Shown here: in pieces, positions 1 through 64,000 of the stretch | How the letters are laid out: every line of letters begins with the position of its first letter | Position numbering within the stretch: position 1 is the first letter of the stretch | Assembly (NCBI GenBank): GCA_964447805.1 | Contig: CAYUTQ010000009.1 | Span: 2,025 to 66,024 of the forward strand | Source of the DNA: an uncultured Clostridia bacterium | GTDB lineage: Bacteria; Bacillota; Clostridia; Tissierellales; DATGTQ01 | Reading direction: 5' to 3' | DNA length: 64,000 nt | Made by a program: the position numbers and the translations under genes | Notes under the pieces: model-generated | The model's database searches: none | What the model was told of the DNA's origin: nothing | The model's input: only the letters and a program-made list of their open reading frames with translations

Positions 1-134
1 CATCTTTTTCCATGGAAGATGTAACTTCTTTGTATTCCAATCATGTGACAAAAATAGTATCCTACAAAATGTTCATTTTATATTAAAAAAATAATCCTAG
101 TTGCAATATTGTTAAAATATATTTTATATATTAA

Positions 135-608
135 TTGTTAAGTGATACGATGAAAAAGAAATCCTCCCATCATTCAGTAATTGGAAAGAAGAATTGGAAA
201 AATATCGAAACTTTATATTCTATCTTAGTGGTAATATACTATGGAAAAGATAACTGGAATATAAAAACCACTTTTGGAGAAATGACAAATGGATACGAAG
301 AACTTCCAAAGGGCATAAAAAAATATGTTCTAAATTACAAATACTTACTTTATTATATATCAAGATATACAGATGAAGAAATAAAAGGAGAAGCATAACT
401 TAGAATAATACTTAACATATTTAGAGATGTATTTACAAAAGATAGCAGATGTCTGCAGGAATCTATTTTATAAGCTGTAGAATATCTTATAGAATTAGAA
501 GATAAACAGAGTGGAATAGAATATTTTGAAACTCTTATGATATATTATAGGTTTTTTAAAAATGTTAAAATTAATGATTTTGAAATACAGGTATTTATGT
601 TAAAATAA
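135..608 (+). pseudogene. Remnant of an Rpn-family (PD-(D/E)XK, Transposase_31-like) recombination-promoting nuclease/putative transposase; the nuclease core is missing and the tail is broken by stops
   Basis: ORF 135..398 (ILVVIYYGKDNWNIKTTFGEM...YKYLLYYISRYTDEEI) resembles the central region of Rpn/YhgA-like proteins. A similar-looking translation continues in pieces across stop codons to 608. There is no room or coding signal upstream for the N-terminal nuclease domain. Confidence 0.4.
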
Positions 609-697
609 ATTATGTAGCCGATTTTTGTTTATATTATAACAAACTAATCATATTTGCAAATAAGAAATGGTTAGCTTTAAATTTGAGGAGAGATAAA

Positions 698-1588
698 ATG
701 AGTGAAAGAATAAAGTCATTTATTAAAGATTTACCAATTTTAACAGTAGGTATGTTTATTGGGGCAGTAGCTGTACATTTTTTTTTGATACCAAGTAAAT
801 TAATTATTGGTTCTATTACTGGTTTATCAATAGTAATTAATTTGCTTACATCAATACCATTGTCAGTATTAATTTTTATTATAAATGCATTTTTGTTAAT
901 TTTATCTTACTTTCTTATTGGAAAAGAATTTGGTATTAAAACTATATATTCAGCGTTGATTTTGTCACCTATGCTTGCAATACTAGAAAAATTATGTCCA
1001 ATTAAACGATCATTGATGCAGGATCAGTGGTTAGATCTTTTGTGTTTTGTATTGCTTTTGAGTTTTTCACAAACGATTTTATTTAGACGTAATGCATCAA
1101 CTGGTGGTTTAGATATTATAGCTAAAATTGTAAACAAATATTTTCATGTTGATTTAGGCGTATCAGTTTCTATTGCAGGGGCAATTATTTGTTTTACTGC
1201 AATTTTTGTATATGATATAAGGACAGTAATCATAGGATTAATTGGAACTTATCTCAATGGATTAATATTGGAGCATTTTATGATAGGATTTTATTCTAGG
1301 AAAAGGGTTTGTGTTATTTCTAAAGATTATCAGTTAATTCGTAAATTTATAATAGAAGATATGCAGCGAGGTGCAACATTATATCCAATTAAAGGGGGAT
1401 TTGGATCTGAGGACAACTTTGAAATTCAAAGTTTAATGACACGAAATGAATTTTCTTATCTTATGGAATTTATTAAAAAAGAACAAATTGATGCATTTAT
1501 TACGGCAGGAACAGTTAGTGAAATTTATGGTAATCTTGGAGTAAAGGGAATCAAAAGTAAACCAAAAGTATTACTTGAAAACAAATAA
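698..1588 (+). CDS. YitT-family integral membrane protein (C-terminal DUF2179-like domain)
   Basis: Multi-TM N-terminal half plus the C-terminal segment ATLYPIKGGFGSEDNFEIQSLMTRNEF...DAFITAGTVSEIYG. A GAGGAG RBS lies at 685-690 and the ATG at 698; the track ORF starts at an upstream in-frame TTG at 683. Confidence 0.8.
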   Translation: MSERIKSFIKDLPILTVGMFIGAVAVHFFLIPSKLIIGSITGLSIVINLLTSIPLSVLIFIINAFLLILSYFLIGKEFGIKTIYSALILSPMLAILEKLCPIKRSLMQDQWLDLLCFVLLLSFSQTILFRRNASTGGLDIIAKIVNKYFHVDLGVSVSIAGAIICFTAIFVYDIRTVIIGLIGTYLNGLILEHFMIGFYSRKRVCVISKDYQLIRKFIIEDMQRGATLYPIKGGFGSEDNFEIQSLMTRNEFSYLMEFIKKEQIDAFITAGTVSEIYGNLGVKGIKSKPKVLLENK

Positions 1589-1696
1589 AAATATCTATTA
1601 GTTTATATACCCCAAAGTTTAGACAATAATTAAAGTGTCTCCAAAAAGTTAGATTTTTTCTAAAGTAGAGATTGATATGATTTTTGATACAAGGGA

Positions 1697-1832
1697 ACGG
1701 TTTGAGACCACTGAAAAAGTACTTAATTTGTCATTTTGAGTGTTAGCGAAGAATTGCTAAGTGGCATAAAATCAAGATTCTTCACCTTCGATTCAGGATG
1801 ATAACTTGACTCTTTCAGCAGTTTCGAATCGT
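1697..1832. repeat. Nested imperfect inverted-repeat element (REP/MITE-like long hairpin)
   Basis: The outer arms 1697..1720 and 1809..1832 pair at 21 of 24 positions including G-U. The inner arms 1731..1754 and 1777..1801 pair at about 20 positions. The loop is about 22 nt and a T-rich tract follows. Confidence 0.6.
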
Positions 1833-1955
1833 ATTTTTATGTTTTTGGATAAAAGAGGTTATTTTTTTTTATGTGAGATATGATAAAATACAATCATAAA
1901 TAATGAGCCAATGTACTATAAATTGTTAAAATATATTAGTAAGAGGTGCTAGTAA

Positions 1956-4043
1956 ATGTTATATAAAAAAATATTAGAACTTATAAAACAATATACAGAA
2001 AAATATTTTTTAGATTTAAATAATTTGGATTATTTTACATCCACTTATATTAGTGAAAAAATGAGTATTAAAAGAAATACAGCAAGTCATTATTTAAATA
2101 AATTAAATAAAGAGGGTATATGTATAAAAACTAATACAAGACCTGTTTATTTTTTTCATAAAAAAACTTTGGAAGATAAATATGGTGAGATTAATAAGTT
2201 CGTATTTGATTCTATTGAAGAATTAGAAACTAATATACTATCAACGAATTATATTAATGATTCTTTTAAAACTTTAATAGGGTACAAAGGAAGTCTTAGA
2301 AATCAGGTAGAGCAATGTAAATCAGCAATATTATATCCTCCAAAAGGGTTACCTACTTTGTTAACTGGAGCATCAGGTACAGGAAAATCTTTTATGGCAG
2401 AAAAAATGTATGAATATGCTGTTCAAGAGGGTATTGTTGCTAAGAATGCTCCATTTATAATATTTAATTGTGCACAATATGCCAATAACCCAGAATTGAT
2501 TTCATCGAATCTTTTTGGATATGTAAAAGGAGCTTTTACAGGAGCTGATAAAGATTGTAATGGTGTTTTGGAAAGTGCAAATGGGGGATTCTTATTTTTA
2601 GATGAAGCTCATAGATTAAATGCAGAAGGACAGGAAAAGTTATTTATTTTAATGGATAAAGGTGTTTATAGAAGAATGGGAGAATCAGATGGTTATCATA
2701 AAGTAGATGTAAGACTTATTTTTGCTACTACAGAAAATGTAAAAGATGTATTTTTAGATACATTTATTAGAAGAATACCATTAATAATTAACATTCCAAC
2801 ACTAGAAGAAAGAGGAAAAATAGAAAAAAAAGAGTGTATCTATAAATTTTTTCATGAAGAATCTAAGAAAATAGGCAAAAATATATTGGTTAGTCCCCAT
2901 GTAGTCCAAGTATTGTTAGAACATGAGTTTAATGGAAATTTTGGAGAATTAAAAAATGTTATAAAGAGTATGTGTGCTTTAGCCTTTATAAGGCAAAGGA
3001 AAAAAGAAAGTATAAAAATAAGTTTAACTTTACTTCCTTTTAATGTATTTGTAACGTTAATTAAAAATAATAATATAGAAACTTTAACGGAAGATGATTA
3101 TATATTATTTGAATTAGATAAAAAAATGCCAACTATTCAAAAAAAAGTTTCAGTAGAAGATAATGTAATACCTAATATGTATAAAAAAATTGTATATCAA
3201 TTAAAAAAATATGAAAATAGTGAAATTGAATTTAATAAATTAAATGAAAATATAGCTTGTATAATGTATGATTGTTTTACTAAAATAGTTTTTTTTAGGA
3301 ATGAATATTTTAATGAAAATAAGCTTAGATTAAAATATATTAAAACCTCAATAGCTAAAGTTTTTAATTTTTTCAAAAAAAATTATGGAACTTGTTTTAC
3401 TAGAAATGATGTAATAGCATTTTCTTATTATATTTATTATAGAAGTTATATAGATTTTGATAATAGTATGAAGAAATCAGAAAAGGAAATAACAGATATT
3501 TTAGTATCTAAGGAATTTATAGATGAATATAAAATGGCTGAAAGAATAATAAATGTTTTAAATAGAAACTTTGATATTTTATTAACTTTTGAAGATAAAA
3601 TAATAATAATTTTTTATTTAAAAAATATAAAGATAAAACGTGTATCAAATAGGGTAAAATGTATGATTATAACACATGGCTATTCTACTGCCAGTAGTTT
3701 AGCTAATATTGGGAACCATAGATATAGAAGAATTTTATTTGAAGCTTTTGATATGCCTTTAAATGTATCTAAAGATAAAATAATAGAAGAAATTAAAAAC
3801 TATATAGATAATGTTAATATTTCCAATGGTTTAATAGTTTTGGTAGATATATGTCCAATATCAGAAGTTTATAATGAAATATTGAAATTCACAACAAAAC
3901 CAGTAGCTATAATGAATAATGTATCTACTCAAATGGTTTTAGATGTGGGTAATATGATAAATAAAGGTTTAGATATGAAGACTATAGTAGAAAATATAGA
4001 TAGAAATGAAGATAATAAAAAGATATTAATTGCACATTCATAA
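1956..4043 (+). CDS. Sigma-54-dependent transcriptional activator, LevR-like (HTH, AAA+, PRD-like region, EIIA-Man-like domain)
   Basis: Walker A GASGTGKSF, the GAFTGA loop (GYVKGAFTGADKD), Walker B FLFLDEAHRL, and a C-terminal MIITHGYSTASSLANIG...LIVLVDI segment typical of PTS EIIA(Man) modules. RBS AAGAGGTG precedes the ATG. Confidence 0.85.
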   Translation: MLYKKILELIKQYTEKYFLDLNNLDYFTSTYISEKMSIKRNTASHYLNKLNKEGICIKTNTRPVYFFHKKTLEDKYGEINKFVFDSIEELETNILSTNYINDSFKTLIGYKGSLRNQVEQCKSAILYPPKGLPTLLTGASGTGKSFMAEKMYEYAVQEGIVAKNAPFIIFNCAQYANNPELISSNLFGYVKGAFTGADKDCNGVLESANGGFLFLDEAHRLNAEGQEKLFILMDKGVYRRMGESDGYHKVDVRLIFATTENVKDVFLDTFIRRIPLIINIPTLEERGKIEKKECIYKFFHEESKKIGKNILVSPHVVQVLLEHEFNGNFGELKNVIKSMCALAFIRQRKKESIKISLTLLPFNVFVTLIKNNNIETLTEDDYILFELDKKMPTIQKKVSVEDNVIPNMYKKIVYQLKKYENSEIEFNKLNENIACIMYDCFTKIVFFRNEYFNENKLRLKYIKTSIAKVFNFFKKNYGTCFTRNDVIAFSYYIYYRSYIDFDNSMKKSEKEITDILVSKEFIDEYKMAERIINVLNRNFDILLTFEDKIIIIFYLKNIKIKRVSNRVKCMIITHGYSTASSLANIGNHRYRRILFEAFDMPLNVSKDKIIEEIKNYIDNVNISNGLIVLVDICPISEVYNEILKFTTKPVAIMNNVSTQMVLDVGNMINKGLDMKTIVENIDRNEDNKKILIAHS

Positions 4044-4111
4044 AAGAAAATGTTTAGGAGATTGTTAAAAAGTTTAAAAATCTATTAAAAAGTAATTAAA
4101 ATAAAATTGAA

Positions 4112-4188
4112 TAGTGTCATAAAAAAATAAATCCGTCCTGGGCATTGATTTTTTATTGCCTTGGACGGATTGCTTTGTAATGACACTA
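4112..4188. promoter_or_regulatory. Composite palindrome just upstream of the sigma-54 promoter (candidate activator UAS and/or terminator of the regulator gene)
   Basis: TAGTGTCAT (4112..4120) and ATGACACTA (4180..4188) are exact inverted repeats. They enclose the hairpin ATCCGTCCTGGGCA (4131..4144) / TGCCTTGGACGGAT (4157..4170). Confidence 0.5.
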
Positions 4189-4192
4189 ATAT

Positions 4193-4208
4193 TGGCATGA
4201 ATTTTGCT
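4193..4208 (+). promoter_or_regulatory. Sigma-54 (-24/-12) promoter
   Basis: TGGCAT-gaatt-TTGCT matches TGGCAC-N5-TTGCW. The GG at 4194-4195 and GC at 4206-4207 are spaced 12 nt apart. The site lies about 80 nt upstream of the transporter ATG and directly downstream of a sigma-54 activator gene. Confidence 0.8.
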
Positions 4209-4285
4209 TATTATATTAGTGGTGATAAAAAATATTAACTATATCACCTAAAAATTAAAATAACATATTATTAGGAGGGTATTTA

Positions 4286-5476
4286 ATGGAAAAAAAGAAG
4301 AGTTTAGGCCTTTTTCCAAGGCTGATTATTGCAATTATTTTGGGTATAATTTTTGGAAAGATTTTCCCAATACCTTTATTACGTGTTTTAATTACATTTA
4401 ATTCTGTGTTTGGGAACTTCTTAAATTTTGTTGTTCCTCTTATTGTAGTAGGTTTTGTTGTTCCAGGAATAGCAGATCTTGGCAAAAATGCTGGAAAATT
4501 ATTAGGCTTTACAGTTTTTTTGGCATATGCGTCTACAGTAATTGATGGTATATTTGCTTATGGTGTTTCTAAAACAGTATTACCTAAAATTATTGATTTT
4601 AGTAAGTATGCAGTAAAAGGAAACTTTGATGAAAAACTTTTAGAACCATTTTTTGAAATAGAAATGCCACCTTTGTTTAATATTATGTCTGCTATATTAA
4701 TTGCATTTATATTAGGAATTGGAATTGCAAAAATAAAGAATAAAACTATGATGGATTTCTTTAATGGATTTCAGGATATAGTGAAAAATGTTATTGAAGC
4801 TATAATTATTCCATTTTTACCTATTTATATAGCAGGAATTTTTGCTAACATGACTTATGCTGGTCAAATAGCTGAAATATTATCTGTTTATGGTAGAGTT
4901 TTCATCATGGTACTAGTTGTTCAATGGATAGTAATTTTAATTGAATTTTCTATTGCCTCAATTTATAGTGGCAAAATTGGAGTAAAAGAGTTTATAAAAA
5001 ATCAAGTTCCTGCATATTTTACAGCAATTGGTACTCAATCTTCAGCAGCAACAATACCTGTAAATCTTGAGACTGCTAAAGCTAATGGAGTATCAAAGGG
5101 AGTTAGGGAATTTGTTATACCTCTTTGTGGTACAATACATCTTTCTGGAAGCTCCATAGCACTTACTATATTTTCTGTTTCAGTAATGATGATGCATTCA
5201 ATGCCAGTGTCATTTGGTAAAATGTTAGGTTTTATTCTTATGATGGGAATAACATTGGTAGCAGCACCTGGTGTACCTGGAGGTGCAGTTATGGCAGCTT
5301 TAGGGTTATTACAAGGAATGTTAGGATTTAGTGAAGCTCAATTGGCACTTATGATTGCTCTTTATATTTCACAAGATAGCTTTGGAACAGCATGTTGTGT
5401 TTGTGGAGACAATGCTATAGCAGTAATGGTTGATAAAAAAGCTAGTAATATGCATTTAGATATGCCAGAAGATTAA
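4286..5476 (+). CDS. Dicarboxylate/amino acid:cation symporter (DAACS family)
   Basis: About 8-10 TM protein with DAACS-like segments (GTQSSAATIPV, LCGTIHLSGSSIAL, APGVPGGAVMAAL). RBS AGGAGGG is upstream. Confidence 0.8.
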   Translation: MEKKKSLGLFPRLIIAIILGIIFGKIFPIPLLRVLITFNSVFGNFLNFVVPLIVVGFVVPGIADLGKNAGKLLGFTVFLAYASTVIDGIFAYGVSKTVLPKIIDFSKYAVKGNFDEKLLEPFFEIEMPPLFNIMSAILIAFILGIGIAKIKNKTMMDFFNGFQDIVKNVIEAIIIPFLPIYIAGIFANMTYAGQIAEILSVYGRVFIMVLVVQWIVILIEFSIASIYSGKIGVKEFIKNQVPAYFTAIGTQSSAATIPVNLETAKANGVSKGVREFVIPLCGTIHLSGSSIALTIFSVSVMMMHSMPVSFGKMLGFILMMGITLVAAPGVPGGAVMAALGLLQGMLGFSEAQLALMIALYISQDSFGTACCVCGDNAIAVMVDKKASNMHLDMPED

Positions 5477-5601
5477 ATTAATTTTAAAAACTGAATATTA
5501 GAAGAAAAATAGAGGAATAACTATAACAAAGGGAGGTGAAATGTTGCTAAAAGATTTATATAATACTATAATATTTTATAATCTTTTGGTAACGAATATA
5601 T

Positions 5602-6519
5602 ATGTTGAAAATTGCTAGAGATAAAGTAATTTATGAAATGTCAAAAAATCATAAACCTATAGCTCAAGTTGAACTTGAAGAGAAATTTGTAGTAGCAACT
5701 CATGATTGTTATACTGGTGTACTTCAAAGAGAAAATCAACCAGGTAGCAGTGTGCCATGGGAAAAAATAAATCCTGCTACTGGTCCTATTTATGTAAAAG
5801 GGACTGAGGTTGGAGATGTATTAGTAGTAAATATTGAGAAGATAGATATAGAATCTAAATGTGTTATGGCAACACAACCAGGTTTAGGTGTACTAGGTGA
5901 TGAACTTAAAGAAGAAACTACAAGAATATTAGATGTTGTTGATGATGAACTTATTTTCAATGATAGAGTTAAGCTTCCTATAAGACCAATGATAGGAGTT
6001 ATAGGTACAGCTCCAAAGGAAGATCCAGTACCATGTGGTACTCCAGAAGTTCACGGAGGAAATATGGATTGTGCAGAAATTGTTGAAGGAATAAAATTAT
6101 ATTTACCAGTATTTCATGAGGGAGCTCTTCTTTCTTTAGGAGATGTTCATGCTGTAATGGCTGATGGAGAAGTATCTGTAACAGGAGCTGAAGTTCCAGC
6201 AGAAGTAACTTTGAGTTGTGAAGTAATAAAAAAAGGTCAAGAGTATCTTCCATATCCTATGGTAGTAAATAAAGATAAAGTAATGGTAATTCATTCTGAT
6301 GAAACTCTTGAAAAAGCTGTGAAAGGAGCTATAAAAGATTCTATAATGTTTTTAGAAACAAATTATGGTGTGGGAGAAGAAGAATCTTTGAGGCTTTTAA
6401 GTTTAGTAGGAGATACAAGAATTTGTCAGGTAGTAGATCCTTTAATGACTGTAAGAGTAGAAATACCTAAAATGGTATTAGAACAATTAGGAAATGTGAA
6501 TGGAAAATTAAATTTATAA
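5602..6519 (+). CDS. Acetamidase/formamidase-family amidohydrolase
   Basis: FmdA/AmdA-like motifs are present: TGPIYVKGTEVGDVL, PEVHGGNMDC, GDVHAVMADGEV. There is no obvious SD before the ATG at 5602 (see the uORF finding). Confidence 0.75.
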   Translation: MLKIARDKVIYEMSKNHKPIAQVELEEKFVVATHDCYTGVLQRENQPGSSVPWEKINPATGPIYVKGTEVGDVLVVNIEKIDIESKCVMATQPGLGVLGDELKEETTRILDVVDDELIFNDRVKLPIRPMIGVIGTAPKEDPVPCGTPEVHGGNMDCAEIVEGIKLYLPVFHEGALLSLGDVHAVMADGEVSVTGAEVPAEVTLSCEVIKKGQEYLPYPMVVNKDKVMVIHSDETLEKAVKGAIKDSIMFLETNYGVGEEESLRLLSLVGDTRICQVVDPLMTVRVEIPKMVLEQLGNVNGKLNL

Positions 6520-6544
6520 TATATAGGTGAATTAACTATTTCGA

Positions 6545-6584
6545 AAAGTCTTAATTAGATTTAAATCTAGTTAAGACTTTTTTG
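6545..6584 (+). terminator. Rho-independent terminator of the transporter-amidase operon
   Basis: AAGTCTTAATTAGATTT / AAATCTAGTTAAGACTT stem followed by TTTTTT. Confidence 0.75.
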
Positions 6585-7104
6585 TCGATCTTTCTTAGTT
6601 GCTTTTTATATATTAATTTAGTAAGAGATACAAAATATATAAAAAAGAAGGTCTATATTTAAATTATATAGGATAGTTTAAATATAAAATAATTAATTTA
6701 TGAATTTGAAATAAAGGGTATTTTAAATGAAAGTTGATATTAAATTTAATAATAATTTTACAAAAGAGCATTTCTTTTGTTTAAGATAATATTTTATCAT
6801 AAAATCTTAAATATTTTGATATTACTTTTTCAGTGATTTCAATGTTCTCATGGTTAATTTTAATATATATAAGATTTTCAAGTTTACTAATAAAAAAGAT
6901 ATAGATAATATGAAAACAAAAATATATGGAAGAGAAAATAAAAATCATTAGATTATTTGGTAGCGAAAATAAGATATTAAAAATGGTAAAAAAATTTGTA
7001 TAAATATCTGTAAATAGAAAATTATGATAAGATATTATACTAGGAAAAAATCAAATTAAAATATATAGAAAAAAAGAGTATGAAAAATGATAATAGTTAA
7101 AAAA

Positions 7105-7152
7105 ATGTCGTCGACCTTCAATAGGTGAAAAACCCTAGGAGATCGACGACAT
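7105..7152. terminator. GC-rich 10-bp stem with a 28-nt loop flanked by A/T runs, upstream of the CRISPR leader (insulating terminator?)
   Basis: ATGTCGTCGA (7105..7114) pairs with TCGACGACAT (7143..7152). An A-run precedes it and TTTTAATTTTTT follows. Confidence 0.45.
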
Positions 7153-7236
7153 TTTAATTTTTTATAAAACATAGTAATAGCAATGCATAGGAGAAAAAAT
7201 GTTAAAAAATTGTAATTATTAAGAATTTTTATTTGT

Positions 7237-7265
7237 TTGACAAAAATAAAAGAATGTAGTATTAT
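7237..7265 (+). promoter_or_regulatory. SigA-type promoter in the CRISPR leader
   Basis: TTGACA (7237..7242), a 17-nt spacer, then TATTAT (7260..7265). The -10 element ends 14 nt before repeat 1. Confidence 0.65.
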
Positions 7266-7279
7266 TGAGATGTTCAAGT

Positions 7280-9638
7280 GTTGTTAGTCTACCTATAAGG
7301 AATTGAAACAGGTGGGTCTATAAATAATACATCTGCATCATACATGTTGTTAGTCTACCTATAAGGAATTGAAACCTGTAAAGTGCCAACTTGCTCCTGT
7401 AGAAGGATTCTTGTTGTTAGTCTACCTATAAGGAATTGAAACACCCACTTCTGGCTCGATTATAGCCCTTTCTTTCTGTTGTTAGTCTACCTATAAGGAA
7501 TTGAAACTACATTAGGTCAGTATTTGCAAGCCATCTCCTTAGTTGTTAGTCTACCTATAAGGAATTGAAACTTGATAATATAACGTCTGCATCTTCCATT
7601 TCTAATTCGTTGTTAGTCTACCTATAAGGAATTGAAACTAAATTCTCCTGCATCTAGTTCATTCAGTTTTGTTTTGTTGTTAGTCTACCTATAAGGAATT
7701 GAAACATAAAAAAGATGAAACTTTTATTGAGCTAACAATTGATAGTTGTTAGTCTACCTATAAGGAATTGAAACGGTATCTAATGAAAAAATGCAATATT
7801 CCTATTAGTAACGGTTGTTAGTCTACCTATAAGGAATTGAAACTACCGTACGGTACGGTATATGTCAAGTCTTTTATTTAGTTGTTAGTCTACCTATAAG
7901 GAATTGAAACACCACTTCCACTTGTGCGTCTGTGTTTCCGGCCATTGTTGTTAGTCTACCTATAAGGAATTGAAACTTTTTTTCTTGTGTTCTTCTGTTA
8001 GTTCCTCGAAAGGTTGTTAGTCTACCTATAAGGAATTGAAACTTTTTTTCTTGTGTTCTTCTGTTAGTTCCTCGAAAGGTTGTTAGTCTACCTATAAGGA
8101 ATTGAAACCCCCAATTTTTAGCACTACTTACTATCCCATTTATTGAACGTTGTTAGTCTACCTATAAGGAATTGAAACCATTTTGTACCCCGTCTTCCCT
8201 TGCATCGGGGAAGTTCGTTGTTAGTCTACCTATAAGGAATTGAAACACATTTTAACTACCTCCTTGATTTTTTGTTTCTTTTTCGTTGTTAGTCTACCTA
8301 TAAGGAATTGAAACGAATTCAACAATCATATTACAGGACCGTTCCATATGTTGTTAGTCTACCTATAAGGAATTGAAACAGGATATGGACATAGATGCAA
8401 TACAGAAGGCAGCAGATGGTTGTTAGTCTACCTATAAGGAATTGAAACAAACATACGAGAAACTGCAAATTAAAGGTATTCTAAGTTGTTAGTCTACCTA
8501 TAAGGAATTGAAACTTTCTTTTTGCTGTTCGGCTATTCGTTTTTCTTTTGTTGTTAGTCTACCTATAAGGAATTGAAACAAGAGTGCTAAACCCCTATAG
8601 TCTTTTTGTTGTCTTAGGTTGTTAGTCTACCTATAAGGAATTGAAACAATCCATGTACTACTGCATTTGTAACTAGTTGATCTGTTGTTAGTCTACCTAT
8701 AAGGAATTGAAACTCAATTACATCAAACAATGCAATCATCCTAGGATTGTTGTTAGTCTACCTATAAGGAATTGAAACGCGTTTAATTCTGTTAGTGCAT
8801 CTTTAGTTTCTTGTAGGTTGTTAGTCTACCTATAAGGAATTGAAACTCAATTACATCAAACAATGCAATCATCCTAGGATTGTTGTTAGTCTACCTATAA
8901 GGAATTGAAACACATTTTAATTCCTCCTTGATTATGTAAGCCCCTCGTTGTTAGTCTACCTATAAGGAATTGAAACGAAGAGACTGGAAAAGTATACGTT
9001 GGAAATTTGAGGTTGTTAGTCTACCTATAAGGAATTGAAACTCAAAAACAAGGTAGTCATCTTTGTATGAGGTCATGGTTGTTAGTCTACCTATAAGGAA
9101 TTGAAACGTATTTGCAACGACGTAACTTATTATGTTGTTTTCTGTTGTTAGTCTACCTATAAGGAATTGAAACAAAGCAAAGAAACAAGGGAAACTATTG
9201 AATTCTTTTTGTTGTTAGTCTACCTATAAGGAATTGAAACCTTTCCAACCTCTTTTATTTTGCCCTCTACAAAAAGTTGTTAGTCTACCTATAAGGAATT
9301 GAAACACAAATTCTTGAGCTTCTATAACTGCTGTTCTCATAGTTGTTAGTCTACCTATAAGGAATTGAAACTTTCCTGATGGCAAATTCCTTACTGGTAG
9401 AGATTTTGGTTGTTAGTCTACCTATAAGGAATTGAAACTAAAGTCTGCTGTTGGCTTACCTTGTTGCTCAAACTCGTTGTTAGTCTACCTATAAGGAATT
9501 GAAACAGGGAGAAGAAAAGTGATTCTGTCGCTCAAGTAGATGGTTGTTAGTCTACCTATAAGGAATTGAAACCTATATGTGGCATATAAACCTTATCTAG
9601 CAGTGTTAGTTGTTAGTCTACCTATAAGGAATTGAAAT
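7280..9638 (+). CRISPR. CRISPR array of 36 repeats and 35 spacers, with no cas genes in the window
   Basis: The 30-nt repeat is GTTGTTAGTCTACCTATAAGGAATTGAAAC and spacers are 34-40 nt. Repeats 1-35 look identical; the last repeat (9609..9638) ends GAAAT. The ATTGAAAC 3' end is typical of Cas6-processed type I-B/III repeats. That end, the leader promoter and the degenerate distal repeat all point to + strand transcription. Confidence 0.97.
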
Positions 9639-9787
9639 TATTTTGGATTTAATGAAAATGTGGTAGCTTTTGATTCTTTTGAAAAAAGTATAAAAGAATA
9701 CTATAAAGAATTTGTAAATTATTTGAAAGAACATGGTGATATATAGACAAATAAAAAATAAAATCAATAGCGAAAGTATATTATCAA

Positions 9788-9850
9788 AAAAGCATCTTTT
9801 TTGTAATATTAGTTAAAAAACTAATATTCAATCCAGAAAAAGGATGCTTT
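9788..9850 (+). terminator. Nested hairpin downstream of the array
   Basis: AAAGCATCTTTTTT pairs with AAAAAGGATGCTTT. These enclose the perfect inner hairpin AATATTAGTT-aaaa-AACTAATATT, and ATTTTTGG follows. Confidence 0.55.
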
Positions 9851-9867
9851 ATTTTTGGGGCTTTTTA

Positions 9868-9896
9868 TTGACATACTAAAAGTGAAAGAGTATTAT
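9868..9896 (+). promoter_or_regulatory. Consensus-like SigA promoter with no intact gene behind it
   Basis: TTGACA (9868..9873), a 17-nt spacer, then TATTAT (9891..9896). These are the same hexamers and spacing as the CRISPR leader promoter. Confidence 0.5.
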
Positions 9897-9902
9897 AAAA
9901 AA

Positions 9903-9948
9903 TACAATATGACAAAATATATCGATATATGACAAAACATATATTGTA
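9903..9948. repeat. Direct repeat ATATGACAAAA(T/C)ATAT x2 around an ATATATCGATATAT palindrome, bounded by TACAATAT/ATATTGTA (candidate operator)
   Basis: Read directly: TACAATATGACAAAATATATCGATATATGACAAAACATATATTGTA. It starts 7 nt after the -10 element at 9891..9896. Confidence 0.5.
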
Positions 9949-10136
9949 ATAAATTTAATTATCATAAAAATTATATTGTTTTTTATTTACGCAGATACAT
10001 GGAAAAAGAAGGTGATAAAGGAATAAATAAACAAACACTGGTTTTATAATTTTAAAATAAAATTATAAATAAAAATCCAAAACTATTTAAAAAGTGCTGT
10101 TTAAGAGAGTTAATGATTTATATGTATTTTTTTATT

Positions 10137-10688
10137 ATGAACTTGATGACAATATAGGAGAAATTGATCCTGAAAAACTGCTTTGTTAATAATTGATATG
10201 CAAAATGTATTTATTCTTAGACATTCTGGAGAAAATTTATCTGGGAAAGAAAATTGGGAAAGCTGGTAACTATTTTATGACAAAATGGAACATGTTGTAA
10301 CTCTAAATATTAAAAATTTGTTAGATATACTTAGAGGAAAAAAATGGAAGCCATATTTGCTAAAATAATTTGCCAAAAGAAAGATAGTAGAGATAGGTAT
10401 TTAGATCAAAAAGCAACTGGTTTTAATGAATTATTACTTCCTCTTGGTTCAAAAGAAGGAGAAATAATTGATGAATTAAAACTTATTGAAGATGAAATAA
10501 TAGTAATGAAGACAACTAATAGTGCTTTAACAGGAACAAATTTACACAATATAGGTATCGATACTATTATAGTAATTGGAGTATTTACTGACCAATGTGT
10601 TTTTTGTATAGTTAGAAGTTTAGCAAATGAAAGTTTCAAAGTATACTTGATTGAAGATGGTTGTATGGCTGCGACTGAAGAAATTTAA
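10137..10688 (+). pseudogene. Isochorismatase/cysteine-hydrolase family gene (nicotinamidase-like), disrupted
   Basis: KTALLIIDMQN (from 10174) is preceded by an in-frame TGA, and an A5 run at 10173..10177 separates it from the upstream frame. There is an in-frame TAA at 10267..10269. The frame then changes at the A7 run 10338..10344 into ORF 10344..10688, which carries VMKTTNSALTGTNL and VIGVFTDQCV (Lys and Cys of the catalytic triad). Confidence 0.7.
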
Positions 10689-10795
10689 AATAATGAACTT
10701 GAAATATCAAATAATATTTATTGTTATGTAATAAGTATTCGAGAATTGTATAGGGTTTTAACAAATATCTAATAAATATAGAAAGGTGTGTCATT

Positions 10796-12166
10796 ATGAG
10801 TGATCCAAAATTAAAGAGAAATTTAAGTTTTATACAAATGATTGCAATATCATCAGGTGCAGTTATTGGTGGTTGGCTTGCAGAAGCACCTTATTGGTTT
10901 TCTTTAACAGGTGCAGGAGCAGCATTAATTTTTCCACTATTAGCAATTGCTCTTATTCCTGTAGGGCTTGCATTTGGGGAATTAACATCAACTTTACCTT
11001 TTGCTTCATCTGTAGATGTGTGGACATGTAATGCATTTGGACATAAAGCTGGTTGGGCAGTTCAATGGCTGATGTTTTTAGTTCAAGTAGTAGAACCACC
11101 AATGATGGCTTTTATATTTATTACAGCATTAAACTTTTTTATTCCTATTCCAGCAAATATGACAGTTTATATAGCAATAGGTATCATACTAATTTGGTAT
11201 ATTTTATCAAATTTCAATATTAGTTTGACAGGGAAATTATCAAATATATTTTTCTTTTCAATGATAGCAATTTCTCTTATTGTTTCAACAACTTTCTTTA
11301 CAAGTGGTAGTTGGTCTTTTGTTAATATTTCTAATCATGGTGGATTTTTCCCAATGGGTGGGAAAGGTATTTTTATAGCTTTAGCTGTTTTTTCATTGAA
11401 GTTTATTGGATTTGAAATGACTCCAACTTTAATAGAAGAAGCAAATTTTCCAGTAAAAGATGTTTGGAAAATAGTATTATCAGCTTTATTTATTCCTGCA
11501 ATATTATATTTTATAGTAGTTATGGCACTTGGAGGAGTAGCTCCTTGGGGAGAACTTACAAAAATGAGTATGCCAGAGCCAGAGCTTATTAGTAAACTTG
11601 GATTGCCAGCTATTATTGGTATAGCAGCAATTATTTCAGGTATTATGCATGCACTTACAACACTTATGGGATTTTGGACATCGTCAGCACGTGTTCTTTA
11701 TGGTGCTGCTCAGCTTAATCAACTTCCAAAAGCATTTATGAAATTAAATAAACATGGGCAACCAGTAGTTTCTAATCTTGTTGTTTTATTCTTTTCAGTT
11801 TTCTTCTGCTTATTTACAGGAGATGATTGGGTACAATATATTTATGCAGTATCATGTGTTGCAGCGGGATTAGTATATTTAATAGTTTGTTTGGATGCAA
11901 TAGTATTACGTAAAAAGTTTCCTGACTGGAATAGACCTTATCGTGCACCAGGTGGAAATATACTGTTTGTCTTAGGTATATTAATATCAATATGGATTAT
12001 TATTGGATCTTGTCTTGAATTACCAATTGGTGGATATATATCTTTAGGTATTTATCTTTTAATAGGTTTGTTAATATATGTATTTATGGGGAGATTTCGT
12101 AAAGAAAATCCTGGTAGAATAGAATTAGTAACGCTTACCCCAGATGATATTGGAAAAGTACAATAG
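10796..12166 (+). CDS. APC-superfamily amino acid/polyamine permease
   Basis: 456-aa, about 12-TM protein with an APC-like N-terminus (LSFIQMIAISSGAVIGGW). RBS GAAAGGTG is upstream. Confidence 0.8.
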   Translation: MSDPKLKRNLSFIQMIAISSGAVIGGWLAEAPYWFSLTGAGAALIFPLLAIALIPVGLAFGELTSTLPFASSVDVWTCNAFGHKAGWAVQWLMFLVQVVEPPMMAFIFITALNFFIPIPANMTVYIAIGIILIWYILSNFNISLTGKLSNIFFFSMIAISLIVSTTFFTSGSWSFVNISNHGGFFPMGGKGIFIALAVFSLKFIGFEMTPTLIEEANFPVKDVWKIVLSALFIPAILYFIVVMALGGVAPWGELTKMSMPEPELISKLGLPAIIGIAAIISGIMHALTTLMGFWTSSARVLYGAAQLNQLPKAFMKLNKHGQPVVSNLVVLFFSVFFCLFTGDDWVQYIYAVSCVAAGLVYLIVCLDAIVLRKKFPDWNRPYRAPGGNILFVLGILISIWIIIGSCLELPIGGYISLGIYLLIGLLIYVFMGRFRKENPGRIELVTLTPDDIGKVQ

Positions 12167-12213
12167 TTAATTGTATTTTAATATTTTTAGGCAATATATT
12201 GGTAATAAAAATT

Positions 12214-12254
12214 GAGCAGCTTTAGCTCACTTAAGTATTGAGCTAGAGCTGCTT
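12214..12254. terminator. Bidirectional terminator between the permease and the small minus-strand ORF
   Basis: GAGCAGCTTTAGCTCA pairs with TGAGCTAGAGCTGCT around a 9-nt loop. Confidence 0.65.
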
Positions 12255-12290
12255 ATTAAACTTCATATTGATATGCTATAGTTTAGAAAG

Positions 12291-12407
12291 TTAACGGTAA
12301 TCACAATAATCGCAGAAAAGGATTACTAATAGTAAGAAAAAGAATAGTAATGAAGCATCACAGTCAGTACCTCCAAATAAACCTTTTCTACATTGTTTAT
12401 CAGTCAT
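12291..12407 (-). CDS. Unlisted 38-aa Cys-rich small hydrophobic protein
   Basis: The minus strand reads AAGGAGGTGgctattATG, encoding MTDKQCRKGLFGGTDCDASLLFFFLLLVILFCDYCDYR followed by a stop. The SD is strong with 6-nt spacing, and the terminator 12214..12254 follows. Confidence 0.6.
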   Translation of the reverse strand: MTDKQCRKGLFGGTDCDASLLFFFLLLVILFCDYCDYR

Positions 12408-12604
12408 AATAGCCACCTCCTTAAAAGAAAGCAGATTATTTAAATCTTATTACATAATATGGATAGTACTACTAATATGTTAATTGGAATTAAAATATAT
12501 TTGTTTTTTTAGAAGTTTAGTATATGCTATAATATTAAGGAAGAATAGGAAAAAATTTATGTTAATAATGATTGTCTTTAAATAATAAGTTAGGAGGATG
12601 TATT

Positions 12605-14335
12605 GTGGATTATTTAGAAAAATATAAACTATGGCTAAATGATGATTTTTTTGATGAGGAGACTAAGAAAGAATTAGAAAAAATTAAGAATGATTTAGAA
12701 GAAATAAAGGATCGTTTTTATACAGATTTAACTTTTGGAACTGCAGGTTTAAGAGGAAAATTGGGAGCAGGGACCAATAGAATGAACAAATATACTGTGG
12801 CTTTAGCAACTCAAGGGCTAGCTAAAACTATTAAAGGTTATGGTAAAAATGCTATGGATAGAGGAGTGGTAATAGCATATGATGTAAGGCATAAATCAGT
12901 TGAATTTGCTGAGATAGCTTCTTTGGTTTTGGCTGCTAATGGTATTAAGGTATATTTATTTGAGGATATAAGACCTACTCCAGAACTTTCTTATGCTATT
13001 AGGAAATTAGGTACTATTTCTGGAATAGTTATAACTGCTAGTCACAATCCTAAAAATTATAATGGGTATAAAGTATATTGGGAGGAAGGTTCTCAAATAT
13101 TAGAAGATATAGCTGAAGATATTCTTTCAAATATAAATAATATAAAAAGATTTTCTGATATAAAAACTATGAATAAAAAAGATGCAATAGAAAATGGAAT
13201 GCTTACATACATTGGAAAAGAAATAGATGATGAATATATAAATAAAGTAAAAGCTCTTGCAATAAATGATGATATAAATAAGAATATAAAAATAGTATAT
13301 ACTCCTTTGAATGGAACAGGGAATATTCCTGTAAGGAGAGTATTGAAAGAACGAGGATTTACTGAAATTTATGTGGTTTCAGAACAAGAAAAGCCTGATC
13401 CAGATTTTACTACAGTAGGATATCCTAATCCAGAAGATATGAAAGCTTTTGATTATGCTCAAAAGTTAGGTAAAAATGTAAATGCAGATCTTCTTTTGGC
13501 AACAGATCCAGATTGTGATAGAGTAGCTTGTATGGTTAAAAATAATGATAATAACTATGTATTTTTAAATGGTAATCAGACGGGAGCACTTTTAGTAGAT
13601 TATATTTTGTCATCAAGGCAAAAACAAAATAATATTCCTAAAAATGGAGTTATTGTAAAATCAATTGTTACTGGTGATTTAAGTAAAGTTATAGCCTCTA
13701 AATATGGAGTTGGAACAGTTGAAACATTAACAGGATTTAAACATATATGTAACAAAGCCAATGAATATGACAAGACTAAAGAACATACTTTTATATTTGG
13801 TTATGAGGAGAGTATAGGGTATGTATATGATACTTTGGTTAGAGATAAGGATGCTGTTATATCTTCTATGTTAATAGTTGAAATGGCTGCCTATTATAAA
13901 AAAGCTGGTAAGACATTATTAGACAAATTGGAAGAATTGTATGAAGAATACGGTTATTATAAAGAAAAGCTTATTTCTATAGTATTAGAAGGACTAGAAG
14001 GAGTTGAAAAAATTCAAAATGCAATGGAAAATTTTAGACAAGATCCAATTAAAAAAATAGGGAATATGAGATTAGTAAAATATACAGATTATTTAACAGA
14101 AGAAGTAATAGATTTAGAAAGTGGAAATGTAACTAAAACAGATACTCCTAAATCCAATGTTTTAAAATATGTATTTGATGATGGTAGCTGGTATGCAATA
14201 AGACCATCTGGTACAGAACCAAAATTGAAAGTATATATTTATTCAAAAGATGATAATGAAGATATTGCGTTTGAAAAGGTAAGAAAAATAGAAAAAATTA
14301 CAACAGATAAGATTAATGCTCAAACCTTGGTATAA
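12605..14335 (+). CDS. Phosphoglucomutase/phosphomannomutase (alpha-D-phosphohexomutase, PgcA-like)
   Basis: Active-site loop GIVITASHNPKNYNGYK, metal loop ATDPDCDRV, and the GYEESIGY sugar-binding loop. AGGAGGA precedes the GTG at 12605; the track ORF starts at an upstream in-frame TTG at 12572. Confidence 0.9.
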   Translation: MDYLEKYKLWLNDDFFDEETKKELEKIKNDLEEIKDRFYTDLTFGTAGLRGKLGAGTNRMNKYTVALATQGLAKTIKGYGKNAMDRGVVIAYDVRHKSVEFAEIASLVLAANGIKVYLFEDIRPTPELSYAIRKLGTISGIVITASHNPKNYNGYKVYWEEGSQILEDIAEDILSNINNIKRFSDIKTMNKKDAIENGMLTYIGKEIDDEYINKVKALAINDDINKNIKIVYTPLNGTGNIPVRRVLKERGFTEIYVVSEQEKPDPDFTTVGYPNPEDMKAFDYAQKLGKNVNADLLLATDPDCDRVACMVKNNDNNYVFLNGNQTGALLVDYILSSRQKQNNIPKNGVIVKSIVTGDLSKVIASKYGVGTVETLTGFKHICNKANEYDKTKEHTFIFGYEESIGYVYDTLVRDKDAVISSMLIVEMAAYYKKAGKTLLDKLEELYEEYGYYKEKLISIVLEGLEGVEKIQNAMENFRQDPIKKIGNMRLVKYTDYLTEEVIDLESGNVTKTDTPKSNVLKYVFDDGSWYAIRPSGTEPKLKVYIYSKDDNEDIAFEKVRKIEKITTDKINAQTLV

Positions 14336-14350
14336 TACCAAGGTTTTTTT
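14322..14350 (+). terminator. Rho-independent terminator after the phosphoglucomutase gene
   Basis: AAACCTTGGTA pairs with TACCAAGGTTT and TTTTT follows. The hairpin overlaps the stop codon. Confidence 0.7.
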
Positions 14351-14415
14351 ATGTTTTATGAATAATTTATCAATAATATCAAAAAATACTAGATAGAAAG
14401 AAGTTTTAATAAGGA

Positions 14416-16872
14416 GTGGTTAAAATTAAGGCTGTAATTATGTCAGGTGGTCAAGGAACTAGATTGAGACCTCTAACTTGTCAACTTCCTAAACCTATGG
14501 TTTCTATTTTAAATAAACCAGTAATGGAATATGCAGTAGAATTGTTAAAAAAAAGTAAGATTGAAGAAATAGGTGTTACTTTATATTATTTATCTTCATG
14601 TATTATAGATTATTTTCAAGATGGTAGTAAATATGATGTTAATATAAGATATTTTGTAGAAGAAAAACCCTTAGGTACAGGTGGTAGTGTAAAAAATGCA
14701 GGAAAATTTTTAGATGATACTTTTGTTGTAGTAAGTGGAGATGCTTTTACTAATATAAATTTGAAAAGAGCTCTAAAATTTCATAGAGAAAGAAATTCTA
14801 AGGCTACTCTTGTATTAAAAAAGGAACCTATACCTTTAGAATATGGAGTAGTAATAACAAATAAGGATGGAAAGATAACTAAATTTTTAGAGAAACCCAG
14901 TTGGGGAGAAGTTTTTAGTGACACAATAAACACTGGAATATATATATTGGAGCCAGAAGTAATGGAGTATTATGAACTAGGCGAGAAATTTGATTTTAGC
15001 AAAGATTTATTTCCTAAACTTTTGAAGGATGGTATACCTATGTATGGATATATTACTAATGAGTATTGGTGTGATATAGGGGATTTAGATACTTATATTA
15101 ATACTCAAAGAGATATTTTAAGTGGAAGAGTCAAGGTACCTTTAAAATCTTATGAAATAGAAAAAGGAATTTGGGTGGGAGAAGGTACTATTATTGAAGA
15201 AGGTGTAAAAATTCATCCTCCTGTTTATATAGGAGAAAATAATGTAATTAAAAAAAATACTATTTTGGATTCTTATACAGTGATAGGAAACAATTGTTAT
15301 TTGGATAGTAATAGTTTTTTAAAAGGAACAATTTTATGGGATAATGTAAAAATTTTAGAAAATGTAGAAGTAAGAAGGTCAGTTGTTTGTGATCATGTAA
15401 ATATAGGTAAGAAAGCTAAGATAAAAGAAAATACAGTTATAGGGTCACATTCAAAAATAGATAAAGAAGTCCATGTTCAAAAAGGAATAAAGATATGGCC
15501 ACATAAAAAAGTAGGTGAAAAAATGGTAATTGGTGAAAATATAATCTGGTCTACTAAGATGACTAATAAAATATTTGGATATAGAGATGTATCTGGACGA
15601 ATTGATGTAGATTTAACACCGGAAAGAGTTACTAAGATAGGAATAGCATTTGGATATTGTATTAAAAATAATGGAACATTTGTTGTAAGTTGTGATGGCT
15701 CAAATACTTCTGAAGCTATAAAAAATTGTATAAATTCGGGGTTAATATTTTCTGGAGGAGAAGTAATTGATTTGGGAAATAGTCCAATATCAGCTTTAAG
15801 ATTTGGTGTTAGATATTTTGGTGGAGATGGGGGCATATATGTAAGAAATGATTATTTAGATAAAAATAAAATTTCTATTGAATTTGTAGAAAAAGCAGGT
15901 TCAAACATTGATAGAAATATTGAAAGAAAAATAGAAAATATTCTTATGATAGAAGATTTTGAAAGATGCAAGGGAGACAACTTAAAAGAAGTAATAAAAA
16001 TAGATAACTTTTACTCTATTTACAAAGAAGAAGGTCAAAAAATTCTTAATAACAAGAATTTAACTGAAGAAAAGCAACCAAAAGTTTTGATAGTATCCAA
16101 ATCAGATTATATTTTATTATTAGCAAAAGAGTATTTGTCAACTATTGGTTGTATTGTGGAGATAGTAAGTTTGTCTCATAAATCTACTATAGATGAAAAT
16201 AATATGAAAGATTTGGGTAAGCAAGTTGCTAGTAAAAAAATGAATTTAGGAATATTTTATAAAAATAATGGTGAAAATATATTTTTAATAGATAATAAAG
16301 GTAGAATTATAAAAGATGAACAATATTTTCTTTTAACTTCATTTTTAGGATTAAAAAGTAGGGAAATTGAGGAAATAGTTATACCTTATAATTTTCCCAG
16401 TGTTATTAATAAGTTAGTAGATAAATATAAAGGTAAAATAATTGTAAGTAAAACTTATCCAACAGAAGTAATGAGAGAAATGATTAAAAAAGATTATTTT
16501 TGTCAATATATTTTAAATTTTGATCCAATATGGGGTTCTGGGAAGTTAATAGATTATTTAGTAGGAGAAAACAAAAATTTAAGCGATTTAGTAGATGAAT
16601 TACCAGAATACTATTATATTAAAAAAGAATTATCTTGTAATTGGGAAGACAAAGGTAAAGTAATTAGACTTTTAATAGAAGATAATAATGAGAAAATAGA
16701 AATGTTTGAAGGTATAAAAATTAAGAATGATAAAGGCTGGGCTTTAATTTTACCAGATAAGGAAAAACCACATTTCAATCTTTATGTAGAGGGTTTCCAG
16801 GAGGAATATGCTGAAGAATTGTCTGATTTATATGAAAAGAAGATAAAAATGCTCTTAAAAGATAATACCTAA
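14416..16872 (+). CDS. Sugar-1-phosphate nucleotidyltransferase (NTP_transferase plus left-handed beta-helix) fused to a degenerate phosphohexomutase-like module
   Basis: N-terminus AVIMSGGQGTRLRPLT, hexapeptide-repeat middle region, and a C-terminal half collinear with PGM/PMM domains I-IV. The start is uncertain: the GTG at 14416 overlaps the AAGGAG RBS, an in-frame ATT at 14425 would give MKAVIM, and an ATG at 14440 is also possible. Confidence 0.8.
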   Translation: MVKIKAVIMSGGQGTRLRPLTCQLPKPMVSILNKPVMEYAVELLKKSKIEEIGVTLYYLSSCIIDYFQDGSKYDVNIRYFVEEKPLGTGGSVKNAGKFLDDTFVVVSGDAFTNINLKRALKFHRERNSKATLVLKKEPIPLEYGVVITNKDGKITKFLEKPSWGEVFSDTINTGIYILEPEVMEYYELGEKFDFSKDLFPKLLKDGIPMYGYITNEYWCDIGDLDTYINTQRDILSGRVKVPLKSYEIEKGIWVGEGTIIEEGVKIHPPVYIGENNVIKKNTILDSYTVIGNNCYLDSNSFLKGTILWDNVKILENVEVRRSVVCDHVNIGKKAKIKENTVIGSHSKIDKEVHVQKGIKIWPHKKVGEKMVIGENIIWSTKMTNKIFGYRDVSGRIDVDLTPERVTKIGIAFGYCIKNNGTFVVSCDGSNTSEAIKNCINSGLIFSGGEVIDLGNSPISALRFGVRYFGGDGGIYVRNDYLDKNKISIEFVEKAGSNIDRNIERKIENILMIEDFERCKGDNLKEVIKIDNFYSIYKEEGQKILNNKNLTEEKQPKVLIVSKSDYILLLAKEYLSTIGCIVEIVSLSHKSTIDENNMKDLGKQVASKKMNLGIFYKNNGENIFLIDNKGRIIKDEQYFLLTSFLGLKSREIEEIVIPYNFPSVINKLVDKYKGKIIVSKTYPTEVMREMIKKDYFCQYILNFDPIWGSGKLIDYLVGENKNLSDLVDELPEYYYIKKELSCNWEDKGKVIRLLIEDNNEKIEMFEGIKIKNDKGWALILPDKEKPHFNLYVEGFQEEYAEELSDLYEKKIKMLLKDNT

Positions 16873-16894
16873 TAAGTGTGAAAGGAAGAGTTAG

Positions 16895-19800
16895 ATGTAT
16901 TTAAAATTTATTATATTAGCTTTTTTAGTAAGCTTTTTAGCTGGTTACATAGTTTTGAGTTTAAGAAAAGAAAAAGATAAAGAATTTTTAGAAGTAAAAG
17001 ATGTGTTATTGACTCCTGATGAATTAATAAGTCATGGAAGAGAATTGGGAAGATTACATTATATTGATAAAAAAAAGAATGTGAAAAAGCTTCTTTTATA
17101 TAGATTGGATAAAAATTTTGCTGTTATAGAAGATATTTACTTAAAATTTAATAAAGATATCAATAATGGTATGTCTTTGCCTAGGGCAGCTGAGTGGATT
17201 TTAGATAATTTTTATATTATAGAACTTCAATACAAAAGAGCAAGACGAAGTATAGAAAGTGAAAAAGAATTGGTACTAAATACTTTAAAATCAGGTCCAT
17301 TAAAAGGTTATCCTAGAATTTATGCTATTGTGTTGGATTTAGTAGCTCATTCGGAAGGAGTAGTAACAGAAGGAAATTTAATAAGTTTTATAGATTCATA
17401 TCAAAAAGAAAAAGTTCTTACAATTAGGGAAGTTTCTTCACTATCTTTAATGTTAAATATTGCTTTATTAGAGTATATTAAATCTATTGTAATACTTATA
17501 GAAGAAATTCAAAAAAATTGGAGAGAAGCAGAAAAAATTAATTTATCTATTCTTTTAGAAACAGATACAATAGTTAATAATATTTTTAAAGCTGATACTT
17601 CTTATATAGAGCATTTACTTAGGAGAATTAAGAGTGAAAGGGAAGATTATAATAATATAATAAGTTTTATTGATAAAAAATTGAACTATTTAGGTACAGA
17701 TATAAATTCTGTATTAGAAAAAGAATATAAGAAACAAGGTTCCATAAAGATTTCAATAGGAAATGGTATTACAAGTTTGAAATCTATTTCTAATTTAAAT
17801 TGGGAAGATATATTTGAACAACTTTGTTTAGTTGAAAGAATACTAAAAAAAGATCCTGCTAATATTTATGATAAAATGGATTCTCAGTCTCGAAATTACT
17901 ATAGATATCAAGTTGAAAAGCTTACTAAAGTTTTAAAAACAGAAGAAGCATATATTTCTAGTAAAGCATTAGAATTTGCGAAAATTAAAGCAGCGGAAGG
18001 AAAAAATGATAAGTCAAGTCATATTGGATACTATATTGTAGACAAAGGCAGAGATAAAATTTTTGAAAACTTAGGTTATAACAATTCTAAGAATGGTATC
18101 TATTATAAACATATTGATATATATACTATTCCTATTATATTTTTAACTTTATTTACAGCTTTTTTATTTTGTCGTTATGTTTTTTTAAAGAGTAATTTTT
18201 GGTTGAGTTTATTAGTTGGAGTTGTAATATTAATTCCTATTAGTAATATTTCAATAATTTTAGTTAATTTTATTTATTCAAAATTAATAAACCCTGTGTT
18301 GTTACCAAAGCTTGAATTGAAAGAGGAAATACCTGAAGAATTATCTACTATTGTGGTAATGCCTACTCTTTTGTTTAATGAAGAAAGAGTAGAAGAATTG
18401 TGTGAAAAATTAGAAATTTATTATTTAGCAAATAAAGAAGAAAATTTATATTTTTCAATAATTGGAGATTTTAAAGATGGTCCAGATGAGGTTAGCAAAG
18501 AAGATAGAAAAATAATTGAGAAAGGTCTAGAATGTATAGAAAAATTAAATAGAAAATATAGTAAAGGACATAATATTTTTTATTTTTTCCATAGAAAAAG
18601 AGTTTATAGTGGCAATGAAAAAAGATGGATGGGTTGGGAAAGAAAAAGAGGAGCTTTAATAGAATTTAATAGTTTAATATTAGGGGATGATAATACAACT
18701 TTTAATGTTATTTCCAGTGACATATCATTATTGAGAGAAAAAATAAAATATGTAATAACTTTAGATGGAGATACACAACTTCCTTTAGATACAGCAAAAA
18801 AATTAATTGGAACTATTAGTCATCCTTTAAATAGGCCTATTTTTGATGAAGATAAAAATATTGTTATAGAAGGTTATGGATTGATTCAACCTAGAATAAT
18901 AATAGATATAGAGAGTGGAAATAAATCTTTATTTACTAGAATTTATGCAGGACAAGGAGGAATTGATCCTTATACAACAGCAGTATCTGATATATATCAG
19001 GATTTATTTGGAGAAGGTATATTTGTAGGTAAGGGTATTTATCAATTAGATGTATTTCAAAAATGTTTAAAAGATAGTATTCCGGAAAACACCATATTGA
19101 GTCATGATTTATTAGAAGGAAGTTTTGTAAGAGTTGGATTAGCAACAGATATAGAATTAGTTGATGGATATCCAGAAAAGTACAATTCATATATAATGAG
19201 ACAACATAGATGGGTTAGAGGCGATTGGCAGCTTATAAAGTGGTTAGGAAGAAAGAAAACTATCTTGTCTAAGCTGTCTAAGTGGAAAATATTTGATAAT
19301 CTTAGAAGAAGTTTAATATCTATTAGTTTAACATTATTGATAATTTTAGGGTTGATTTTTTTCCCAGGGAACGTAATGTATTGGATGAGTTTAGCTTTAT
19401 CGACTATATTTTTCCCATTTTTATTATCAGTAATCGATGTAATATTTTTCAATGGTATGAAATTTGACAGATGGAAATTAAATGGCAATATAATCACTGG
19501 ACCAACAGGTTATCTATATCAAGGAATTTTATATTTTATGTTTTTGCCTTATGAAGGCTATATAATGGCAGATGCTATATTGAGAACCCTTTATAGAGTT
19601 TTTATTTCTAAAAAAAATTTGCTTCAGTGGACTACAGCATTTGAAATAGAGAAAAATTTAGGTAATAGTTTAATAAACTATTTTAGACGAATGTCAAAAA
19701 ATATAGTTGTAGCTTTTTTGACTATTATTTTAACTTATTTTATACATTATGAAAATATTATATTAGCAGGTTTGATTGGTACATTGTGGATTGTAGCACC

Positions 19801-22800
19801 TTATTTTGCATATTTAATTAGTAAGGAAGAAATTGAATATGTGAAATTAGATTTTCAAAACATAAGAACTTTGAGAAGAATAGGAAGAAAAACATGGGAT
19901 TATTACGAAAAGTATACTGATGAAAAAAATAATTTTTTGCCACCAGACAATTATCAAGAATATCCATATAATGGATTAGCTTATAGAACATCACCTACTA
20001 ATATAGGCTTTTATTTGATGGCAGTACTTTCAGCTAGGGATTTTGGATATATAACTACAACACAAATGATTAATTTAATAAATAGAACTTTGCAGACTAT
20101 AAGAAAGATGGAAAAATGGAATGGACATTTATATAATTGGTATAATACTACAACTTTGAAGCCTTTAAGGCCTTATTTTGTTTCTACTGTAGATAGTGGA
20201 AATTTTGTATCTTATCTTATTACTTTAAAAGAAGGAATTGAAGAATATCTATATAAACCATTAATAGATAAAGTTTTTTTGGAAGGTATAAAGGATACAA
20301 TAGAATTAATAGAAAATCGTGAGATACAAATGGTATTAGTTGATGAAGGATTAGATAGTATTGAAGATTTATCTATGTGTAAAATAAATAATTTAATAGT
20401 GAAAGCTAATAGAGCCAAAAAAGATAAAAAGGATAAATGGATAGAAGAAACAATAATTCAACTTTATAATCTGAAAGAAGTGTATGAAAAGTATTTTCCC
20501 AATGATGAAATTAATAAAAAATCATGTGGAGATATAAAATATTCTTTTTCAGCAATAGAATTGGAAATTTATTATGATGAAGTTCTTTCTTTTTTAGAAG
20601 ATAATGAATTAGAATTAGAGATTAATAAATTAAATATAAATGTTAAAAATCTAATATCTGATATGAAAATGGCAATTGTTGAAATAGAAGAACTAATAAA
20701 GGAAACAAAATTTGCTCCTTTATATGATTTTAAAAAAGATTTATTTTCTGTAGGTTATAATGTTCAAGACAAAGTATTATTGAATTCTTATTATGATTTA
20801 TTGGCATCTGAGGCTAGAATTACAAGTTATATAGCTATATCAAGAAGAGAAGTACCTAAAGAACATTGGTTTAAATTGGGGAGGCCTTTAATAATTAAAA
20901 AAGGATATAGAAGTTTAGCTTCTTGGTCTGGAACTATGTTTGAATATTTGATGCCCTCTTTAGTAATGAAAAATTTTAAAAATACTCTATTAGATGAAAG
21001 TTACAAAACTGTAATAAAGCTTCAAAGAAGTTATTGTAAGAGAAATAAAATACCTTGGGGAATATCGGAATCAGGTTTTTTTGCATTTGATTCTAATTTA
21101 AATTATCAATATAAAGCTTTTGGAGTTCCTTATTTAGGTTTTAAAAGAGGACTAAAAGAAGATTTAGTAGTATCCCCTTATGCTACTTTTTTAGTTCTAC
21201 CCTTTGAACAAGAAAAAGTTTTAGAAAATATTCATAGTTTGATATATGAAGGCTTAGAAGGAGAATATGGTTTTTATGAGGCTATAGATTATACTAAAAA
21301 AAGGCTTCCTATAGATATGGGTAAAGCTGTAGTAAAAAGCTATATGACTCATCATCAAGGAATGATTATTACAGCAATAAATAATGTGTTAAATAATAAT
21401 ATTATGATTCAACGGTTTCACAATTATTCCCAAATGAAATGTGGAGAATTGTTATTACAAGAAAAAGTTCCAATTAATATTATTGTGGCAAAAGAGAAGG
21501 AAAATTTACAAGATACAAATCAAGAAGAATTTAAAGATGAAGGAGTAGTTGTACGTAGTTTTAATAAGAATAGTTTAAATACTTTAAAATGTCATATACT
21601 TTCTTCTGGAGATTACTCTACAATGCTTACAAATAGAGGGGAAGGTTATTCGAAAAAAAATGATATTTTTATAAATAGATGGCGTAAAGATATATTTTCT
21701 AGAGAATATGGAATGTTTATATATATAAAAAATTTAAAGAATAATACTTACTGGTCTACAACTTATAAACCAACAAATAAAATACCAGATGATTATAGAG
21801 TTAAATTTTCTAGTGATAAAGCAACTTTTTATAGAACCGATGGGTTGATTGAAACAAAAATGGAGGTAGTTCTTCTTTCGGAAGAAGATGGAGAAATTAG
21901 AAAAGTAACTATTACAAATAATTCATCGGAAGAGGCTTTAATAGATGTGACCAGTTATTTTGAAGTAGTGGGAGATAGGTACGAATCTGATTTGGCTCAT
22001 CCAGTATTTAATAATTTATTTGTTAGGACTATGAAATTAGAAGATTATGAGGCAGTATTAGCTCACAGACGGACAAAGGAAGGAGAGCAAAAAAAGGTTT
22101 GGATAACTCATAGTGTTAAGGATTTTCAAGAAAATACTACTGGTTTTCAATGTGAGACCAATAGAGTTAATTTTGTTGGCCGTTGTAGAGATTTATCTAA
22201 TCCTATTGGATTGGAAAAGGGGTTGTCTAATACTACTGGTGTGGTTTTAGATCCAATTCTTAGTTTAAACAAAAGGCTTAGAATTAAAGGTGGGGGAAGT
22301 AGTGAAATCTATTTTGTGACTAGTATTAATGAGAGTAAAAAAGATGCCTATAAGATAATACAAAGGTATCAAGATAAGTTGAGTTTTTCGAGAGCTTTTA
22401 ATTTAGCTTATACTCGTAGCCAAACAGAAATAAGTTATTTAAATTTCAAACCAACCCAAATCAAAATGTTTGATAATATGTTATCTAGTTTATTGTTTTT
22501 AAATACTGCTAATAAAACAAAATATAAGTCTATATTGAAAGATAGTATGAAAGGTCAGGAAGGATTATGGGCTTATGGAATTTCTGGAGACAATCCTATA
22601 GTTTTGGTAACTATTAAGACTATGGAAGGTATAGATGTTTTAAAAGAGATGTTGAAAGCACATGAATACTGGTTCTTTAAAGGATTGAGAGTTGATTTAA
22701 TTGTATTAAATGGTGATGAAAGTTCCTATTATCAGCCGTTATTAGAACGTATAAATGAAGTAATTTATGAATATAGAGGAAATGTAGTAGAGACACCAGG

Positions 22801-25420
22801 GGGTATATATATATGCAGTAAAAATAACATGGCTTATGAAGATGTAGCATTGTTTTATAAATGGGCTAATTTAATAATAGATTGTGAAGAAGGTTTCGAA
22901 AAAGAAGAAAAAGTTAAAGAAAATATTCCCAATAAAAAATTCACCTCAGGGTCTAAAAATTATCCAACTACTGAACTAGAATTGGAATTGGAAAAATTCA
23001 ATGGTTATGGAGGATATTCACAGGATGGTAAGGAGTATATTATTAAATTAACTGAGGAAGTTAATACACCTCTTCCTTGGATTAATGTTATTGGAAATAA
23101 AAAATTTGGATTTATAGTATCAGAACAAGGAACTGGATTTAGTTGGTCATACAATAGTAGAGAAAACAAACTTACTCCTTGGTTCAATGATCCAATAAGC
23201 GATATTTCAGAAGAGATAATATATATAAGAGATGATGATACAGGTGAAGTGTGGGCAATTACTCCTTGGCCTGTAAGGAATGAGGAAGCTTATGTCATTT
23301 CTCATGGATTTGGTTATACACATTTTTATCATAATAGCAAAGGTTTTGAACAAAAGCTTACTATGTTTGTACCTAAAGATGATAATATCAAGATAAATTT
23401 GTTAAAGTTTAAGAATATTTCTGGTTTTGAAAGAAAACTTACTATATTTTATTATGTGAGACCTGTATTAGGGGTGACAGATGAAGAGACAGAAATGTTT
23501 ATAGAAACTAGTATGAGTGATGAAGAAACAATGTTAGCTAAAAACTCAACCAATACTCAGTTTAAAGATAGTACAATATTTGTTGGGACTTCTGAAAAAA
23601 TAAAAAGCTATACAGGAGATAGAATTGAATTTTTAGGTTTTAGTTCAACATTTAAGCATCCAGAGGGCACCAAGAAAGAGCGATTATCAAATAGAGTAGG
23701 ATTAGGTCTCAACCCCTGTTGTGCTATAGAGGTACCTATGATTTTGCAAAATGGGGAAGAAAAAGAAATAGTATTTTTATTAGGAGAAAGTAGAGATGAA
23801 GTAGAAGGAAAAAATTTAATTATTAAATATAGAGATTTAGAATTTTCTAAAAGAACATTGAAAAAAATAAAAGAATTTTGGGAAGATATATTAGGTAAGA
23901 TAAAAATAGAAACTCCTGATAAATCTATGAACCTGCTTATGAACTATTGGTTAATGTATCAAACTATTATATCACGACTTTGGTCTAGAACAGGGTTTTA
24001 TCAAGTAGGAGGGGCATTTGGTGCAAGGGATCAAATGCAAGATAGTATAAATAGTATATATTTTTTACCAGAGGAAACCAAAAATCAAATTTTAAATAAT
24101 TGTAAACATCAATTTGTAGAAGGAGATGTACAACATTGGTGGCATCCAATTCCTGATGCGAAAGTTCATAAAGGTATAAGAAGTAAATGTTCTGATGATC
24201 TTTTATGGTTACCGTATGGAGTAAGTAAATATATAGAAGTGACAGGTGATTATAATATTCTTTATGAAAATGTACCTTTTATCGAAAGTAATATTCTTGA
24301 AGATGAAGAATATGAAAGATATGAGACTCCTACATTGTCAAAAGAAACAGGAACAATATATGAACATTGTATTAGGGCTATAGAAAAATCTTTAAAATTT
24401 GGTAAAAGAGGATTGCCCCTTATAGGAACAGGGGACTGGAATGATGGAATGAGTAGAGTTGGCTACAAAGGAGAAGGAGAAAGTATTTGGTTAGGTTGGT
24501 TTTTAGGAACAGTTTTACAAAAATTCATATTAATATGTGAAAAAACAGGTGATATTGAAAGAAAAGAAAGGTATGAAGAAATAATTAATAAATTAAAAAA
24601 TGCCATTGAAAAAAATGGTTGGGATGGAGAATGGTATTTAAGAGCTTATTTTGATGATGATACACCTTTGGGTTCTAAAAAAAGTAGAGAGTGTATTATT
24701 GATTCAATAGCTCAATCATGGGCAGTTATTTCAACTTTAGGTGATGAAGAAAGATCTAAAATTGCTATGAATTCAGTTGAAAAGTATTTAGTAAACGAAG
24801 AAGAAGGTATAATAAAACTACTTTCACCACCTTTTGATGAAAGTGAACCAGATCCAGGATATATAAAAAGTTATGTACCAGGTGTTAGAGAAAATGGTGG
24901 ACAATATACTCATGCTGCAACTTGGGTTATAAATGCATTTGCTCTTTTAGGTGATGGAAATAAGGCTTGTGAGTTATTTAGTTTAATAAATCCTATAAAC
25001 CATACAAGAACTAAAATCGAATGTACAACTTATAAAGTTGAACCTTATGTGATGGCAGCTGATGTATATACTACACCTTCTATATTAGGCAGAGGAGGAT
25101 GGACTTGGTATACAGGTTCTTCTGGATGGATGTATAGAGTAGGTTTGGAGAATATATTAGGATTTAAAAAAGAAGGGAATAAGTTATTTATAAATCCATG
25201 TATTACGAAAGAATGGGAAAGCTATAGTATAAGATATCGATTTATGGAAACTGAATATAATATTGAAGTAAAAAATCCTTATAGGATAAATAGGGGAGTT
25301 AATTATATAAAACTGGATGGTGAAATATTAAAATCAAATTATGTATCACTTGTAAATGATAAAAAACAGCATTTTATAGAGGTAGTTTTAGGTAGTTACA
25401 AAGAAAACCTCATTCCTTAA
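16895..25420 (+). CDS. Cyclic beta-1,2-glucan synthase-like multidomain enzyme (Cgs/ChvB/NdvB architecture: TM, GT84, TM, cyclization-type domain, GH94)
   Basis: 2841 aa. GT motifs are LDGDTQLP (about aa 625), SHDLLEG and QHRWVRGDWQ (about aa 770). TM blocks lie at about aa 400-470 and 790-960. Glucoamylase-like motifs are STVDSGNF (about aa 1097) and ISESGFFAFD. The GH94-like C-terminus carries PLPWINVIGN, GDWNDGM (about aa 2514) and RENGGQYTHAATW. Confidence 0.85.
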   Translation: MYLKFIILAFLVSFLAGYIVLSLRKEKDKEFLEVKDVLLTPDELISHGRELGRLHYIDKKKNVKKLLLYRLDKNFAVIEDIYLKFNKDINNGMSLPRAAEWILDNFYIIELQYKRARRSIESEKELVLNTLKSGPLKGYPRIYAIVLDLVAHSEGVVTEGNLISFIDSYQKEKVLTIREVSSLSLMLNIALLEYIKSIVILIEEIQKNWREAEKINLSILLETDTIVNNIFKADTSYIEHLLRRIKSEREDYNNIISFIDKKLNYLGTDINSVLEKEYKKQGSIKISIGNGITSLKSISNLNWEDIFEQLCLVERILKKDPANIYDKMDSQSRNYYRYQVEKLTKVLKTEEAYISSKALEFAKIKAAEGKNDKSSHIGYYIVDKGRDKIFENLGYNNSKNGIYYKHIDIYTIPIIFLTLFTAFLFCRYVFLKSNFWLSLLVGVVILIPISNISIILVNFIYSKLINPVLLPKLELKEEIPEELSTIVVMPTLLFNEERVEELCEKLEIYYLANKEENLYFSIIGDFKDGPDEVSKEDRKIIEKGLECIEKLNRKYSKGHNIFYFFHRKRVYSGNEKRWMGWERKRGALIEFNSLILGDDNTTFNVISSDISLLREKIKYVITLDGDTQLPLDTAKKLIGTISHPLNRPIFDEDKNIVIEGYGLIQPRIIIDIESGNKSLFTRIYAGQGGIDPYTTAVSDIYQDLFGEGIFVGKGIYQLDVFQKCLKDSIPENTILSHDLLEGSFVRVGLATDIELVDGYPEKYNSYIMRQHRWVRGDWQLIKWLGRKKTILSKLSKWKIFDNLRRSLISISLTLLIILGLIFFPGNVMYWMSLALSTIFFPFLLSVIDVIFFNGMKFDRWKLNGNIITGPTGYLYQGILYFMFLPYEGYIMADAILRTLYRVFISKKNLLQWTTAFEIEKNLGNSLINYFRRMSKNIVVAFLTIILTYFIHYENIILAGLIGTLWIVAPYFAYLISKEEIEYVKLDFQNIRTLRRIGRKTWDYYEKYTDEKNNFLPPDNYQEYPYNGLAYRTSPTNIGFYLMAVLSARDFGYITTTQMINLINRTLQTIRKMEKWNGHLYNWYNTTTLKPLRPYFVSTVDSGNFVSYLITLKEGIEEYLYKPLIDKVFLEGIKDTIELIENREIQMVLVDEGLDSIEDLSMCKINNLIVKANRAKKDKKDKWIEETIIQLYNLKEVYEKYFPNDEINKKSCGDIKYSFSAIELEIYYDEVLSFLEDNELELEINKLNINVKNLISDMKMAIVEIEELIKETKFAPLYDFKKDLFSVGYNVQDKVLLNSYYDLLASEARITSYIAISRREVPKEHWFKLGRPLIIKKGYRSLASWSGTMFEYLMPSLVMKNFKNTLLDESYKTVIKLQRSYCKRNKIPWGISESGFFAFDSNLNYQYKAFGVPYLGFKRGLKEDLVVSPYATFLVLPFEQEKVLENIHSLIYEGLEGEYGFYEAIDYTKKRLPIDMGKAVVKSYMTHHQGMIITAINNVLNNNIMIQRFHNYSQMKCGELLLQEKVPINIIVAKEKENLQDTNQEEFKDEGVVVRSFNKNSLNTLKCHILSSGDYSTMLTNRGEGYSKKNDIFINRWRKDIFSREYGMFIYIKNLKNNTYWSTTYKPTNKIPDDYRVKFSSDKATFYRTDGLIETKMEVVLLSEEDGEIRKVTITNNSSEEALIDVTSYFEVVGDRYESDLAHPVFNNLFVRTMKLEDYEAVLAHRRTKEGEQKKVWITHSVKDFQENTTGFQCETNRVNFVGRCRDLSNPIGLEKGLSNTTGVVLDPILSLNKRLRIKGGGSSEIYFVTSINESKKDAYKIIQRYQDKLSFSRAFNLAYTRSQTEISYLNFKPTQIKMFDNMLSSLLFLNTANKTKYKSILKDSMKGQEGLWAYGISGDNPIVLVTIKTMEGIDVLKEMLKAHEYWFFKGLRVDLIVLNGDESSYYQPLLERINEVIYEYRGNVVETPGGIYICSKNNMAYEDVALFYKWANLIIDCEEGFEKEEKVKENIPNKKFTSGSKNYPTTELELELEKFNGYGGYSQDGKEYIIKLTEEVNTPLPWINVIGNKKFGFIVSEQGTGFSWSYNSRENKLTPWFNDPISDISEEIIYIRDDDTGEVWAITPWPVRNEEAYVISHGFGYTHFYHNSKGFEQKLTMFVPKDDNIKINLLKFKNISGFERKLTIFYYVRPVLGVTDEETEMFIETSMSDEETMLAKNSTNTQFKDSTIFVGTSEKIKSYTGDRIEFLGFSSTFKHPEGTKKERLSNRVGLGLNPCCAIEVPMILQNGEEKEIVFLLGESRDEVEGKNLIIKYRDLEFSKRTLKKIKEFWEDILGKIKIETPDKSMNLLMNYWLMYQTIISRLWSRTGFYQVGGAFGARDQMQDSINSIYFLPEETKNQILNNCKHQFVEGDVQHWWHPIPDAKVHKGIRSKCSDDLLWLPYGVSKYIEVTGDYNILYENVPFIESNILEDEEYERYETPTLSKETGTIYEHCIRAIEKSLKFGKRGLPLIGTGDWNDGMSRVGYKGEGESIWLGWFLGTVLQKFILICEKTGDIERKERYEEIINKLKNAIEKNGWDGEWYLRAYFDDDTPLGSKKSRECIIDSIAQSWAVISTLGDEERSKIAMNSVEKYLVNEEEGIIKLLSPPFDESEPDPGYIKSYVPGVRENGGQYTHAATWVINAFALLGDGNKACELFSLINPINHTRTKIECTTYKVEPYVMAADVYTTPSILGRGGWTWYTGSSGWMYRVGLENILGFKKEGNKLFINPCITKEWESYSIRYRFMETEYNIEVKNPYRINRGVNYIKLDGEILKSNYVSLVNDKKQHFIEVVLGSYKENLIP

Positions 25421-25445
25421 TATTATAAGGTATGAGGTTTTTTAT
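25404..25445. terminator. Bidirectional terminator between the glucan synthase gene and the convergent operon
   Basis: AAAACCTCAT pairs with ATGAGGTTTT and TTTAT follows. It overlaps the stop codon at 25418..25420. Confidence 0.65.
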
Positions 25446-25467
25446 ATAGGATATTAAAAAAACAATT

Positions 25468-26076
25468 TTAATCTTGCAAAGACGGTACAACTTTTTTATC
25501 ATAAATTGCTTTTAACTTTTTAAAGTCATCAGGATATTTTGAAGAATATTTATTTTTATATTCATTATATAAGAACTGTTTTACTTCATCCGTTGGATAT
25601 TTATCATTATTTATTATTGCTTTATAATATTCTATAGGGTTTTTATCATCTATTAAAGTTTTTAAGTGGGTAAAAAAGTCTAATTTATCATAAGAATTAG
25701 ATAATTCATAGTTACCTAGAGTTTTGGATATACTTTGTTCTTCCTCAGCTAAAGTTATTGCCTTTTTTAAATATTTTATAGATTCATCAATATCTTGTGT
25801 TAGATAAGAGATGCTTAAATTATGATATAAACCATATAAGTCAATATCGTGGCTATATGGAATTAATAATTCCATATATTGTATACCGCTTTTAAAGTCT
25901 AATTCACTTTCAGCAACATTACTTAATAAGAGTAATACATCTCTGTCGTCAGGTATTCTATCAAATAGAACAAGTAACATTTCTTTTGATTTATTATCGT
26001 GGTATTCTGTATAATATATATTTGCCAAATTAAGTAACTCGGGACAAGGAATATTTTTATAGTTTTCTACACCCAT
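25468..26076 (-). CDS. Hypothetical helical-repeat (TPR-like) protein, last gene of the ABC operon
   Basis: 202-aa ORF 44 nt downstream of the permease. It looks all-helical with repeat-like composition. No SD is evident and the family was not recognised. Confidence 0.5.
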   Translation of the reverse strand: MGVENYKNIPCPELLNLANIYYTEYHDNKSKEMLLVLFDRIPDDRDVLLLLSNVAESELDFKSGIQYMELLIPYSHDIDLYGLYHNLSISYLTQDIDESIKYLKKAITLAEEEQSISKTLGNYELSNSYDKLDFFTHLKTLIDDKNPIEYYKAIINNDKYPTDEVKQFLYNEYKNKYSSKYPDDFKKLKAIYDKKVVPSLQD

Positions 26077-26120
26077 ATCTTTTGTATTTTCAAAGATTTC
26101 GTTCCGTTCTTTTTCTTATA

Positions 26121-26897
26121 TTATAAATATTGATATTTGCTAAAAATAATAGTACTTATACATAAAAATAAGAACATATTTGAAAGGGCAGTAATTATAT
26201 CTAATAGGTGTTTATAATTGTAGCCAGTAAAATTACTATAATTGATATTTGATAATACCATAAAAGTATAATTTAGTATTGTCATATTGGTATTTTTAAA
26301 ATGGTGGTACAATACAATTAGGAAAATTATAGCTATTATATAAATAAGGATTGATATTCCTTGTTTTTTGAAAACCAATCCAAGCATAAGAGAAAAAGCA
26401 ATAATTGTAGCAATATAGCATATAGTCATAATATTGTATTGTATTAAATTCAATGCAATATCTGTCAATGAAGTAATTTTATCATCAATATATATAGGGC
26501 CTTTACTAGAGACATAATATGATATTGCAGTATAAGAAATTACTGCTACAATATATGTTATTGTAATAGCTATAAATAATGAGAAAAATTTAGCTAGAAC
26601 AATAGCTGCTCTTGGGTATTTTGATGTAATTAAATTTTTTATAGGTTTATTTTTAAATTCTTTACATGTAAATATTAAAGTAAATATACCGACAAAAAGG
26701 GGTAATGTAAATTTATAATTAACATCATAGAAAATTGAGGAATTAGAATAAAAGTTATTTTCTCTAAAATTTGTATTTTTTAATGTCATTAGTGGTAATA
26801 AGAGTATTGTAATGAAGAATAAAAATAATATATATTTGCTTCTTCCCTTTCTTAATTTATAAAATTCAATTTTTATTAAGTTTCCCAAATTATTCAC
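26121..26897 (-). CDS. ABC-2-type transporter permease
   Basis: 258 aa with about 6 TM segments. It overlaps the upstream ATPase gene by 8 nt, consistent with translational coupling. Confidence 0.7.
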   Translation of the reverse strand: MNNLGNLIKIEFYKLRKGRSKYILFLFFITILLLPLMTLKNTNFRENNFYSNSSIFYDVNYKFTLPLFVGIFTLIFTCKEFKNKPIKNLITSKYPRAAIVLAKFFSLFIAITITYIVAVISYTAISYYVSSKGPIYIDDKITSLTDIALNLIQYNIMTICYIATIIAFSLMLGLVFKKQGISILIYIIAIIFLIVLYHHFKNTNMTILNYTFMVLSNINYSNFTGYNYKHLLDIITALSNMFLFLCISTIIFSKYQYL

Positions 26898-27774
26898 CTA
26901 CACTTTCATTACTTTCATCGAAGAAATTTTTAACATTATTTTCGTTTTTAATATTTCTTATGGAAATATTAAAATCAATACATTCTTTTAAAAAACTATT
27001 TAAATTTACACATTCAATTTTAATGGTTTTATCATTAACAAGTTTCACCATTTCTACTGATGAAAAATCTATTGTACTTTCAATAGGTTCATTTAATTCA
27101 ACAATATATTGTTGAGTTAATTTGTGAGAGTATGAGGTTGCAATTGTTCCATCCTTAAGAAAAAATATTTTATCAGAAATAGAATCCAATTCTTCTAATG
27201 TATTGCTTGAAATTAGAATAATTTTATCTTTTTTTAAAGTTAATAAAATATCATGTAATGCTCTAACTGATGTAACATCTAATGAATTTGTAGGTTCATC
27301 TAAAATAATAATATCTGGATCTGTGATTAAAGCCATTATTATGCCGACTTTTTGTTTCATTCCTGGTGAATATTTTTTTATTTTTTTATTCATAAAATTA
27401 TAAATATCAAATTTGGATATTAAATGATTGTACCAACTAAGCTCTTTTATATTATGAAGTCTTAACATTATTTCAAAATTTTGCTGAGCTGACAAATCTT
27501 CATAAAGATTAGGAGTTTCAATTAAAGAACCAATATTACTAATAAATCTATCTCTATTATCAGTGAAACTAATGCCGTTTATTTTTATGTTTCCAGAATT
27601 TACATTCCACAATCCAGCTAAAACTTTAAATAATGAACTTTTACCTGAATTTTTGGGACCTACGAAACCAGTAATTTCACCTCTTTCACAGTTAAAGCTA
27701 ATATTTTTTAAAATTTGTTTTCTAAATATATTTTTGTTTATTTTACAAATTTCTAATTTATTAATTGACATCAT
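26890..27774 (-). CDS. ABC transporter ATP-binding protein
   Basis: Walker A GPKNSGKSS, signature-like SPGMKQKV, Walker B IIILDEPTNSLD. GGGGGTGA is followed 8 nt later by ATGATG, which favours a start at 27774 over the track start at 27786. Confidence 0.85.
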   Translation of the reverse strand: MMSINKLEICKINKNIFRKQILKNISFNCERGEITGFVGPKNSGKSSLFKVLAGLWNVNSGNIKINGISFTDNRDRFISNIGSLIETPNLYEDLSAQQNFEIMLRLHNIKELSWYNHLISKFDIYNFMNKKIKKYSPGMKQKVGIIMALITDPDIIILDEPTNSLDVTSVRALHDILLTLKKDKIILISSNTLEELDSISDKIFFLKDGTIATSYSHKLTQQYIVELNEPIESTIDFSSVEMVKLVNDKTIKIECVNLNSFLKECIDFNISIRNIKNENNVKNFFDESNESVGE

Positions 27775-27981
27775 TTTTTCTTTCACCCCCTGAAAGAATT
27801 TATATTAATAAATATTATAACATATTATAACATATTTTAACAGCCGGTGCATATTTAGGTACATACTGTAAATAATACAGTATTTTTGAAAAAATTAAAG
27901 CATTGATTTTTGTTTAAATATGATGTAAAATTTTATAGGGAGCGACGTATATAATGTAAACAACTATTATGTCAGCTTATT

Positions 27982-27999
27982 TTGTTAAAAATTTAATAA
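27982..27999. promoter_or_regulatory. Rex-operator-like inverted repeat upstream of nfnAB
   Basis: TTGTTAAAAATTTAATAA compared with the clostridial Rex consensus TTGTTAA-N4-TTAACAA has one mismatch in the right half. The site lies about 120 nt upstream of the nfnA start. Confidence 0.4.
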
Positions 28000-28121
28000 A
28001 CTAGATTAGATTTAATTAGTAATATACTGGTGTACTACACTTTTTATTCGTTTTTAGGTAGCACATTTTAAAAATTAATTTATAGTTAAAATGAAAATAT
28101 TTATTGAAGGAGGATTAGGCA

Positions 28122-30390
<2,269 letters not shown>

Positions 30391-30404
30391 TTAAAATATT
30401 TTTT

Positions 30405-30440
30405 AAAAAAGCTAAAAACCAAAGTTTTTAGCTTTTTTAT
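30405..30440. terminator. Bidirectional terminator (nfnB / sdaAA convergent)
   Basis: AAAAGCTAAAAAC pairs with GTTTTTAGCTTTT, with T and A runs on both sides. Confidence 0.7.
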
Positions 30441-31300
30441 TTTCTATTTTTAAATTTTTCACCAGTAGGAGTAGCTGCAAGGCCTCCAAGAGCTGTTTCT
30501 TTTAACGAATAAGGAAGGGCTTTTCCTACTTTGTACATTGCTTCAACGACTTCATCAAAAGGCACTAAACTTTTAACGCCTGCTCTGGCTAAGTCTGCTG
30601 ATATAAAAGCATTTACAACTCCAGAAGCATTTCTTATATTACAAGGAAATTCTACAAGCCCAGCAATAGGGTCACAAACTAACCCCATAATATTGATAAT
30701 TGCGAGACTAGCAGCAGTTAAACTAGTTTCAGCATCACCACCTAACATTTCTACAATGGCAGCCGCTGCCATTGCACTAGCTACACCACATTCTGCTTGG
30801 CAACCTCCTTCAGCACCAGAAATAGTGGCATTTTTTGCTACAATTTGACCAATAGCTGCAGAAGTAAATAAGCCATTAATCATATCATTCTTAGTTAAAT
30901 TAAATTTTTCAGCTGTTGAAATAATAGCACTAGGTAATATACCTGAAGCCCCAGCAGTAGGAGCTGCAACTATTTTTCCCATAGAAGCATTTATTTCTGA
31001 AGTGGACAATGCTTTTGCCATAGCAGAATTAATAAAGTTTCCTGCTATTGTAGTGTTATTATTTTTATAATATTCAACTTTTTTGGCAGTCCCACCAGAA
31101 AGTCCACTGACAGAAACAATATCTTCATATAAACCTTTATTTGAAGATTCTATCATAACTTCTAAATTATATTTCATTTTGTCTATTACTTCCTGAGGTG
31201 TTTCTTCTGTGATTTCACATTCTTTCTCAATGACTATTTCAGATATTTTTTTATTTTTTTCCTTACATAATTTAATTAACTCTTCTCCTTTATTAAACAA
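30437..31300 (-). CDS. sdaAA: L-serine dehydratase, iron-sulfur-dependent, alpha subunit
   Basis: ISGAEGGCQAECGVASAMAA and CDPIAGLVEFPC motifs. The start is probably the TTG at 31300, 5 nt after AGAGGTGA; the GTG at 31309 sits inside that RBS. Confidence 0.85.
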   Translation of the reverse strand: MFNKGEELIKLCKEKNKKISEIVIEKECEITEETPQEVIDKMKYNLEVMIESSNKGLYEDIVSVSGLSGGTAKKVEYYKNNNTTIAGNFINSAMAKALSTSEINASMGKIVAAPTAGASGILPSAIISTAEKFNLTKNDMINGLFTSAAIGQIVAKNATISGAEGGCQAECGVASAMAAAAIVEMLGGDAETSLTAASLAIINIMGLVCDPIAGLVEFPCNIRNASGVVNAFISADLARAGVKSLVPFDEVVEAMYKVGKALPYSLKETALGGLAATPTGEKFKNRK

Positions 31301-31305
31301 AAATA

Positions 31306-31974
31306 TCACCTCTTGATAGAATTTATTCCTTTTATAGATATAATTTCATCTAAGTTGCTTATTGTCTTAATAACTGTATCATCAATTTTGCTATCTGTTT
31401 CCATGATCATTGTAGCAATTTTTCTATCTCTAGTAACTTTCATAGTACCTATATTAATATTTTGGTTAGAAAGAATAGTGCTTATTTTGCTAATTACTCC
31501 TTTTTTATCTTCATATTTTATAATAATAGTTGGATAATCTCCACTAAATTCTACTTCTGTACCGTTAATATTGGTTATTAGTATATTTCCTCCTCCAATA
31601 GAAGAACCAATGACATAAAAGTTAGTATTATTTTTCTTTTCAAATAATATTTTTACAGTATTAGGATGTTCATAACCTAAATCAGTTTCGATAAACTGTA
31701 TTTTAATGCCCATATTTTTTGCAAATTGAAAGGAGTTTTTTATTTTTTCATCAGAAGGGTTCATTCCTAGGACACCTGCCACTAAAGCCCTATCAGTACC
31801 GTGACCAGTATAGGTTTTAGCAAAGGAGCCATGTAGATAGAAAGTGACCTTATTAAAATCATCACCAGCAATTTCTCGAGCAATTTTTCCTAATCTAGCA
31901 GCTCCAGCAGTGTGAGAACTGGAAGGGCCTATCATTATTGGGCCTAATATATCAAAAATGCTATATTCTTTCAT
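31306..31974 (-). CDS. sdaAB: L-serine dehydratase, iron-sulfur-dependent, beta subunit (with ACT domain)
   Basis: FDILGPIMIGPSSSHTAGAARLG is followed by an ACT-like C-terminus. AAGGGGAG lies 6 nt before the ATG at 31974; the track start at 31995 is 7 codons upstream. Confidence 0.85.
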   Translation of the reverse strand: MKEYSIFDILGPIMIGPSSSHTAGAARLGKIAREIAGDDFNKVTFYLHGSFAKTYTGHGTDRALVAGVLGMNPSDEKIKNSFQFAKNMGIKIQFIETDLGYEHPNTVKILFEKKNNTNFYVIGSSIGGGNILITNINGTEVEFSGDYPTIIIKYEDKKGVISKISTILSNQNINIGTMKVTRDRKIATMIMETDSKIDDTVIKTISNLDEIISIKGINSIKR

Positions 31975-32053
31975 AAAATCTCCCCTTTTAGTCATGATAA
32001 TTAAATAGTAGCATTAAAATTAAATTAAGGCAATAAAAAAAGGAAGGTTATTT

Positions 32054-32695
32054 TTACCCTCCTAAAGTTATATCCTGAGTATGGTACCATTCTAGTGCAT
32101 GAAATAAGTGTTCTGGTTTAAAATCGGGCCAATAAGCATCAATAACATAAAAATCTGCATAAACTGATTGTATGGGAAGGAATCCACTTAATCTTCGTCT
32201 ACCTCCCCAGCGAATAATTAAATCAACTTGTGAAATATCTTTAGTTTTAATTTTTTCAAATATATGTTCCTTTTTATTGTCAATAAAACATTCCTTTAAA
32301 TCCCATTGCCATCCATAGTTAACTAGGAAGTTGATTTTAGTTCCACCATTTCCAAATATTTTTCTTTCATTAGTATATGGAATGAGTTTTCTTGGAAACA
32401 TAGTAGATTTTGTATTTCCTACAACTAATAATTCAGCATTTTCTTTAGACAACATTTCTACAGCATCTATACAGGCTTTTGTAAAAGCAAGTCTTTGAAT
32501 AGTTGGTCTTTTTGTATTATTTACTGTAAAACCATAATAGGTAATTTCTTTTATACCTATTTTTTCACATAATTTAAATAATTCTAAGCCTGGTTTTAGG
32601 CCAAAGTTATAACCTTCTTCTTTAGAAAAACCATTTTCCTTGGCCCATCTTCTATTTCCATCAGGAATAATACCTATATGTTCAGGAATTCTCAT
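32054..32695 (-). CDS. Divergent cis-prenyltransferase (UppS-family) paralogue
   Basis: IIPDGNRRWA, FTVNNTKRP and IRWGGRRRLSGFLPIQSVYADFYV align with the UppS motifs DGNxRWA, FSxENxxRP and IRTxGExRxSNFLxWQ but carry substitutions. At 213 aa it is shorter than typical UppS. Confidence 0.7.
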   Translation of the reverse strand: MRIPEHIGIIPDGNRRWAKENGFSKEEGYNFGLKPGLELFKLCEKIGIKEITYYGFTVNNTKRPTIQRLAFTKACIDAVEMLSKENAELLVVGNTKSTMFPRKLIPYTNERKIFGNGGTKINFLVNYGWQWDLKECFIDNKKEHIFEKIKTKDISQVDLIIRWGGRRRLSGFLPIQSVYADFYVIDAYWPDFKPEHLFHALEWYHTQDITLGG

Positions 32696-32755
32696 ATATT
32701 CACCTTCTTTCTATGAAAGATTAAGTATAGTGTTTCCAATTTTTGTTTTTAAATT

Positions 32756-32804
32756 CATTAATTAATATAAAATGAAAAAAATTTTCATTTTATATTAATT
32801 AATG
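32756..32804. repeat. Perfect palindrome with 23-nt arms in the promoter region of the cis-prenyltransferase gene
   Basis: CATTAATTAATATAAAATGAAAA (32756..32778), aaa, then TTTTCATTTTATATTAATTAATG (32782..32804). The arms are exact reverse complements. Confidence 0.8.
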
Positions 32805-32865
32805 AGAAGGAAAGATTAAATTAATGTCGAATACAAGAATGAGAACTGGAAGTATGGTTTTGGAA

Positions 32866-32903
32866 TAAAAAAAGAAGTCTTGATATAGAAAATCAAGACT
32901 TCT
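32866..32903 (-). terminator. Rho-independent terminator of the pspC-domain gene
   Basis: AGAAGTCTTGAT pairs with ATCAAGACTTCT, with a T-run on the minus strand. It overlaps the stop codon. Confidence 0.7.
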
Positions 32904-33318
32904 AATCGTTGCTTTTTTGTCTATACAAAATATAAATGCCACCAATTATTAACAGTATAGGCCAGTATTTACGAATTTTATACCATGGTACTGATAATTG
33001 AGGAAATATATTTTTAGCTAAAAGAAAACCACCAATTATAATAAGTCCAACGCCTATAAAAATAGCACTATTTTTAAGGGTAGCCTGGTTATCAGTAGTA
33101 TCATTATCATAATATATTACTCTATCATTTTCTTCTGGTATTATTAAAGAGCATACAATATAAGTTATGATACCACTACCGCCAGTGGATATAGCTAATA
33201 CTAGCCAAAATAGTCTAATAATAGCTGGATCAATATTAAAATATTCTCCTAATCCACCACATACACCACTAATTATTTTATTAGTTTTAGAACGATAAAT
33301 TTTTCTATCCATTAACAT
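32902..33318 (-). CDS. PspC-domain membrane protein
   Basis: N-terminus KIISGVCGGLGEYFNIDPAIIRLFWLVL (PspC motif) followed by TM segments. Confidence 0.8.
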   Translation of the reverse strand: MLMDRKIYRSKTNKIISGVCGGLGEYFNIDPAIIRLFWLVLAISTGGSGIITYIVCSLIIPEENDRVIYYDNDTTDNQATLKNSAIFIGVGLIIIGGFLLAKNIFPQLSVPWYKIRKYWPILLIIGGIYILYRQKSND

Positions 33319-33463
33319 ACCTCCTACAAGGTTATGAGAGTATTTTATCAGAAAAGCATGTAAAATAAAACTTAAAAAATGGAAAAAGATTTTCTTTTTT
33401 ATTCACAATATGTTATCAATATGATAATATAAGTAATTAGAAGAAATATTTGGAGGGCGAAAA

Positions 33464-33895
33464 ATGTATAATATGTTTTCTGTAGTATTTAAATATATCT
33501 TTATATTTATAATATACTTTTTTATGATTAATATAATTCGTCTTATTTATTTAGACATAAAAAGTATGAATTTATCTTCTTTAGATAAAAATATTTATTT
33601 AAAATTAATAAATAGAAAAGAAACATTACCTTTTAAGGTAGAAGAATTTTATTCTTTAGAAGATAATATATTTATAGGTAGGAGCAACCAAAACAATATT
33701 GTAATTAAAGATCCTTATATCTCAAAACGGCATTTGCATATAGTTAAAGATGAAGGCCATTATTATCTTGAGGATATGGGAAGTGTAAATGGCACGTTTG
33801 TAAATGGAAACAAAATAATGGATGTAATTAGGTTAAGAAATGGTGATAGAATAAGAATAGGACAAGTAGAATTTTTATTTGTTAATAAGGACTAA
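33464..33895 (+). CDS. FHA-domain protein with an N-terminal TM anchor
   Basis: N-terminal TM segment followed by FIGRSNQNNIVIKDPYISKRHLHI...DMGSVNGTFVNGNKI, which is a canonical FHA core. Confidence 0.85.
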   Translation: MYNMFSVVFKYIFIFIIYFFMINIIRLIYLDIKSMNLSSLDKNIYLKLINRKETLPFKVEEFYSLEDNIFIGRSNQNNIVIKDPYISKRHLHIVKDEGHYYLEDMGSVNGTFVNGNKIMDVIRLRNGDRIRIGQVEFLFVNKD

Positions 33896-33907
33896 GGAGT
33901 TGTAAAG

Positions 33908-35143
33908 ATGTTTAAAAAATTAACCAATTATAAAGTTCCTAGAAATCTTCTAGTATTATTTCATATTTCTGCATTATTGTTATTAATATTACTTGCTTTT
34001 AAAAAAGATAATATTAATAAATCCACATTGACATTAGGGTTTATTTTAATATTAGTTATATATATATCTAATTTTATTCTGTTAAAAATATCTTCGGGAG
34101 ATCATTATATATTTTTAATTGTATCTATGCTTTTAAGTATTGGACTTTTAATGATATATCGTATTGAACCAAGTTTAGGCATGAGACAAGTAATATGGAT
34201 AAGTGGTGGTATTATAGTTTTTTTCATGACCTATACATTTGTAAAAAATATCAAAGAATGGAAAAATTGGACATCAATATATGCAATAATTTCATTGCTT
34301 TTGTTTTTAGCAACAATGTGTTTTGCAAAAGCTATAAAAGGATCTAGGAACTGGTTGAAAATAGGAAAATTTAGTTTTCAACCAGCAGAAATTATTAAAA
34401 TATTATATATTTTTTTCATTGCATCTTATTATTCAAATGAAGATAAATACAATAAAAAAGGTAAAGGTAGTTATTTTATATTAATATCTGCTTATATTTT
34501 TATGGGTTTTTTGTTTTTACAGAAAGATTTAGGAATGGCATTGTTATATTATTTAATATTTTTAGCAATCCAATTTGTTTATGAGAAAAACAGAAGATTA
34601 TTATATTATAATATTGGTTTATCTGTATTTGGTGCGATTATAGGTTATGTTGTTTTTGATCATGTTAAAATAAGAGTATCAATTTGGCTTGATCCTTGGA
34701 AAGATATAGGGAACAAGGGTTACCAAATAGCACAATCTCTTTTTGCAATTGCTAGTGGTGGATTTTTTGGGACTGGAATAGGTTTAGGGCATCCTGATTT
34801 CATACCAGAAGTTCATACGGATTTTATTTTTTCAGCTATTTGTGAAGAAATGGGTTTATTTACGGGAATGGCAGTAATAATGTTGTTTTTAATTTTAGTA
34901 TATAGAGGTTTTAAAATATCACTTAGTCAAGAAGATACTTTTTTTAAAATAGTTGCTTTAGGTATAAGTGTTATGTTTGCTGCTCAAGTTTTTATCATAT
35001 GTGGTGGAGTAATAAAGCTAATACCGTTGACAGGAATAACTTTACCATTCGTAAGTTATGGTGGTAGTTCAATGATAACAAGTTTTATTGCATTGGGTAT
35101 ATTACAAGTAGCATCTGAAGAGATAGAAACAGAGGTGGAATGA
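33908..35143 (+). CDS. FtsW/RodA/SpoVE-family peptidoglycan glycosyltransferase (SEDS)
   Basis: About 10-TM protein with SFQPAEIIKI, DLGMALLY and PLTGITLPFVSYGGSSM motifs. Confidence 0.85.
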   Translation: MFKKLTNYKVPRNLLVLFHISALLLLILLAFKKDNINKSTLTLGFILILVIYISNFILLKISSGDHYIFLIVSMLLSIGLLMIYRIEPSLGMRQVIWISGGIIVFFMTYTFVKNIKEWKNWTSIYAIISLLLFLATMCFAKAIKGSRNWLKIGKFSFQPAEIIKILYIFFIASYYSNEDKYNKKGKGSYFILISAYIFMGFLFLQKDLGMALLYYLIFLAIQFVYEKNRRLLYYNIGLSVFGAIIGYVVFDHVKIRVSIWLDPWKDIGNKGYQIAQSLFAIASGGFFGTGIGLGHPDFIPEVHTDFIFSAICEEMGLFTGMAVIMLFLILVYRGFKISLSQEDTFFKIVALGISVMFAAQVFIICGGVIKLIPLTGITLPFVSYGGSSMITSFIALGILQVASEEIETEVE

Positions 35144-35144
35144 T

Positions 35145-36551
35145 GTGGATAAACAAATAAAAAGAATGACAAAAGTACTCGCGGTAGTTTGTGTTATGTA
35201 TGTTGCTTTAATAGTATATCTAAGTTATTTTCAGGTGTTTAAAGCTTCAAAAGTAGCCAAAAATAACTATAATAAAAGATTATCAATAAATGAAGATAAT
35301 ATTTTAAGAGGTTCGATAATAGATAGAAATGGAAAAATATTGGCATATAGTGAAAAAACAGATGATTCAATTAAGAGATATTATAATTTTGACAATCTCT
35401 ATAGCCATGTTATTGGATACAATTATAAGGATTATGGAAAATCAGGATTAGAGTCAGCATATAATAGTGAGTTATTGAATTTTAAGGAAAATGCTACTTT
35501 GCAAGAAATACAAAAAATTATAACTCCCAATATGGAAGGAAATTCTTTGAAACTTACTATAGATCATAATCTTCAACAATATTCACGAGAATTGCTTAAA
35601 GGTAAGAAGGGTGCAATAATAGCTATGAATCCTAAAACTGGAGAGATATATTCCATGGTAAGCCAACCTGATTTTAATCCAAATACTTTAGGAGAACAGT
35701 GGAATAATATTATGGAAGACCCAGATAGTCCATTTTTAAATAGAGCAACTACAGGACTTTATCCTCCAGGTTCTATTTTTAAAGTCATTACTGCGGCAAC
35801 AGCTTTGGAAAGTCCTAATATAGATCAAGATTTTGAATGTAAGGGCTCATTAGAAGTAGAAGGATATACTATAAAAGATTATGAAGAGAGTGGACATGGT
35901 AATATTGATTTAGCAGAAGCTCTTGTGAAATCCTGTAATACTTATTTTGCTAATATGGGTTTACAATTAGGAAAGGATAAATTAGGTGAAGTAGCAGATA
36001 GATTTATGATTAATAAGAAAATACCTTTTGATTTACCTACAAAAAAATCCTCTTTTCCATATAAAGAAAACTTAGGTAAAACCGATATAGCAGCATCAAG
36101 TTTTGGTCAAGGAAAAGTACTTGTAACACCATTAAATATGGTTATGGTGGCTTCGGCTATTAGTAATAATGGAAAAGTTGTAAAACCTATATTGGTTAAG
36201 GAAATTATATCTCCTAAAGGCAATTTAATAAAGACTAATGAGACTATAGTGTTATCTCAAGGAATGGATGAATTTTATGCTGATAAATTAAAAGATATGA
36301 TGGTAGAGGTAGTAGATAGAGGTACAGGAAGGAATGCACAAATTGAAGGTGTGAGAGTTGCAGGAAAGACAGGAACTGCAGAAAACGCATCAGGTAAGGC
36401 TCATGCTTGGTTTATTGGGTTTGCACCTGCTGATGAACCAAAAGTTGCAGTATGTGTAGTTCTTGAAGATGATGGTTCTACTGGTGGTAAAAGTGCAGCT
36501 CCTATTGCTAGAAATATTATGGCAGAGGCAATGAAAAATGTTGAATATTAA
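35145..36551 (+). CDS. Class B penicillin-binding protein (D,D-transpeptidase)
   Basis: SxxK (PGSIFKV), SxN (KSCN) and KTG (AGKTGTA) motifs with an N-terminal TM segment. The GTG start lies 6 nt after AGAGGTGG. Confidence 0.85.
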   Translation: MDKQIKRMTKVLAVVCVMYVALIVYLSYFQVFKASKVAKNNYNKRLSINEDNILRGSIIDRNGKILAYSEKTDDSIKRYYNFDNLYSHVIGYNYKDYGKSGLESAYNSELLNFKENATLQEIQKIITPNMEGNSLKLTIDHNLQQYSRELLKGKKGAIIAMNPKTGEIYSMVSQPDFNPNTLGEQWNNIMEDPDSPFLNRATTGLYPPGSIFKVITAATALESPNIDQDFECKGSLEVEGYTIKDYEESGHGNIDLAEALVKSCNTYFANMGLQLGKDKLGEVADRFMINKKIPFDLPTKKSSFPYKENLGKTDIAASSFGQGKVLVTPLNMVMVASAISNNGKVVKPILVKEIISPKGNLIKTNETIVLSQGMDEFYADKLKDMMVEVVDRGTGRNAQIEGVRVAGKTGTAENASGKAHAWFIGFAPADEPKVAVCVVLEDDGSTGGKSAAPIARNIMAEAMKNVEY

Positions 36552-36570
36552 TTATTGAAAGGAGATTGTT

Positions 36571-38376
36571 ATGTGCAAAGGGAAGAATAAACTACCTGAA
36601 AGAAAAGATATTCCAGAAAAATTCAAATGGGATTTAGAATCTATGTATGAAAGCAATGATTTATGGGAAAAAGATTTTAATAAAGTGAAAGAACTAGCAA
36701 ATGAAATTGTTGAATATAAAGGTAAAGTCATAGAAAGCAGTCAAAGTTTGTATCAAGTATTAAATAAGAGAGATAAGCTATTGAGATTAGTTGATAATAT
36801 TTTTACTTATTCTCATATGAGGTTAGATGAAGATAGTAGGAATAGCATATATCAAGCTTTAAATGACAGAGCTATGAATTTATGTGTATTGGTAGAAGAA
36901 AAAATATCTTTTATAATCCCAGAAATATTAACTTTAAAGGAAGATAAGCTTGAAAATTTTATGGCGGAAAAAGAAGAATTAGAAAAATATAGACAATATT
37001 TAGAAGATATTTTAAGACAGAAAGCTCATGTACTTTCTTCAATAGAAGAAGCACTAATTGCAAAAACTGGTGAAATTACAAATTCTCCTTCAAATATTTA
37101 CTCTATGCTAAATGATGCTGATATAAGATTTCCAATTGTAAAAAATGAAAATGGGGAAGATACAGAGATAACTCAAGGTAATTTTATTCCTTTAATGGAA
37201 AGTGAAGATAGAAATGTAAGAAAAGCAGCATATGAAGGTTTATATAGTACTTATCAAAAATTTAAAAATACTTTTGCTTCTACTTTAAGTGCTTGTATCA
37301 AGGGAAATATATTTTATTCTAAGGCAAGAAACTATAAATCTAGTTTGGAGGCAGCATTAAATGACAATAATATTCCTATATCAGTTTATGATAATCTAAT
37401 TGATTCAGTTCACGAAAATTTGGATACTATGTACAAGTATATGGATATAAGAAAAAGAGCTTTAGGAATAGAAAATTTACATTTTTATGATTTGTATACT
37501 CCTATTGTAAAGGATATAAATATAGAAATTCCTTATGAAGAAGCTCAAAAAAATGTTATGAAAGGATTAGAACCTTTAGGAAATGAGTATTTATCAGTAA
37601 TAAAGAAAGGATTTAATTCAAGATGGATAGATGTTTATGAAAATAGGGGTAAAAGAAGTGGAGCTTATTCAAGTGGTAGCTATGATTCAAAGCCATTCAT
37701 ACTAATGAGTTATCATGGTACTCTTGATAATGTTTTCACAATAGCTCATGAAATGGGCCATTCAGTTCATAGCTATTTTACAAGAGAAAATCAACCTTTT
37801 ATTTATGGTGGATATAGTATTTTTGTAGCAGAAGTAGCATCTACTGTAAATGAAGCACTTTTGGTAAATTATATGATTGATAATGCTAAAGATGCTAAAG
37901 AAAAACTTTATTTAATCAATTATTTTTTAGAACAATTTAGGACTACTGTATTTAGACAAACTATGTTTGCAGAATTTGAAAGAGATATATATCAATATGT
38001 AGAAAAGGGCGGAGCATTGACGGCAGATTATTTAATAGACAGTTATAAAGAGTTAAATGCAAAATATTATGGATCTAATGTAATTGTGGATGACAAAATT
38101 GGTATAGAATGGGCTAGAATTCCACATTTTTATTATAACTATTATGTGTACCAATATGCTACTGGCTTTTCGGCAGCAGTTTCATTATCACAACAAATAT
38201 TGAAAGAAGGAGATGAAGCTGTAAATAAATATTTAAACTTTTTAAAGAGTGGATCATCTGATTATCCTATTAATATTCTTAAAGAAGCAGGAGTGGATAT
38301 GACTACTAGGGAACCAGTAAATAATGCATTAAAATTGTTTAAAAAACTAGTAGATGAAATGGATAAACTAGTATAA
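36571..38376 (+). CDS. pepF: Oligoendopeptidase F (M3B)
   Basis: About 600 aa with the IAHEMGHSVH zinc motif and a PepF-like N-terminus (KWDLESMY). Confidence 0.9.
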   Translation: MCKGKNKLPERKDIPEKFKWDLESMYESNDLWEKDFNKVKELANEIVEYKGKVIESSQSLYQVLNKRDKLLRLVDNIFTYSHMRLDEDSRNSIYQALNDRAMNLCVLVEEKISFIIPEILTLKEDKLENFMAEKEELEKYRQYLEDILRQKAHVLSSIEEALIAKTGEITNSPSNIYSMLNDADIRFPIVKNENGEDTEITQGNFIPLMESEDRNVRKAAYEGLYSTYQKFKNTFASTLSACIKGNIFYSKARNYKSSLEAALNDNNIPISVYDNLIDSVHENLDTMYKYMDIRKRALGIENLHFYDLYTPIVKDINIEIPYEEAQKNVMKGLEPLGNEYLSVIKKGFNSRWIDVYENRGKRSGAYSSGSYDSKPFILMSYHGTLDNVFTIAHEMGHSVHSYFTRENQPFIYGGYSIFVAEVASTVNEALLVNYMIDNAKDAKEKLYLINYFLEQFRTTVFRQTMFAEFERDIYQYVEKGGALTADYLIDSYKELNAKYYGSNVIVDDKIGIEWARIPHFYYNYYVYQYATGFSAAVSLSQQILKEGDEAVNKYLNFLKSGSSDYPINILKEAGVDMTTREPVNNALKLFKKLVDEMDKLV

Positions 38377-38379
38377 TAA

Positions 38380-38407
38380 AAAAAGGCTTGGTTTCAAGCC
38401 TTTTTTT
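38380..38407. terminator. Bidirectional terminator (pepF / nadK convergent)
   Basis: AAAAAGGCTTG pairs with CAAGCCTTTTT and a T-run follows. Confidence 0.7.
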
Positions 38408-39215
38408 ATAAAAATTTACTTTTTAAATTGTTCCAATACATATTTTTATCAAAATTTAATCTTGAAATGGTCATATCAGATATTTTTAAATCCATTTTTA
38501 CAATATCATCGTACCGACATTCTGTTCCATCGATAATTATTAAAATAGAGTTTTCATATCTGTATTCAGGCTTTATAGTAATAGTCATATCTCCGGGAAT
38601 TATTGTGCTATTTAATAAGGAACGATAAGCTTTAGAGCTAATAGGAGATAAAGGTGTTATTTGTAGAGTTTTCAATGTTGGATACACAATACTTCCACCA
38701 CTAGAAAAATTATAAGCAGTACTTCCTACAGGAGTAGCAATTATAATGCCGTCACCACTAAATTTTTCTAAATGATTATCTTCAATATAAATTTCTAAAT
38801 GAACTACTTTTGAATTAATACCTTTTATAACAATTTCATTAACACCAATAAACTGAAAATAGTCTGATTTTGTAAAAATATTTAATTCAACTAGAAAAAT
38901 TTTTTCAACAGAATACTGTTTTTTTACATATTTATCAATAAAATTATCAATGCTTTCTGGAAGGATTTCTTGAAAAAAGCCTAGATGGCCAGTATTTATT
39001 CCTACGAAAGGAATGGCGGGAAAATCATAATTATGTATGGCTCTTAAAAAAGCACCATCTCCACCAACACAAATATTTAATTCAGCATTTTTTGAATACT
39101 TTGTTGGAACTATAAATCCTTTTTCTTTTAATTTTTCTATTAATATCTTAGATGTTTTAATTGAATCTGCATTAGTATTTGAAATAACATTTATTTTCCT
39201 GTTGTTAAATGTCAA
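38406..39215 (-). CDS. nadK: NAD+ kinase
   Basis: The GGDGAFLRA motif and GSTAYNFSSGGSIV are typical of PpnK/NadK. Confidence 0.9.
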   Translation of the reverse strand: MTFNNRKINVISNTNADSIKTSKILIEKLKEKGFIVPTKYSKNAELNICVGGDGAFLRAIHNYDFPAIPFVGINTGHLGFFQEILPESIDNFIDKYVKKQYSVEKIFLVELNIFTKSDYFQFIGVNEIVIKGINSKVVHLEIYIEDNHLEKFSGDGIIIATPVGSTAYNFSSGGSIVYPTLKTLQITPLSPISSKAYRSLLNSTIIPGDMTITIKPEYRYENSILIIIDGTECRYDDIVKMDLKISDMTISRLNFDKNMYWNNLKSKFL

Positions 39216-39314
39216 AAGTATTCCCTCCTATTAAAATGAGTATTTTTTATATTATAATTCTATTATATAATAAAATACAGGGTATTGGAAAATAAGATGG
39301 ATTGTAAAATGCCT

Positions 39315-39833
39315 CTAATTTAATTTAGAGGCATTTTTATCTTTAGAAGAAGGTTCTAATTTTTTCATAGTTTGAAACATTTTTGCCAAATCTAATAATT
39401 TATCTTTTTGGGTTTCATCTATTTTTTCTGTGAAAGGTTCAATTATGTTTATTAAATTATTGATATCATTAGTTTTTTCTGGATTAGACATAATATCATT
39501 TAAAGTATAGAGAATATTTTTATATTTGTCTATATTTATTAATATTTCAAAAATTGTACTTATAGATTTTATATTTTCATCAGAAACTTCTTTTTTTAAT
39601 ATAGTAACTATGTAGTTTAATCTTTCTTTATTATTTTCAACTGATTTTGGCTCAACTAAAATAAAAGGTTTATTTGTGTGAATAAAATTTGCAGCTTTAT
39701 ATATGGTTAATATTTTTTCAGTAAGTAGAAGAGATTTATTTACTATGGAAATAAGGTCTTCAGGAAAATAAGGAGCAATTTTTCGTGTGATGTTCATTTT
39801 TTTTATGGTATATTGCTCATCAATCATAAGCAT
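39315..39833 (-). CDS. Hypothetical protein (172 aa)
   Basis: Long ORF with a terminator hairpin over its stop (AAATGCCTCTAAA/TTTAGAGGCATTT). No family was recognised. Confidence 0.55.
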   Translation of the reverse strand: MLMIDEQYTIKKMNITRKIAPYFPEDLISIVNKSLLLTEKILTIYKAANFIHTNKPFILVEPKSVENNKERLNYIVTILKKEVSDENIKSISTIFEILINIDKYKNILYTLNDIMSNPEKTNDINNLINIIEPFTEKIDETQKDKLLDLAKMFQTMKKLEPSSKDKNASKLN

Positions 39834-39967
39834 ACCCCCTAAATGAGTTTATTTATATTATATTATGCAACAAATTTTTTAATGTACATATAGATATTAA
39901 ATAGTAATAAATTCAAATGTCATTTCATAGGTTTTAAATATAATATTTTGAGGAGGGTAATGTATTT

Positions 39968-40255
39968 ATGGATAAAAAGAAAAATTTAAAAGAAGTAATA
40001 AATGGATTAGAACAAATTAGTCCTGAAGGAGAAGAATTAGAAAAAATAAAGAAAATAGCAGAAAACTATGAAAATAAATCTGAAGAGGAAGTATTTTTTG
40101 AAATTATTAACTTAAATAAAAAGATGGAACAAGATATGGATGAAGATCAATATCAAGAAGTATTTGAAAAGCTTGAAAGTATAAGGCCACTTTTAAATGA
40201 AGAACAGTTAGAAAGATTAGATAGAGTATTAGAAGTATTAAGAGATAGTAAATAG
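39968..40255 (+). CDS. Hypothetical acidic helical protein (95 aa)
   Basis: GAGGAGGG RBS followed by an ATG. The protein is Glu/Lys-rich and no family was recognised. Confidence 0.55.
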   Translation: MDKKKNLKEVINGLEQISPEGEELEKIKKIAENYENKSEEEVFFEIINLNKKMEQDMDEDQYQEVFEKLESIRPLLNEEQLERLDRVLEVLRDSK

Positions 40256-40355
40256 AGTTAAAAAAATTCCTACCCTACCATATGTAGGAAATAGACAAAA
40301 TAGTAATAAAATGTTATACTATCATAGTATTATGTAAACTAAGGAGGAAAAAATA

Positions 40356-42125
40356 GTGGGATTAAAAAAGAAAACTGTTTTGTTTTTAATTTTAGTAATA
40401 ATAGTTGCCACTTTATCCAGTATATATTTGTATGTAAATAAGAAAAATGAATATAAAGAAATTTCATATACAAAGTTTATAGAAAATTTAAATAAGAGAC
40501 AGGTTGAGTCAGTAAAGATGAACAATAATCCTAAAATTTATGGTAAATTAAAAGATGGAACTTTATTTATTACAGATAATCCTAAAACTGAAAATTTTAA
40601 AGAAAAGTTGCTTATAAACAATGTTGAGGTTGTTGAAAATGATAGAGGCTCTAGCGGAATGGAAATATTAAGTTTTATACTTTTTTTTGCAGGAATAGGA
40701 GCAATAGCTTTGTTCATAAATAAAAATATGACTCAACAGGCCCAAAAAGAAATGGCTTCTATGTCTAATATGGAAAATGAAGAATTAAAAAACAGAAAAA
40801 TAACTTTTGATGATGTAGCAGGGAATGAAGAAGTTAAAGAATCATTAAAGGAGTTAGTAGACTTTATTAGTTCCCCTGAAAAATATAGTAGATACGGTGC
40901 AAGGATGCCTAGAGGAGTTTTATTATATGGTCCTCCAGGAACAGGTAAAACTCTTCTTGCAAAGGCTTTAGCGGGAGAAGCCAAAGTTCCATTTTACTCA
41001 GTATCAGGGTCAGATTTTATTCAAGTATATGCAGGATTAGGGGCTAGTAGAATAAGAACATTATTTAAAAAAGCAAAACAGGATAGAAAAAGTGTTATTT
41101 TTATTGATGAAATAGATGCTTTGGGAAGAAAAAGAAAAGGAAATTTTTCAAGTGGTGGAAGTGAAGAAGGAGATAGAACATTAAATGCTCTTTTAACTGA
41201 AATGTCAGGTTTTAATGATAATGAGGGTATAATTGTGATGGCAGCCACTAATAGAATAGATACATTAGATGAAGCTTTATTGAGACCAGGGAGATTTGAT
41301 AGACAAATTGAAGTAGGACTGCCAGATGTGAATGCTAGATATAAGATATTAAAACTACATTCAAAAAATAAGCCTTTGGATAAGGAAGTTAATTTAAGAA
41401 AAATAGCTTTAGAAACAATATATTTTAGTGGTGCAAAATTAGAAAATTTAATGAATGAATCAGCTATGTTAGCAGCAAGAGAAAATGTTCCTTATATAAC
41501 AATGGAACATATAAATAAAGCTTTTTATACTGTTTTAGTTGGGGAAGAAAAAAAAGATAGGGAAGGAATTCATTACGATGATAAAAAAATTACTGCTTTT
41601 CATGAAGCTGGCCATGCATTGATAACAAAAAAAGTATCACCATTAAATAGGGTAACAAAAGTAAGCATTATTCCTAGTACCAAGGGTGCAGGAGGATTTA
41701 GTATGAATATACCTCCAGATCGAATGTATCAATCAAAACAAGATATTATAAATAATATAATGATTTCTTTAGGGGGTAGAGCTGCTGAAGAAGTTGTTTT
41801 TGGTAAAGAAAATATAACCACAGGTGCATCAAATGATTTACAAAAGGTTACAGAATTAGCTCTTTCTATGATAAGTATTTTTGGGATGGATGAAAAAATA
41901 GGATTAGTAAACTATGAAGTAGTATTAAAAAATAATTTAGAAACCGATTCAAGTCTTATTGATAGAGTAAAAGATTTAATAGATAAAATTTATATAGAAA
42001 CTAAAGAGATTATTATGGAAAATTACAACATATTAGAATTAATTGCAAATGAGTTACTAAAAAAAGAAGTATTAAATGAATATGAAATAAATGAAATTTT
42101 TATTGATTCTACACTTGCAGTATAA
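40356..42125 (+). CDS. ftsH: ATP-dependent zinc metalloprotease FtsH (short paralogue, 589 aa)
   Basis: Two TM segments, Walker A GPPGTGKTLLAKA, Walker B VIFIDEIDA, the second region of homology (ATNRIDTLDEALLRPGRFDR) and HEAGHAL. TAAGGAGG precedes the GTG start. Confidence 0.9.
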   Translation: MGLKKKTVLFLILVIIVATLSSIYLYVNKKNEYKEISYTKFIENLNKRQVESVKMNNNPKIYGKLKDGTLFITDNPKTENFKEKLLINNVEVVENDRGSSGMEILSFILFFAGIGAIALFINKNMTQQAQKEMASMSNMENEELKNRKITFDDVAGNEEVKESLKELVDFISSPEKYSRYGARMPRGVLLYGPPGTGKTLLAKALAGEAKVPFYSVSGSDFIQVYAGLGASRIRTLFKKAKQDRKSVIFIDEIDALGRKRKGNFSSGGSEEGDRTLNALLTEMSGFNDNEGIIVMAATNRIDTLDEALLRPGRFDRQIEVGLPDVNARYKILKLHSKNKPLDKEVNLRKIALETIYFSGAKLENLMNESAMLAARENVPYITMEHINKAFYTVLVGEEKKDREGIHYDDKKITAFHEAGHALITKKVSPLNRVTKVSIIPSTKGAGGFSMNIPPDRMYQSKQDIINNIMISLGGRAAEEVVFGKENITTGASNDLQKVTELALSMISIFGMDEKIGLVNYEVVLKNNLETDSSLIDRVKDLIDKIYIETKEIIMENYNILELIANELLKKEVLNEYEINEIFIDSTLAV

Positions 42126-42143
42126 TGAAATTCAAGCTATAAT
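42115..42143 (+). promoter_or_regulatory. SigA-type promoter for the downstream structured RNA
   Basis: TTGCAG (42115..42120), a 17-nt spacer, then TATAAT (42138..42143). It straddles the ftsH stop codon. Confidence 0.5.
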
Positions 42144-42149
42144 TAATAT

Positions 42150-42360
42150 AGAAATATTTCTGCGGTGTGCGCTATCCCTATAATTCAACCGACATTGAAT
42201 ATACGGGAGTCTGTGTTCAGCAATGTATGATAGGCCTCTTTTATAAAGGAAATCAAAAATTGTTGACAGGGCACCCACCTTGTGAGAGGCGGGTGTGAAT
42301 TAGTTGGGAATACGGCATCGCGGAATAAAAAACCCTTTGGTTAGATCCAAGGGGTTTTTT
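42150..42360 (+). ncRNA. ssrS: Structured GC-rich RNA, best read as 6S RNA (ends approximate)
   Basis: This is the only GC-rich non-coding island in the window. The 5' UUCUGCGGUG pairs with the 3' CAUCGCGGAA, extended by CUAUCCC/GGGAAUA and UAAUUCA/UGAAUUA, giving a long interrupted closing helix. An internal imperfect helix (ACAUUG/CAAUGU, GCAAU/AUUGU, CUGU/ACAG) and a 3'-side hairpin (CACCCACC/GGCGGGUG) are also present. The end sequences resemble the E. coli 6S termini (AUUUCUCUGAGAUG...GGCAUCUCGGAGAUUC). An intrinsic terminator lies at 42327..42360. Confidence 0.5.
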
Positions 42361-42427
42361 ATGTATAATGTTTAAATTTTAGTTAATACTATTATTGTAA
42401 AATAGGAATTAAAAGAGAAGGTGTCCT

Positions 42428-42670
42428 ATGTTTTTAGTTTGTCCGCTATGCAATGGTTTATATGAAATTCAACAAAAATGTTTTATTTGTAATAATGACA
42501 TGGTGGATAGGGGACCAATTGTCAATTATCTAGATGATTATAGCCCTTATCTATTAGATGATATTACAACTTTAGTGGACGGAGTTGAAAAAGAAAAATG
42601 TGTTCATTTATTTTACTGCAACAATTGTAATTATGATAAAAGAGTAGTTATAAGTAAAAAAGAAATTTAG
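42428..42670 (+). CDS. Small Cys-rich (zinc-ribbon-like) protein, 80 aa
   Basis: CPLC...CFIC and C...CNNC pairs are present. AGAGAAGGTG precedes the ATG. Confidence 0.55.
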   Translation: MFLVCPLCNGLYEIQQKCFICNNDMVDRGPIVNYLDDYSPYLLDDITTLVDGVEKEKCVHLFYCNNCNYDKRVVISKKEI

Positions 42671-43467
42671 CTTATATGAATAGGAATTTTTTTCCTTTCT
42701 TTATAAATAAAAATATATTTAAAATTTAATTCTCTGAGAAGTTTCTCTGCTTCTTTGTACATATAACCTACATTTGATGGTATGTGAGCATCAGAACCAA
42801 TAGTAATTATTTCTCCACCAAGTTGTTTATATAAATTTAATATTTCAATTTTGGGATGAAAATATTCTAATCCATATCTTAAACCAGAGGTATTCAACTC
42901 AATTCCTTTTCCTTGTTCTATTATTTTTGTTAGTATTTTTTCTATAATCCATTTATAATCATTTATTTCTGGTAATTTTTGTTCCTTAGGAAGATATCTA
43001 TCAATTAAGTCAATATGTCCTAATACGTCATAATTATTAAAGTTATCGATACATTCATACATTTCTTTATAGTAATCTATAATTGTATCTAAAGGTTTTT
43101 TATTATTTAAGTAAGTATCTGATAGTATTTCTATACCACCTACAGTATGGACAGAGGCTATAACAAAATCAAAAGGATTATTATTTATTAATTGATTGTA
43201 TCGTTGGGCTAAATGAGGTTGGAGGCCAATTTCTACTCCAGATAAAACCTTGAGTTTTTTGATATATTTGTATTTGATTTTTTTAATTTTTTCAAAATAA
43301 TCATCAGTATGAAATAATAAATCTATTTTATTTTCTGTTATATCTAAATCTATATGGTCAGTGAAACATATACTTTTTAAATTGTTGTCTATGGCCTTTA
43401 TTGCCATATCATTCATAGGATATTTACAATCCATAGAATAATTGCTGTGAATATGAAAATCATACAT
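42667..43467 (-). CDS. Histidinol-phosphatase, HisJ/PHP family
   Basis: N-terminus MYDFHIHSNYSMDC, FTDHIDL, ASVH, GHIDL and GSDAH are PHP-domain metal ligands in HisJ order. Confidence 0.8.
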   Translation of the reverse strand: MYDFHIHSNYSMDCKYPMNDMAIKAIDNNLKSICFTDHIDLDITENKIDLLFHTDDYFEKIKKIKYKYIKKLKVLSGVEIGLQPHLAQRYNQLINNNPFDFVIASVHTVGGIEILSDTYLNNKKPLDTIIDYYKEMYECIDNFNNYDVLGHIDLIDRYLPKEQKLPEINDYKWIIEKILTKIIEQGKGIELNTSGLRYGLEYFHPKIEILNLYKQLGGEIITIGSDAHIPSNVGYMYKEAEKLLRELNFKYIFIYKERKKIPIHIS

Positions 43468-43762
43468 AAATACTCCTCCATTTTAATTATTTGTCATATA
43501 TCTTCTAGAATATTTTACTTGAAAAATTTAGAATAGTAAAGGCTTAAATCATAAAATATTCTTTATATTGCAATTTATATAAATTATAATATAGTCATTA
43601 TTCAGTAGCAGCTACAAAAGCAATAGTTTTTTGAGGTTTAATTGTGAAATCTAATTTTTATTTTTGTAAGTAAACCAAATATTATTGAATTCTATCTTTC
43701 TTATTACATAAAAACTCATAATACTTGGAAAAATATTAATAATAAAATATGGAGGTGTTTAA

Positions 43763-43948
43763 ATGGAATTAGATACAAAAGAAGTACTTAAGAAAAAAAT
43801 ACTTGATGCACAAGAAATGGTAAGAGATTATGAGATGTATTCTAAGCAAGTTCATGATATAGAAGTTGCAAAGGCTTTTAAAGAATTTGCTGAAGAATGT
43901 GGTTATCAAGCTAGTAATATGCAGAGATTTCTTGAGAAAATAGACTGA
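43763..43948 (+). CDS. Hypothetical small helical protein (61 aa)
   Basis: GGAGGTG RBS followed by an ATG, with a terminator hairpin AGAGGAGAA/TTCTCCTCT right after the stop. Confidence 0.55.
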   Translation: MELDTKEVLKKKILDAQEMVRDYEMYSKQVHDIEVAKAFKEFAEECGYQASNMQRFLEKID

Positions 43949-44164
43949 GAGGAGAATTTTCTCCTCTAGTTTTATTGTATAATATAATTTTTTATAAAGA
44001 GTGTATAATAATATGTATTAGAAAATGTAAGGGTAGTTAAATGAATAACCTTTAATTATTGCACATAGAGGAGTTTCTTCTTATGCTCCATAAAATACTT
44101 TAGTAGCTTATAAATAAGTTATAGAAATAGATGTTTATATAAGTAAGTATGGTTATTTAATAGT

Positions 44165-44454
44165 TTGCTTGAATCAAAATTATTGGCATATGAGATGAAA
44201 ACTGGTATACTTTATATCGGGAGTCTAGTTTCTCCTTTGGAATATGCAAAAAAAGGACATACAGATATTATACATATTTTGTTTTGTACAATAAATAAGG
44301 AAATAGTAATAGGAAATATTAAAAATGGTGTAGATGTAAATTTTTTATTGTTAATAAGAAAGAAAAAATATTTTTAATGGCTCAATTTGGTGTTAGTGGA
44401 ATAATAACTGATCGTCCTGATCTTGCTAAAAAGATTATAAGTTTAGTTTATTAA
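44165..44454 (+). pseudogene. Remnant of a glycerophosphodiester phosphodiesterase (GDPD) gene, C-terminal part
   Basis: 44377..44454 encodes MAQFGVSGIITDRPDLAKKIISLVY, and the GVxGIITDxPD ending is characteristic of GlpQ/UgpQ. It overlaps the stop of ORF 44165..44377 in another frame. There is no catalytic N-terminal half upstream. Confidence 0.4.
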
Positions 44455-44475
44455 TTTGTAGGAAGGCTGATACAT

Positions 44476-45363
44476 ATGAAGAAAGTTAAAATAATTTGTA
44501 ATCCGTCATCAGGTAGACAAATAATTCAAAGAAAAATAGATTATATTTGTAAGATGTTAATTGATTATGGATATACTGTGAGTAAATTTTTAACTGAGAA
44601 AAAAAATGATGCTATGAAAGAAACAATAAGATGTTGCCATGAAGATTGGGATATTATAATAGCTTGTGGTGGGGATGGTACTATTAATGAAATAGCCGAA
44701 GGTATAGTAAAAGGTGGCAGAAAAATTCCAGTGGCTATTTTAGCTGCAGGAACTGTAAATGACTTTGCTAATTATATGGATTTGCCTAAAAATAGTAAAG
44801 AATTTTTTGAAATGATTGAACAAGGCAATACTATGGATGTAGATTTAGGAAAGGTTAATGATGAGTATTTTGTAAATGTGGCTGCTAGTGGAATTTTAAC
44901 TAATGTAGGTTATCAGGTGCAGCCAGAAATAAAAGCTGTATTGGGAAGAATGGCATATTATTTAGAAGGACTTAGAGAAATTCCAAAACAAAAATTTGAG
45001 CCTATTAAAATGAAATTTGAATGTAGAGAATATGTGAGAGAAGAAGATATATTGTTATTTTTAGTATCAAATACTTCATCAATAGGAGGCTTTAGAAAAC
45101 TTGCTCCTAAGGCTAATGTATCTGATGGTTATTTAGATAGTATAATAATTAAAGAATCTGAAATACAAGAGCTAATTACAATATTTGTAAAAATATTTAG
45201 GGGTGAACATATAAATCATCCAAATGTAGAGTATTTCAAAACGAAAAAAATGCACGTATATACAAATGAAGATGTTCCTATAGATATTGATGGGGAATAT
45301 GGTGGGAAATTACCTGCAGTTTTTGAAGTGATTCCAAAAAGTTTTAAGATATTTATAAAATAA
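44476..45363 (+). CDS. Diacylglycerol/lipid kinase (YegS/DagK family)
   Basis: The IIACGGDGTINE motif is present, and the fold order is that of DAGK_cat-type lipid kinases. Confidence 0.85.
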   Translation: MKKVKIICNPSSGRQIIQRKIDYICKMLIDYGYTVSKFLTEKKNDAMKETIRCCHEDWDIIIACGGDGTINEIAEGIVKGGRKIPVAILAAGTVNDFANYMDLPKNSKEFFEMIEQGNTMDVDLGKVNDEYFVNVAASGILTNVGYQVQPEIKAVLGRMAYYLEGLREIPKQKFEPIKMKFECREYVREEDILLFLVSNTSSIGGFRKLAPKANVSDGYLDSIIIKESEIQELITIFVKIFRGEHINHPNVEYFKTKKMHVYTNEDVPIDIDGEYGGKLPAVFEVIPKSFKIFIK

Positions 45364-45364
45364 T

Positions 45365-45390
45365 AAAAAAGCAGATTAATCTGCTTTTTT
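45365..45390. terminator. Bidirectional terminator (lipid kinase / bactofilin convergent)
   Basis: AAAAAAGCAGAT pairs with ATCTGCTTTTTT. Confidence 0.7.
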
Positions 45391-45768
45391 ATTATTTTTA
45401 TTTTCTTTTTTGGGATTGTTATTTATTTTTTTCATTTTACAGCTTCCTTCAAATAAAGCATCTTCATTAATAACAAAATTTGAGACTTCTACATCTCCAA
45501 TTAGTTTTCCTGAAGAAAGTAAAACTAATTGTTCTTTGGTGATTATATTGCCATTGACACTGCCTCCAATTGTGATATTTGTACAAGATATATCTCCTTT
45601 TATTTTTCCGTTTTCTCCCAATACTATATCTCCTGTAGAGTCAATATTGCCTTCTATAATGCCATCAATTCTTATATTACCTTTACCTTTCATTGATCCC
45701 GTTATTTCCATATTTTCACCTATAATAGAATCTAGGTGACCTGTATTTTGCTTTGTTTTACCAAACAA
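45376..45768 (-). CDS. Bactofilin (polymer-forming cytoskeletal protein, DUF583)
   Basis: Repetitive beta-helix pattern (ITGSMKGKGNIRIDGIIEGNIDSTGDIVLGENGKIKGDISC...) with a Lys/Asn-rich tail. Confidence 0.8.
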   Translation of the reverse strand: MFGKTKQNTGHLDSIIGENMEITGSMKGKGNIRIDGIIEGNIDSTGDIVLGENGKIKGDISCTNITIGGSVNGNIITKEQLVLLSSGKLIGDVEVSNFVINEDALFEGSCKMKKINNNPKKENKNNKKAD

Positions 45769-45794
45769 ATATTTTCACCCTTTCTTTGCATATA

Positions 45795-46691
45795 TTATTT
45801 TAAAAGACTTAATGGATCAAGTAGTTTACCACTTTTATGTATTTCAAAATGTAAATGGCTACCAGTGCTTCTTCCTGTAGAACCCATCTCTGCAATAGAT
45901 TGTCCTTTTTCTACATTGTCTCCTGTATTTACAAGTAATTTTCTATTGTGTGCATATAGAGTTTTATAGCTATTGTTATGATTAATAATAACAGTTTTTC
46001 CATAGCCGTTTTTGTAGCCAGAAAAGATTACTGTTCCTTTTCCAGCAGCTTTTATTGTTGTTCCAGATGAATTGGCAATATCTACACCTTTATGAAATTG
46101 CATATTTTGTCCAAAGGGACTTTTTCTATAGCCAAAAGGAGAGGAAAGTCTTCCTTCTGTAGGGTTTAAATCAGGTGTTTTTTCTAAATCTTCAAATTTG
46201 TTTTCCACATCTACAATAAAAGTTTCTAATTCTTTTTCTTTGTTTTCCAATACTTGTTTTAATTGTTCTATTTCATCTTCAGGACTGAGATTTTTTGATT
46301 TTGTTTTTTTATGTAATTGTTTACTTCTTGATGGAGATTTGACTCCTGTCATTCGTTCTAGTTGTCTTTGCAATTGGTCTATTTCTGAAAGCTTGTTTTC
46401 AATTTCTGTATTTTTTTCGTCTAGAATTTTAGTTGTAGACTTTAAATTTGATATTTTTTCATCTTTATTTTTATTTTCTTTTTCAAGATTAGAAATTTCT
46501 TTTTCTTTCTTATCAAATTCGTTTCTTAGCTTTTGATAAGAGGAGTAAATATTATTTGTAAATAACAATGCAAATGAAATAAGGCAAACTAGAGAAATAA
46601 TTATAGCTTTTGGTAACCATTTGGGTATTGATAGTCTTTTTACTTTTTTGACATCTGGAACGATGACTATTGATATACGCTTGTCTTTCAT
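45795..46691 (-). CDS. M23-family (LytM) peptidase with an N-terminal TM segment and a coiled coil
   Basis: HKGVDIA...GSTGRSTGSHLHFEIH are the M23 zinc ligands. A long Glu/Lys-rich coiled-coil segment is also present. Confidence 0.85.
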   Translation of the reverse strand: MKDKRISIVIVPDVKKVKRLSIPKWLPKAIIISLVCLISFALLFTNNIYSSYQKLRNEFDKKEKEISNLEKENKNKDEKISNLKSTTKILDEKNTEIENKLSEIDQLQRQLERMTGVKSPSRSKQLHKKTKSKNLSPEDEIEQLKQVLENKEKELETFIVDVENKFEDLEKTPDLNPTEGRLSSPFGYRKSPFGQNMQFHKGVDIANSSGTTIKAAGKGTVIFSGYKNGYGKTVIINHNNSYKTLYAHNRKLLVNTGDNVEKGQSIAEMGSTGRSTGSHLHFEIHKSGKLLDPLSLLK

Positions 46692-46936
46692 TGATTATTC
46701 CTCTTTTCTGTAATTCTTTGGAAATTATGAAAATATTCACACACATTATAATAACATAGTTAAATGAACTATTCTATACAAATATAAAAAAACCTTTTTT
46801 ATCAAAAAATATTTTAATATTATTAATGGTTGCCTATTTTGAATATTTTAAACTTACAAACTTTTATATAATTGACTTAAATAGTGAGAAGTTATAAAAT
46901 TCAAGGTAAAAGAAATAGTATTTGGAGGAGATTTAT

Positions 46937-47407
46937 TTGAAAGTTAAAAGTAAATGTGAATATGTAGTTAATATAGAAAAATATTTGAGATGGACTGATT
47001 ATGCAATAAGACGTAAAGGTAGAGAAATTTTATGGGATTTTAATATTACAGGACCTCAATTTATTGCATTACAAATACTTATAAATGATGGTGAATTGAC
47101 TGTAGGTGAGCTGAGTCAAAAGATGTCTTTAGCATGTAGTACAATAACGGATTTAGTAGATAGAATGGAGAAAAGTGGACTAGTAGTTAGGAAAAAAGAT
47201 GAAAAAGATAAGAGAATAGTTAGAATTGAAGTTTTACCAGTTGGTTATGAGGTAGTTAACAAAGTAGTAGAAAAAAGAAGAAAGTTTTTAGCAGGTAAAT
47301 TAGAAAATTTTAAAGAAGAGGAAATGAAATTTTTAAGTGAAAGTTTAGAGGCACTATATATTGCTATAAAAAAAGAGAATGAAGAGTGGAAAAATTCAGG
47401 CAATTGA
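46937..47407 (+). CDS. MarR-family transcriptional regulator
   Basis: Winged-HTH segment LTVGELSQKMSLACSTITDLVDRMEKSGLVVRKKDEKDKRIVRIEV. The start is probably the TTG at 46937, 6 nt after GGAGGAG; the track start at 46922 overlaps that RBS. Confidence 0.8.
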   Translation: MKVKSKCEYVVNIEKYLRWTDYAIRRKGREILWDFNITGPQFIALQILINDGELTVGELSQKMSLACSTITDLVDRMEKSGLVVRKKDEKDKRIVRIEVLPVGYEVVNKVVEKRRKFLAGKLENFKEEEMKFLSESLEALYIAIKKENEEWKNSGN

Positions 47408-47487
47408 GATATAATATATGACAAAGGTATAATATTGTAAAATATAATATTTATTACATAAAGTTTTAAAAAAGGGGAAGAATTATT

Positions 47488-50400
47488 ATGAAGGTGATTG
47501 ACAACAGGTATAAATTAGATAATCTTCTAGAAGAAGATATAGAAGGTAATTCATATTTAGTGACTGATTTGTGGAATACAGACAAAATATGGAAATTGAA
47601 ATTTTATGATTTTGAGAACCAAGGGGATATTATTGATTACTTTATTGATGAATTTGTATTTATTTCAAAAATAAAACATGAAAATTTATTGTCAAGTGAA
47701 GAATTTAATATTGTTAAATCTATAGATGGGAAAAGATTAAGATTGCATCAATACTATTCAATTACAGAATATGAGGATAGTCCTACTTTGGAAGAAGAAA
47801 TTGAAAACATGTCTATGGAAGAAAAGATTTTTGTAGTATTACAGCTTTTGATTGTAGTGGATTTTTTACATTTCAGGGGAATAATATATAAACATTTGAC
47901 TCCTACGAATATATTTATTACAAAAGATCATATAGTAAAATTACGAGATTTGGCTAATATATCTACACAAATTATTGAAAAAAATTATGATACTGTTGAT
48001 AGATATTTTATTGCACCAGAAGTATTATTAAAAACAGAGGATACAAATAAAAAGGTTGATTATTATTCACTTAGTATGTTATTGAAATATATTTTTGAAG
48101 GTAAATTTTATGAAAAATCAAAGTACTCATTTAATTTTAATAATGATTGTAAATTAGATGAGCAGAAGAAATTATTCTTAAAAGAATTATATACAAAACT
48201 TCGTATGAATAATCAAATTAATAATTTACAGCAAAGTATTAAAGATATGATTGATATATTTAATATTGATTATGAATATGATATTTTTAAAGAAAGAGGA
48301 ACTCTTAATTTTAAGACTAAAATTGTAGGTAGAGATAAAGAATTGAAAAAGATATTTAATATAAGAGATCAGTTTCAAAAAAATAATTATGCTAATAAAT
48401 TATTTTTAATAAGTGGAGAAGAAGGAATAGGGAAAACTAGATTATTGAGAGAGGTTGAATATAGATTAAAATTTAGAAGTAAGGTAGTATATAACTTAGC
48501 AGTGGAAGAAGAAAATAGAATTGATTCAAAATTATTTTGTAAGATTTTAAAACAGACAATAAAAGATGCTCCTAAAAATTTAATTAATAGATATGGTAGT
48601 GAGTTAGTGAAGTTAATACCAGAGTTAAGCTATGGAGGTGGAATAACTCCTTCTTCAAATTTATCAGAAGATAAAGAAAAATTTAAACTCTATTATATAG
48701 TAACAAATTACATAAAAGAATTAGCTATGATAAATCCCATATATATACTTATTGATGATATTCATAATATTGATGAGTGGAGTATGGGGCTTATTGAATA
48801 TATGATAAATAAATTAGGGGCTTGTCCTATATTAATTATTGCGACATGTGACCAGAATAAAGGGAAAAAAGAGAATTTTAAAGTTTTAAAAAAATGGATG
48901 ACTTCAGATAAAACACAATCTGTTATATTATCTAATTTTGGTCTTCAGGAAGTAAGTGAAATGGTTCAACATATACTAGGGATAAGTTATAAGCCATTAA
49001 GTTTTTCTACTGTGTTATTAGATGAAAGTTCAGGAAATCCTGGTTATATTGAGTTTATTATAAAAAGTTTATTTGCAGTAAAAGAATTGTATATAGATAA
49101 GAATGGATTTTGGTATGTAAAGACTGAAAGATATGCTGATTTGTATTATCCTGCTAGTTTTGATGAGGGATTAAAAAATCAAATTAATACGTTAGATGCT
49201 GAACATAAAAAAGTGGTACAAGTAATATCTATTTTTAATTATCCAGTAACAAAAGATATTTTGTTAAAGTTAATTGATATAGGCAAGAAAGAATTAGAAC
49301 AAATTATTAATAAATTGCTTACTATGAAATTATTAGATGAAAGACTAGGAGATTGGGGATATAGTTATAAAATTTATAATCGACATCTTAAGAAAATTAT
49401 ATATTCTGAGATACCAGAAAAAGAAAGGGTAAAGCTTCATAGAAAAACAGCTGAAATTTTTAGAACAGATTATACAAATAATAGTGTAAGTATTATGGAA
49501 GAATTGACTTATCATCTCATTATGTCTGGGCAAGTAGATGTGGCAGTAGATTGTCTAATTAATCAAGCCGCAAAACTTGAGACTCTTTTGAGCTCTCAGG
49601 CATTATGTTTACTAGAAAAGGCTTATGAACTTTTAGAGGATAAGGAAGTAAGTTATAAAAAATTAGAATTAGCTGAAAGCATAGGTAAACATTATACTTA
49701 TAAAGGGGAATATGATAAAGCACTAGATATGTATAATAAAATATTAAAAGATGCAGAAAAAATTCAGAATATTAAATACATTGTTAATGCTTATAATTCT
49801 ATTGGAGATATATATATTCGCAGAGGTCAAGATGAATTAGCAAAACAATATGCTTTTAAAGGACAAAAAACTTCTGAAAAGATTAAATATATAGATGGCA
49901 TATTAGATGCAATGATTATAAATATTAAAGCAGAAATGAGTAGAAGTAATTTAAAAATAGCAGATAAAACTATCAATAAAGCGATAGAAATAGCCAATAA
50001 TGAAGGAAAAGATACATATTTAGGTATTTTATATAATCTTTTAGGTCTTGTATATTATTATACAGGAAATATATATGAAGCTAAAAAAACATATGAAAAA
50101 AGTATAAAAGCTTTTCAAGGAAGTGAAAATTCTGTAGAAATTACAAAAGCTATGAATAATATGGCAAATATTTATTCGGATCAACAGGGGAATATTGAAA
50201 AGGCAATGAAATATTATACTGAAGGTTTAAAGATATGCCATAAATATGGTTATATAGAAGTTGAAAAGACTTTTTTATTTAATATTGGTATAGTATATAA
50301 GAAAAATTGTGATTATGAAAATGCTATAAATTATATAGAAAAGGCTAAAGAATTGTCAATAGGATTAGAAGATGGTATGTTAGCTATGTTTTCTATTATT

Positions 50401-52875
50401 ACTTTAGGACAAATTTATTTAGATATGGGAAATTATGAAAAAGCTTATAGTTATTATATTGATATTGTTGAAGAAGGTCAAAATAAAAATTTACAAGATA
50501 TAGAGGTTATAGGAAATTATTATAATTTTTTAGGTAGATTTAATTTTAAATTTGGACAATGGGAAGAGGCCTTATATTATACAGAAAAAACCATAGAAAC
50601 TTGTAAGGAATTTAGAACAGAAGAGTATTTAGATGCAAGTAGTAGATTAATTTTAATTGACTATTTTTATAAGAATATATATGATAAAGATTCCATGGAG
50701 AAAGTTTTAGAGAAATATATGGATAGGGCAGCATATTATGATATAAGAAAAAGATTTTTGCAATTTGCAGCTATAAGTTATCTAGAAAAAGATTATGAGT
50801 ATGTTGAAGAATTGCTAATAAGAGATAAAAAGCTTAAAGAAAAGTTTAGTGTAGAAGCTATTGAATTTGCTAAAGAGGCATTTTTATATATTATAGATGA
50901 TGAAATAGGTATAGAAAACTGTAAAAAAGAAAATATAGGAATTATTGAAGAAAAGTTTAAAGGAAATAACAAACAAGAATTACAGTTATATGCCAATATT
51001 GTATTGTGCCAGAAATTTTATAAGAATGAAAATTTCTCAGAATCTTTAAATTGTTGTTTAGAAACACTTGATATTATGTATAGATTAATTGCAAAAGTTC
51101 CATCTAAAAAACTTCAAATAAGTTTTATTAAAAAATATAAAGGGGATTTAATTAAAAAAAGGATAGAGAATATAATTAATAAAATGTTTTCTAAAAAATT
51201 AAATTGTATTTATTTAGATGATTTAGTAGAAGATGAAAAAATAGAAAAATACTTTGATTTTAGTGATTTATTCGGGTTAATTGATGATGAAGAATTTGAT
51301 AAGATAAAAACAGCTAGTTATACGGATTTTTCTATATCAAGAGAAATTAATAATATAGAGGATTTAATAAAAAGTTTTACTACGGATTATCTATATAATT
51401 TTCAACTAATAATTAAATATTTAGGTAGAGAGACCTATGCCCAAGAAGGTTTTATACTAATAAGGGATGAAAATACAAATGAATATAATCCAGTGGCTAT
51501 TTTAAATAATAAAGATAATGTTAATGAATCAATTCTTTGGATGGCAAATAAAAATGAAAAAGGTCTCTTAATTAAAAATTCGTTTCAAAATGTAGAAGAT
51601 AAGATGCTTGATGTATTATTACCTTCTAATATGAAAGCTTTAATATGTGTTCCAATTATTAGACATGAAAGCAATAATGAAGACAACAATACAAATAGAA
51701 GGAAAAAAACTTATCAAAAAGATAAAAAAATCATAGGGTATATTTATCTTGAAACTAACAAATTATTTAATAGATTTGATGAAGAAAGACTTGAATTAGT
51801 AAATACAGTAGCTTTTTTAACTTTTATAAATATTGAAAATTATAATTTAAAGATATTGTCTACTATAGATAAAATGACAGGAGTTTTTACTAGAAAGTAT
51901 TTTGATATACTATTTAATGAGTTTTTAATTTCGACTAAAAGGAATGGTGAAAAATTTTCTTTATTAATGTTAGATATAGATAAGTTTAAGAATATAAATG
52001 ATATTTATGGTCATAGAAAAGGTGATGAAATATTATCTAAAATAGGAAGAATACTTAATGAAAATACAAGAAAGGATGATATAGTAGCTAGATATGGTGG
52101 AGAAGAATTTATTGTTGTACTTAAAGATATAAATGAAAAAGATGCAAAAGCTATTGCTGAAAAGCTTAGGGAAAAAGTAGAAAAATTAAACATTCCTAAT
52201 GGTGATAGCCTTTTAACAATAAGTATGGGATTAGTTATGTATCCTAGACATGGTCAATTTAAAGAGGAATTAATTGAAAAAGCAGATCAAGCATTATATT
52301 GTGCAAAAGAAAGAGGACGCAATAGAGTGATAACATGGCATTCTAATATAGTAAGTACTGTTAATAGAGTAGATAGATTAGCTGGAATAATGTCGGGAAA
52401 CATGGTAAAAGATCAAAGAAATGTTTTAGCTATGATGGATATGATAAATTTAATAAGGATAAATACGACTAAAGAAGAAAAAATATGTGAGTTTTTAGGA
52501 AGATTAATTGAAATGTTAGATAGTGAATATGGCATTTTATTTATTGTAGATAAATTAGGTATTCATAATAAAGGGTATGCACGTAAACGATTTGAAACAA
52601 AATGGGTGAAAATGCCTAAAGTGAATGTAAATGTAATAAGTAGAGTGGTAAAAACAGGGAAGGGAGAATTTTTAATAGATTGGGAAACAGTAAGCAATGT
52701 TGATATAATATCAGGAATTCCAAATTGGCGATCTATAATTGCTATTCCTTTAGTATATGAAGGTAGAATAAAGGGTTTAGTTTATCTTTCTGTTTCTATG
52801 AAAGAAAAAGAATTTGATTATAATTGTTATAATCTTGCCAATGCATTATGTGGAATTTTTTCAGCTGTGATTTAA
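47488..52875 (+). CDS. Giant signalling protein: degenerate Hanks-type kinase domain, AAA_16/STAND NTPase, TPR-like repeats, GAF, GGDEF (active-site GGEEF plus RxxD I-site), GAF
   Basis: The kinase-like subdomains have YKHLTPTN in place of HRDLKPxN. Walker A is GEEGIGKTRLL and Walker B is IYILIDDIH. The GGDEF core is DIDKFKNINDIYGHRKGDEIL...RKDDIVARYGGEEFIVV. A terminator hairpin lies over the stop codon. Confidence 0.85.
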   Translation: MKVIDNRYKLDNLLEEDIEGNSYLVTDLWNTDKIWKLKFYDFENQGDIIDYFIDEFVFISKIKHENLLSSEEFNIVKSIDGKRLRLHQYYSITEYEDSPTLEEEIENMSMEEKIFVVLQLLIVVDFLHFRGIIYKHLTPTNIFITKDHIVKLRDLANISTQIIEKNYDTVDRYFIAPEVLLKTEDTNKKVDYYSLSMLLKYIFEGKFYEKSKYSFNFNNDCKLDEQKKLFLKELYTKLRMNNQINNLQQSIKDMIDIFNIDYEYDIFKERGTLNFKTKIVGRDKELKKIFNIRDQFQKNNYANKLFLISGEEGIGKTRLLREVEYRLKFRSKVVYNLAVEEENRIDSKLFCKILKQTIKDAPKNLINRYGSELVKLIPELSYGGGITPSSNLSEDKEKFKLYYIVTNYIKELAMINPIYILIDDIHNIDEWSMGLIEYMINKLGACPILIIATCDQNKGKKENFKVLKKWMTSDKTQSVILSNFGLQEVSEMVQHILGISYKPLSFSTVLLDESSGNPGYIEFIIKSLFAVKELYIDKNGFWYVKTERYADLYYPASFDEGLKNQINTLDAEHKKVVQVISIFNYPVTKDILLKLIDIGKKELEQIINKLLTMKLLDERLGDWGYSYKIYNRHLKKIIYSEIPEKERVKLHRKTAEIFRTDYTNNSVSIMEELTYHLIMSGQVDVAVDCLINQAAKLETLLSSQALCLLEKAYELLEDKEVSYKKLELAESIGKHYTYKGEYDKALDMYNKILKDAEKIQNIKYIVNAYNSIGDIYIRRGQDELAKQYAFKGQKTSEKIKYIDGILDAMIINIKAEMSRSNLKIADKTINKAIEIANNEGKDTYLGILYNLLGLVYYYTGNIYEAKKTYEKSIKAFQGSENSVEITKAMNNMANIYSDQQGNIEKAMKYYTEGLKICHKYGYIEVEKTFLFNIGIVYKKNCDYENAINYIEKAKELSIGLEDGMLAMFSIITLGQIYLDMGNYEKAYSYYIDIVEEGQNKNLQDIEVIGNYYNFLGRFNFKFGQWEEALYYTEKTIETCKEFRTEEYLDASSRLILIDYFYKNIYDKDSMEKVLEKYMDRAAYYDIRKRFLQFAAISYLEKDYEYVEELLIRDKKLKEKFSVEAIEFAKEAFLYIIDDEIGIENCKKENIGIIEEKFKGNNKQELQLYANIVLCQKFYKNENFSESLNCCLETLDIMYRLIAKVPSKKLQISFIKKYKGDLIKKRIENIINKMFSKKLNCIYLDDLVEDEKIEKYFDFSDLFGLIDDEEFDKIKTASYTDFSISREINNIEDLIKSFTTDYLYNFQLIIKYLGRETYAQEGFILIRDENTNEYNPVAILNNKDNVNESILWMANKNEKGLLIKNSFQNVEDKMLDVLLPSNMKALICVPIIRHESNNEDNNTNRRKKTYQKDKKIIGYIYLETNKLFNRFDEERLELVNTVAFLTFINIENYNLKILSTIDKMTGVFTRKYFDILFNEFLISTKRNGEKFSLLMLDIDKFKNINDIYGHRKGDEILSKIGRILNENTRKDDIVARYGGEEFIVVLKDINEKDAKAIAEKLREKVEKLNIPNGDSLLTISMGLVMYPRHGQFKEELIEKADQALYCAKERGRNRVITWHSNIVSTVNRVDRLAGIMSGNMVKDQRNVLAMMDMINLIRINTTKEEKICEFLGRLIEMLDSEYGILFIVDKLGIHNKGYARKRFETKWVKMPKVNVNVISRVVKTGKGEFLIDWETVSNVDIISGIPNWRSIIAIPLVYEGRIKGLVYLSVSMKEKEFDYNCYNLANALCGIFSAVI

Positions 52876-53011
52876 ATCGCAGCTTTTATTTGTTTATATT
52901 ATGAAAAATATGATATAATATTCTTAATGTTAATGATTAGATTTTTTATGATATAATAATGAGTAAGTAATTGTTGAGAAGAGGAAATTATATAGGATTT
53001 GGTGATAACAA

Positions 53012-53578
53012 ATGAGAGCCTTTGTTGGTTTAGAATTTGATGAGAATCTTAAATCAAAACTTAAATATATACAAGAAAATATAAAGCAATACTCAAAAAA
53101 AGGTAATTGGATTCATGAAGATAATTTTCATATGACCTTAAAGTTTTTGGGTGAAATTAATAATGAATATGTAAATAATATAGAAAGTATTATCGAAAAT
53201 GTTTCTTGTAAATATTCACCAGTAAAATTAAATTTAAATAAATTAGGTTATTTTAACAATAAGAACGGTGAATTAAGAGTACTTTGGTTAGGAATCTCAG
53301 GGGAGGTAGAAAAACTTACTCAAATTTACAATTATATAGATGAGGAATTATCAAAACTAGGAATTGATAAAGAAAAGCGTGAATTTAATCCTCATATTAC
53401 CCTTGGTAGAAGAGTAATTTTAAATAAACCTTTTTACGAAGTTAATAATTTACTTGAAGAAAATTTGGAGTACAATTTTGTATTAAAGAACATATCTTTG
53501 TTTAAAAGTAAAAAAATCATGAAAAAGCGAGTATATACTCCAATAAAATCAAATAGTTTTAAAAAAACCACAGTTTAA
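53012..53578 (+). CDS. thpR: RNA 2',3'-cyclic phosphodiesterase (2H family, ThpR/LigT)
   Basis: Two HxT motifs are present (HMTLKFLG and HITLGR) and the length is typical of the family. Confidence 0.8.
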   Translation: MRAFVGLEFDENLKSKLKYIQENIKQYSKKGNWIHEDNFHMTLKFLGEINNEYVNNIESIIENVSCKYSPVKLNLNKLGYFNNKNGELRVLWLGISGEVEKLTQIYNYIDEELSKLGIDKEKREFNPHITLGRRVILNKPFYEVNNLLEENLEYNFVLKNISLFKSKKIMKKRVYTPIKSNSFKKTTV

Positions 53579-53594
53579 TAAACTGTGGTTTTTT
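53562..53594 (+). terminator. Rho-independent terminator after thpR
   Basis: AAAAACCACAGTT pairs with AACTGTGGTTTTTT. It overlaps the stop codon. Confidence 0.75.
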
Positions 53595-53628
53595 ATACGC
53601 TTTAGTATAATAACGTAACATATAGTTA

Positions 53629-53651
53629 AAAGTTTTATAGTATAAAACTTT
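53629..53651. promoter_or_regulatory. Perfect palindrome in the hut leader (candidate operator or RNA hairpin)
   Basis: AAAGTTTTATA-g-TATAAAACTTT has 11-nt exact arms. It lies between a TATAAT box (53606..53611) and the hutH RBS. Confidence 0.5.
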
Positions 53652-53684
53652 AAATTATATGTACAAAATAGGAGGAATGTAAAA

Positions 53685-55211
53685 GTGAATAAAGTTATTG
53701 TTGATGGGAATGGATTAACTATTGAGGATTTTATAAAAGTTGTAAGAAAAAATTATAAAGTAGAGTTGTCTAAAAAGGCTATTGAAAGAGTTGAAAGATC
53801 TAGAAAATTAGTAGAAAAATTTGTAGAAGAAGAAAAAGTTGTTTATGGCATTACAACAGGTTTTGGAAAGTTTAGTGATGTACTTATTAATAAAGATGAA
53901 ACTAAAGAACTACAAAAAAATCTTATTATTAGTCATTCTTGTGGAGTAGGAAATGCTTTTGATGAAGAAACAGTAAGGGGAATTATGTTGCTTAGGATAA
54001 ATGCATTAGCTAAAGGTTTTTCTGGGATTCGATATTCAACTTTAAATACATTGGTGGAAATGCTTAATAAAGGTGTGCATCCAGTTATACCTGAAAAAGG
54101 TTCTTTAGGTGCTAGTGGAGATTTAGCTCCTTTAGCTCATATGGTATTAGTTATGATGGGAGAAGGGGAAGCTTTTTATAAGGGAGAAAGATTATCAGGT
54201 AAGGAAGCTATGAATTGTGGGGGAATACCGATAGTAGAGCTTACTTCTAAAGAAGGATTAGCTCTTATCAATGGTACTCAAGTAATGACATCTATAGGAG
54301 CATTAACATTATATGATAGTATTAAATTAAATAAGACTGCTGATATTATATCAGCTTTAACTGTAGAGGCCTTAAATGGTATAGTAAATGCTTATGATAA
54401 AAAAGTTCATCAAGTACGTCCTCATAAAGGGCAAATAGAGACAGCAGACAATTTACTTAAATTATTAGAAAATAGTAATATGATTACAACCCAAGGGGAT
54501 ATAAGAGTTCAAGATGCCTATTCATTAAGATGTATTCCTCAAGTTCATGGAGCAAGTAAAGATGCCATTGATTATGTGGCAGAAAAAGTAAATATTGAAA
54601 TTAACTCAGCTACAGACAATCCTTTGATTTTTGAAGAAGAAGAAAAGGTTATATCAGGAGGAAACTTTCATGGTGAACCTATGGCTTTAAGTTTTGATTT
54701 TTTAGGGATTAGTTTAGCAGAATTAGCGAATATATCTGAAAGAAGAATTGAAAGATTAGTAAATCCTACACTAAGTGGTTTACCAGCATTTCTTGTAAAA
54801 AATGGGGGCTTAAATTCAGGATTTATGATAGTACAATATTCAGCAGCTTCATTAGTTTCAGAAAATAAGGTATTAGCTCATCCTGCTAGTGTAGATTCTA
54901 TACCATCTTCAGCAAATCAAGAAGATCATGTTTCTATGGGTACTATTGCTGCGAGAAAGGCTAGAAATATTTTAGATAATACTAGGAAAGTTTTAGCAAT
55001 GGAGTTGTTGACTGCATGCCAAGGAATAGATTTACGAGGTAATAATGGATTAGGTAAAGGAACAGGAATAGCTTACAGTATAGTTAGAAAACATGTTCCT
55101 ATTATTGAAAAGGATACAATAATGTATAAAGAAATAAATAAATGTGAAGAGATTATTAAATCAAATATTATTTTAGAGAAAATAGAAAGGGAATTAGGTA
55201 AATTATATTAA
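53685..55211 (+). CDS. hutH: Histidine ammonia-lyase
   Basis: The MIO-forming GASGDLAPLAH motif and a 508-aa HAL-like sequence throughout. AGGAGG is followed 9 nt later by the GTG start. Confidence 0.95.
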   Translation: MNKVIVDGNGLTIEDFIKVVRKNYKVELSKKAIERVERSRKLVEKFVEEEKVVYGITTGFGKFSDVLINKDETKELQKNLIISHSCGVGNAFDEETVRGIMLLRINALAKGFSGIRYSTLNTLVEMLNKGVHPVIPEKGSLGASGDLAPLAHMVLVMMGEGEAFYKGERLSGKEAMNCGGIPIVELTSKEGLALINGTQVMTSIGALTLYDSIKLNKTADIISALTVEALNGIVNAYDKKVHQVRPHKGQIETADNLLKLLENSNMITTQGDIRVQDAYSLRCIPQVHGASKDAIDYVAEKVNIEINSATDNPLIFEEEEKVISGGNFHGEPMALSFDFLGISLAELANISERRIERLVNPTLSGLPAFLVKNGGLNSGFMIVQYSAASLVSENKVLAHPASVDSIPSSANQEDHVSMGTIAARKARNILDNTRKVLAMELLTACQGIDLRGNNGLGKGTGIAYSIVRKHVPIIEKDTIMYKEINKCEEIIKSNIILEKIERELGKLY

Positions 55212-55225
55212 GAGGAGGAGTTTTT

Positions 55226-57256
55226 ATGATTAATAATTTGGATATTTCCAAGGCAATGATTATTAAGTTGGACAATGAGTTACCACCTATGTCAGAATTT
55301 GTAAAAGGCATTAGAAGGGCACCAAAACGGGAATTAAATTTAACAAAAAAAGAAATAGAAATTGCACTTAAAAATGCTTTACGTTATATTCCAGAAGAAT
55401 TACATGAAAAATTAGCCAGTGAATTTTTAGATGAACTTTTAACCAGAGGAAGGATATATGGATATCGTTATAGACCAGAAGGATGTATAAAGGGGAAACC
55501 AATAAATGAGTACAAAGGAAAATGTATAGAAGGAAAGGCTTTTCAGGTAATGATTGACAATAATTTAGATTTTGATGTAGCATTGTATCCTTATGAACTT
55601 GTGACATATGGTGAGACAGGGCAAGTATGTCAAAATTGGATGCAATATAGGCTTATAAAAAAGTATTTGAAGGAATTAACAGAAGAACAAACTTTGGTTG
55701 TAGCATCTGGTCATCCATTAGGTCTTTTTAAATCTACTCCTAATAGTCCAAGAGTTATAATTACTAATGCTTTAATGGTAGGAATGTTTGATGATCAAGA
55801 GCATTGGATTAAAGCTCAAGCTATGGGGGTAGCAAATTATGGTCAAATGACTGCTGGTGGTTGGATGTATATAGGACCTCAAGGGATTGTTCATGGAACA
55901 TACAATACTATTCTCAATGCAGGCCGAATTAAATTAGGAATTCCAGAAGATGAAGATTTGAGAGGATATTTGTTTGTAAGTTCAGGGCTTGGTGGAATGA
56001 GTGGAGCTCAAGGCAAGGCAATAGAAATAGCTAATGGAGTGGGAATAATAGCAGAAGTAGATTATTCTAGAATAGAAACTAGATTAAATCAAGGTTGGAT
56101 AGATACAGTGTTAGATGATTTAGATGAAATATTTAAATTAGCAGATGAATATAGAACTAAAAAAGAACCAATAGCTATAGCTTATCATGGTAATATTGTA
56201 GATTTATTAGAATATGCAGTGAAAAAAGATATAAAAATTGATTTGTTATCAGATCAAACTTCATGTCATGTTCCTTATGATGGAGGGTATTGTCCACAGG
56301 GACTTACATTTGAAGAAAGAACAAATATGTTAGGTAATGATAAAGAACAGTTTGTGCAGTTGGTTGACAAATCTTTAAAGCATCATTTTGAACTTATTAA
56401 GGAATTAGTAGATAAGGGAACTTACTTTTTTGATTATGGCAATAGTTTTATGAAAGCTGTATTTGATGCAGGAGCTACAGAAATAGCTAAAAATGGGGTG
56501 GACGAAAGTGAAGGATTTATTTTTCCATCCTATGTAGAGGATATTATGGGTCCTATGTTGTTTGATTATGGATATGGACCATTTAGATGGGTATGTTTAA
56601 GTGGTAAACATGAAGATTTAATGAAAACTGACAAAGCAGCAATGGAATGTATAGATCCAAATAGACGAGGACAAGACAGGGATAACTATATCTGGGTAAG
56701 AGATGCAGAAGACCATGATTTAGTCGTAGGAACTCAAGCAAGAATATTATATCAAGATGCATTAGGAAGAATGAATATTGCACTTAAATTTAATGAAATG
56801 GTTAGAAATGGAGAAATTGGACCAGTAATGTTGGGAAGAGATCATCATGATACTGGTGGTACAGATTCACCTTTTAGAGAAACAGCTAATATTAAAGATG
56901 GTAGTAATATTATGGCTGATATGGCAACTCATTGTTTTGCAGGGAATGCTGCTAGAGGAATGAGTCTTATATCACTTCATAATGGCGGAGGAGTAGGAAT
57001 AGGAAAAGCAATAAATGGAGGCTTTGGATTGGTTTTAGATGGTAGTAAGAGAATAGATAATATTATAAAAACAGCTATGCCATGGGATGTAATGGGAGGA
57101 GTAGCAAGAAGATCTTGGGCAAGAAATGAAAATTCAATAAAAACTTGTATTGAATACAATAAAAATCATAAAAACACAGATCATATAACTATTCCTTATG
57201 TAGCTGATGATAATTTAATTAGAGAATTAATAGATGATAAATTGGAAAATAATTAA
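55226..57256 (+). CDS. hutU: Urocanate hydratase
   Basis: 676 aa with SGLGGMSGAQGKA, GQMTAGGWMYIGPQGIVHGT and HDTGGTDSPFRET. Confidence 0.95.
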   Translation: MINNLDISKAMIIKLDNELPPMSEFVKGIRRAPKRELNLTKKEIEIALKNALRYIPEELHEKLASEFLDELLTRGRIYGYRYRPEGCIKGKPINEYKGKCIEGKAFQVMIDNNLDFDVALYPYELVTYGETGQVCQNWMQYRLIKKYLKELTEEQTLVVASGHPLGLFKSTPNSPRVIITNALMVGMFDDQEHWIKAQAMGVANYGQMTAGGWMYIGPQGIVHGTYNTILNAGRIKLGIPEDEDLRGYLFVSSGLGGMSGAQGKAIEIANGVGIIAEVDYSRIETRLNQGWIDTVLDDLDEIFKLADEYRTKKEPIAIAYHGNIVDLLEYAVKKDIKIDLLSDQTSCHVPYDGGYCPQGLTFEERTNMLGNDKEQFVQLVDKSLKHHFELIKELVDKGTYFFDYGNSFMKAVFDAGATEIAKNGVDESEGFIFPSYVEDIMGPMLFDYGYGPFRWVCLSGKHEDLMKTDKAAMECIDPNRRGQDRDNYIWVRDAEDHDLVVGTQARILYQDALGRMNIALKFNEMVRNGEIGPVMLGRDHHDTGGTDSPFRETANIKDGSNIMADMATHCFAGNAARGMSLISLHNGGGVGIGKAINGGFGLVLDGSKRIDNIIKTAMPWDVMGGVARRSWARNENSIKTCIEYNKNHKNTDHITIPYVADDNLIRELIDDKLENN

Positions 57257-57279
57257 ATAATAGAAAGGAGATTTAATTA

Positions 57280-58176
57280 ATGGCTAGGATTGTACAGTGT
57301 GTACCAAATTTTAGCGAAGGAAGAGACAAAGGGATAATAGAAAAGATAGTAGAAGAAATAAGAAAAACGGATGAAGTAAAATTACTAGATTATTCTCCTG
57401 ATAAGGATCATAATCGTTGTGTAGTAACATTTATAGGAGAACCTGAAAAAGTAATATTGGCAGCTTTTAATGCATGTAAGGTAGCTTCAGAATTAATTGA
57501 TATGTCTGAACATAGTGGAGAGCATCCAAGAATGGGAGCTACAGATGTAATACCATTGATTCCCATTTCAGATGTAACTATGGAAGAATGTATAGTATAT
57601 TCAAAGAAACTAGCACAAAAAATAGGTGAAGAATTAGATATTCCAGTTTTTCTATATGAAAAATCTGCTTCTAAATCGTATAGAGAAAATTTAGCAGAAG
57701 TTAGAAGAGGACAATATGAAGGTATGGAAGAAAAGTTGAAAGATGAGAGATGGAAACCAGATTTTGGTCCTGATAAATTAAATATAAAAGCAGGAGTAAC
57801 AGCAGTAGGTGCTAGAATGCCTTTAGTTGCATTTAATGTAAATTTAGATACGGATAATTTAGATATTGCTAAAAAAATAGCTAAAGGAGTTCGAGGTAGT
57901 AGTGGTGGATATAGATATTGTAAAGCATTAGGTATAGAAATTAAAGAGAGAAATATAGTTCAAGTATCTATGAATATGGTTGATTATACAAAAACACCAT
58001 TATATAGAGTGTTTGATACTATTGAAAGAGAAGCAAATAGATATGGTGTTAATGTAATAGGTAGTGAAATAATAGGTTTGGTGCCTATGAATGCACTTAT
58101 AGATGTAGCAGATTATTATTTAAAGATAGAAGATTTTGATTCTGATCAAATACTTGAAAATAGAATGTTTGAATAG
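57280..58176 (+). CDS. ftcD: Glutamate formimidoyltransferase
   Basis: N-terminus VQCVPNFSEGR and HPRMGATDV are the hallmarks of the formiminotransferase domain. Confidence 0.9.
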   Translation: MARIVQCVPNFSEGRDKGIIEKIVEEIRKTDEVKLLDYSPDKDHNRCVVTFIGEPEKVILAAFNACKVASELIDMSEHSGEHPRMGATDVIPLIPISDVTMEECIVYSKKLAQKIGEELDIPVFLYEKSASKSYRENLAEVRRGQYEGMEEKLKDERWKPDFGPDKLNIKAGVTAVGARMPLVAFNVNLDTDNLDIAKKIAKGVRGSSGGYRYCKALGIEIKERNIVQVSMNMVDYTKTPLYRVFDTIEREANRYGVNVIGSEIIGLVPMNALIDVADYYLKIEDFDSDQILENRMFE

Positions 58177-58187
58177 GGTGATAAAAA

Positions 58188-59438
58188 ATGAAAGCAACTT
58201 TAATAATTGAAAATATTTCCAATCTTATAACTATGAGAGGAGAGAATAGACCTAGAACAAAAGAAGAAATGGAAGATATAGGTCTTATTAAAAATGGAGT
58301 TATAGCAGTTAAAGATGATGAAATAATATATGTAGGACAGGGAGATTTACCAAGTAATATAGAAACAACAGAAGAAACAATAGTATTAGATGGGAAGGAA
58401 AAAACAGTTACACCGGGACTAGTAGATTCACATACTCATCTTGTTCATGGTGGTTCAAGAGAACATGAACTTTCAATGAAATTAAAAGGTGTAGGATATT
58501 TAGACATTTTAAGAGCTGGTGGAGGGATACACAGTACTGTTAAAGCAACAAAAGAAGCTTCTTTTGATGAATTATATAATAAAGCAAAAAAGAGTTTGGA
58601 TATTATGTTGAGTTATGGTGTAACAACAATTGAGGCAAAGAGTGGATATGGTATTGATCATTTTGATACGGAATTAAAACAATTGGAAGTTGCCCAAAAA
58701 TTAAATGAAAATCATTCTGTAGATATTGTATCCACATTTTTAGGTGCTCATGCTATACCATCAATTTATGAGAATAATTCAGATGAGTTTGTAGATATAT
58801 TGATAAATGAAATGATACCAGAAGTGAGTAAAAGAAAATTAGCAAAATTTTGTGATGTATTTTGTGAGGAAGAAGTATTTACAGTAGAACAGTCAAGACG
58901 TATACTTTTAGCAGGGAAGAAACATGGGTTATTACCTAAAATTCATGCAGATGAGATTAAACCTTTAGGTGGAGCAGAATTGGCAGCAGAAGTAGGCTGT
59001 ATTACAGCAGATCATTTGGTTGCAGCTAGTGATGAAGGTATGAGAAAAATGGCTAAAGAAAAAGTAATAGCAAATCTTTTGCCGGCTACTTCTTTTAATT
59101 TACAAACTGGTAAATTTGCACAAGGTAGAAAAATGATTGATATGGGGATACCAGTATCTTTATCTACAGATTATAATCCTGGTAGCTGTCCTACTGAGAA
59201 TATGCAATTAGTTATGTCATTTGCTTCTTTGATTATGAAAATGACTCCAGAAGAAGTAATAACAGCTGTTACAATAAATGGAGCTAGTGCTTTAGGGTTA
59301 GAGAAAGAAATAGGAAGTATTGAAAAGGGTAAAAAAGCAGATATTGTCATATTCGATTCTCCAAATTTGGATTATATAATATATCATTTCGGTATAAATC
59401 ATGTAGAAAAAGTAATAAAAAATGGAGACATTATTTAA
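58188..59438 (+). CDS. hutI: Imidazolonepropionase
   Basis: LVDSHTHLVHGGSRE, KIHADE and STDYNPGS are the amidohydrolase metal ligands in HutI order. Confidence 0.9.
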   Translation: MKATLIIENISNLITMRGENRPRTKEEMEDIGLIKNGVIAVKDDEIIYVGQGDLPSNIETTEETIVLDGKEKTVTPGLVDSHTHLVHGGSREHELSMKLKGVGYLDILRAGGGIHSTVKATKEASFDELYNKAKKSLDIMLSYGVTTIEAKSGYGIDHFDTELKQLEVAQKLNENHSVDIVSTFLGAHAIPSIYENNSDEFVDILINEMIPEVSKRKLAKFCDVFCEEEVFTVEQSRRILLAGKKHGLLPKIHADEIKPLGGAELAAEVGCITADHLVAASDEGMRKMAKEKVIANLLPATSFNLQTGKFAQGRKMIDMGIPVSLSTDYNPGSCPTENMQLVMSFASLIMKMTPEEVITAVTINGASALGLEKEIGSIEKGKKADIVIFDSPNLDYIIYHFGINHVEKVIKNGDII

Positions 59439-59466
59439 AAGCACACTCGGAGTGTGCTTTTGTTTT
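59437..59466 (+). terminator. Rho-independent terminator of the hut operon
   Basis: AAAAGCACACT-cgg-AGTGTGCTTTT followed by GTTTT. Confidence 0.75.
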
Positions 59467-59604
59467 AAATGTAGATTTTAATATTTAAAGAATTAAAGAA
59501 GGATAAAATAGAAATATGTAGAAATATAATAAATAGAAATATACAATAATAAAAAATGGATTCATTTAAGAAAATGTAGTAGTATATAAGAAGGAGGGGT
59601 TTTT

Positions 59605-60063
59605 ATGACAGAAAAACAATATGTTGTGTTTAAGCTTGGGAAAGAGGAGTATGGTATAGATATAATGAATGTAAAAGAAATAGGTCCATATAAGGAATCT
59701 GTAAAAGTACCCAATACACCTGATTTCATTGAAGGAATAATTAATTATCGAGGAGATGTAATACCTATTATTAATCTTATTAAAAGATTTAATTTAGAAG
59801 ATAGAGGTGTAACTGATGATACAAGAATAATAGTTATTAATCTTAATGAAAAGCAAGTAGGTTTTGTTGTAGATGAAGCATCACAAACATTGAGATTGGA
59901 TGACAAGGATATAGATCCAGCACCAGATATTATATCTTCTATTGATAGAAGATATATTAATGGAGTAGGTAAATTAGATGATGAAAGATTATTAATTTTA
60001 ATAGATCTAGAAATGGTTTTAAGTGAAGAAGAGAAAGAAGAAATTGAGAATATGGATATTTAG
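59605..60063 (+). CDS. cheW: CheW-domain coupling protein
   Basis: YVVFKLGKEEYGIDIMNVKEI...IINYRGDVIPIINL...VGFVVDEASQ is a canonical single CheW domain. Confidence 0.85.
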   Translation: MTEKQYVVFKLGKEEYGIDIMNVKEIGPYKESVKVPNTPDFIEGIINYRGDVIPIINLIKRFNLEDRGVTDDTRIIVINLNEKQVGFVVDEASQTLRLDDKDIDPAPDIISSIDRRYINGVGKLDDERLLILIDLEMVLSEEEKEEIENMDI

Positions 60064-60099
60064 CATTATAATTAGAATTTAAATTTTTAGAGGTGTTAT

Positions 60100-61266
60100 A
60101 TGGTGAATGAATCCCTGGAAAATATAAAAAAAGCAAATGATATTTTAAATAAGACAATTGATACAATTGAAAATAGCAGGGATGAATTGTTTGACGTGGT
60201 GGAATTTACTAGAAAAGAATACAAAAATATTGAAAAAGAATTGGAACTTATAAAAAGTAAAGTGGAGAAAGTTATTAAAGATGTAGATACTTTAGAAGTT
60301 AAAGAAAGAAAAAGTAGACATAGATTAGCAAAAGTAAGTAAAAATTTTAATTTGCATAATGAAAAAGATATAAAAGTGGCTTATGAAGAAGCTAATAATT
60401 TAAGAGTAAAATTGATGTTAAAAAGAGAAGAAGAAAGAATTTTAGTAGCGAAAAGAAGAGATTTAGAGATTAGACTTAAAGAATCTTATAGGGTATTTAA
60501 AAAAGCAGAAAATATTACTAAGCAAGTAAATGTAGCTAGTGAATACTTAAAAGGTAATTTAGATGATATAATGTTAACTATTGATGATTTAAGTAAAAAA
60601 CAATATTTAGGTATAAAAATTTTAGAAGCTCAGGAAGAAGAAAGACGAAGGTTATCAAGAGAAATTCATGATGGCCCAGCTCAATCATTAGCTAGTATAA
60701 TTATAAAAGTAGAATTATGTAAAAGCTTAATGGATAAGGATTTAGGAAAGTCAAGAGAAGAATTAGAAAATTTGAAAATAGTGGTTAGAGAATTATTAAG
60801 AGATACTAGAGAAATAATATATGATTTACGACCTATGTCATTAGATGATTTAGGGCTAGAACCTACATTAAAAAGGTATATTTATAAATTTAAAAAAGAT
60901 ACAAAAATAGATGTGGAATTGAGTATTATAGGGAAATTGAATAATTTAAAATCGGCTGTTGAAATAGCTATATTTAGAGTAATACAAGAAGGATTAAGTA
61001 ATATAAAAAAACATTCTAAAGCAACTAGTGCCAATATTAGGATAGAAAATATGTCTAATAAAATTAATATTTTTATATCAGATAATGGTATTGGATTTAA
61101 TAGTGATGAAGATAGAAGTATAACTATGGAAAAATTTATGGAAGGTTATGGATTAATTAGTATGAGAGAGAGAGTTGGATTATTAGGAGGTAAGATGCAA
61201 TTACGTTCATTGCCAGGTAGTGGAACTAGGATATACTTATATATACCAATAGGTGAAGGGGGATAA
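60100..61266 (+). CDS. degS: Cytoplasmic sensor histidine kinase, DegS-like (HisKA_3 plus HATPase_c)
   Basis: Coiled-coil N-terminal half with no TM segment, H-box [17 protein letters not shown], and a C-terminal ATPase ([19 protein letters not shown]). Confidence 0.8.
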
Positions 61267-61274
61267 AATTAAAA

Positions 61275-61934
61275 ATGAATGAAAATATTACAGTCATGAT
61301 AGCGGATGATCATGCTTTAATGAGGGAAGGATTAAAACAAATTTTAGAAATGGAGGATGATATTGATGTAATAGCTGAAGCAGGAGATGGAGAGGAAACC
61401 ATGGAGAAAACTTTAAAATATAGACCAGATTTAGTTTTATTAGATATAAATATGCCTAAGATGAATGGAATTGAAGTATTAAGAAGATATAAAGATTTAG
61501 GGGTAGAATCTAAGGTAATAATGCTCACTATACATAATGATAGAGAATATTTATATGAAACTATCAAAATAGGAGCAAATGGCTATGTTTTAAAAGATTC
61601 AGATGCAGATAGTTTAATAAAAGCAATTAAAGATGTTTATTTAGGGAAAACCTATATACAACCAAGCATAGCGTCCTCACTTGTTGAACAATTAGAAGAA
61701 GATAAAAAAGAAAATAATGAAAATTTAATGAAAATAGAATCGCTTACTAAAAGAGAATATGAAGTATTAACTTTGATTGCAGAAGGGTTAAATAATAGAG
61801 AAATAGCAGAGAGATTATTTATTAGTGAAAAAACAGTAAAAAATCATGTATCAAATATATTTAGAAAGCTTGATGTGAATGATAGAATACAAGCGGCTAT
61901 TTTTGCCTTTAAAAATAATATAAAAAAGATATAA
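61275..61934 (+). CDS. degU: Response regulator, NarL/LuxR family (DegU-like)
   Basis: REC domain (IADDH...[10 protein letters not shown]...KVIMLT) plus a LuxR HTH ([43 protein letters not shown]). Confidence 0.85.
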
Positions 61935-61961
61935 TTTAGATAATAGGATGGAGGGATTAGT

Positions 61962-63371
61962 ATGGTAAAAGAATTACAAAAAAAATTATCATTTGAACCT
62001 AAAAACATCTGGGAATTAATTGAAGACAATGAAAAAGAGAATATATTTGAAATAGGTGAAGATTATAAAAAATTTTTAGATAATAGCAAAACTGAAAGAA
62101 AAGCTACTAAAGAAATAATTAGAAGAGCTAAAGAAAAGGGGTTTATCTCTCTTGATGAAGTAGTAGAGAAAAATATTAAATTAGAGCCCGGATTAAAAAT
62201 ATACTCAACTAATAAAGAGAAAGGTGTAGTTTTAATAGTTTTAGGCAAAGAAAATATAATAGAAGGTTTAAATATTGTAGGTTCTCATATTGATTCACCA
62301 AGATTAGATTTGAAACAAAATCCATTATATGAAGATTCAGAGTTAGCATTTTTTAAGACTCATTATTATGGTGGTATAAAGAAATATCAATGGACATCAT
62401 TACCTTTGGCATTACATGGAGTAGTTGTTAAAGAAACAGGAGAAAAAATAAACATATCTATTGGGGATGAAGAAGATGAACCAGTATTTTTCATATCAGA
62501 TTTACTTATTCATTTAGCGAAAGATCAAATGAACAAAAAGCTTTCCGAGGCAATAGAAGGAGAAGGGTTAAACATTATTATAGGTAGTATTCCATATAAG
62601 GGAGAAGATATTTCTGAAAAAGTGAAATTGAATATTTTGAATATATTGAATAAAAAATATGGGATAACAGAAGAAGATTTTGTAACTGCTGAAATAGAAG
62701 CGGTGCCTGCTGGAAGAGCAAGAGACGTAGGCTTAGATAAAAGTTTGATTGTAAGTTATGGTCAAGATGATAGAGTTTGTGCATATACATCTTTAAGAGC
62801 TATACTAGGAGTTGAAAATCCTGAAAAGACAGCAGTAGCTTTATTTGTTGATAAAGAAGAAATAGGAAATGTAGGAAATACAGGCATGGAATCTAACTTT
62901 TTTGAAAATGTAATAACAAGTTTGATATCATTAAATGCAGATTCTAGTTTTGCAAAGGTTAGAAAAACTTTTGCAAATTCTAAAGCACTATCTGCTGATG
63001 TTGCAGCAGGATATGATCCTAATTATCCTGATGTATTTGAAAAAAGAAATGCAGCTTTTTTAGGTAAGGGAATTACAATAATAAAATATACAGGTTCTAG
63101 AGGTAAAGGCGGTTGTAATGATGCAAATCCTGAATTAATAGCAGATGTTAGAAAGGCATTTAATGAAAATAATGTAATTTGGCAGACAAGCGAACTAGGA
63201 AAAGTTGATCAAGGAGGAGGAGGAACTATTGCATATATTTTAGCAAATAAAGGTATAGAAGTAGTTGATTGTGGAGTTCCTATTCTTAGTATGCATGCAC
63301 CTTATGAAGTATCAAGCAAAGCAGATATTTATATGACCTGTAAAGGATATAAAGCTTTTTATCTTTCTTAA
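61962..63371 (+). CDS. M18-family aminopeptidase
   Basis: 469 aa with IVGSHIDSPRLDLK, VDKEEIGN and SMHAPYE, the typical M18 (ApeA-like) ligand blocks. Confidence 0.8.
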   Translation: MVKELQKKLSFEPKNIWELIEDNEKENIFEIGEDYKKFLDNSKTERKATKEIIRRAKEKGFISLDEVVEKNIKLEPGLKIYSTNKEKGVVLIVLGKENIIEGLNIVGSHIDSPRLDLKQNPLYEDSELAFFKTHYYGGIKKYQWTSLPLALHGVVVKETGEKINISIGDEEDEPVFFISDLLIHLAKDQMNKKLSEAIEGEGLNIIIGSIPYKGEDISEKVKLNILNILNKKYGITEEDFVTAEIEAVPAGRARDVGLDKSLIVSYGQDDRVCAYTSLRAILGVENPEKTAVALFVDKEEIGNVGNTGMESNFFENVITSLISLNADSSFAKVRKTFANSKALSADVAAGYDPNYPDVFEKRNAAFLGKGITIIKYTGSRGKGGCNDANPELIADVRKAFNENNVIWQTSELGKVDQGGGGTIAYILANKGIEVVDCGVPILSMHAPYEVSSKADIYMTCKGYKAFYLS

Positions 63372-63379
63372 ATAATTTA

Positions 63380-63413
63380 AAAAGATCAAACCGTTTAAAC
63401 GGTTTGATCTTTT
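63380..63413. terminator. Bidirectional terminator (aminopeptidase / LysR convergent)
   Basis: AAAGATCAAACCGTT-taa-ACGGTTTGATCTTT. It overlaps the LysR gene stop codon. Confidence 0.7.
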
Positions 63414-64000
63414 ATATAATTTAACATAAAATTTTTAAAGGTTTCACTTAATGGTGGAAGTTGTCTATTTTTATGGTAGACAAAATAAAATTTTCTTTGT
63501 AAATTAAAATTTTCTATATAAAACACTTTATATTTTTTTAATGCTAAATCATCGGTTACTGATTTTTTGGATAAAAAACTAATTCCTACACCTAATGTAA
63601 CTAGATTTTTAATAGTCTCTGAGTCTTCCACTATAGCAATAATATTTAATTGATTTAAGTTAATATTATTGTCCAAAAGTTCCTTTCCTACGAGTTCTCT
63701 AGTTCCAGAACCTTTTTCTCTAAAAATTAGTTTTTCTTTAAATAAAATTTCTTTTTTTAAAGAAGAATAATTTTTTTGATTAAATTTAGAATTGTTTGGT
63801 GTAATTAAAAGTAATTCATCCTCCATTAGTTCAATATAATTTAAGTGTTTAGAAGGATATTTAGCACCAACTATTCCAAAATCATTTTCTCCATTAATTA
63901 TACTTTCAACAACTTCTTTTGAATCTTTATCAGTTAAGGAAAAGGTTACATCAGGATATTTACAAGTAAAACTTTTAAGTATTTCTGGTAATACATATTT
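63395..64000 (-). CDS. LysR-family transcriptional regulator, C-terminal effector-binding part (5' end outside the window)
   Basis: The reading frame stays open upstream of the listed Met to the window edge (...KYVLPEILKSFTCKYPDVTFSLTDKDSKEVVESIINGENDFGIVGAKYP...), which looks like a LysR_substrate-type fold. Confidence 0.7.
   Translation of the reverse strand, partial: KYVLPEILKSFTCKYPDVTFSLTDKDSKEVVESIINGENDFGIVGAKYPSKHLNYIELMEDELLLITPNNSKFNQKNYSSLKKEILFKEKLIFREKGSGTRELVGKELLDNNINLNQLNIIAIVEDSETIKNLVTLGVGISFLSKKSVTDDLALKKYKVFYIENFNLQRKFYFVYHKNRQLPPLSETFKNFMLNYIKDQTV

Follow-up and report, generated by a model that had tools for sequence, protein, structure and literature searches.

A CRISPR array that stands apart from cas genes raises the question of whether it has lost its machinery or is served from elsewhere in the genome. 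This question is posed by a long, well-preserved array within the 64,000-nt stretch of DNA analyzed here (the window). An earlier note, made from the sequence alone, described it as an orphan array with its own promoter.

The array and its surroundings

The array spans positions 7280 to 9638 on the + strand and is composed of 36 copies of a 30-nt repeat with 35 intervening spacers (34 to 40 nt). The first 35 copies of the repeat, GTTGTTAGTCTACCTATAAGGAATTGAAAC, are identical, and the terminal copy (9609 to 9638, + strand) carries a C to T change and ends in GAAAT, as do the terminal repeats of a second array on contig C7 and a lone repeat on contig C56. All 36 repeats exceed the gathering threshold of the Rfam family CRISPR-DR2. 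The repeat and spacer counts and the distal C to T change reported in the earlier note are borne out by the sequence. The spacer count needs one refinement, as only 33 of the 35 are unique. Spacers 11 and 12 (7977 to 8012 and 8043 to 8078; span 7977 to 8078, + strand) are identical and represent a tandem duplication of one repeat–spacer unit, and spacers 22 and 24 (8714 to 8748 and 8847 to 8881; span 8714 to 8881, + strand) are identical with spacer 23 in between. The repeat ends in ATTGAAAC at its 3′ end and lacks a strong hairpin, folding at only −1.1 kcal/mol, which is not better than shuffled sequences. The locus has the hallmarks of a CRISPR array, namely regular, near-identical direct repeats within the 23 to 47 nt range and spacers of similar length, flanked by a leader with a predicted promoter at one end and a degenerate repeat at the other. 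That the array reads on the + strand is indicated by where the leader lies, by the altered terminal copy of the repeat and by the ATTGAAAC tag at the 3′ end. Uniformity of the repeats does not by itself prove recent activity.

The leader extends from 7106 to 7279 (+ strand). It houses a putative sigma-70–type promoter at 7237 to 7265 (+ strand), made up of TTGACA (7237 to 7242), a 17-nt gap and TATTAT (7260 to 7265), just as first read from the sequence. These boxes match the consensus at 11 of 12 positions and end 14 nt before repeat 1, and the element would be expected to function as a promoter.

No intact cas gene is present near the array, either in the 9.3 kb upstream, up to the end of an insertion sequence (IS), or in the 55 kb downstream. 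The contig (C9) continues for 2,024 bases upstream of the window, also without a complete cas gene. A cas operon immediately outside the window on the leader side, named in the earlier note as the finding that would make this an ordinary array, was looked for and is absent, with unrelated genes reaching to the IS end. The upstream neighbors (1956 to 6519, + strand) encode a sigma-54 activator, a sodium:dicarboxylate symporter and an acetamidase/formamidase-family protein, and a perfect −24/−12 promoter lies at 4193 to 4207. Downstream, the DNA is decayed and includes a broken isochorismatase-family gene (10170 to 10688, + strand). Its open reading frame at 10344 to 10688 covers only positions 59 to 154 of the 175-position Pfam model, and an N-terminal piece (ALLIIDMQNVF...) is found upstream in a different frame. 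The activator, the −24/−12 promoter and the broken gene agree with the initial description of an array lying between a sigma-54 operon and decayed genes.

The same description held that nothing Cas-like was present in the flanks, which is correct for complete cas genes but misses a remnant. Abutting the last repeat at 9636 to 9746 (+ strand; codons 9636 to 9743 plus the stop) are the last 36 codons of a Csx1/TM1812-family CARF-HEPN gene. Their product, NYFGFNENVVAFDSFEKSIKEYYKEFVNYLKEHGDI, aligns to residues 393 to 428 of an intact 432-amino acid TM1812-family protein on C56 with 47% identity (E = 1e-8 when the flank is searched, 1e-5 when the search covers the whole genome), and the C56 protein itself matches TIGR02221 (E = 7e-37). 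The presence of a Csx1-type remnant at the last repeat indicates that this site once held CRISPR-associated genes. A search for remnants of cas1, cas2 and cas6 before the leader (580 nt) and past the distal end of the array gave nothing above shuffled controls. The array is, in this respect, a remote one, since the Csx1-family remnant is the only such trace within several kilobases on each side, and the array lies at least about 19 kb from any cas gene.

A cas locus with a matching repeat and leader

The genome assembly (2.1 Mb in 71 contigs, rated 99.65% complete) was scanned for cas loci and for arrays with the same repeat, as the earlier note had proposed. Genome-wide, cas6 and cas1 each occur exactly twice, and there is a single RAMP cluster. 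One cas6 (C7 9055 to 9810; TIGR01877, E = 2e-41) lies directly downstream of the array on C7, whose repeat belongs to the same family as that of the window array. This sister array has 11 repeats and 10 spacers, and its repeat, ATTATTAGTCTACCTATGAGGAATTGAAAC, is identical to the window repeat at 27 of 30 positions. The cas6 gene is followed by genes for a Cas10-like protein with a palm2 domain, Csx10, a Csx7-like protein, Csx19 and a TIGR03986 RAMP protein, a combination that identifies a type III-D module. C7, read on the reverse strand, continues into contig C47, the two being joined by a 17-nt overlap and by the two halves of Cas8b. Together they carry a complete type I-B set, composed of Cas8b (split by the contig break), Cas7/Csh2, Cas5h, Cas3, Cas4, Cas1b and Cas2. 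The type I-B/III assignment first guessed from the ATTGAAAC tag proved right, as the genome holds a matching cas6, III-D and I-B locus.

The leader provides a further tie between the two loci. The window leader is identical to that of the cas6-adjacent array on C7 at 157 of 187 positions (84%), and the −35 box, −10 box and spacing of the promoter are the same in both. Similar promoter boxes are carried by the leaders of several relatives. Between genomes the remainder of the leader is poorly conserved, so the match between the window and C7 leaders points to kinship within this genome. A third leader copy, identical to the window leader at 110 of 143 positions, lies just after cas2 on C47, where it is cut off by IS-derived sequence with no array behind it. 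Contigs from three runs span this junction. The array adjoining cas2 was destroyed by insertion-sequence activity, and as a consequence the window array is the main spacer store of the C7/C47 system, with 33 unique spacers against the 10 of the C7 array. The three differences between the window and C7 repeats could impair recognition by Cas6 or by Cas1-Cas2. The kinship of the two repeats is supported by a relative (G012) whose genome contains both ...TATAAGG... and ...TATGAGG... arrays.

On the basis of these features, the window array is probably a detached but working memory bank of the combined type I-B/type III-D system on C7/C47. The earlier suggestion that it is served in trans by a distant cas locus is supported by the C7 cas6 gene, which adjoins an array with the 27/30 repeat and the 84% identical leader. 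In contrast, the label “orphan” is a misnomer at the genome level. A true orphan would have no compatible cas genes in the genome, whereas here a locus with a 27/30 repeat and a homologous leader is present, and the array is an ordinary detached memory bank. We infer that the leader promoter would transcribe the array on the + strand, and that Cas6 would cut each repeat 8 nt before its 3′ end to release crRNAs with a 5′ AUUGAAAC tag, a tag observed experimentally on the crRNAs of type I-B repeats of 30 and 37 nt (PMC3479195). These crRNAs would be loaded onto two effectors, the I-B Cascade (Cas8b-Cas7-Cas5), which acts on DNA together with Cas3, and the III-D complex, whose interference depends on transcripts and probably involves helper proteins with CARF domains. 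Cas1, Cas2 and Cas4 of C7/C47 may continue to insert spacers at the leader end, as addition in trans is possible where the leader is a full, family-typical copy. The site itself is likely to have once carried CRISPR-associated genes of its own, of which the Csx1-family remnant was left while the rest decayed.

Spacer content and competing explanations

Spacer composition is consistent with use by a type III effector. Among the unique spacers of the window and C7 arrays, 31 of 43 are pyrimidine rich (binomial p = 0.005), whereas those of the unrelated array on contig C4 split 77 to 72 (77/149; Mann–Whitney p = 0.008 for the comparison). The coding strands of the genome are 59.5% purine, and crRNAs from pyrimidine-rich spacers would mostly be antisense to mRNA. 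The bias fits the mRNA-antisense crRNAs that type III needs, with purine content serving as a proxy in a sample of modest size. It matches the bias of about 2:1 that has been reported for type III, and likewise for type I arrays in the company of type III (PMC8482600).

The earlier note had also proposed matching the spacers to phage, plasmid and metagenome data to deduce a PAM, and this provided no protospacer. None was found in INPHARED phages and PLSDB plasmids with the whole array, in IMG/VR with three probes or in JGI metagenomes with two probes; a single IMG/VR match was rejected as chance similarity to a ribosome-binding-site region. No self-targets were found in the genome itself. Spacer 8 (7775 to 7813, + strand) overlaps spacer 37 of the C4 array by 20 to 21 nt on the opposite strand, a sign that both CRISPR systems sampled the same invader, and the overlap speaks for the window array as a working memory bank. 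The pair gives no PAM, as the tail-to-tail overlap exposes neither 5′ flank. Reading the TGG after spacer 8 as CCA requires an inverted array, which is contradicted by the leader, the tag and the terminal repeat.

All sequencing runs that contain the window DNA are “fossil metagenome” or landfill DNA runs, with no RNA run among those listed. The window array and an ENA contig from an independent sample of another study have the leader and the first 10 spacers in common, and this comparison gives no sign of recent acquisition. Logan contigs break at every repeat and drop out unevenly, and the absence or novelty of a spacer is not readable from them.

The unchanged leader-end spacers are also what an inert array would show, and a rather improbable alternative is that the window array is an inert relic, the last part to survive of a CRISPR-Cas locus that degenerated at this site. 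Transcription, processing and extension would then have ceased, and the array would look pristine only because the loss is recent. The Csx1-family remnant at the last repeat, followed by the broken isochorismatase gene, is also to be expected around a dying locus. The lack of protospacers in the phage, plasmid, IMG/VR and JGI searches agrees with such a relic, as do the two internal spacer duplications, which reflect recombination and not acquisition. However, all 35 non-terminal repeats are identical, and neither the promoter nor the family-typical leader motif is disrupted, whereas the leader copy after cas2 was lost. The genome also retains intact, matching genes for Cas6, for effectors and for adaptation, and the spacers have the composition that type III use would predict, which the C4 array lacks.

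The detachment might instead be an effect of the fragmented assembly, with a cas operon in the real chromosome close past the end of the contig. The first bases of C9 belong to a multi-copy IS end common to 13 contig ends, and among the 71 contigs its left neighbor is unplaced: end overlaps and run contigs gave no linkage of C9 to a neighbor and joined only C7 to C47. This explanation is nonetheless very unlikely, as 9.3 kb of unrelated genes and one or more IS copies lie between the array and whatever follows the contig end, and all cas genes found are already placed on C7/C47 and C4, neither of which can approach nearer than about 19 kb. The free end of C47, moreover, lacks the IS end of C9. 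We consider service by the second type I-B locus, on C4, extremely unlikely, although this locus is complete (cas6, cas8b1, cas7, cas5, cas3, cas4, cas1 and cas2), accompanies a 155-repeat array and owns the spacer that overlaps window spacer 8. The C4 repeat, CTTTTAATAGAACTACAGTAGAATGTAAAT, is unrelated and ends in ATGTAAAT instead of ATTGAAAC, the C4 Cas6 is only 24% identical to that of C7, and the C4 leader has only a degenerate version of the motif at the far end of the window leader. In Clostridium thermocellum and M. maripaludis, the Cas6 enzymes of two repeat classes each cut their own repeats only (PMC3479195).

The proposed service by the C7/C47 locus has a close parallel in C. thermocellum, where a Cas6, Cthe_2303, processes arrays with 30-nt repeats (Richter et al. 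2012, PMC3479195). Both genomes have 30-nt, essentially unstructured repeats ending in ATTGAAAC, with several arrays sharing one Cas6, and each cell also contains another, distinct I-B system that has a repeat and a Cas6 to itself. The crRNAs of C. thermocellum carry the 8-nt AUUGAAAC 5′ tag, and the same tag is predicted for the window array. Processing in C. thermocellum was followed by RNA-seq and in vitro cleavage, whereas the present system is known here from sequence alone. Detached and orphan arrays are the subject of 2020 CRISPR J work cited in PMC8616872, and further cases include Anabaena PCC 7120, in which orphan arrays have been assigned to Cas6 enzymes (10.1101/2020.04.14.041012), and array 3 of Thermotoga profunda, which is distant from all cas clusters (PMC13769266). 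The window array resembles these arrays in being well formed, with its own leader, far from cas genes and with compatible Cas proteins elsewhere. It differs in that its link to a particular cas locus is unusually explicit, given the shared leader and promoter, the lost cas2-side array and the fossil of a CRISPR-associated gene at its end. Sharing of one repeat family and one Cas6 by type I and type III effectors, with a type III module that lacks its own cas1-cas2 and spacers that lean toward mRNA complementarity, is as described for shared I/III systems (2021, PMC8482600), although strand bias was measured here via purine content only. That paper also mentions Pyrococcus furiosus, in which seven arrays are used by several effector complexes. 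In annotation, the “orphan” array can be assigned to the cas6/III-D/I-B locus on C7/C47. It leaves the current understanding of CRISPR biology unchanged, and provides a clean natural example of how arrays detach through decay of neighboring genes yet remain usable.

A conserved inverted repeat in the leader

The far end of the window leader is formed by an inverted repeat, TGTCGTCGACCTTCAATAGGTGAAAAACCCTAGGAGATCGACGACA (7106 to 7151, + strand), which ends 130 nt before repeat 1 and folds into a hairpin at −25 kcal/mol (z = −6 against shuffles). The hairpin is conserved in all three leader copies of the genome (window, C7 and C47). In many lineages the motif recurs 99 to 146 nt upstream of the first repeat in arrays of the same repeat family, and a hairpin with a conserved loop is present at nearly every array of this family. 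The consensus of the approximately 45-nt element is TGTCGTCGACCTCCAGTAGTGCAAAAACCCCTGGAGGTCGACGACA. Compensatory changes affect 7 of the 14 stem pairs, and none of 500 shuffles reached the observed covariation score. An Rfam search with the hairpin matched no family.

We examined whether this GC-rich hairpin is a relic of a cas2 terminator, which would be proof of copying from a cas2-adjacent array. This origin was rejected because the same motif heads the leaders of this repeat family in many genomes, because cas2 is directly upstream in only 4 of about 20 leaders and because the motif lacks a U-tract in high-GC hosts. The fixed distance, the conserved loop, the missing U-tract in high-GC hosts and the near-universal presence likewise argue against a mere terminator. 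Tentatively, the inverted repeat may serve this I-B/III repeat family as a dedicated cis element. By analogy with type I-F leaders, it could for example act as a docking or DNA-folding site for Cas1-Cas2(-Cas4). Alternatively, the element could bind a regulator or insulate transcription.

Integration-guiding inverted repeats are known from type I-F leaders, where the motifs are bound by Cas2 (10.1101/2023.05.26.542337), and from archaeal I-B leaders (PMC13748974). The present motif resembles these in being a conserved inverted repeat that precedes the first repeat by approximately 100 to 145 bp in nearly every array of the family. However, the sequence differs, the hosts (Bacillota and others) lack a known IHF partner and the role here is putative. 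Distances from the hairpin to repeat 1 fall into discrete clusters, with a best helical period of about 12 nt and not 10.5 nt among data points that are not independent. Counts of G-U pairs give a mixed signal for strand preference (30 versus 50), with two positions driving the difference. If the inverted repeat is a cis element, cas-detached arrays such as the window array could stay addressable in trans. The motif also provides a simple sequence test for a complete leader in detached arrays of this family.

The array and its relatives in the source genome

The array occupies window positions 7280-9638 on the plus strand and comprises 36 copies of the 30-nt repeat GTTGTTAGTCTACCTATAAGGAATTGAAAC with 35 spacers of 34-40 nt. 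The earlier note's description of repeats, spacers and promoter was borne out: copies 1-35 are identical, copy 36 carries a terminal C to T change, and a TTGACA-17-TATTAT promoter (7237-7265, plus strand; 11 of 12 consensus positions) ends 14 nt ahead of the first repeat. All 36 repeats exceeded the gathering threshold of Rfam CRISPR-DR2, the minus strand of these matches being only an artefact of the model's construction. The number of unique spacers is 33, as spacer 11 equals spacer 12 and spacer 22 equals spacer 24; spacers 15 and 25 have their first ~22 nt in common, the reverse complement of a ribosome-binding site and start codon.

The source genome (2.1 Mb, 28% G+C, 71 contigs) is rated 99.65% complete. 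Scanning it for cas loci and same-repeat arrays, as that note had proposed, identified cas genes on contigs C7/C47 and C4. Window-type repeats were found elsewhere in two places, an 11-repeat array of ATTATTAGTCTACCTATGAGGAATTGAAAC on the minus strand of C7 and a single degenerate repeat at the end of contig C56 (7316-7345, locus L010). The C7 array is followed on the same strand by cas6, directly downstream, a type III-D set (Cas10-like (palm2), small RAMP, Csx10, double-RAMP Csx7-like, Csx19 and TIGR03986 RAMP) and the N-terminal two thirds of Cas8b. The remaining third starts C47, which is joined to C7 by a 17-nt overlap, and Cas7/Csh2, Cas5h, Cas3, Cas4, Cas1b and Cas2 follow. Contig C4 carries another type I-B locus, unrelated to the first (cas6-cas8b1-cas7-cas5-cas3-cas4-cas1-cas2), with an array of 155 repeats of CTTTTAATAGAACTACAGTAGAATGTAAAT. 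Whole-genome profile searches returned two cas1, two cas3, two cas6 and one RAMP cluster, and no others. The Cas10-like protein (C7 7459-8997, locus L011) is short (512 aa), matches the second palm domain only, with no match to an HD domain, and has AGDD at the position of the cyclase motif, which in Cas10 is usually GGDD.

The window array is tied to the C7/C47 locus by both repeat and leader. The repeats of the window and C7 are identical at 27 of 30 positions, including the 3' 12 nt, and the leaders (~185 nt) at 157 of 187, with the same -35/-10 hexamers and spacing. As the leader body is poorly conserved between genomes, this likeness indicates kinship inside the genome. A third leader copy follows the cas2 stop codon on C47 and is broken off just ahead of its promoter by an insertion-sequence patchwork (C47 6258-8400, locus L008) made up of an IstB fragment, an IS1634-family transposase gene and a piece whose translation reads as ISLre2-like; C47 has no array beyond this truncated leader. 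In two studies, three sequencing runs yielded contigs that cross the junction, so the truncation is not an assembly artefact. With the cas2-adjacent array gone, the I-B/III-D system now has two arrays, neither beside cas2, and the window holds the larger (33 unique spacers vs 10 on C7), which the contig layout places at least about 19 kb from cas2. This kinship and the full cas set support the reading preferred in the earlier note, that a distant cas locus serves the array in trans, and the matching cas6/III-D/I-B locus means that its "orphan" label should be dropped.

Flanking genes, insertion sequences and decayed loci

Upstream of the array lie genes for a YitT-family membrane protein, a sigma-54-dependent activator, a sodium:dicarboxylate symporter and an acetamidase/formamidase-family protein, with a perfect -24/-12 promoter TGGCATGAATTTTGC at 4193-4207. 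Contig C9, of which the window is positions 2025-66024, continues for 2,024 bases left of the window, through an iron-type alcohol dehydrogenase gene to the terminus of a multi-copy insertion sequence. This terminus was observed at 13 contig ends, including the C9 left end (C9 1-50) and the C7 right end; contig C68 (1.9 kb) is probably the body of the element. Together with several decayed loci, these copies point to a genome under active insertion-sequence expansion.

Downstream, no intact gene is present for ~1.1 kb, and a broken isochorismatase-family gene (~10170-10688) precedes ordinary metabolic genes. A second TTGACA-17-TATTAT promoter-like site (9868-9896; 11/12), ~230 nt past the array, stands ahead of this broken region and has no intact gene after it. 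The earlier statement that no Cas-like reading frame lies near the array holds for intact cas genes, but the C-terminus of a Csx1/TM1812-family CARF-HEPN protein adjoins the last repeat, as 36 codons running out of it (9636-9743, stop at 9744-9746). This remnant is 47% identical to residues 393-428 of an intact 432-aa protein on C56 (E = 1e-5, whole genome), where the lone degenerate repeat is followed by a CARF gene and then the TM1812 gene. The remnant and this layout indicate that the window array formerly had CRISPR-associated genes behind it, which a deletion took away. On C56 the CARF-family genes are at 5835-7193 (weak TIGR02710-like match) and 4490-5788 (TM1812/Csx1-like match), past which two genes (3042-4319 and 2078-3097) gave weak WCX-domain matches, and contig C41 carries at its end another copy of the 134 nt that stand ahead of the lone repeat. 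One possibility is that the lone repeat is a stranded tail end left from the cas2-adjacent array that was lost, accompanied by type III ancillary genes.

Proposed working of the array and alternative readings

In the working that we propose, the leader promoter would yield a plus-strand precursor, which the C7 Cas6 would cut 8 nt ahead of each repeat 3' end. The AUUGAAAC tag that such a cut would leave has been documented for 30-nt and 37-nt I-B repeats of C. thermocellum and M. maripaludis by RNA-seq and in vitro cleavage (PMC3479195). The crRNAs would load both the I-B Cascade/Cas3 and the III-D complex, and Cas1-Cas2-Cas4 would be able to write new spacers at the leader end. In crRNA orientation the window and C7 arrays lean towards pyrimidines, with 31 of 43 spacers rich in them (binomial p = 0.005) and a purine fraction averaging 0.43, whereas the 154 C4 spacers are balanced (77 vs 72; average 0.49; Mann-Whitney p = 0.008 between the sets). 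Since coding strands of the source genome are 59.5% purine, window and C7 crRNAs would mostly be antisense to mRNAs. This matches a published bias of ~2:1 towards the coding strand, seen in type III arrays and in the type I arrays of genomes that have type III effectors (PMC8482600), and it supports the proposed working indirectly and the plus-strand orientation independently.

It is very unlikely that the C4 locus serves the array, as its repeat is unrelated and its Cas6 only 24% identical to that of C7; in a published system with two repeat classes, neither Cas6 cut the repeats of the other. Window spacer 8 and C4 spacer 37 overlap by 20-21 nt on opposite strands, so both systems sampled the same invader. 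That the array is a recently orphaned, inert relic appears improbable beside its kinship with a full cas set, and some observations do fit it. The spacer search advised earlier for PAM and activity gave no protospacer in INPHARED and PLSDB with the whole array, in IMG/VR with three probes or in JGI metagenomes with two, and no self-target was found in the source genome. Runs holding the array sequence are all DNA, with no RNA run listed among them; their label is fossil metagenome, except for a landfill run in which a ~97-98% identical relative is present in traces. A contig from a different study's sample, assembled by others, has the same leader and first ten spacers, so recent acquisition is not visible. 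Service in trans from C7/C47 would be of a known kind: detached arrays sharing repeat, Cas6 and adaptation module with remote cas loci are already well documented (C. thermocellum, Anabaena, Thermotoga profunda and surveys of arrays away from cas genes), as is I/III array sharing. The history of this array is unusually legible, with a leader common to the cas locus, a cas2-adjacent array that insertion sequences destroyed and, at the end of the window array, a Csx1 fossil.

An inverted repeat at the start of the leader

A strong inverted repeat (7106-7151; -25 kcal/mol, z = -6) opens the leader and is also present on C7 (10964-11009, minus strand) and C47 (6260-6305). It is ~45 nt long with consensus TGTCGTCGACCTCCAGTAGTGCAAAAACCCCTGGAGGTCGACGACA and a conserved loop, and lies 99-146 nt upstream of the first repeat (modes 123, 133 and 136-137 nt). 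A role as cas2 terminator was considered and dropped in favor of a hallmark of the repeat family; cas2 is directly upstream in only 4 of about 20 such leaders. The element heads nearly all arrays of the ...CTACCTATRAGGAATTGAAAC repeat family, in several bacterial orders (loci L014-L021, L030-L065 and L070-L106). Of 41 genomes in the same order, 12 have it, and it is also present in Halanaerobiales, in Anaerosalibacter and in the high-G+C Paludifilum, whose copies have no U-tract after them. By this family's standards, the window leader is therefore complete. Searching by motif alone, a family repeat followed 30 of 33 assessable copies. Compensatory changes occur in 7 of 14 stem pairs, and none of 500 shuffles reached the observed covariation score, a test biased by outer arms partly fixed by the search pattern. 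The element showed no clear strand preference and matched no Rfam family; no description of it was found in the searchable literature, and large leader-motif surveys may have catalogued it. At the unrelated C4 locus, a degenerate copy of the element comes after cas2. By analogy with type I-F leader inverted repeats, which Cas2 binds during integration (10.1101/2023.05.26.542337; PMC13748974), it may act in adaptation or in folding of the leader, or alternatively serve as a regulator site or bidirectional insulator.

In Paludifilum halophilum (NZ_NOWF01000006.1, 1690-7540, locus L054), at least nine tandem units within 6 kb, each joining the inverted repeat and ~123 nt of leader to a short array (4-10 repeats that differ slightly), form a chain of mini-arrays with their own leaders. 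In two other genomes (L100 and L101 on contig C9 of G022; L077 and L074 in G037), full leaders with the inverted repeat precede just a pair of repeats that flank a single spacer, the second copy being degenerate, and such loci are candidate regulatory mini-arrays.

What the first reader, a model, noticed from the sequence alone, without database searches (positions are those of the whole stretch)
12605..25420. Self-contained cyclic beta-1,2-glucan synthase-like module in a monoderm Firmicute
A 2841-aa ORF carries the Cgs/ChvB/NdvB domain order. That order is TM segments, a GT84-like glycosyltransferase (LDGDTQLP, SHDLLEG, QHRWVRGDWQ), a second TM block, a glucoamylase-like cyclization-type region (STVDSGNF, ISESGFFAFD), and a GH94 phosphorylase-like C-terminus (GDWNDGM, RENGGQYTHAATW). 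On the same strand it is preceded by an intact phosphoglucomutase and an NDP-sugar pyrophosphorylase fusion. Together these encode the route Glc-6-P to Glc-1-P to NDP-Glc to glucan in about 13 kb. In proteobacteria the product is a periplasmic osmoprotectant and host-interaction factor. In a Gram-positive-type envelope there is no periplasm, and to my knowledge the physiological role of these homologues is unexplored. No exporter or modifying-enzyme gene is adjacent.
Basis: partly seen in the sequence, partly recalled or inferred. Interest (0 to 1): 0.6.

Follow-up and report, generated by a model that had tools for sequence, protein, structure and literature searches.

The report
Cyclic glucan synthase operon, spore-type promoter
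This is an intact gene for the giant enzyme that makes ring-shaped beta-1,2-glucans, a known family that is common in Clostridia; what stands out is that it is paired with a sugar-activating enzyme behind a conserved promoter resembling those used inside developing spores, which could explain why a bacterium with no periplasm makes this sugar.

Summary
ORF 16895..25420 (2841 aa) aligns end to end with the Agrobacterium Cgs cryo-EM structure (1819 bits). It keeps every catalytic or priming residue I checked in all three modules: GT84, the GH189 cyclase and the GH94 phosphorylase.

The host is an endospore-forming monoderm: it has no BamA or LpxC, and it has SpoIVA and SASPs.

The enzyme is not new. 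Cgs occurs in 62 of 401 sampled genomes of this phylum, and the cyclization domain of a Firmicute Cgs (Thermoanaerobacter italicus, PDB 8WY1) has been shown to make cyclic glucan in vitro.

The "self-contained pathway" holds only in part.
- The 818-aa upstream gene lies directly before cgs in 15 of 18 Firmicute loci and is probably co-transcribed with it.
- Its N-half resembles a UDP-glucose pyrophosphorylase (PDB 8X7S).
- Its C-half is a phosphohexomutase fold that has lost all four catalytic motifs.
- pgm is a separate unit with its own terminator, and the genome also has GalU.
- No ChvA-type exporter was found.

The main addition is a conserved promoter, ATGWATA-N15-CAnAnAATA, between the pgm terminator and the fusion gene. 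It scores in the top 0.8% of the genome's upstream regions with a forespore (sigma-F/G) matrix, alongside sigG, spoVT, spoIIR, bofC and sleB. Forespore expression is inferred, not shown.

The parts
12525..12533 (+). Sigma-A-like extended -10 (TGCTATAAT) upstream of pgm. This is an inferred housekeeping promoter.
   Evidence: Read directly from the sequence. No forespore-type motif is conserved upstream of pgm in the 6 loci that carry it.
12605..14335 (+). pgm: an intact alpha-D-phosphohexomutase of the PgcA-like long type, taken to convert Glc-6-P to Glc-1-P.
   Evidence: All four PGM_PMM Pfam domains are present. The motifs TASHNP, DPDCDR, GYEESIG and RPSGTEP are present. The GTG start at 12605 follows AGGAGG. 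The gene is 70-74% identical in 6 related loci.
14322..14356 (+). Intrinsic terminator of pgm: an 11-bp stem (14322..14346) plus a T-run, overlapping the stop codon.
14359..14388 (+). Conserved bipartite promoter of the fusion-cgs operon. The -35 is TGAATA (14359..14364), the spacer is 15 nt, and the -10 block is CAAAAAATA (14380..14388). It lies 27 nt before the GTG start and is of the forespore (sigma-F/G) type.
   Evidence: The exact site was located. These are the only invariant columns besides the RBS and start codon in a 13-locus alignment. The forespore matrix scores it at 14.3 bits, rank 16 of 1955 upstream regions. Sigma-E and sigma-K matrices score worse.
14416..16872 (+). 818-aa fusion. 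Residues 1-~375 are a sugar-1-phosphate nucleotidyltransferase plus a left-handed beta-helix, probably a UDP-glucose pyrophosphorylase. Residues ~385-818 are a phosphohexomutase fold without catalytic motifs (a pseudo-mutase).
   Evidence: Pfam finds NTP_transferase, LbH and PGM_PMM_I. The best PDB hit is 8x7s, UTP--glucose-1-phosphate uridylyltransferase, E 5e-65. The phospho-Ser, metal, sugar and phosphate loops are lost in all 34 orthologues examined. The gene is directly upstream of cgs in 15 of 18 loci.
16895..25420 (+). [quoted passage not shown] It starts 22 nt after the fusion gene's stop codon.
18302..19294 (+). GT84 (GT2-like) glycosyltransferase module, about aa 470-800. It carries D525, D624/D626, the priming Tyr Y693, D738 and R772-W773.
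   Evidence: Residue-level alignment to 8rf0, checked by script. Residue roles are taken from PMC10901819.
19856..21499 (+). GH189 cyclization (transglycosylase) domain, aa 988-1535. It carries E1306 (acid/base), E1350, E1392 (nucleophile) and H1486/H1487.
   Evidence: 8wy1 (T. italicus) scores 559 bits. Identity is 55% over the 286 core residues. Residue roles are from PMC10834661.
23009..25396 (+). GH94 phosphorylase module, aa 2039-2834. It carries D2379, the catalytic acid D2517 and the conserved GQYTH motif.
   Evidence: Pfam PF06165 and PF17167. Alignments to 8rf0 and to cellobiose phosphorylases.

Best explanation

Inferred pathway:
1. A separately transcribed, intact PgcA-like phosphoglucomutase supplies Glc-1-P.
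2. The 818-aa protein is encoded 22 nt upstream of cgs and almost certainly co-transcribed. Its CugP-like nucleotidyltransferase half activates Glc-1-P, probably to UDP-Glc. Its C-terminal half is a dead phosphohexomutase fold, perhaps a sugar-phosphate-sensing or docking module.
3. Cgs sits in the membrane through six core TM helices plus one extra N-terminal helix, with all enzyme domains on the cytoplasmic side.
4. Cgs autoglucosylates Tyr693 and elongates a beta-1,2 chain at the GT84 site (D525, D624/D626, D738, R772-W773).
5. It trims the chain by phosphorolysis at the GH94 site (D2517).
6. It closes the ring by transglycosylation at the GH189 site (E1392 nucleophile, E1306 acid/base). 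The product would be rings of roughly 17-25 glucoses.

The two-gene operon starts at a conserved promoter of the forespore (sigma-F/sigma-G) type, so the glucan is most likely made during sporulation, inside the forespore. No dedicated ChvA-type exporter was found.

What is shown: the sequence identity, the residue conservation, the synteny and the promoter conservation.
What is inferred: the enzyme activities, the nucleotide specificity, co-transcription, and the time and place of expression.

My odds: the gene is a true Cgs, 0.95. The product is a cyclic beta-1,2-glucan, 0.85. The operon is sporulation-controlled, about 0.55-0.6. It is specifically forespore-expressed, about 0.45-0.5.
For: Enzyme:
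- Collinear alignment to A. tumefaciens Cgs 8rf0/8rf9: 1819 bits, residues 77-2782.
- 559 bits to the T. italicus cyclization domain 8wy1.
- All residues named in PMC10901819, PMC10834661 and PMC11842490 are conserved.
- The hydropathy scan gives TM pairs at about 406-470, 803-856 and 937-975, plus one helix at 1-25. A. tumefaciens Cgs has six.
- GH94 Pfam domains score far above cut-off.

Partner gene:
- The full-length fusion is present in 14 of 41 genomes of the order. All 14 have cgs and the two genes are adjacent. None of the 26 genomes without cgs has it.
- The fusion lies directly upstream of cgs in 15 of 18 Firmicute loci, including Alkaliphilus and Tepidibacter.
- Its N-half is closest to a solved UTP--glucose-1-phosphate uridylyltransferase.

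Promoter:
- The invariant blocks ATG-ATA and CA-A-AATA stand in otherwise diverged spacers of 13 loci.
- I built a matrix from the mapped C. difficile sigma-F/G promoters (PMC3789822 Table S6). It ranks this site 16th of 1955 upstream regions.
- The same matrix places a SigG-type sigma gene, spoVT, spoIIR, a SpoIIQ-like M23 protein, BofC and a SleB-type hydrolase in the top 25.
- Nine further cgs-adjacent fusion genes in three more families carry CACAAAATAA or CAATACTAATAC -10 blocks. Ten fusion genes not linked to cgs carry nothing similar.

Host: SpoIVA, SASPs, no BamA and no LpxC.
Against: - There are no expression data.
- The promoter matrix comes from another species, and the genome is 27% GC, so chance matches are common.
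- A strict version of the operon motif is not enriched genome-wide: 6 sites against 0-7 in ten shuffles.
- Three of 15 orthologous loci score poorly: G016, G009 and Tepidibacter.
- In a few loci a sigma-E matrix scores as well or better: L097, L098, L105 and L106.
- Cgs is not confined to spore formers. 55 of 62 cgs+ genomes have SpoIVA against 268 of 339 cgs- genomes, and one small-genome lineage has cgs without SpoIVA.
- The fusion family is general in the phylum (194 of 401 genomes), so it is not dedicated to Cgs everywhere.
- Its nucleotide and sugar specificity is unproven. It falls below every NCBIfam cut-off, and the top hit is a mannose-1-P guanylyltransferase model at 239 bits against a cut-off of 440.
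- The genome's GalU could supply UDP-Glc on its own.
Confidence: 0.75

Rival explanations
1. The same enzyme and product, but used in vegetative cells as an osmoprotectant or envelope glucan, as in proteobacteria. On this view the conserved upstream motif is the site of another sigma factor or regulator, or the operon is read through from pgm.
For: - The role of cyclic glucans in proteobacteria is osmotic adaptation and host interaction (PMC10901819, PMC11842490).
- Cgs also occurs in a lineage without SpoIVA.
- Promoter matrices give many chance hits in AT-rich DNA.
Against: - No sigma-A-like hexamers are conserved in the 13-locus alignment, while the forespore-like blocks are invariant.
- A strong terminator separates pgm from the operon.
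- There is no periplasm and no ChvA equivalog: the best hit is 322 bits against a cut-off of 585.
Confidence: 0.25
2. The operon is sporulation-controlled but expressed in the mother cell from a sigma-E-type promoter (-35 ATA, -10 CATAnnnT). The glucan would then be destined for the cortex, coat or mother-cell cytoplasm.
For: - The -10 blocks CATAAAATA and CACAAAATA resemble the mother-cell CATA-type -10.
- The sigma-E matrix scores in the top 0.6-4.5% in loci L105, L097 and L098.
- The -35 elements of sigma-E and sigma-F/G promoters look alike (PMC3789822 Tables S6 and S7).
Against: - In most loci the forespore matrix outscores the sigma-E matrix at the conserved site. In the window it is 14.3 against 7.3.
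- The GC-richer families carry CAATACTAATAC, which is the forespore consensus.
- The sigma-K matrix fits poorly throughout.
Confidence: 0.12
3. The 818-aa fusion makes a different nucleotide sugar, for example GDP-mannose for a wall polymer, and sits next to cgs only by chance. Cgs would then draw on GalU-made UDP-Glc.
For: - The top NCBIfam model is a mannose-1-P guanylyltransferase, though below cut-off.
- The fusion family is in 194 of 401 genomes of the phylum, and most of those lack cgs.
- GalU is present in this genome.
Against: - Adjacency holds in 15 of 18 loci across several families, with a gap of only about 20-50 nt.
- In this order the fusion occurs only where cgs occurs.
- The closest solved structure is a UDP-glucose pyrophosphorylase, E 5e-65 against 1e-43 for GDP-mannose enzymes.
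- Only the cgs-linked copies carry the conserved promoter.
Confidence: 0.1
4. The protein degrades sophoro-oligosaccharides or beta-1,2-glucans by phosphorolysis rather than making them.
For: The GH94 and GH189/GH144-like modules belong to families that also contain degradative enzymes (PMC11842490).
Against: - The membrane-embedded GT84 module is intact, with all UDP-binding and catalytic residues and the priming tyrosine.
- The T. italicus GH189 domain only transglycosylates and does not hydrolyse (PMC10834661).
- No other GH94 or GH144-like gene is in the genome, and no uptake system is adjacent.
Confidence: 0.03

Closest known systems
[quoted passage not shown]
   Same: - Same length class (2841 aa against about 2830).
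- Same order of NTD, GT84, GH189 cyclase and GH94 modules.
- Six matching TM helices.
- All named residues conserved: At D527/D624/D626/Y694/D739/R773, E1300/E1386 and D2393/D2528 correspond to D525/D624/D626/Y693/D738/R772, E1306/E1392 and D2379/D2517.
   Different: - About 35-43% identity only.
- The host is a monoderm spore former.
- There is an extra N-terminal TM helix, present in about half of the Firmicute orthologues.
- No ChvA/NdvA/Cgt exporter and no succinyl or glycerophosphoryl modifying genes were found.
- The upstream partner is a nucleotidyltransferase fusion.
- The promoter is of sporulation type.
Thermoanaerobacter italicus Cgs cyclization domain (TiCGS-Cy/Tg, PDB 8WY1, founding member of GH189; PMC10834661)
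   Same: - Also from a Firmicute.
- 55% identity over the 286-residue catalytic core.
- Catalytic E1356/E1442, E1400 and H1536/H1537 are all conserved, with a constant offset of 50 residues.
   Different: Only the isolated T. italicus domain has been assayed. No full-length Firmicute Cgs has been tested, nor any in vivo product or physiological role.
CugP-type (non-GalU) UDP-glucose pyrophosphorylase. PDB 8X7S is deposited as UTP--glucose-1-phosphate uridylyltransferase. The CugP class is described in Maeda et al. 2014, cited in PMC7133116.
   Same: The N-terminal 320 residues align at E 5e-65, with the GGxGTRLRPLT loop and a left-handed beta-helix tail. This is a better match than to GDP-mannose pyrophosphorylases.
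   Different: - Fused to a roughly 430-residue dead phosphohexomutase fold.
- The specificity is untested.
- That 8X7S itself is a cyanobacterial CugP is my recollection and was not verified here.
Catalytically inactive paralogues that regulate nucleotide-sugar enzymes (GMPPA with GMPPB, PDB 7D72; eIF2B epsilon/gamma)
   Same: A conserved enzyme fold that has lost its catalytic residues is kept next to an active NTP-transferase/LbH module. These proteins appear among the PDB hits.
   Different: Here the dead module is a phosphohexomutase fold fused in cis. No regulatory role has been shown, so this is an analogy only.
Forespore (sigma-F/sigma-G) regulon promoters of Clostridioides difficile and Bacillus subtilis (PMC3789822)
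   Same: A -35 of TGWATA, a spacer of about 14-15 nt, and an A-rich -10 ending in AATA or ACTA. In this genome the site ranks alongside sigG, spoVT, spoIIR, bofC and sleB.
   Different: No glucan synthase or UDP-glucose enzyme appeared among the forespore promoters of the C. difficile table I read. Assignment here rests on sequence alone.

Membership tests
[quoted passage not shown] | Single polypeptide collinear with characterised Cgs over all modules | tested here: met
   8rf0 and 8rf9: E = 0, 1819 bits, query 77-2782 against chain 68-2793.
[quoted passage not shown] | GT84/GT2-type catalytic set: UDP-binding Asp, DxD, catalytic base, QxxRW | tested here: met
   D525, D624-G-D626, SHD738 and QHR772-W773. 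Residue roles are from PMC10901819.
[quoted passage not shown] | Autoglucosylated priming tyrosine in the IF1h loop | tested here: met
   GIDPY693 aligns with At Y694. Glycosylation itself cannot be tested here.
[quoted passage not shown] | GH189 cyclase catalytic pair and supporting residues | tested here: met
   E1306, E1392, E1350 and H1486/H1487 align with Ti E1356, E1442, E1400 and H1536/H1537.
[quoted passage not shown] | GH94 phosphorylase domain with its catalytic Asp | tested here: met
   PF06165 at 465 bits and PF17167 at 434 bits. D2517 in GDWND and D2379 in RDQ.
[quoted passage not shown] | Six TM helices with the soluble domains cytoplasmic | tested here: met
   The hydropathy scan gives three TM pairs at the positions aligned to At TM1-6, plus one extra N-terminal helix. 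This is a crude method and the topology is inferred.
[quoted passage not shown] | Makes cyclic beta-1,2-glucan from UDP-Glc | not testable with these tools
   Needs a biochemical assay or MS/NMR of cell extracts.
Proteobacterial periplasmic cyclic-glucan system (Cgs + ChvA/NdvA/Cgt exporter, periplasmic destination) | Dedicated ChvA-type ABC exporter | tested here: not met
   TIGR01192: the best hit in the genome is 321.6 bits against a cut-off of 585.4. These are generic ABC exporters, as in all 14 control genomes. The neighbouring ABC-2 transporter is not syntenic.
Proteobacterial periplasmic cyclic-glucan system (Cgs + ChvA/NdvA/Cgt exporter, periplasmic destination) | Outer membrane and periplasm | tested here: not met
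   No Omp85/BamA and no LpxC in a genome that is 99.65% complete.
alpha-D-phosphohexomutase (C-terminal half of the 818-aa protein) | Catalytic phospho-Ser loop (TASHNP), metal loop (DxDxDR), sugar loop (GEQSGH) and phosphate loop (RPSGTEP) | tested here: not met
   The fold is recognised (PF02878, and TIGR03990 over residues 385-809). All four loops are replaced or deleted in the window protein and in 33 orthologues. It has the fold but is not an active enzyme of the family.
UDP-glucose pyrophosphorylase (N-terminal half of the 818-aa protein) | Specificity for UTP and Glc-1-P | tested here: inconclusive
   The best PDB hit is a UTP--Glc-1-P uridylyltransferase (8x7s, E 5e-65). The protein is below cut-off for every NCBIfam equivalog, including ManC, RmlA, GlgC, GlmU and GalU.
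Forespore (sigma-F/sigma-G) regulon | Promoter matching the forespore consensus at a conserved position | tested here: met
   14.3 bits, rank 16 of 1955. The blocks are invariant in 13 loci. [quoted passage not shown] Cgs-linked copies in three more families also carry such a motif, and unlinked copies do not.
Forespore (sigma-F/sigma-G) regulon | Transcription dependent on sigF or sigG in the forespore | not testable with these tools

The most novel reading that the evidence does not exclude
In spore-forming Clostridia the fusion-cgs operon belongs to the forespore programme. Cyclic beta-1,2-glucan would then be a spore molecule, made at the forespore membrane late in development. It would either be kept in the spore core as a non-reducing protectant that aids dehydration, or be released into the space between the two forespore membranes where the cortex forms. 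That space is the only periplasm-like compartment a monoderm ever has. The dead mutase domain of the partner enzyme might tune UDP-glucose supply to sugar-phosphate levels, or dock the enzyme onto Cgs.
Probability: 0.45. Interest if true: 0.8.

Novelty: new member of a known kind. Interest (0 to 1): 0.45.

Why it matters
Cyclic beta-1,2-glucans are known as periplasmic osmoprotectants and as host-interaction factors of Brucella, Agrobacterium and rhizobia. Why bacteria without a periplasm keep a 2800-residue synthase has not been addressed in the literature I could search. Yet about one in seven sampled genomes of this phylum carries it.

The enzyme here is ordinary. Its conserved context gives a concrete, cheap hypothesis to test: that cyclic glucan is a sporulation product. 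That context is a co-transcribed sugar-activating enzyme, the absence of an exporter, and a promoter of the forespore type conserved across many families.

If the hypothesis holds, it would add a new class of molecule to spore biology, relevant to resistance, dormancy or germination. It would also explain the distribution of the family in Firmicutes.

The family-wide dead mutase domain fused to a nucleotidyltransferase is a second, smaller open question.

Tried and rejected
- Riboswitch or leader RNA: Rfam at gathering threshold finds only a CRISPR array and 6S RNA in the window, and nothing near the operon.
- Sigma-70 scan: uninformative in this AT-rich DNA, with 35 sites against 32.5 expected.
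- Strict operon motif (TGWATA-N14-16-CAnAnAATA) as a genome-wide regulon mark: 6 sites against 0-7 in ten shuffles, so not enriched. I replaced it with a matrix trained on mapped C. difficile promoters.
- SASP gene upstream regions as a local training set: there were too few of them and the motifs were unclear.
- SpoIVA co-occurrence as a test of the sporulation link: not discriminating, at 89% of cgs+ genomes against 79% of cgs- genomes.
- Sigma-K promoter reading: poor scores, so rejected.
- The neighbouring ABC-2 transporter as the glucan exporter: it is convergent and not syntenic, so rejected.
- ChvA orthologue elsewhere in the genome: none above cut-off.
- Idea that the fusion is dedicated to Cgs everywhere: rejected, because the family is in 194 of 401 genomes of the phylum. 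Only a subclade is cgs-linked.
- Idea that the dead mutase is special to cgs-linked copies: rejected, because it is family-wide.
- Literature on Cgs in Gram-positives or in sporulation: nothing beyond the T. italicus domain work. PDB code 8X7S is in no held paper, and the CugP paper is not held.
Full report
**1. What is there**

The window is low in GC (23-34%). Three ORFs on the + strand occupy 12572/12605..25420.
- pgm. The likely start is GTG 12605, seven bases after AGGAGG. It carries all four PGM/PMM Pfam domains and the TASHNP, DPDCDR, GYEESIG and RPSGTEP loops. It is therefore an intact phosphohexomutase of the long PgcA-like type.
- Its stop codon lies inside an 11-bp hairpin followed by a T-run at 14322..14346.
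- After a 70-nt spacer comes an 818-aa gene (14416..16872).
- Twenty-two bases later comes the 2841-aa gene (16895..25420).

**2. [quoted passage not shown]

It aligns in one piece with the cryo-EM chains of Agrobacterium tumefaciens Cgs (8rf0/8rf9, E = 0, 1819 bits, residues 77-2782). It also aligns with the crystallised cyclization domain of Thermoanaerobacter italicus Cgs (8wy1, 559 bits; 55% identity over the 286-residue core). Pfam finds the GH94 sandwich and catalytic domains and the glucoamylase-like PF10091 domain.

I took the residue roles from the papers and read the alignments residue by residue. Every residue I checked is conserved (confirmed by script).
- GT84 module (PMC10901819): D527, D624/D626, Y694, D739 and R773 of the Agrobacterium enzyme correspond to D525, D624/D626, Y693, D738 and R772-W773.
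- Cyclase (PMC10834661; PMC11842490): Ti E1356, E1442, E1400 and H1536/H1537 correspond to E1306, E1392, E1350 and H1486/H1487.
- GH94 module: At D2393 and D2528 correspond to D2379 and D2517.

A hydropathy scan gives three TM pairs at the places of the six Agrobacterium helices, plus one extra N-terminal helix. That extra helix is present in about half of the Firmicute orthologues.

**3. The host**

The assembly is 2.1 Mb and 99.65% complete.
- It has no Omp85/BamA and no LpxC.
- It has SpoIVA and alpha/beta-type SASP genes.
- It is therefore a monoderm endospore former.
- The nearest named homologues are from Sporanaerobacter, Anaerosalibacter, [Clostridium] ultunense, Schnuerera and Caloranaerobacter. 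This points to Tissierellales, which is an inference.

**4. How new is it?**

It is not new as an enzyme.
- The search for homologous proteins returned thousands of relatives, with long lists from Clostridia.
- A genome scan found the family in many phyla, including Paenibacillus and an actinobacterium.
- In whole-genome samples, full-length Cgs is in 15 of 41 genomes of the order and 62 of 401 of the phylum, spanning 44 of 278 genera.
- The T. italicus domain has been shown to make cyclic glucans of DP 17-26 in vitro, and it defines GH189 (PMC10834661, PMC11842490).
- I found no paper on the in vivo product or role in any monoderm.

**5. The upstream 818-aa protein**

Pfam sees an NTP-transferase, a left-handed beta-helix and PGM/PMM domain I.

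The N-half:
- Its best solved relative is 8x7s, deposited as UTP--glucose-1-phosphate uridylyltransferase (E 5e-65). GDP-mannose pyrophosphorylases follow at 1e-43.
- It stays below every NCBIfam cut-off, so UDP-glucose formation is likely but unproven.

The C-half:
- It is collinear with archaeal-type phosphohexomutases (TIGR03990 over residues 385-809).
- Aligned to the genome's own GlmM, all four catalytic loops are gone. SASHNP reads VRNDYL, DGDADR reads KNNGEN, the GEQSGH loop is deleted, and RPSGTEP reads LPDKEKP.
- This holds in all 15 cgs-linked orthologues and in 19 further family members, ten of them not linked to cgs.
- The replacement LPDxExP is itself conserved, which suggests a retained non-catalytic role.

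**6. Synteny**

- The fusion gene lies immediately upstream of cgs in 15 of 18 Firmicute loci, including Alkaliphilus and Tepidibacter. None of the non-Firmicute loci shows this arrangement.
- In the order sample, the full-length fusion is in 14 genomes. All 14 have cgs and the genes are adjacent. None of the 26 genomes without cgs has it.
- At phylum scale the fusion family is much wider, at 194 of 401 genomes. Only a subclade is cgs-linked.
- pgm precedes the pair in only 6 of 18 loci.
- The genome also has a canonical GalU, a GlmU and a GlmM.
- The downstream ABC-2 transporter is convergent and not conserved.
- No ChvA equivalog exists in the genome.

The conserved unit is therefore fusion-cgs, not pgm-fusion-cgs.

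**7. The promoter**

Conservation:
- Thirteen loci from at least nine families share only two blocks besides the RBS and GTG start: ATG-ATA and, 15 nt later, CA-A-AATA. Mean column identity is otherwise 50%.
- In the window these are TGAATA 14359..14364 and CAAAAAATA 14380..14388. They lie 27 nt before the start codon and just after the pgm terminator.

Matrix test:
- I built a two-block weight matrix from the 41 mapped sigma-F and sigma-G promoters of C. difficile (Table S6 of PMC3789822).
- I scored 1955 upstream regions of this genome with it. The operon's site scores 14.3 bits, rank 16, the top 0.8%.
- The top 25 also contain a SigG-type sigma gene, spoVT, spoIIR, a SpoIIQ-like membrane M23 protein, BofC and a SleB-type cortex hydrolase (Pfam). 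The matrix therefore transfers to this organism.

Specificity:
[quoted passage not shown] In the window the scores are 7.3 and 3.7. Sigma-E does as well or better in four loci.
- Nine more cgs-linked fusion genes from three further families carry CACAAAATAA or CAATACTAATAC. The latter is almost the matrix consensus, and it occurs in GC-richer genomes.
- Ten fusion genes not linked to cgs carry nothing comparable.
- pgm has no such motif. It has a sigma-A-like TGCTATAAT instead.

**8. Limits of the sporulation reading**

- The matrix comes from another species, and AT-rich DNA gives many chance hits.
- A strict version of the motif is not enriched genome-wide.
- Three of 15 loci score poorly.
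- Cgs is only mildly associated with SpoIVA, at 55 of 62 against 268 of 339. It also occurs in one SpoIVA-less lineage that lacks the fusion as well.
- Several earlier follow-up notes of this scan reached the same idea on other genomes: e1-946672, e1-960340, e1-2865892, e1-946673 and e1-1480781. They are AI notes, not independent evidence.
- My odds are about 0.55-0.6 that the operon is sporulation-controlled and about 0.45-0.5 that it is forespore-specific.

**9. Mechanism proposed**

1. A housekeeping PGM makes Glc-1-P.
2. The fusion protein activates it, probably to UDP-Glc.
3. Cgs primes itself on Y693, elongates, trims by phosphorolysis and cyclizes, all on the cytoplasmic face of the membrane.

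With no dedicated exporter and no periplasm, the product has two likely fates. It may stay in the cytoplasm, which would be the spore core if expression is in the forespore. Or it may cross the inner forespore membrane into the intermembrane space where the cortex is built. Both fates are speculative.

**10. Verdict**

The enzyme is a new member of a known and already partly characterised family. The interest lies in the conserved operon partner with a dead mutase domain, and in the forespore-type promoter, which turns "what is Cgs for in a monoderm?" into a testable question.

Noticed in passing
window 7280..9638 (- strand): A CRISPR array of 36 identical 30-nt repeats (Rfam CRISPR-DR2), with no cas genes seen among the neighbouring ORFs I annotated. 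An earlier follow-up (e1-3578982) says the matching cas cluster lies elsewhere in the genome.
   Followed up: no
window 42154..42330 (+): 6S RNA gene: 86 bits against a gathering score of 46.
   Followed up: no
window 42428..42667 (+): An 80-aa Cys-rich ORF (CPLC...CFIC...CNNC) directly after 6S RNA. Its upstream region ranks 11th of 1955 with the forespore promoter matrix (14.6 bits). It has no Pfam hit. It could be a small zinc-binding forespore protein of the Gin/CsfB kind, which is a guess.
   Followed up: partly
window 47488..52875 (+): A 1795-aa signalling protein with domains in this order: Ser/Thr kinase, STAND/AAA_16 ATPase, TPR array, GAF, GGDEF, GAF. The architecture would link a kinase-STAND sensor to c-di-GMP synthesis.
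   Followed up: no
window 10344..10688 (+): The isochorismatase-family ORF matches only profile positions 59-154 of 175, so it is truncated at the N-terminus.
   Followed up: no
L095 13636..17011 (genome G016), same strand as the fusion-cgs pair: In one related genome, two ABC genes of about 560 aa each lie directly upstream of the fusion-cgs pair on the same strand. Only the ATPase part matched in my search. They are a candidate glucan exporter in that lineage. They were not seen at the other loci.
   Followed up: no
genome contig C2:77070 (glmU), outside the window: The upstream region of glmU ranks 9th of 1955 with the forespore promoter matrix (14.8 bits). Other nucleotide-sugar genes may therefore also have sporulation promoters here.
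   Followed up: no
family of the 14416..16872 product, loci L111-L129: The roughly 820-aa fusion of a nucleotidyltransferase with a dead phosphohexomutase is in 194 of 401 genomes of the phylum. It has lost the four mutase loops everywhere I looked, while keeping a conserved LPDxExP replacement. This is a widespread pseudo-enzyme domain with no known role.
   Followed up: partly
window 1956..4043 (+): A sigma-54 activator (Sigma54_activat domain) lies upstream of a transporter and a formamidase-like gene.
   Followed up: no

Follow-up and report, generated by a model that had tools for sequence, protein, structure and literature searches.

The window analysed here, a 64,000-nt stretch of DNA, encodes a 1795-aa protein that we consider, on balance, to be a dead-kinase STAND switch driving c-di-GMP synthesis, descended from PknK-like proteins and extended C-terminally by a GAF-GGDEF-GAF module. 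Domain folds and order, the family-wide catalytic loss, conservation of the P-loop, GxP, GGEEF and I-site motifs and a conserved marR partner are directly supported. The switching mechanism is likely a ligand-gated, nucleotide-dependent oligomerisation that would pair the GGDEF domains and be product-inhibited. The open reading frame starts with ATG and spans 47488..52875 (+). Its domains and neighbors are:

46937..47407 (+): MarR-family winged-helix regulator, 156 aa from TTG 46937 (longer reading from TTG 46922); Pfam MarR, 57 bits
47408..47487 (+): marR-cyclase spacer, 80 nt, with a GGGGA ribosome-binding site
47488..48273 (+): pseudokinase domain, residues 1-262 (Pfam Pkinase, PDB and outgroup alignments, AF2/Foldseek)
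48325..49407 (+): STAND nucleotide-binding oligomerisation domain (NOD), residues 280-640 (AAA_16, TIGR03903 region, Foldseek, motifs)
49417..51297 (+): arm and TPR-type helical-repeat sensor, residues about 644-1270 (TPR_12, TPR_1/2/8, TPR_MalT; model helices 644-716)
51355..51864 (+): GAF-A, residues about 1290-1432, and a 28-residue linker helix, 1432-1459 (partial Pfam GAF, AF2, Foldseek)
51862..52335 (+): GGDEF diguanylate-cyclase domain, residues 1459-1616 (Pfam GGDEF, TIGR00254, Foldseek, motifs)
52402..52872 (+): C-terminal GAF-B, residues about 1639-1795 (Pfam GAF_2, AF2)
52863..52884 (+): terminator-like hairpin, 9 pairs followed by a T-run, overlapping the stop codon
53012..53578: thpR (TIGR02258, 144 bits)

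Every Pfam match of the protein exceeds the gathering score. The matches comprise Pkinase (30-255, 53.4 bits), AAA_16 (279-451, 45.5 bits), TPR_12 and TPR_MalT (about 820-1060), a partial and marginal GAF (1372-1443, 23.6 bits), GGDEF (1459-1613, 158.7 bits) and GAF_2 (1668-1790, 32.7 bits). Together with AF2 models of both ends (residues 1-720 and the C-terminal part from about 1240 on), they reproduce the kinase-like fold, AAA_16/STAND NOD, TPR, GAF, GGDEF and GAF_2 called in an earlier note on this DNA. The motifs quoted there are likewise all in place in the translation: EEDIEGNS (15-22), IWKLKF (34-39), YKHLTPTN (134-141), DLA (154-156) and IAPE (175-178) in the kinase-like part, VGRDKEL (280-286), GEEGIGKT (310-317) and ILIDDIH (420-426) in the NOD, and RKDD (1528-1531) and GGEEF (1537-1541) in the cyclase.

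A frame of 5.4 kb in DNA of about 26 % GC, with more than 100 homologues aligning across 100 % of the protein, cannot be open by chance. The gene is unusually long and its contig metagenome-derived, and the earlier note had named an assembly chimera of separate genes as one way in which its reading could fail. We give a chimera, from assembly or annotation, practically no weight, since independent contigs carry the identical protein and a homologue survey recovered more than 200 relatives of the same length and domain order, some of them on finished chromosomes.

The architecture thus defines a large Clostridia family and is not a one-off. Full-length homologues number 103 among 90 %-identity clusters and a further 105 among 50 %-identity representatives. 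All fall within about 1650-1900 aa, with full-length Clostridia relatives at ~1750-1820 aa and a family size of about 1790 aa, and members occur in complete genomes such as those of Proteiniborus, Clostridium tagluense and C. estertheticum. RefSeq already labels the family ‘diguanylate cyclase’. Searches of the open-access literature found no publication on the full architecture, in agreement with the earlier remark that no characterised protein is known to possess it.

The nearest relatives outside the family are Pkinase-AAA_16-TPR proteins of 1220-1280 aa whose kinase domains score 160-170 bits and carry GxGxxG, VALK, DFG or DLG and an H-x-D-x-K-P-x-N catalytic loop with its Asp (HRD is canonical in P0231 and P0215). 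The linker between kinase and NOD is homologous in the two groups. This is exactly the architecture of PknK-type STAND Ser/Thr kinases such as M. tuberculosis PknK, which share with the family an N-terminal Hanks fold, the homologous linker, the AAA_16 NOD and the TPR sensor in the same order. In PknK-type proteins GxGxxG, VALK, DFG/DLG and the Asp of the catalytic loop are intact and the chain ends after the TPR region at about 1250 aa; in the family the kinase is dead, the ‘TYR’ Arg is missing and GAF-GGDEF-GAF adds about 520 residues. Because the nearest outgroup is a ~1250-aa PknK-like protein with intact kinase motifs, the family looks like a branch of PknK-like STAND kinases in which catalysis was lost and the C-terminal module acquired.

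The description of CP1 (pseudo)kinases is also similar, combining a kinase-like domain, an AAA_16-type ATPase and often GAF modules. CP1 proteins are cytosolic, about 40 % are pseudokinases, and a predicted ATPase of the COG3899/AAA_16 type is invariably fused to them, often with GAF- or PAS-containing modules; they are experimentally uncharacterised (bSTK atlas, bioRxiv 10.1101/2025.01.12.632604; review PMC12599244). Unlike the Clostridia family, they are described from cyanobacteria and proteobacteria and have FhlA-type or PAS additions, and the main text of both sources mentions neither GGDEF nor diguanylate cyclase.

The N-terminal domain has a Hanks-type fold, as the Pkinase score and Foldseek matches of the AF2 model to PknB, Stk1, JNK and GCN2 indicate. 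The earlier note predicted a dead kinase and asked whether proper alignment would restore the catalytic Asp or Lys. It restores neither: against solved kinases and the intact-kinase outgroup proteins, YKH aligns on HRD, His136 occupies the position of the catalytic Asp and Thr138 that of the catalytic-loop Lys. The alignments reveal no Gly-rich loop in this protein or in any family member, and canonical HRDxKxxN occurs in 0/208 members (0/105 in the further 50 %-identity representatives). Among 103 aligned members the HRD-Asp column reads Y in 36, H in 22, F in 15, L in 9, E in 6 and S in 4, with Asp in 3. Judged by these alignments, the kinase is catalytically dead throughout the family, yet conserved as a non-catalytic domain; its mean pairwise identity of 33.8 % against 34.2 % for the NOD points to constraint.

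The protein does retain the beta3 Lys (K38), the alphaC Glu (E55), the catalytic-loop Asn (N141) and the DFG Asp (D154), so its N-terminal domain, though predicted dead for phosphotransfer, need not have lost nucleotide binding. A family-conserved nucleotide-binding role is not supported by the alignments, given that K38, N141 and D154 are kept together in just 35/103 members and that retention of K38 and D154 is uncoupled (p = 0.39; 103 members). The four retained residues and the purifying selection on the domain could also fit an atypical active enzyme, either a kinase with a relocated catalytic residue or a SelO-like nucleotide transferase, and pseudokinases with unexpected chemistry are known (PMC10211241, PMC12599244). 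We consider such an enzyme improbable: the acidic catalytic base is missing in 100/103 members, the Gly-rich loop in all, and the alphaC Glu is present in 25/103. Among the aligned domains no other polar residue is conspicuously invariant, and the near-invariant positions (Y23, G131, Y134, E178, D191, Y193, S194) belong to the structural core.

The model of residues 1-720 (pLDDT 85.7, pTM 0.80) agrees with the proposed STAND NTPase, as its best Foldseek matches are Apaf-1 (3sfz/1z6t; E 5e-11) and the TPR-STAND protein PH0952 (6mfv; 2e-9), with bacterial and eukaryotic kinases ranking next. The NOD consists of an NBD with Walker A (G310-T317) and Walker B (I420-D424), a helical domain with a GxP motif (G516-N-P518) and a winged-helix domain. 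Walker A and GxP are near-invariant across the family. A sensor-I-type Arg occurs at the aligned position in only 4/103 members, and Walker B reads D-N, with Asn as the second acidic residue, in 59/103. Both features suggest that the NOD may not cycle as MalT or Apaf-1 do. TIGR03903 aligns over residues 274-696, but its 69 bits fall far below the 705-bit cut-off and membership was rejected. Helices at 644-716 lead into the sensor region, where TPR_12, TPR_1/2/8 and TPR_MalT (52.9 bits) match between about 820 and 1060. The arm/TPR region is the least conserved part of the protein (28 % mean pairwise identity).

The C-terminal model (pLDDT 82.2) is best matched by the GAF-GGDEF cyclase Dcsbis (4zmu, 335 columns), in line with the GAF-GGDEF assignment. 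GAF-A shows an alpha/beta pattern and a long helix (local residues 193-220) that runs into the GGDEF domain. GAF-B covers GAF_2 profile positions 9-130 of 136 and is modelled as a GAF-like beta-sheet with helices, mostly at pLDDT >85; W1732, S1749 and E1775 are invariant. Sequence searches of the PDB returned no match for either GAF domain. The GGDEF domain scores 165 bits with TIGR00254 and has a TM of about 0.9 to solved GGDEF domains. Its GGEEF, intact as previously noted, is kept in 99/103 members, I-site residues R1528 and D1531 are invariant (35- and 43-member alignments), and the invariant D, N, D, K and R positions of GGDEF motifs are all present.

The I-site lets some GGDEF proteins function as receptors, and the invariant RxxD could mean that this domain mainly binds c-di-GMP or GTP, so that the protein would read c-di-GMP as an effector or scaffold. 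We think this unlikely, because the active site of a GGDEF domain that serves only as a receptor is usually degenerate, whereas here GGEEF persists in nearly all members and the other conserved motif residues are invariant, with a high profile score and close structural similarity to active cyclases. Dcsbis (P. aeruginosa PA2771) and the phytochrome-linked PadC (5llw), the best structural matches, likewise combine a GAF-type sensor, a long helix and a canonical GGDEF with I-site; unlike the family, they are 340-680 aa long and lack a NOD, TPRs, a kinase-like domain and a second GAF after the GGDEF. Coupling of a second-messenger cyclase to a similar NOD and TPR region occurs in class III cyclase-AAA_16-TPR proteins (P0109 and P0113 among the distant matches) and the TOMM kinase/cyclase fusion (TIGR03903). 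There an adenylate/guanylate cyclase (PF00211) lies N-terminal to the NOD, whereas the family's GGDEF sits at the far C-terminal end between GAF domains.

MalT and PH0952 provide the mechanistic precedent. They share the NOD (NBD-HD-WHD), arm and helical-repeat sensor with the family, and in MalT an output domain also follows the sensor; inducer binding leads to ADP-to-ATP exchange and multimerisation (PMC6468293, PMC4381067). Their output is DNA binding and not a nucleotide cyclase, they have no kinase-like domain, and the family's NTPase motifs are partly degenerate. By analogy, the resting NOD would be ADP-bound and kept closed by the arm and the TPR sensor. A ligand or partner protein binding the TPR region, possibly also a GAF domain, would promote ADP/ATP exchange and NOD self-association, bringing together two GAF-helix-GGDEF units whose GTP-loaded GGDEF domains could form the catalytic dimer. 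The c-di-GMP produced would limit output at the RxxD I-site. Without phosphotransfer, the pseudokinase may serve as NOD lid or scaffold, partner docking site or nucleotide sensor. As the sensor-I-type Arg is absent and the second Walker B acidic residue often missing, ATP binding may outweigh hydrolysis, giving a slow-reset switch.

Several points speak against this mechanism. Besides the degenerate NOD positions and the patchy retention of K38, N141 and D154, some 800 residues separate the NOD from the GGDEF module, with the sensor in between; how assembly of the NOD would be relayed that far is conjecture, although the output of MalT also follows its sensor. The sequence evidence for GAF-A is marginal, its 23.6 bits just exceeding the cut-off of 22.4. 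Both GAF domains could alone supply regulation, with the NOD then secondary.

The NOD might even be a relic like the kinase, leaving a GAF-regulated cyclase dimerised through GAF-helix-GGDEF and an N-terminal part that is an interaction scaffold only, without nucleotide switching. The degenerate NOD positions, the self-sufficiency of GAF-helix-GGDEF in Dcsbis and phytochrome cyclases, and the top conservation ranking of GGDEF and GAF-B (40 % mean pairwise identity for the latter) fit this reading, which we hold possible but rather doubtful. A purely structural relic would need neither the invariant G313, G315 and K316 nor the GxP, D423 (98/103) and His651 (101/103), and the NOD is conserved to the same degree as GAF-A. 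Moreover, in MalT ATP binding without rapid hydrolysis is enough for STAND activation (PMC6468293).

The earlier comparison with antiviral STAND proteins found no support. An Avs-like protein, triggering a nucleotide signal on recognising a phage component, would share the layout of effector, NOD and repeat sensor; PADLOC gives weak matches to defence-associated kinase domains (mad6, 43 bits; PD-T4-6), and the window contains a CRISPR array. This role is very unlikely, as the PADLOC matches are limited to the generic kinase fold with none to Avs/STAND models, and the array is about 38 kb away. The same housekeeping neighborhood (yegS, marR, thpR, hutH, hutU) recurs across several genera and families, unlike variable defence islands. 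PADLOC, phage and plasmid collections and gene neighborhoods revealed no link to defence systems or mobile elements; there was no phage match, and the sole plasmid-collection match is a chromosome-sized record of 2.63 Mb.

The marR gene ends 80 nt upstream of the cyclase gene on the same strand, as reported. It most likely starts at TTG 46937, preceded at 6 nt by a GGAGGA ribosome-binding site, and gene callers choose the 156-aa product. An orthologue is directly upstream on the same strand in 6/8 loci. MarR is better conserved than its partner: it is 47-67 % identical between genomes whose cyclases share 27-44 % identity with the window protein. The spacer spans 15-80 nt over four measured direct-adjacency loci, and the 15-46 nt of the other three suggest that marR is probably co-transcribed with the cyclase gene and make a MarR operator within 47408..47487 doubtful. 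MarR would control the gene pair. The spacer contains no terminator-like hairpin; a sigma-70-like TTGAGA-18-TATAAT at 47404..47433 is a mere consensus match in AT-rich DNA. Downstream, thpR follows the terminator-like hairpin as the earlier note described.

The gene downstream of marR encodes a 1795-aa protein in a region of ~25% G+C. Because stop codons are common in such AT-rich DNA, this 5.4-kb open frame is not a product of chance. The motif strings quoted for it in the earlier note were all found at the implied positions, and the described gene order holds as well: marR lies 80 nt upstream on the same strand (its ORF ends at 47407 and the large ORF begins at 47488), and thpR follows behind a terminator. 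The features are:

46937..47407, + strand: marR, TTG start, 156 aa in public gene calls
47488..52875, + strand: the large protein (hereafter the cyclase), ATG start, 1795 aa, no interruption
52863..52884, + strand: terminator-like hairpin of 9 bp followed by a T-run, overlapping the stop codon of the cyclase gene
53012..53578: thpR, RNA 2',3'-cyclic phosphodiesterase (TIGR02258, 144 bits)

Pfam places the following domains on the cyclase, every match being above its gathering threshold:

residues 30-255: Pkinase, 53.4 bits (cut-off 31.7)
residues 279-451: AAA_16, 45.5 bits
residues ~820-1060: TPR families (TPR_12, 102 bits; TPR_MalT, 52.9 bits)
residues 1372-1443: GAF, partial match (GAF-A), 23.6 bits (cut-off 22.4)
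residues 1459-1613: GGDEF, 158.7 bits
residues 1668-1790: GAF_2, nearly the whole profile (GAF-B), 32.7 bits (cut-off 28.6)

The generic GGDEF model of NCBIfam matches at 165 bits, and residues 274-696 give a sub-threshold NCBIfam match to the nucleotide-binding oligomerisation domain (NOD) part of the 'TOMM system kinase/cyclase fusion protein'.

AlphaFold2 models of residues 1-720 (pLDDT 85.7, pTM 0.80) and 1240-1795 (pLDDT 82.2), built from 43-row alignments of homologues, are both confident predictions. In Foldseek searches the first ~270 residues of the model matched kinases of bacteria and eukaryotes (PknB, Stk1, JNK and GCN2). For residues ~280-720 the best PDB matches were ADP-bound Apaf-1 (3sfz, 1z6t) and the TPR-sensor STAND protein PH0952 (6mfv), with alignments that span 450-660 columns. 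For the C-terminal model, Dcsbis, a cyclase of GAF-GGDEF type (4zmu, 335 aligned columns), ranks first and phytochrome-linked cyclases come next; its GGDEF part reaches a TM of ~0.9 on isolated GGDEF domains. A 28-residue predicted helix (1432-1459) leads from GAF-A directly into GGDEF; coiled-coil-regulated cyclases likewise have a helix entering this domain. The assignment of GAF-A draws on its marginal partial profile match, the alpha/beta pattern of the model and the match to Dcsbis, the latter with a large rmsd, and that of GAF-B on its near full-length profile match and the model. Searching each GAF domain alone by sequence returned no usable relative in the PDB.

The cyclase belongs to a family with the same layout in Clostridia. 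A word-indexed search recovered ~108 full-length clusters of ~1750-1830 aa with 25-55% identity across 100% of the query, and an exhaustive search with residues 1-720 recovered 248 representative clusters (E <= 1e-30), which with few exceptions are 1750-1820 aa long. Named members come from Tissierella, Anaerosalibacter, 'Clostridium sp. Cult2', Senegalia, Proteiniborus, Fusibacter, Acetoanaerobium, Clostridium tagluense and C. estertheticum, and are annotated merely as 'diguanylate cyclase'. Members with a lineage or higher-rank label (Acetoanaerobium, Tissierellia/Tissierellales MAGs and Clostridium species) fall in the class Clostridia. The possibility that the ORF is an assembly chimera is excluded, since several family members sit on finished chromosomes. 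A contig of a 'fossil metagenome' assembly (ENA ERZ925048) encodes an identical protein.

The next-best matches outside the family are proteins of 1220-1280 aa that combine Pkinase (160-170 bits), AAA_16 and TPR. Their kinase domains carry GxGxMG, VALK, DFG or DLG, and a catalytic loop H-x-D-x-K-P-x-N in which the Asp is kept; two of them (P0231, P0215) have a canonical HRD. The linker between kinase and NOD is homologous to that of the family. The simplest history starts from a PknK-like STAND kinase whose phosphotransfer was lost, whose ATPase motifs became relaxed and to which a C-terminal GAF-GGDEF-GAF module was added.

The individual parts are familiar from PknK-type STAND kinases, MalT/PH0952, cyclase-AAA_16 fusions and GAF-GGDEF cyclases. 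The closest described kind is CP1, a group of cytosolic (pseudo)kinases from cyanobacteria and proteobacteria, each invariably joined to a COG3899 ATPase and experimentally unstudied; it is defined in a recent atlas of bacterial Ser/Thr kinases and a companion review (bioRxiv 10.1101/2025.01.12.632604; PMC12599244). The main texts of both mention neither a GGDEF output nor a Clostridia family. The 'DLHK' pseudokinase family, which has several C-terminal domains, was rejected as a relative because it is helicase-linked and proteobacterial. Open-access papers retrieved with AAA_16+GGDEF, COG3899+diguanylate, STAND+GGDEF and pseudokinase+diguanylate cyclase contained nothing on this architecture, in agreement with the earlier statement that no characterised protein with the full architecture is known to its author. 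The family is uncharacterised yet populous, and already caught by automatic annotation.

The N-terminal domain has the bilobal kinase fold, as indicated by the Pkinase match and the Foldseek hits to kinases. Alignment to solved kinases and to the intact outgroup kinases supports the call of a dead kinase: YKHLTPTN falls on HRDxKPxN, so that the Asp is replaced by His136 and the Lys by Thr138. The position of the Gly-rich loop is occupied by EEDIEGNS, and none of the 103 full-length homologues aligned with MAFFT (90%-identity clusters; all family residue counts refer to this alignment unless stated) has a GxGxxG loop. HRD is likewise found in 0 of 103, and HRDxKxxN in none of 105 further full-length representatives from a 50%-identity library. 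The column of the HRD Asp holds Tyr (36), His (22), Phe (15), Leu (9), Glu (6) or Ser (4), and Asp in three of the 103. Asp occurs there in the distant members P0094, P0096 and P0098 (e.g., Clostridium estertheticum) as YGD, YND and YSD. These proteins lack both the beta3 Lys and the catalytic-loop Lys, and their Asp may be a reversion or a separate degenerate state inside one sub-branch.

Other kinase residues persist in the cyclase: K38 is the Lys of beta3, E55 the Glu of alphaC, N141 the Asn of the catalytic loop, D154 the Asp of DFG (here DLA) and E178 the Glu of APE. Of the 103 aligned proteins, 84 have the DFG Asp, 77 the beta3 Lys, 59 the catalytic-loop Asn and 25 the alphaC Glu. K38, N141 and D154 are all kept in only 35 of 103, and there is no coupled retention of K38 and D154 that would hint at a surviving ATP site (Fisher p = 0.39, n = 103); a conserved ATP site is therefore unsupported. 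The domain is nonetheless not decaying by the measure of sequence conservation: at 33.8% mean pairwise identity it is level with the NOD (34.2%) and ahead of the TPR region (28.0%); GGDEF is the highest at 52.4%. Its near-invariant residues (Y23, G131, Y134, E178, D191, Y193 and S194) are structural-core positions. Most likely the pseudokinase serves as a regulatory or scaffolding surface, and this role is the least constrained piece of the model.

At the other end of the protein, the GGDEF domain is canonical, as first described. GGEEF (1537-1541) is present in 99 of the 103 aligned proteins and in 101 of the 105 further representatives. An RxxD I-site (R1528-K-D-D1531) lies five residues upstream. 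R1528 and D1531 are invariant in 35- and 43-member alignments, and the exact RxxD pattern recurs in 79 of the 105 representatives. Further motif residues are invariant (D1461, T1464, R1469, D1496, D1498, N1504, D1513 and K1607), among them substrate- and metal-binding positions. The most direct prediction from these motifs is a cyclase that is active and inhibited by its product.

The STAND assignment of the central region is supported by Walker A and B, the NBD-HD-WHD fold, the GxP and the TPR sensor. Within Walker A (GEEGIGKT, 310-317), G313, G315 and K316 are invariant, and the Walker B hhhhD423 is present in 98 of 103 sequences. The second acidic residue of Walker B, an Asp in the cyclase, is Asn in 59 of 103. 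The GxP of the helical domain (G516-N517-P518) shows little or no variation. H651 (101 of 103) and H676 (94 of 103), two nearly invariant His residues located within the winged-helix region or behind it, are both candidates for the ADP-contacting WHD His. The TPR matches at residues ~820-1060 place a repeat-type sensor C-terminal to the NOD. One site stands out after strand beta4:

residues 452-456 (nt ~48841..48855): equivalent of the outgroup 'TYR' site, Arg lost in the family

The column of this Arg holds Asn (47), Asp (23), Glu (11) or Arg (4) among the 103 sequences and is D455 in the cyclase. From the sequence alignment and general AAA+ knowledge we take the outgroup Arg to be sensor I. 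The outgroup AAA_16 proteins have hhhhDD and 'TYR', whereas the family often has D-N and nearly always a replaced Arg. Judged by its motifs, the NOD looks competent for nucleotide binding and possibly poor at hydrolysis; a weakened hydrolysis is suggested by the loss of the sensor-I-type Arg and the frequent Walker B Asn. We consider it probable that the protein is a STAND-switched diguanylate cyclase with a non-catalytic kinase domain. A version of this picture without any switching by the NOD appears unlikely to us, and the remaining readings share small probabilities.

GGDEF domains are active solely as dimers that unite two GTP molecules (PleD, WspR). At rest, STAND proteins are ADP-bound closed monomers locked by contacts of the arm and sensor; an inducer on the repeat sensor leads to ATP binding and multimerisation, which turns on the output domain (PMC6468293, PMC4381067). 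Since GGDEF needs dimers and STAND proteins multimerise, STAND assembly would be a natural on-switch for the cyclase. In such a STAND-switched cyclase, assembly would pair the GAF-helix-GGDEF units, RxxD would give feedback, and the two GAF domains could act as extra small-molecule inputs.

Diguanylate cyclases have mostly been studied in Proteobacteria and, to our knowledge, the input signals of c-di-GMP in Clostridia are largely unknown. The family would put cyclase dimerisation, the limiting step for GGDEF, under a STAND nucleotide/oligomerisation switch, not under a receiver, PAS or membrane sensor. It also offers a clean natural bacterial pseudokinase, in which catalysis is lost in essentially all members, conservation equals that of the ATPase and an active-kinase sister group is known. 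The function of bacterial pseudokinases is flagged as open by recent surveys, and the family is a tractable system for this question. Its main interest lies there and in the possible STAND-controlled diguanylate cyclase. The practical value is modest, because the hosts are environmental anaerobes and the modules are individually familiar.

The marR product has a winged helix-turn-helix that matches the whole profile (PF01047, 57.2 bits). A GGAGGA ribosome-binding site lies 6 nt before the TTG at 46937, which the earlier note also gave as the start; a longer mechanical ORF runs from a TTG at 46922. Eight loci were compared (the window, L001, L082-L086 and L087), and six of them carry a marR orthologue upstream on the same strand. 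The two genes are direct neighbours in the window (80 nt apart), Anaerosalibacter (42 nt), Clostridium sp. Cult2 (46 nt) and Fusibacter (15 nt), and marR is likewise just upstream of the cyclase gene in Tissierella sp. P1 (L001). At the locus of Proteiniborus sp. MB09-C3 (L083), a MATE/MurJ-type transporter gene (2388..3809) followed by a hairpin separates the two, and the cyclase gene has its own 191-nt upstream region. Here MarR may primarily control the efflux gene. The loci of C. tagluense and Acetoanaerobium lack marR.

MarR is markedly better conserved than its partner: its orthologues share 47-67% identity, against 27-44% between the window protein and the cyclases encoded in those genomes. 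All six orthologues (window, L001, L082, L083, L085 and L086) have one and the same recognition-helix segment, LACSTITDL. Such conservation suggests that an operator or a ligand is conserved too. Co-transcription is favoured by the small distances between the genes and by the absence of a terminator there, and a MarR operator would then be expected ahead of marR rather than in the spacer. Comparing 160 nt of upstream sequence from six marR loci yielded no conserved operator, only AT-rich k-mers resembling background. Palindromes in the spacer (47408..47487) are short and unremarkable for AT-rich DNA, and no operator was assigned there.

A more elaborate reading joins MarR and the pseudokinase. 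The dead kinase would receive Ser/Thr phosphosignals, either by serving the cell's genuine Hanks kinase as a docking or phospho-acceptor module or by capturing a kinase ligand through mimicry. A kinase pathway could in this way control a STAND oligomer that resets slowly, and so set c-di-GMP output, with the strongly conserved MarR as a dedicated co-sensor or as the c-di-GMP-responsive regulator of the two genes. We regard this as a long shot. If true, Hanks-kinase signalling, STAND assembly and c-di-GMP would be directly linked in Gram-positive anaerobes, a connection not described before. No c-di-GMP riboswitch was found in the window.

The cyclase gene sits in an order that is shared across several genera and families (window 44476..46691 and 53012..55211; loci L081-L087 and L001). 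This order comprises a yegS/DAGK-type lipid kinase gene, bactofilin and M23 peptidase genes on the opposite strand, marR, the cyclase gene, lacI, thpR, hutH and hutU. The lacI gene follows the cyclase gene in Anaerosalibacter, Proteiniborus, Fusibacter and Clostridium sp. Cult2, and is absent from the window. An Avs-type anti-phage STAND protein in a defence island was rejected, given this conserved synteny and the fact that PADLOC returned generic kinase-domain matches only. The protein has no phage match. A mobile element was rejected too, as the sole match in the plasmid collection is a chromosome-sized record of 2.63 Mb, Acetoanaerobium noterae 'plasmid pTPELB2' (L087, NZ_CP154629.1; 4 annotated features). 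There, a 1755-aa family member lies directly downstream of yegS/DAGK without marR.

The window also contains a CRISPR array (7280..9638, - strand) whose 36 direct repeats are each 30 nt long (Rfam CRISPR-DR2, 43 bits per repeat) and a full-length 6S RNA (SsrS; 42154..42330, + strand; Rfam RF00013, 86 bits). Almost all 2-kb bins of the window have a positive GC skew, and the cumulative skew rises to 8.6. Of the genes inspected between 44 and 55 kb, most are on the + strand, as would fit a leading-strand role of the + strand.
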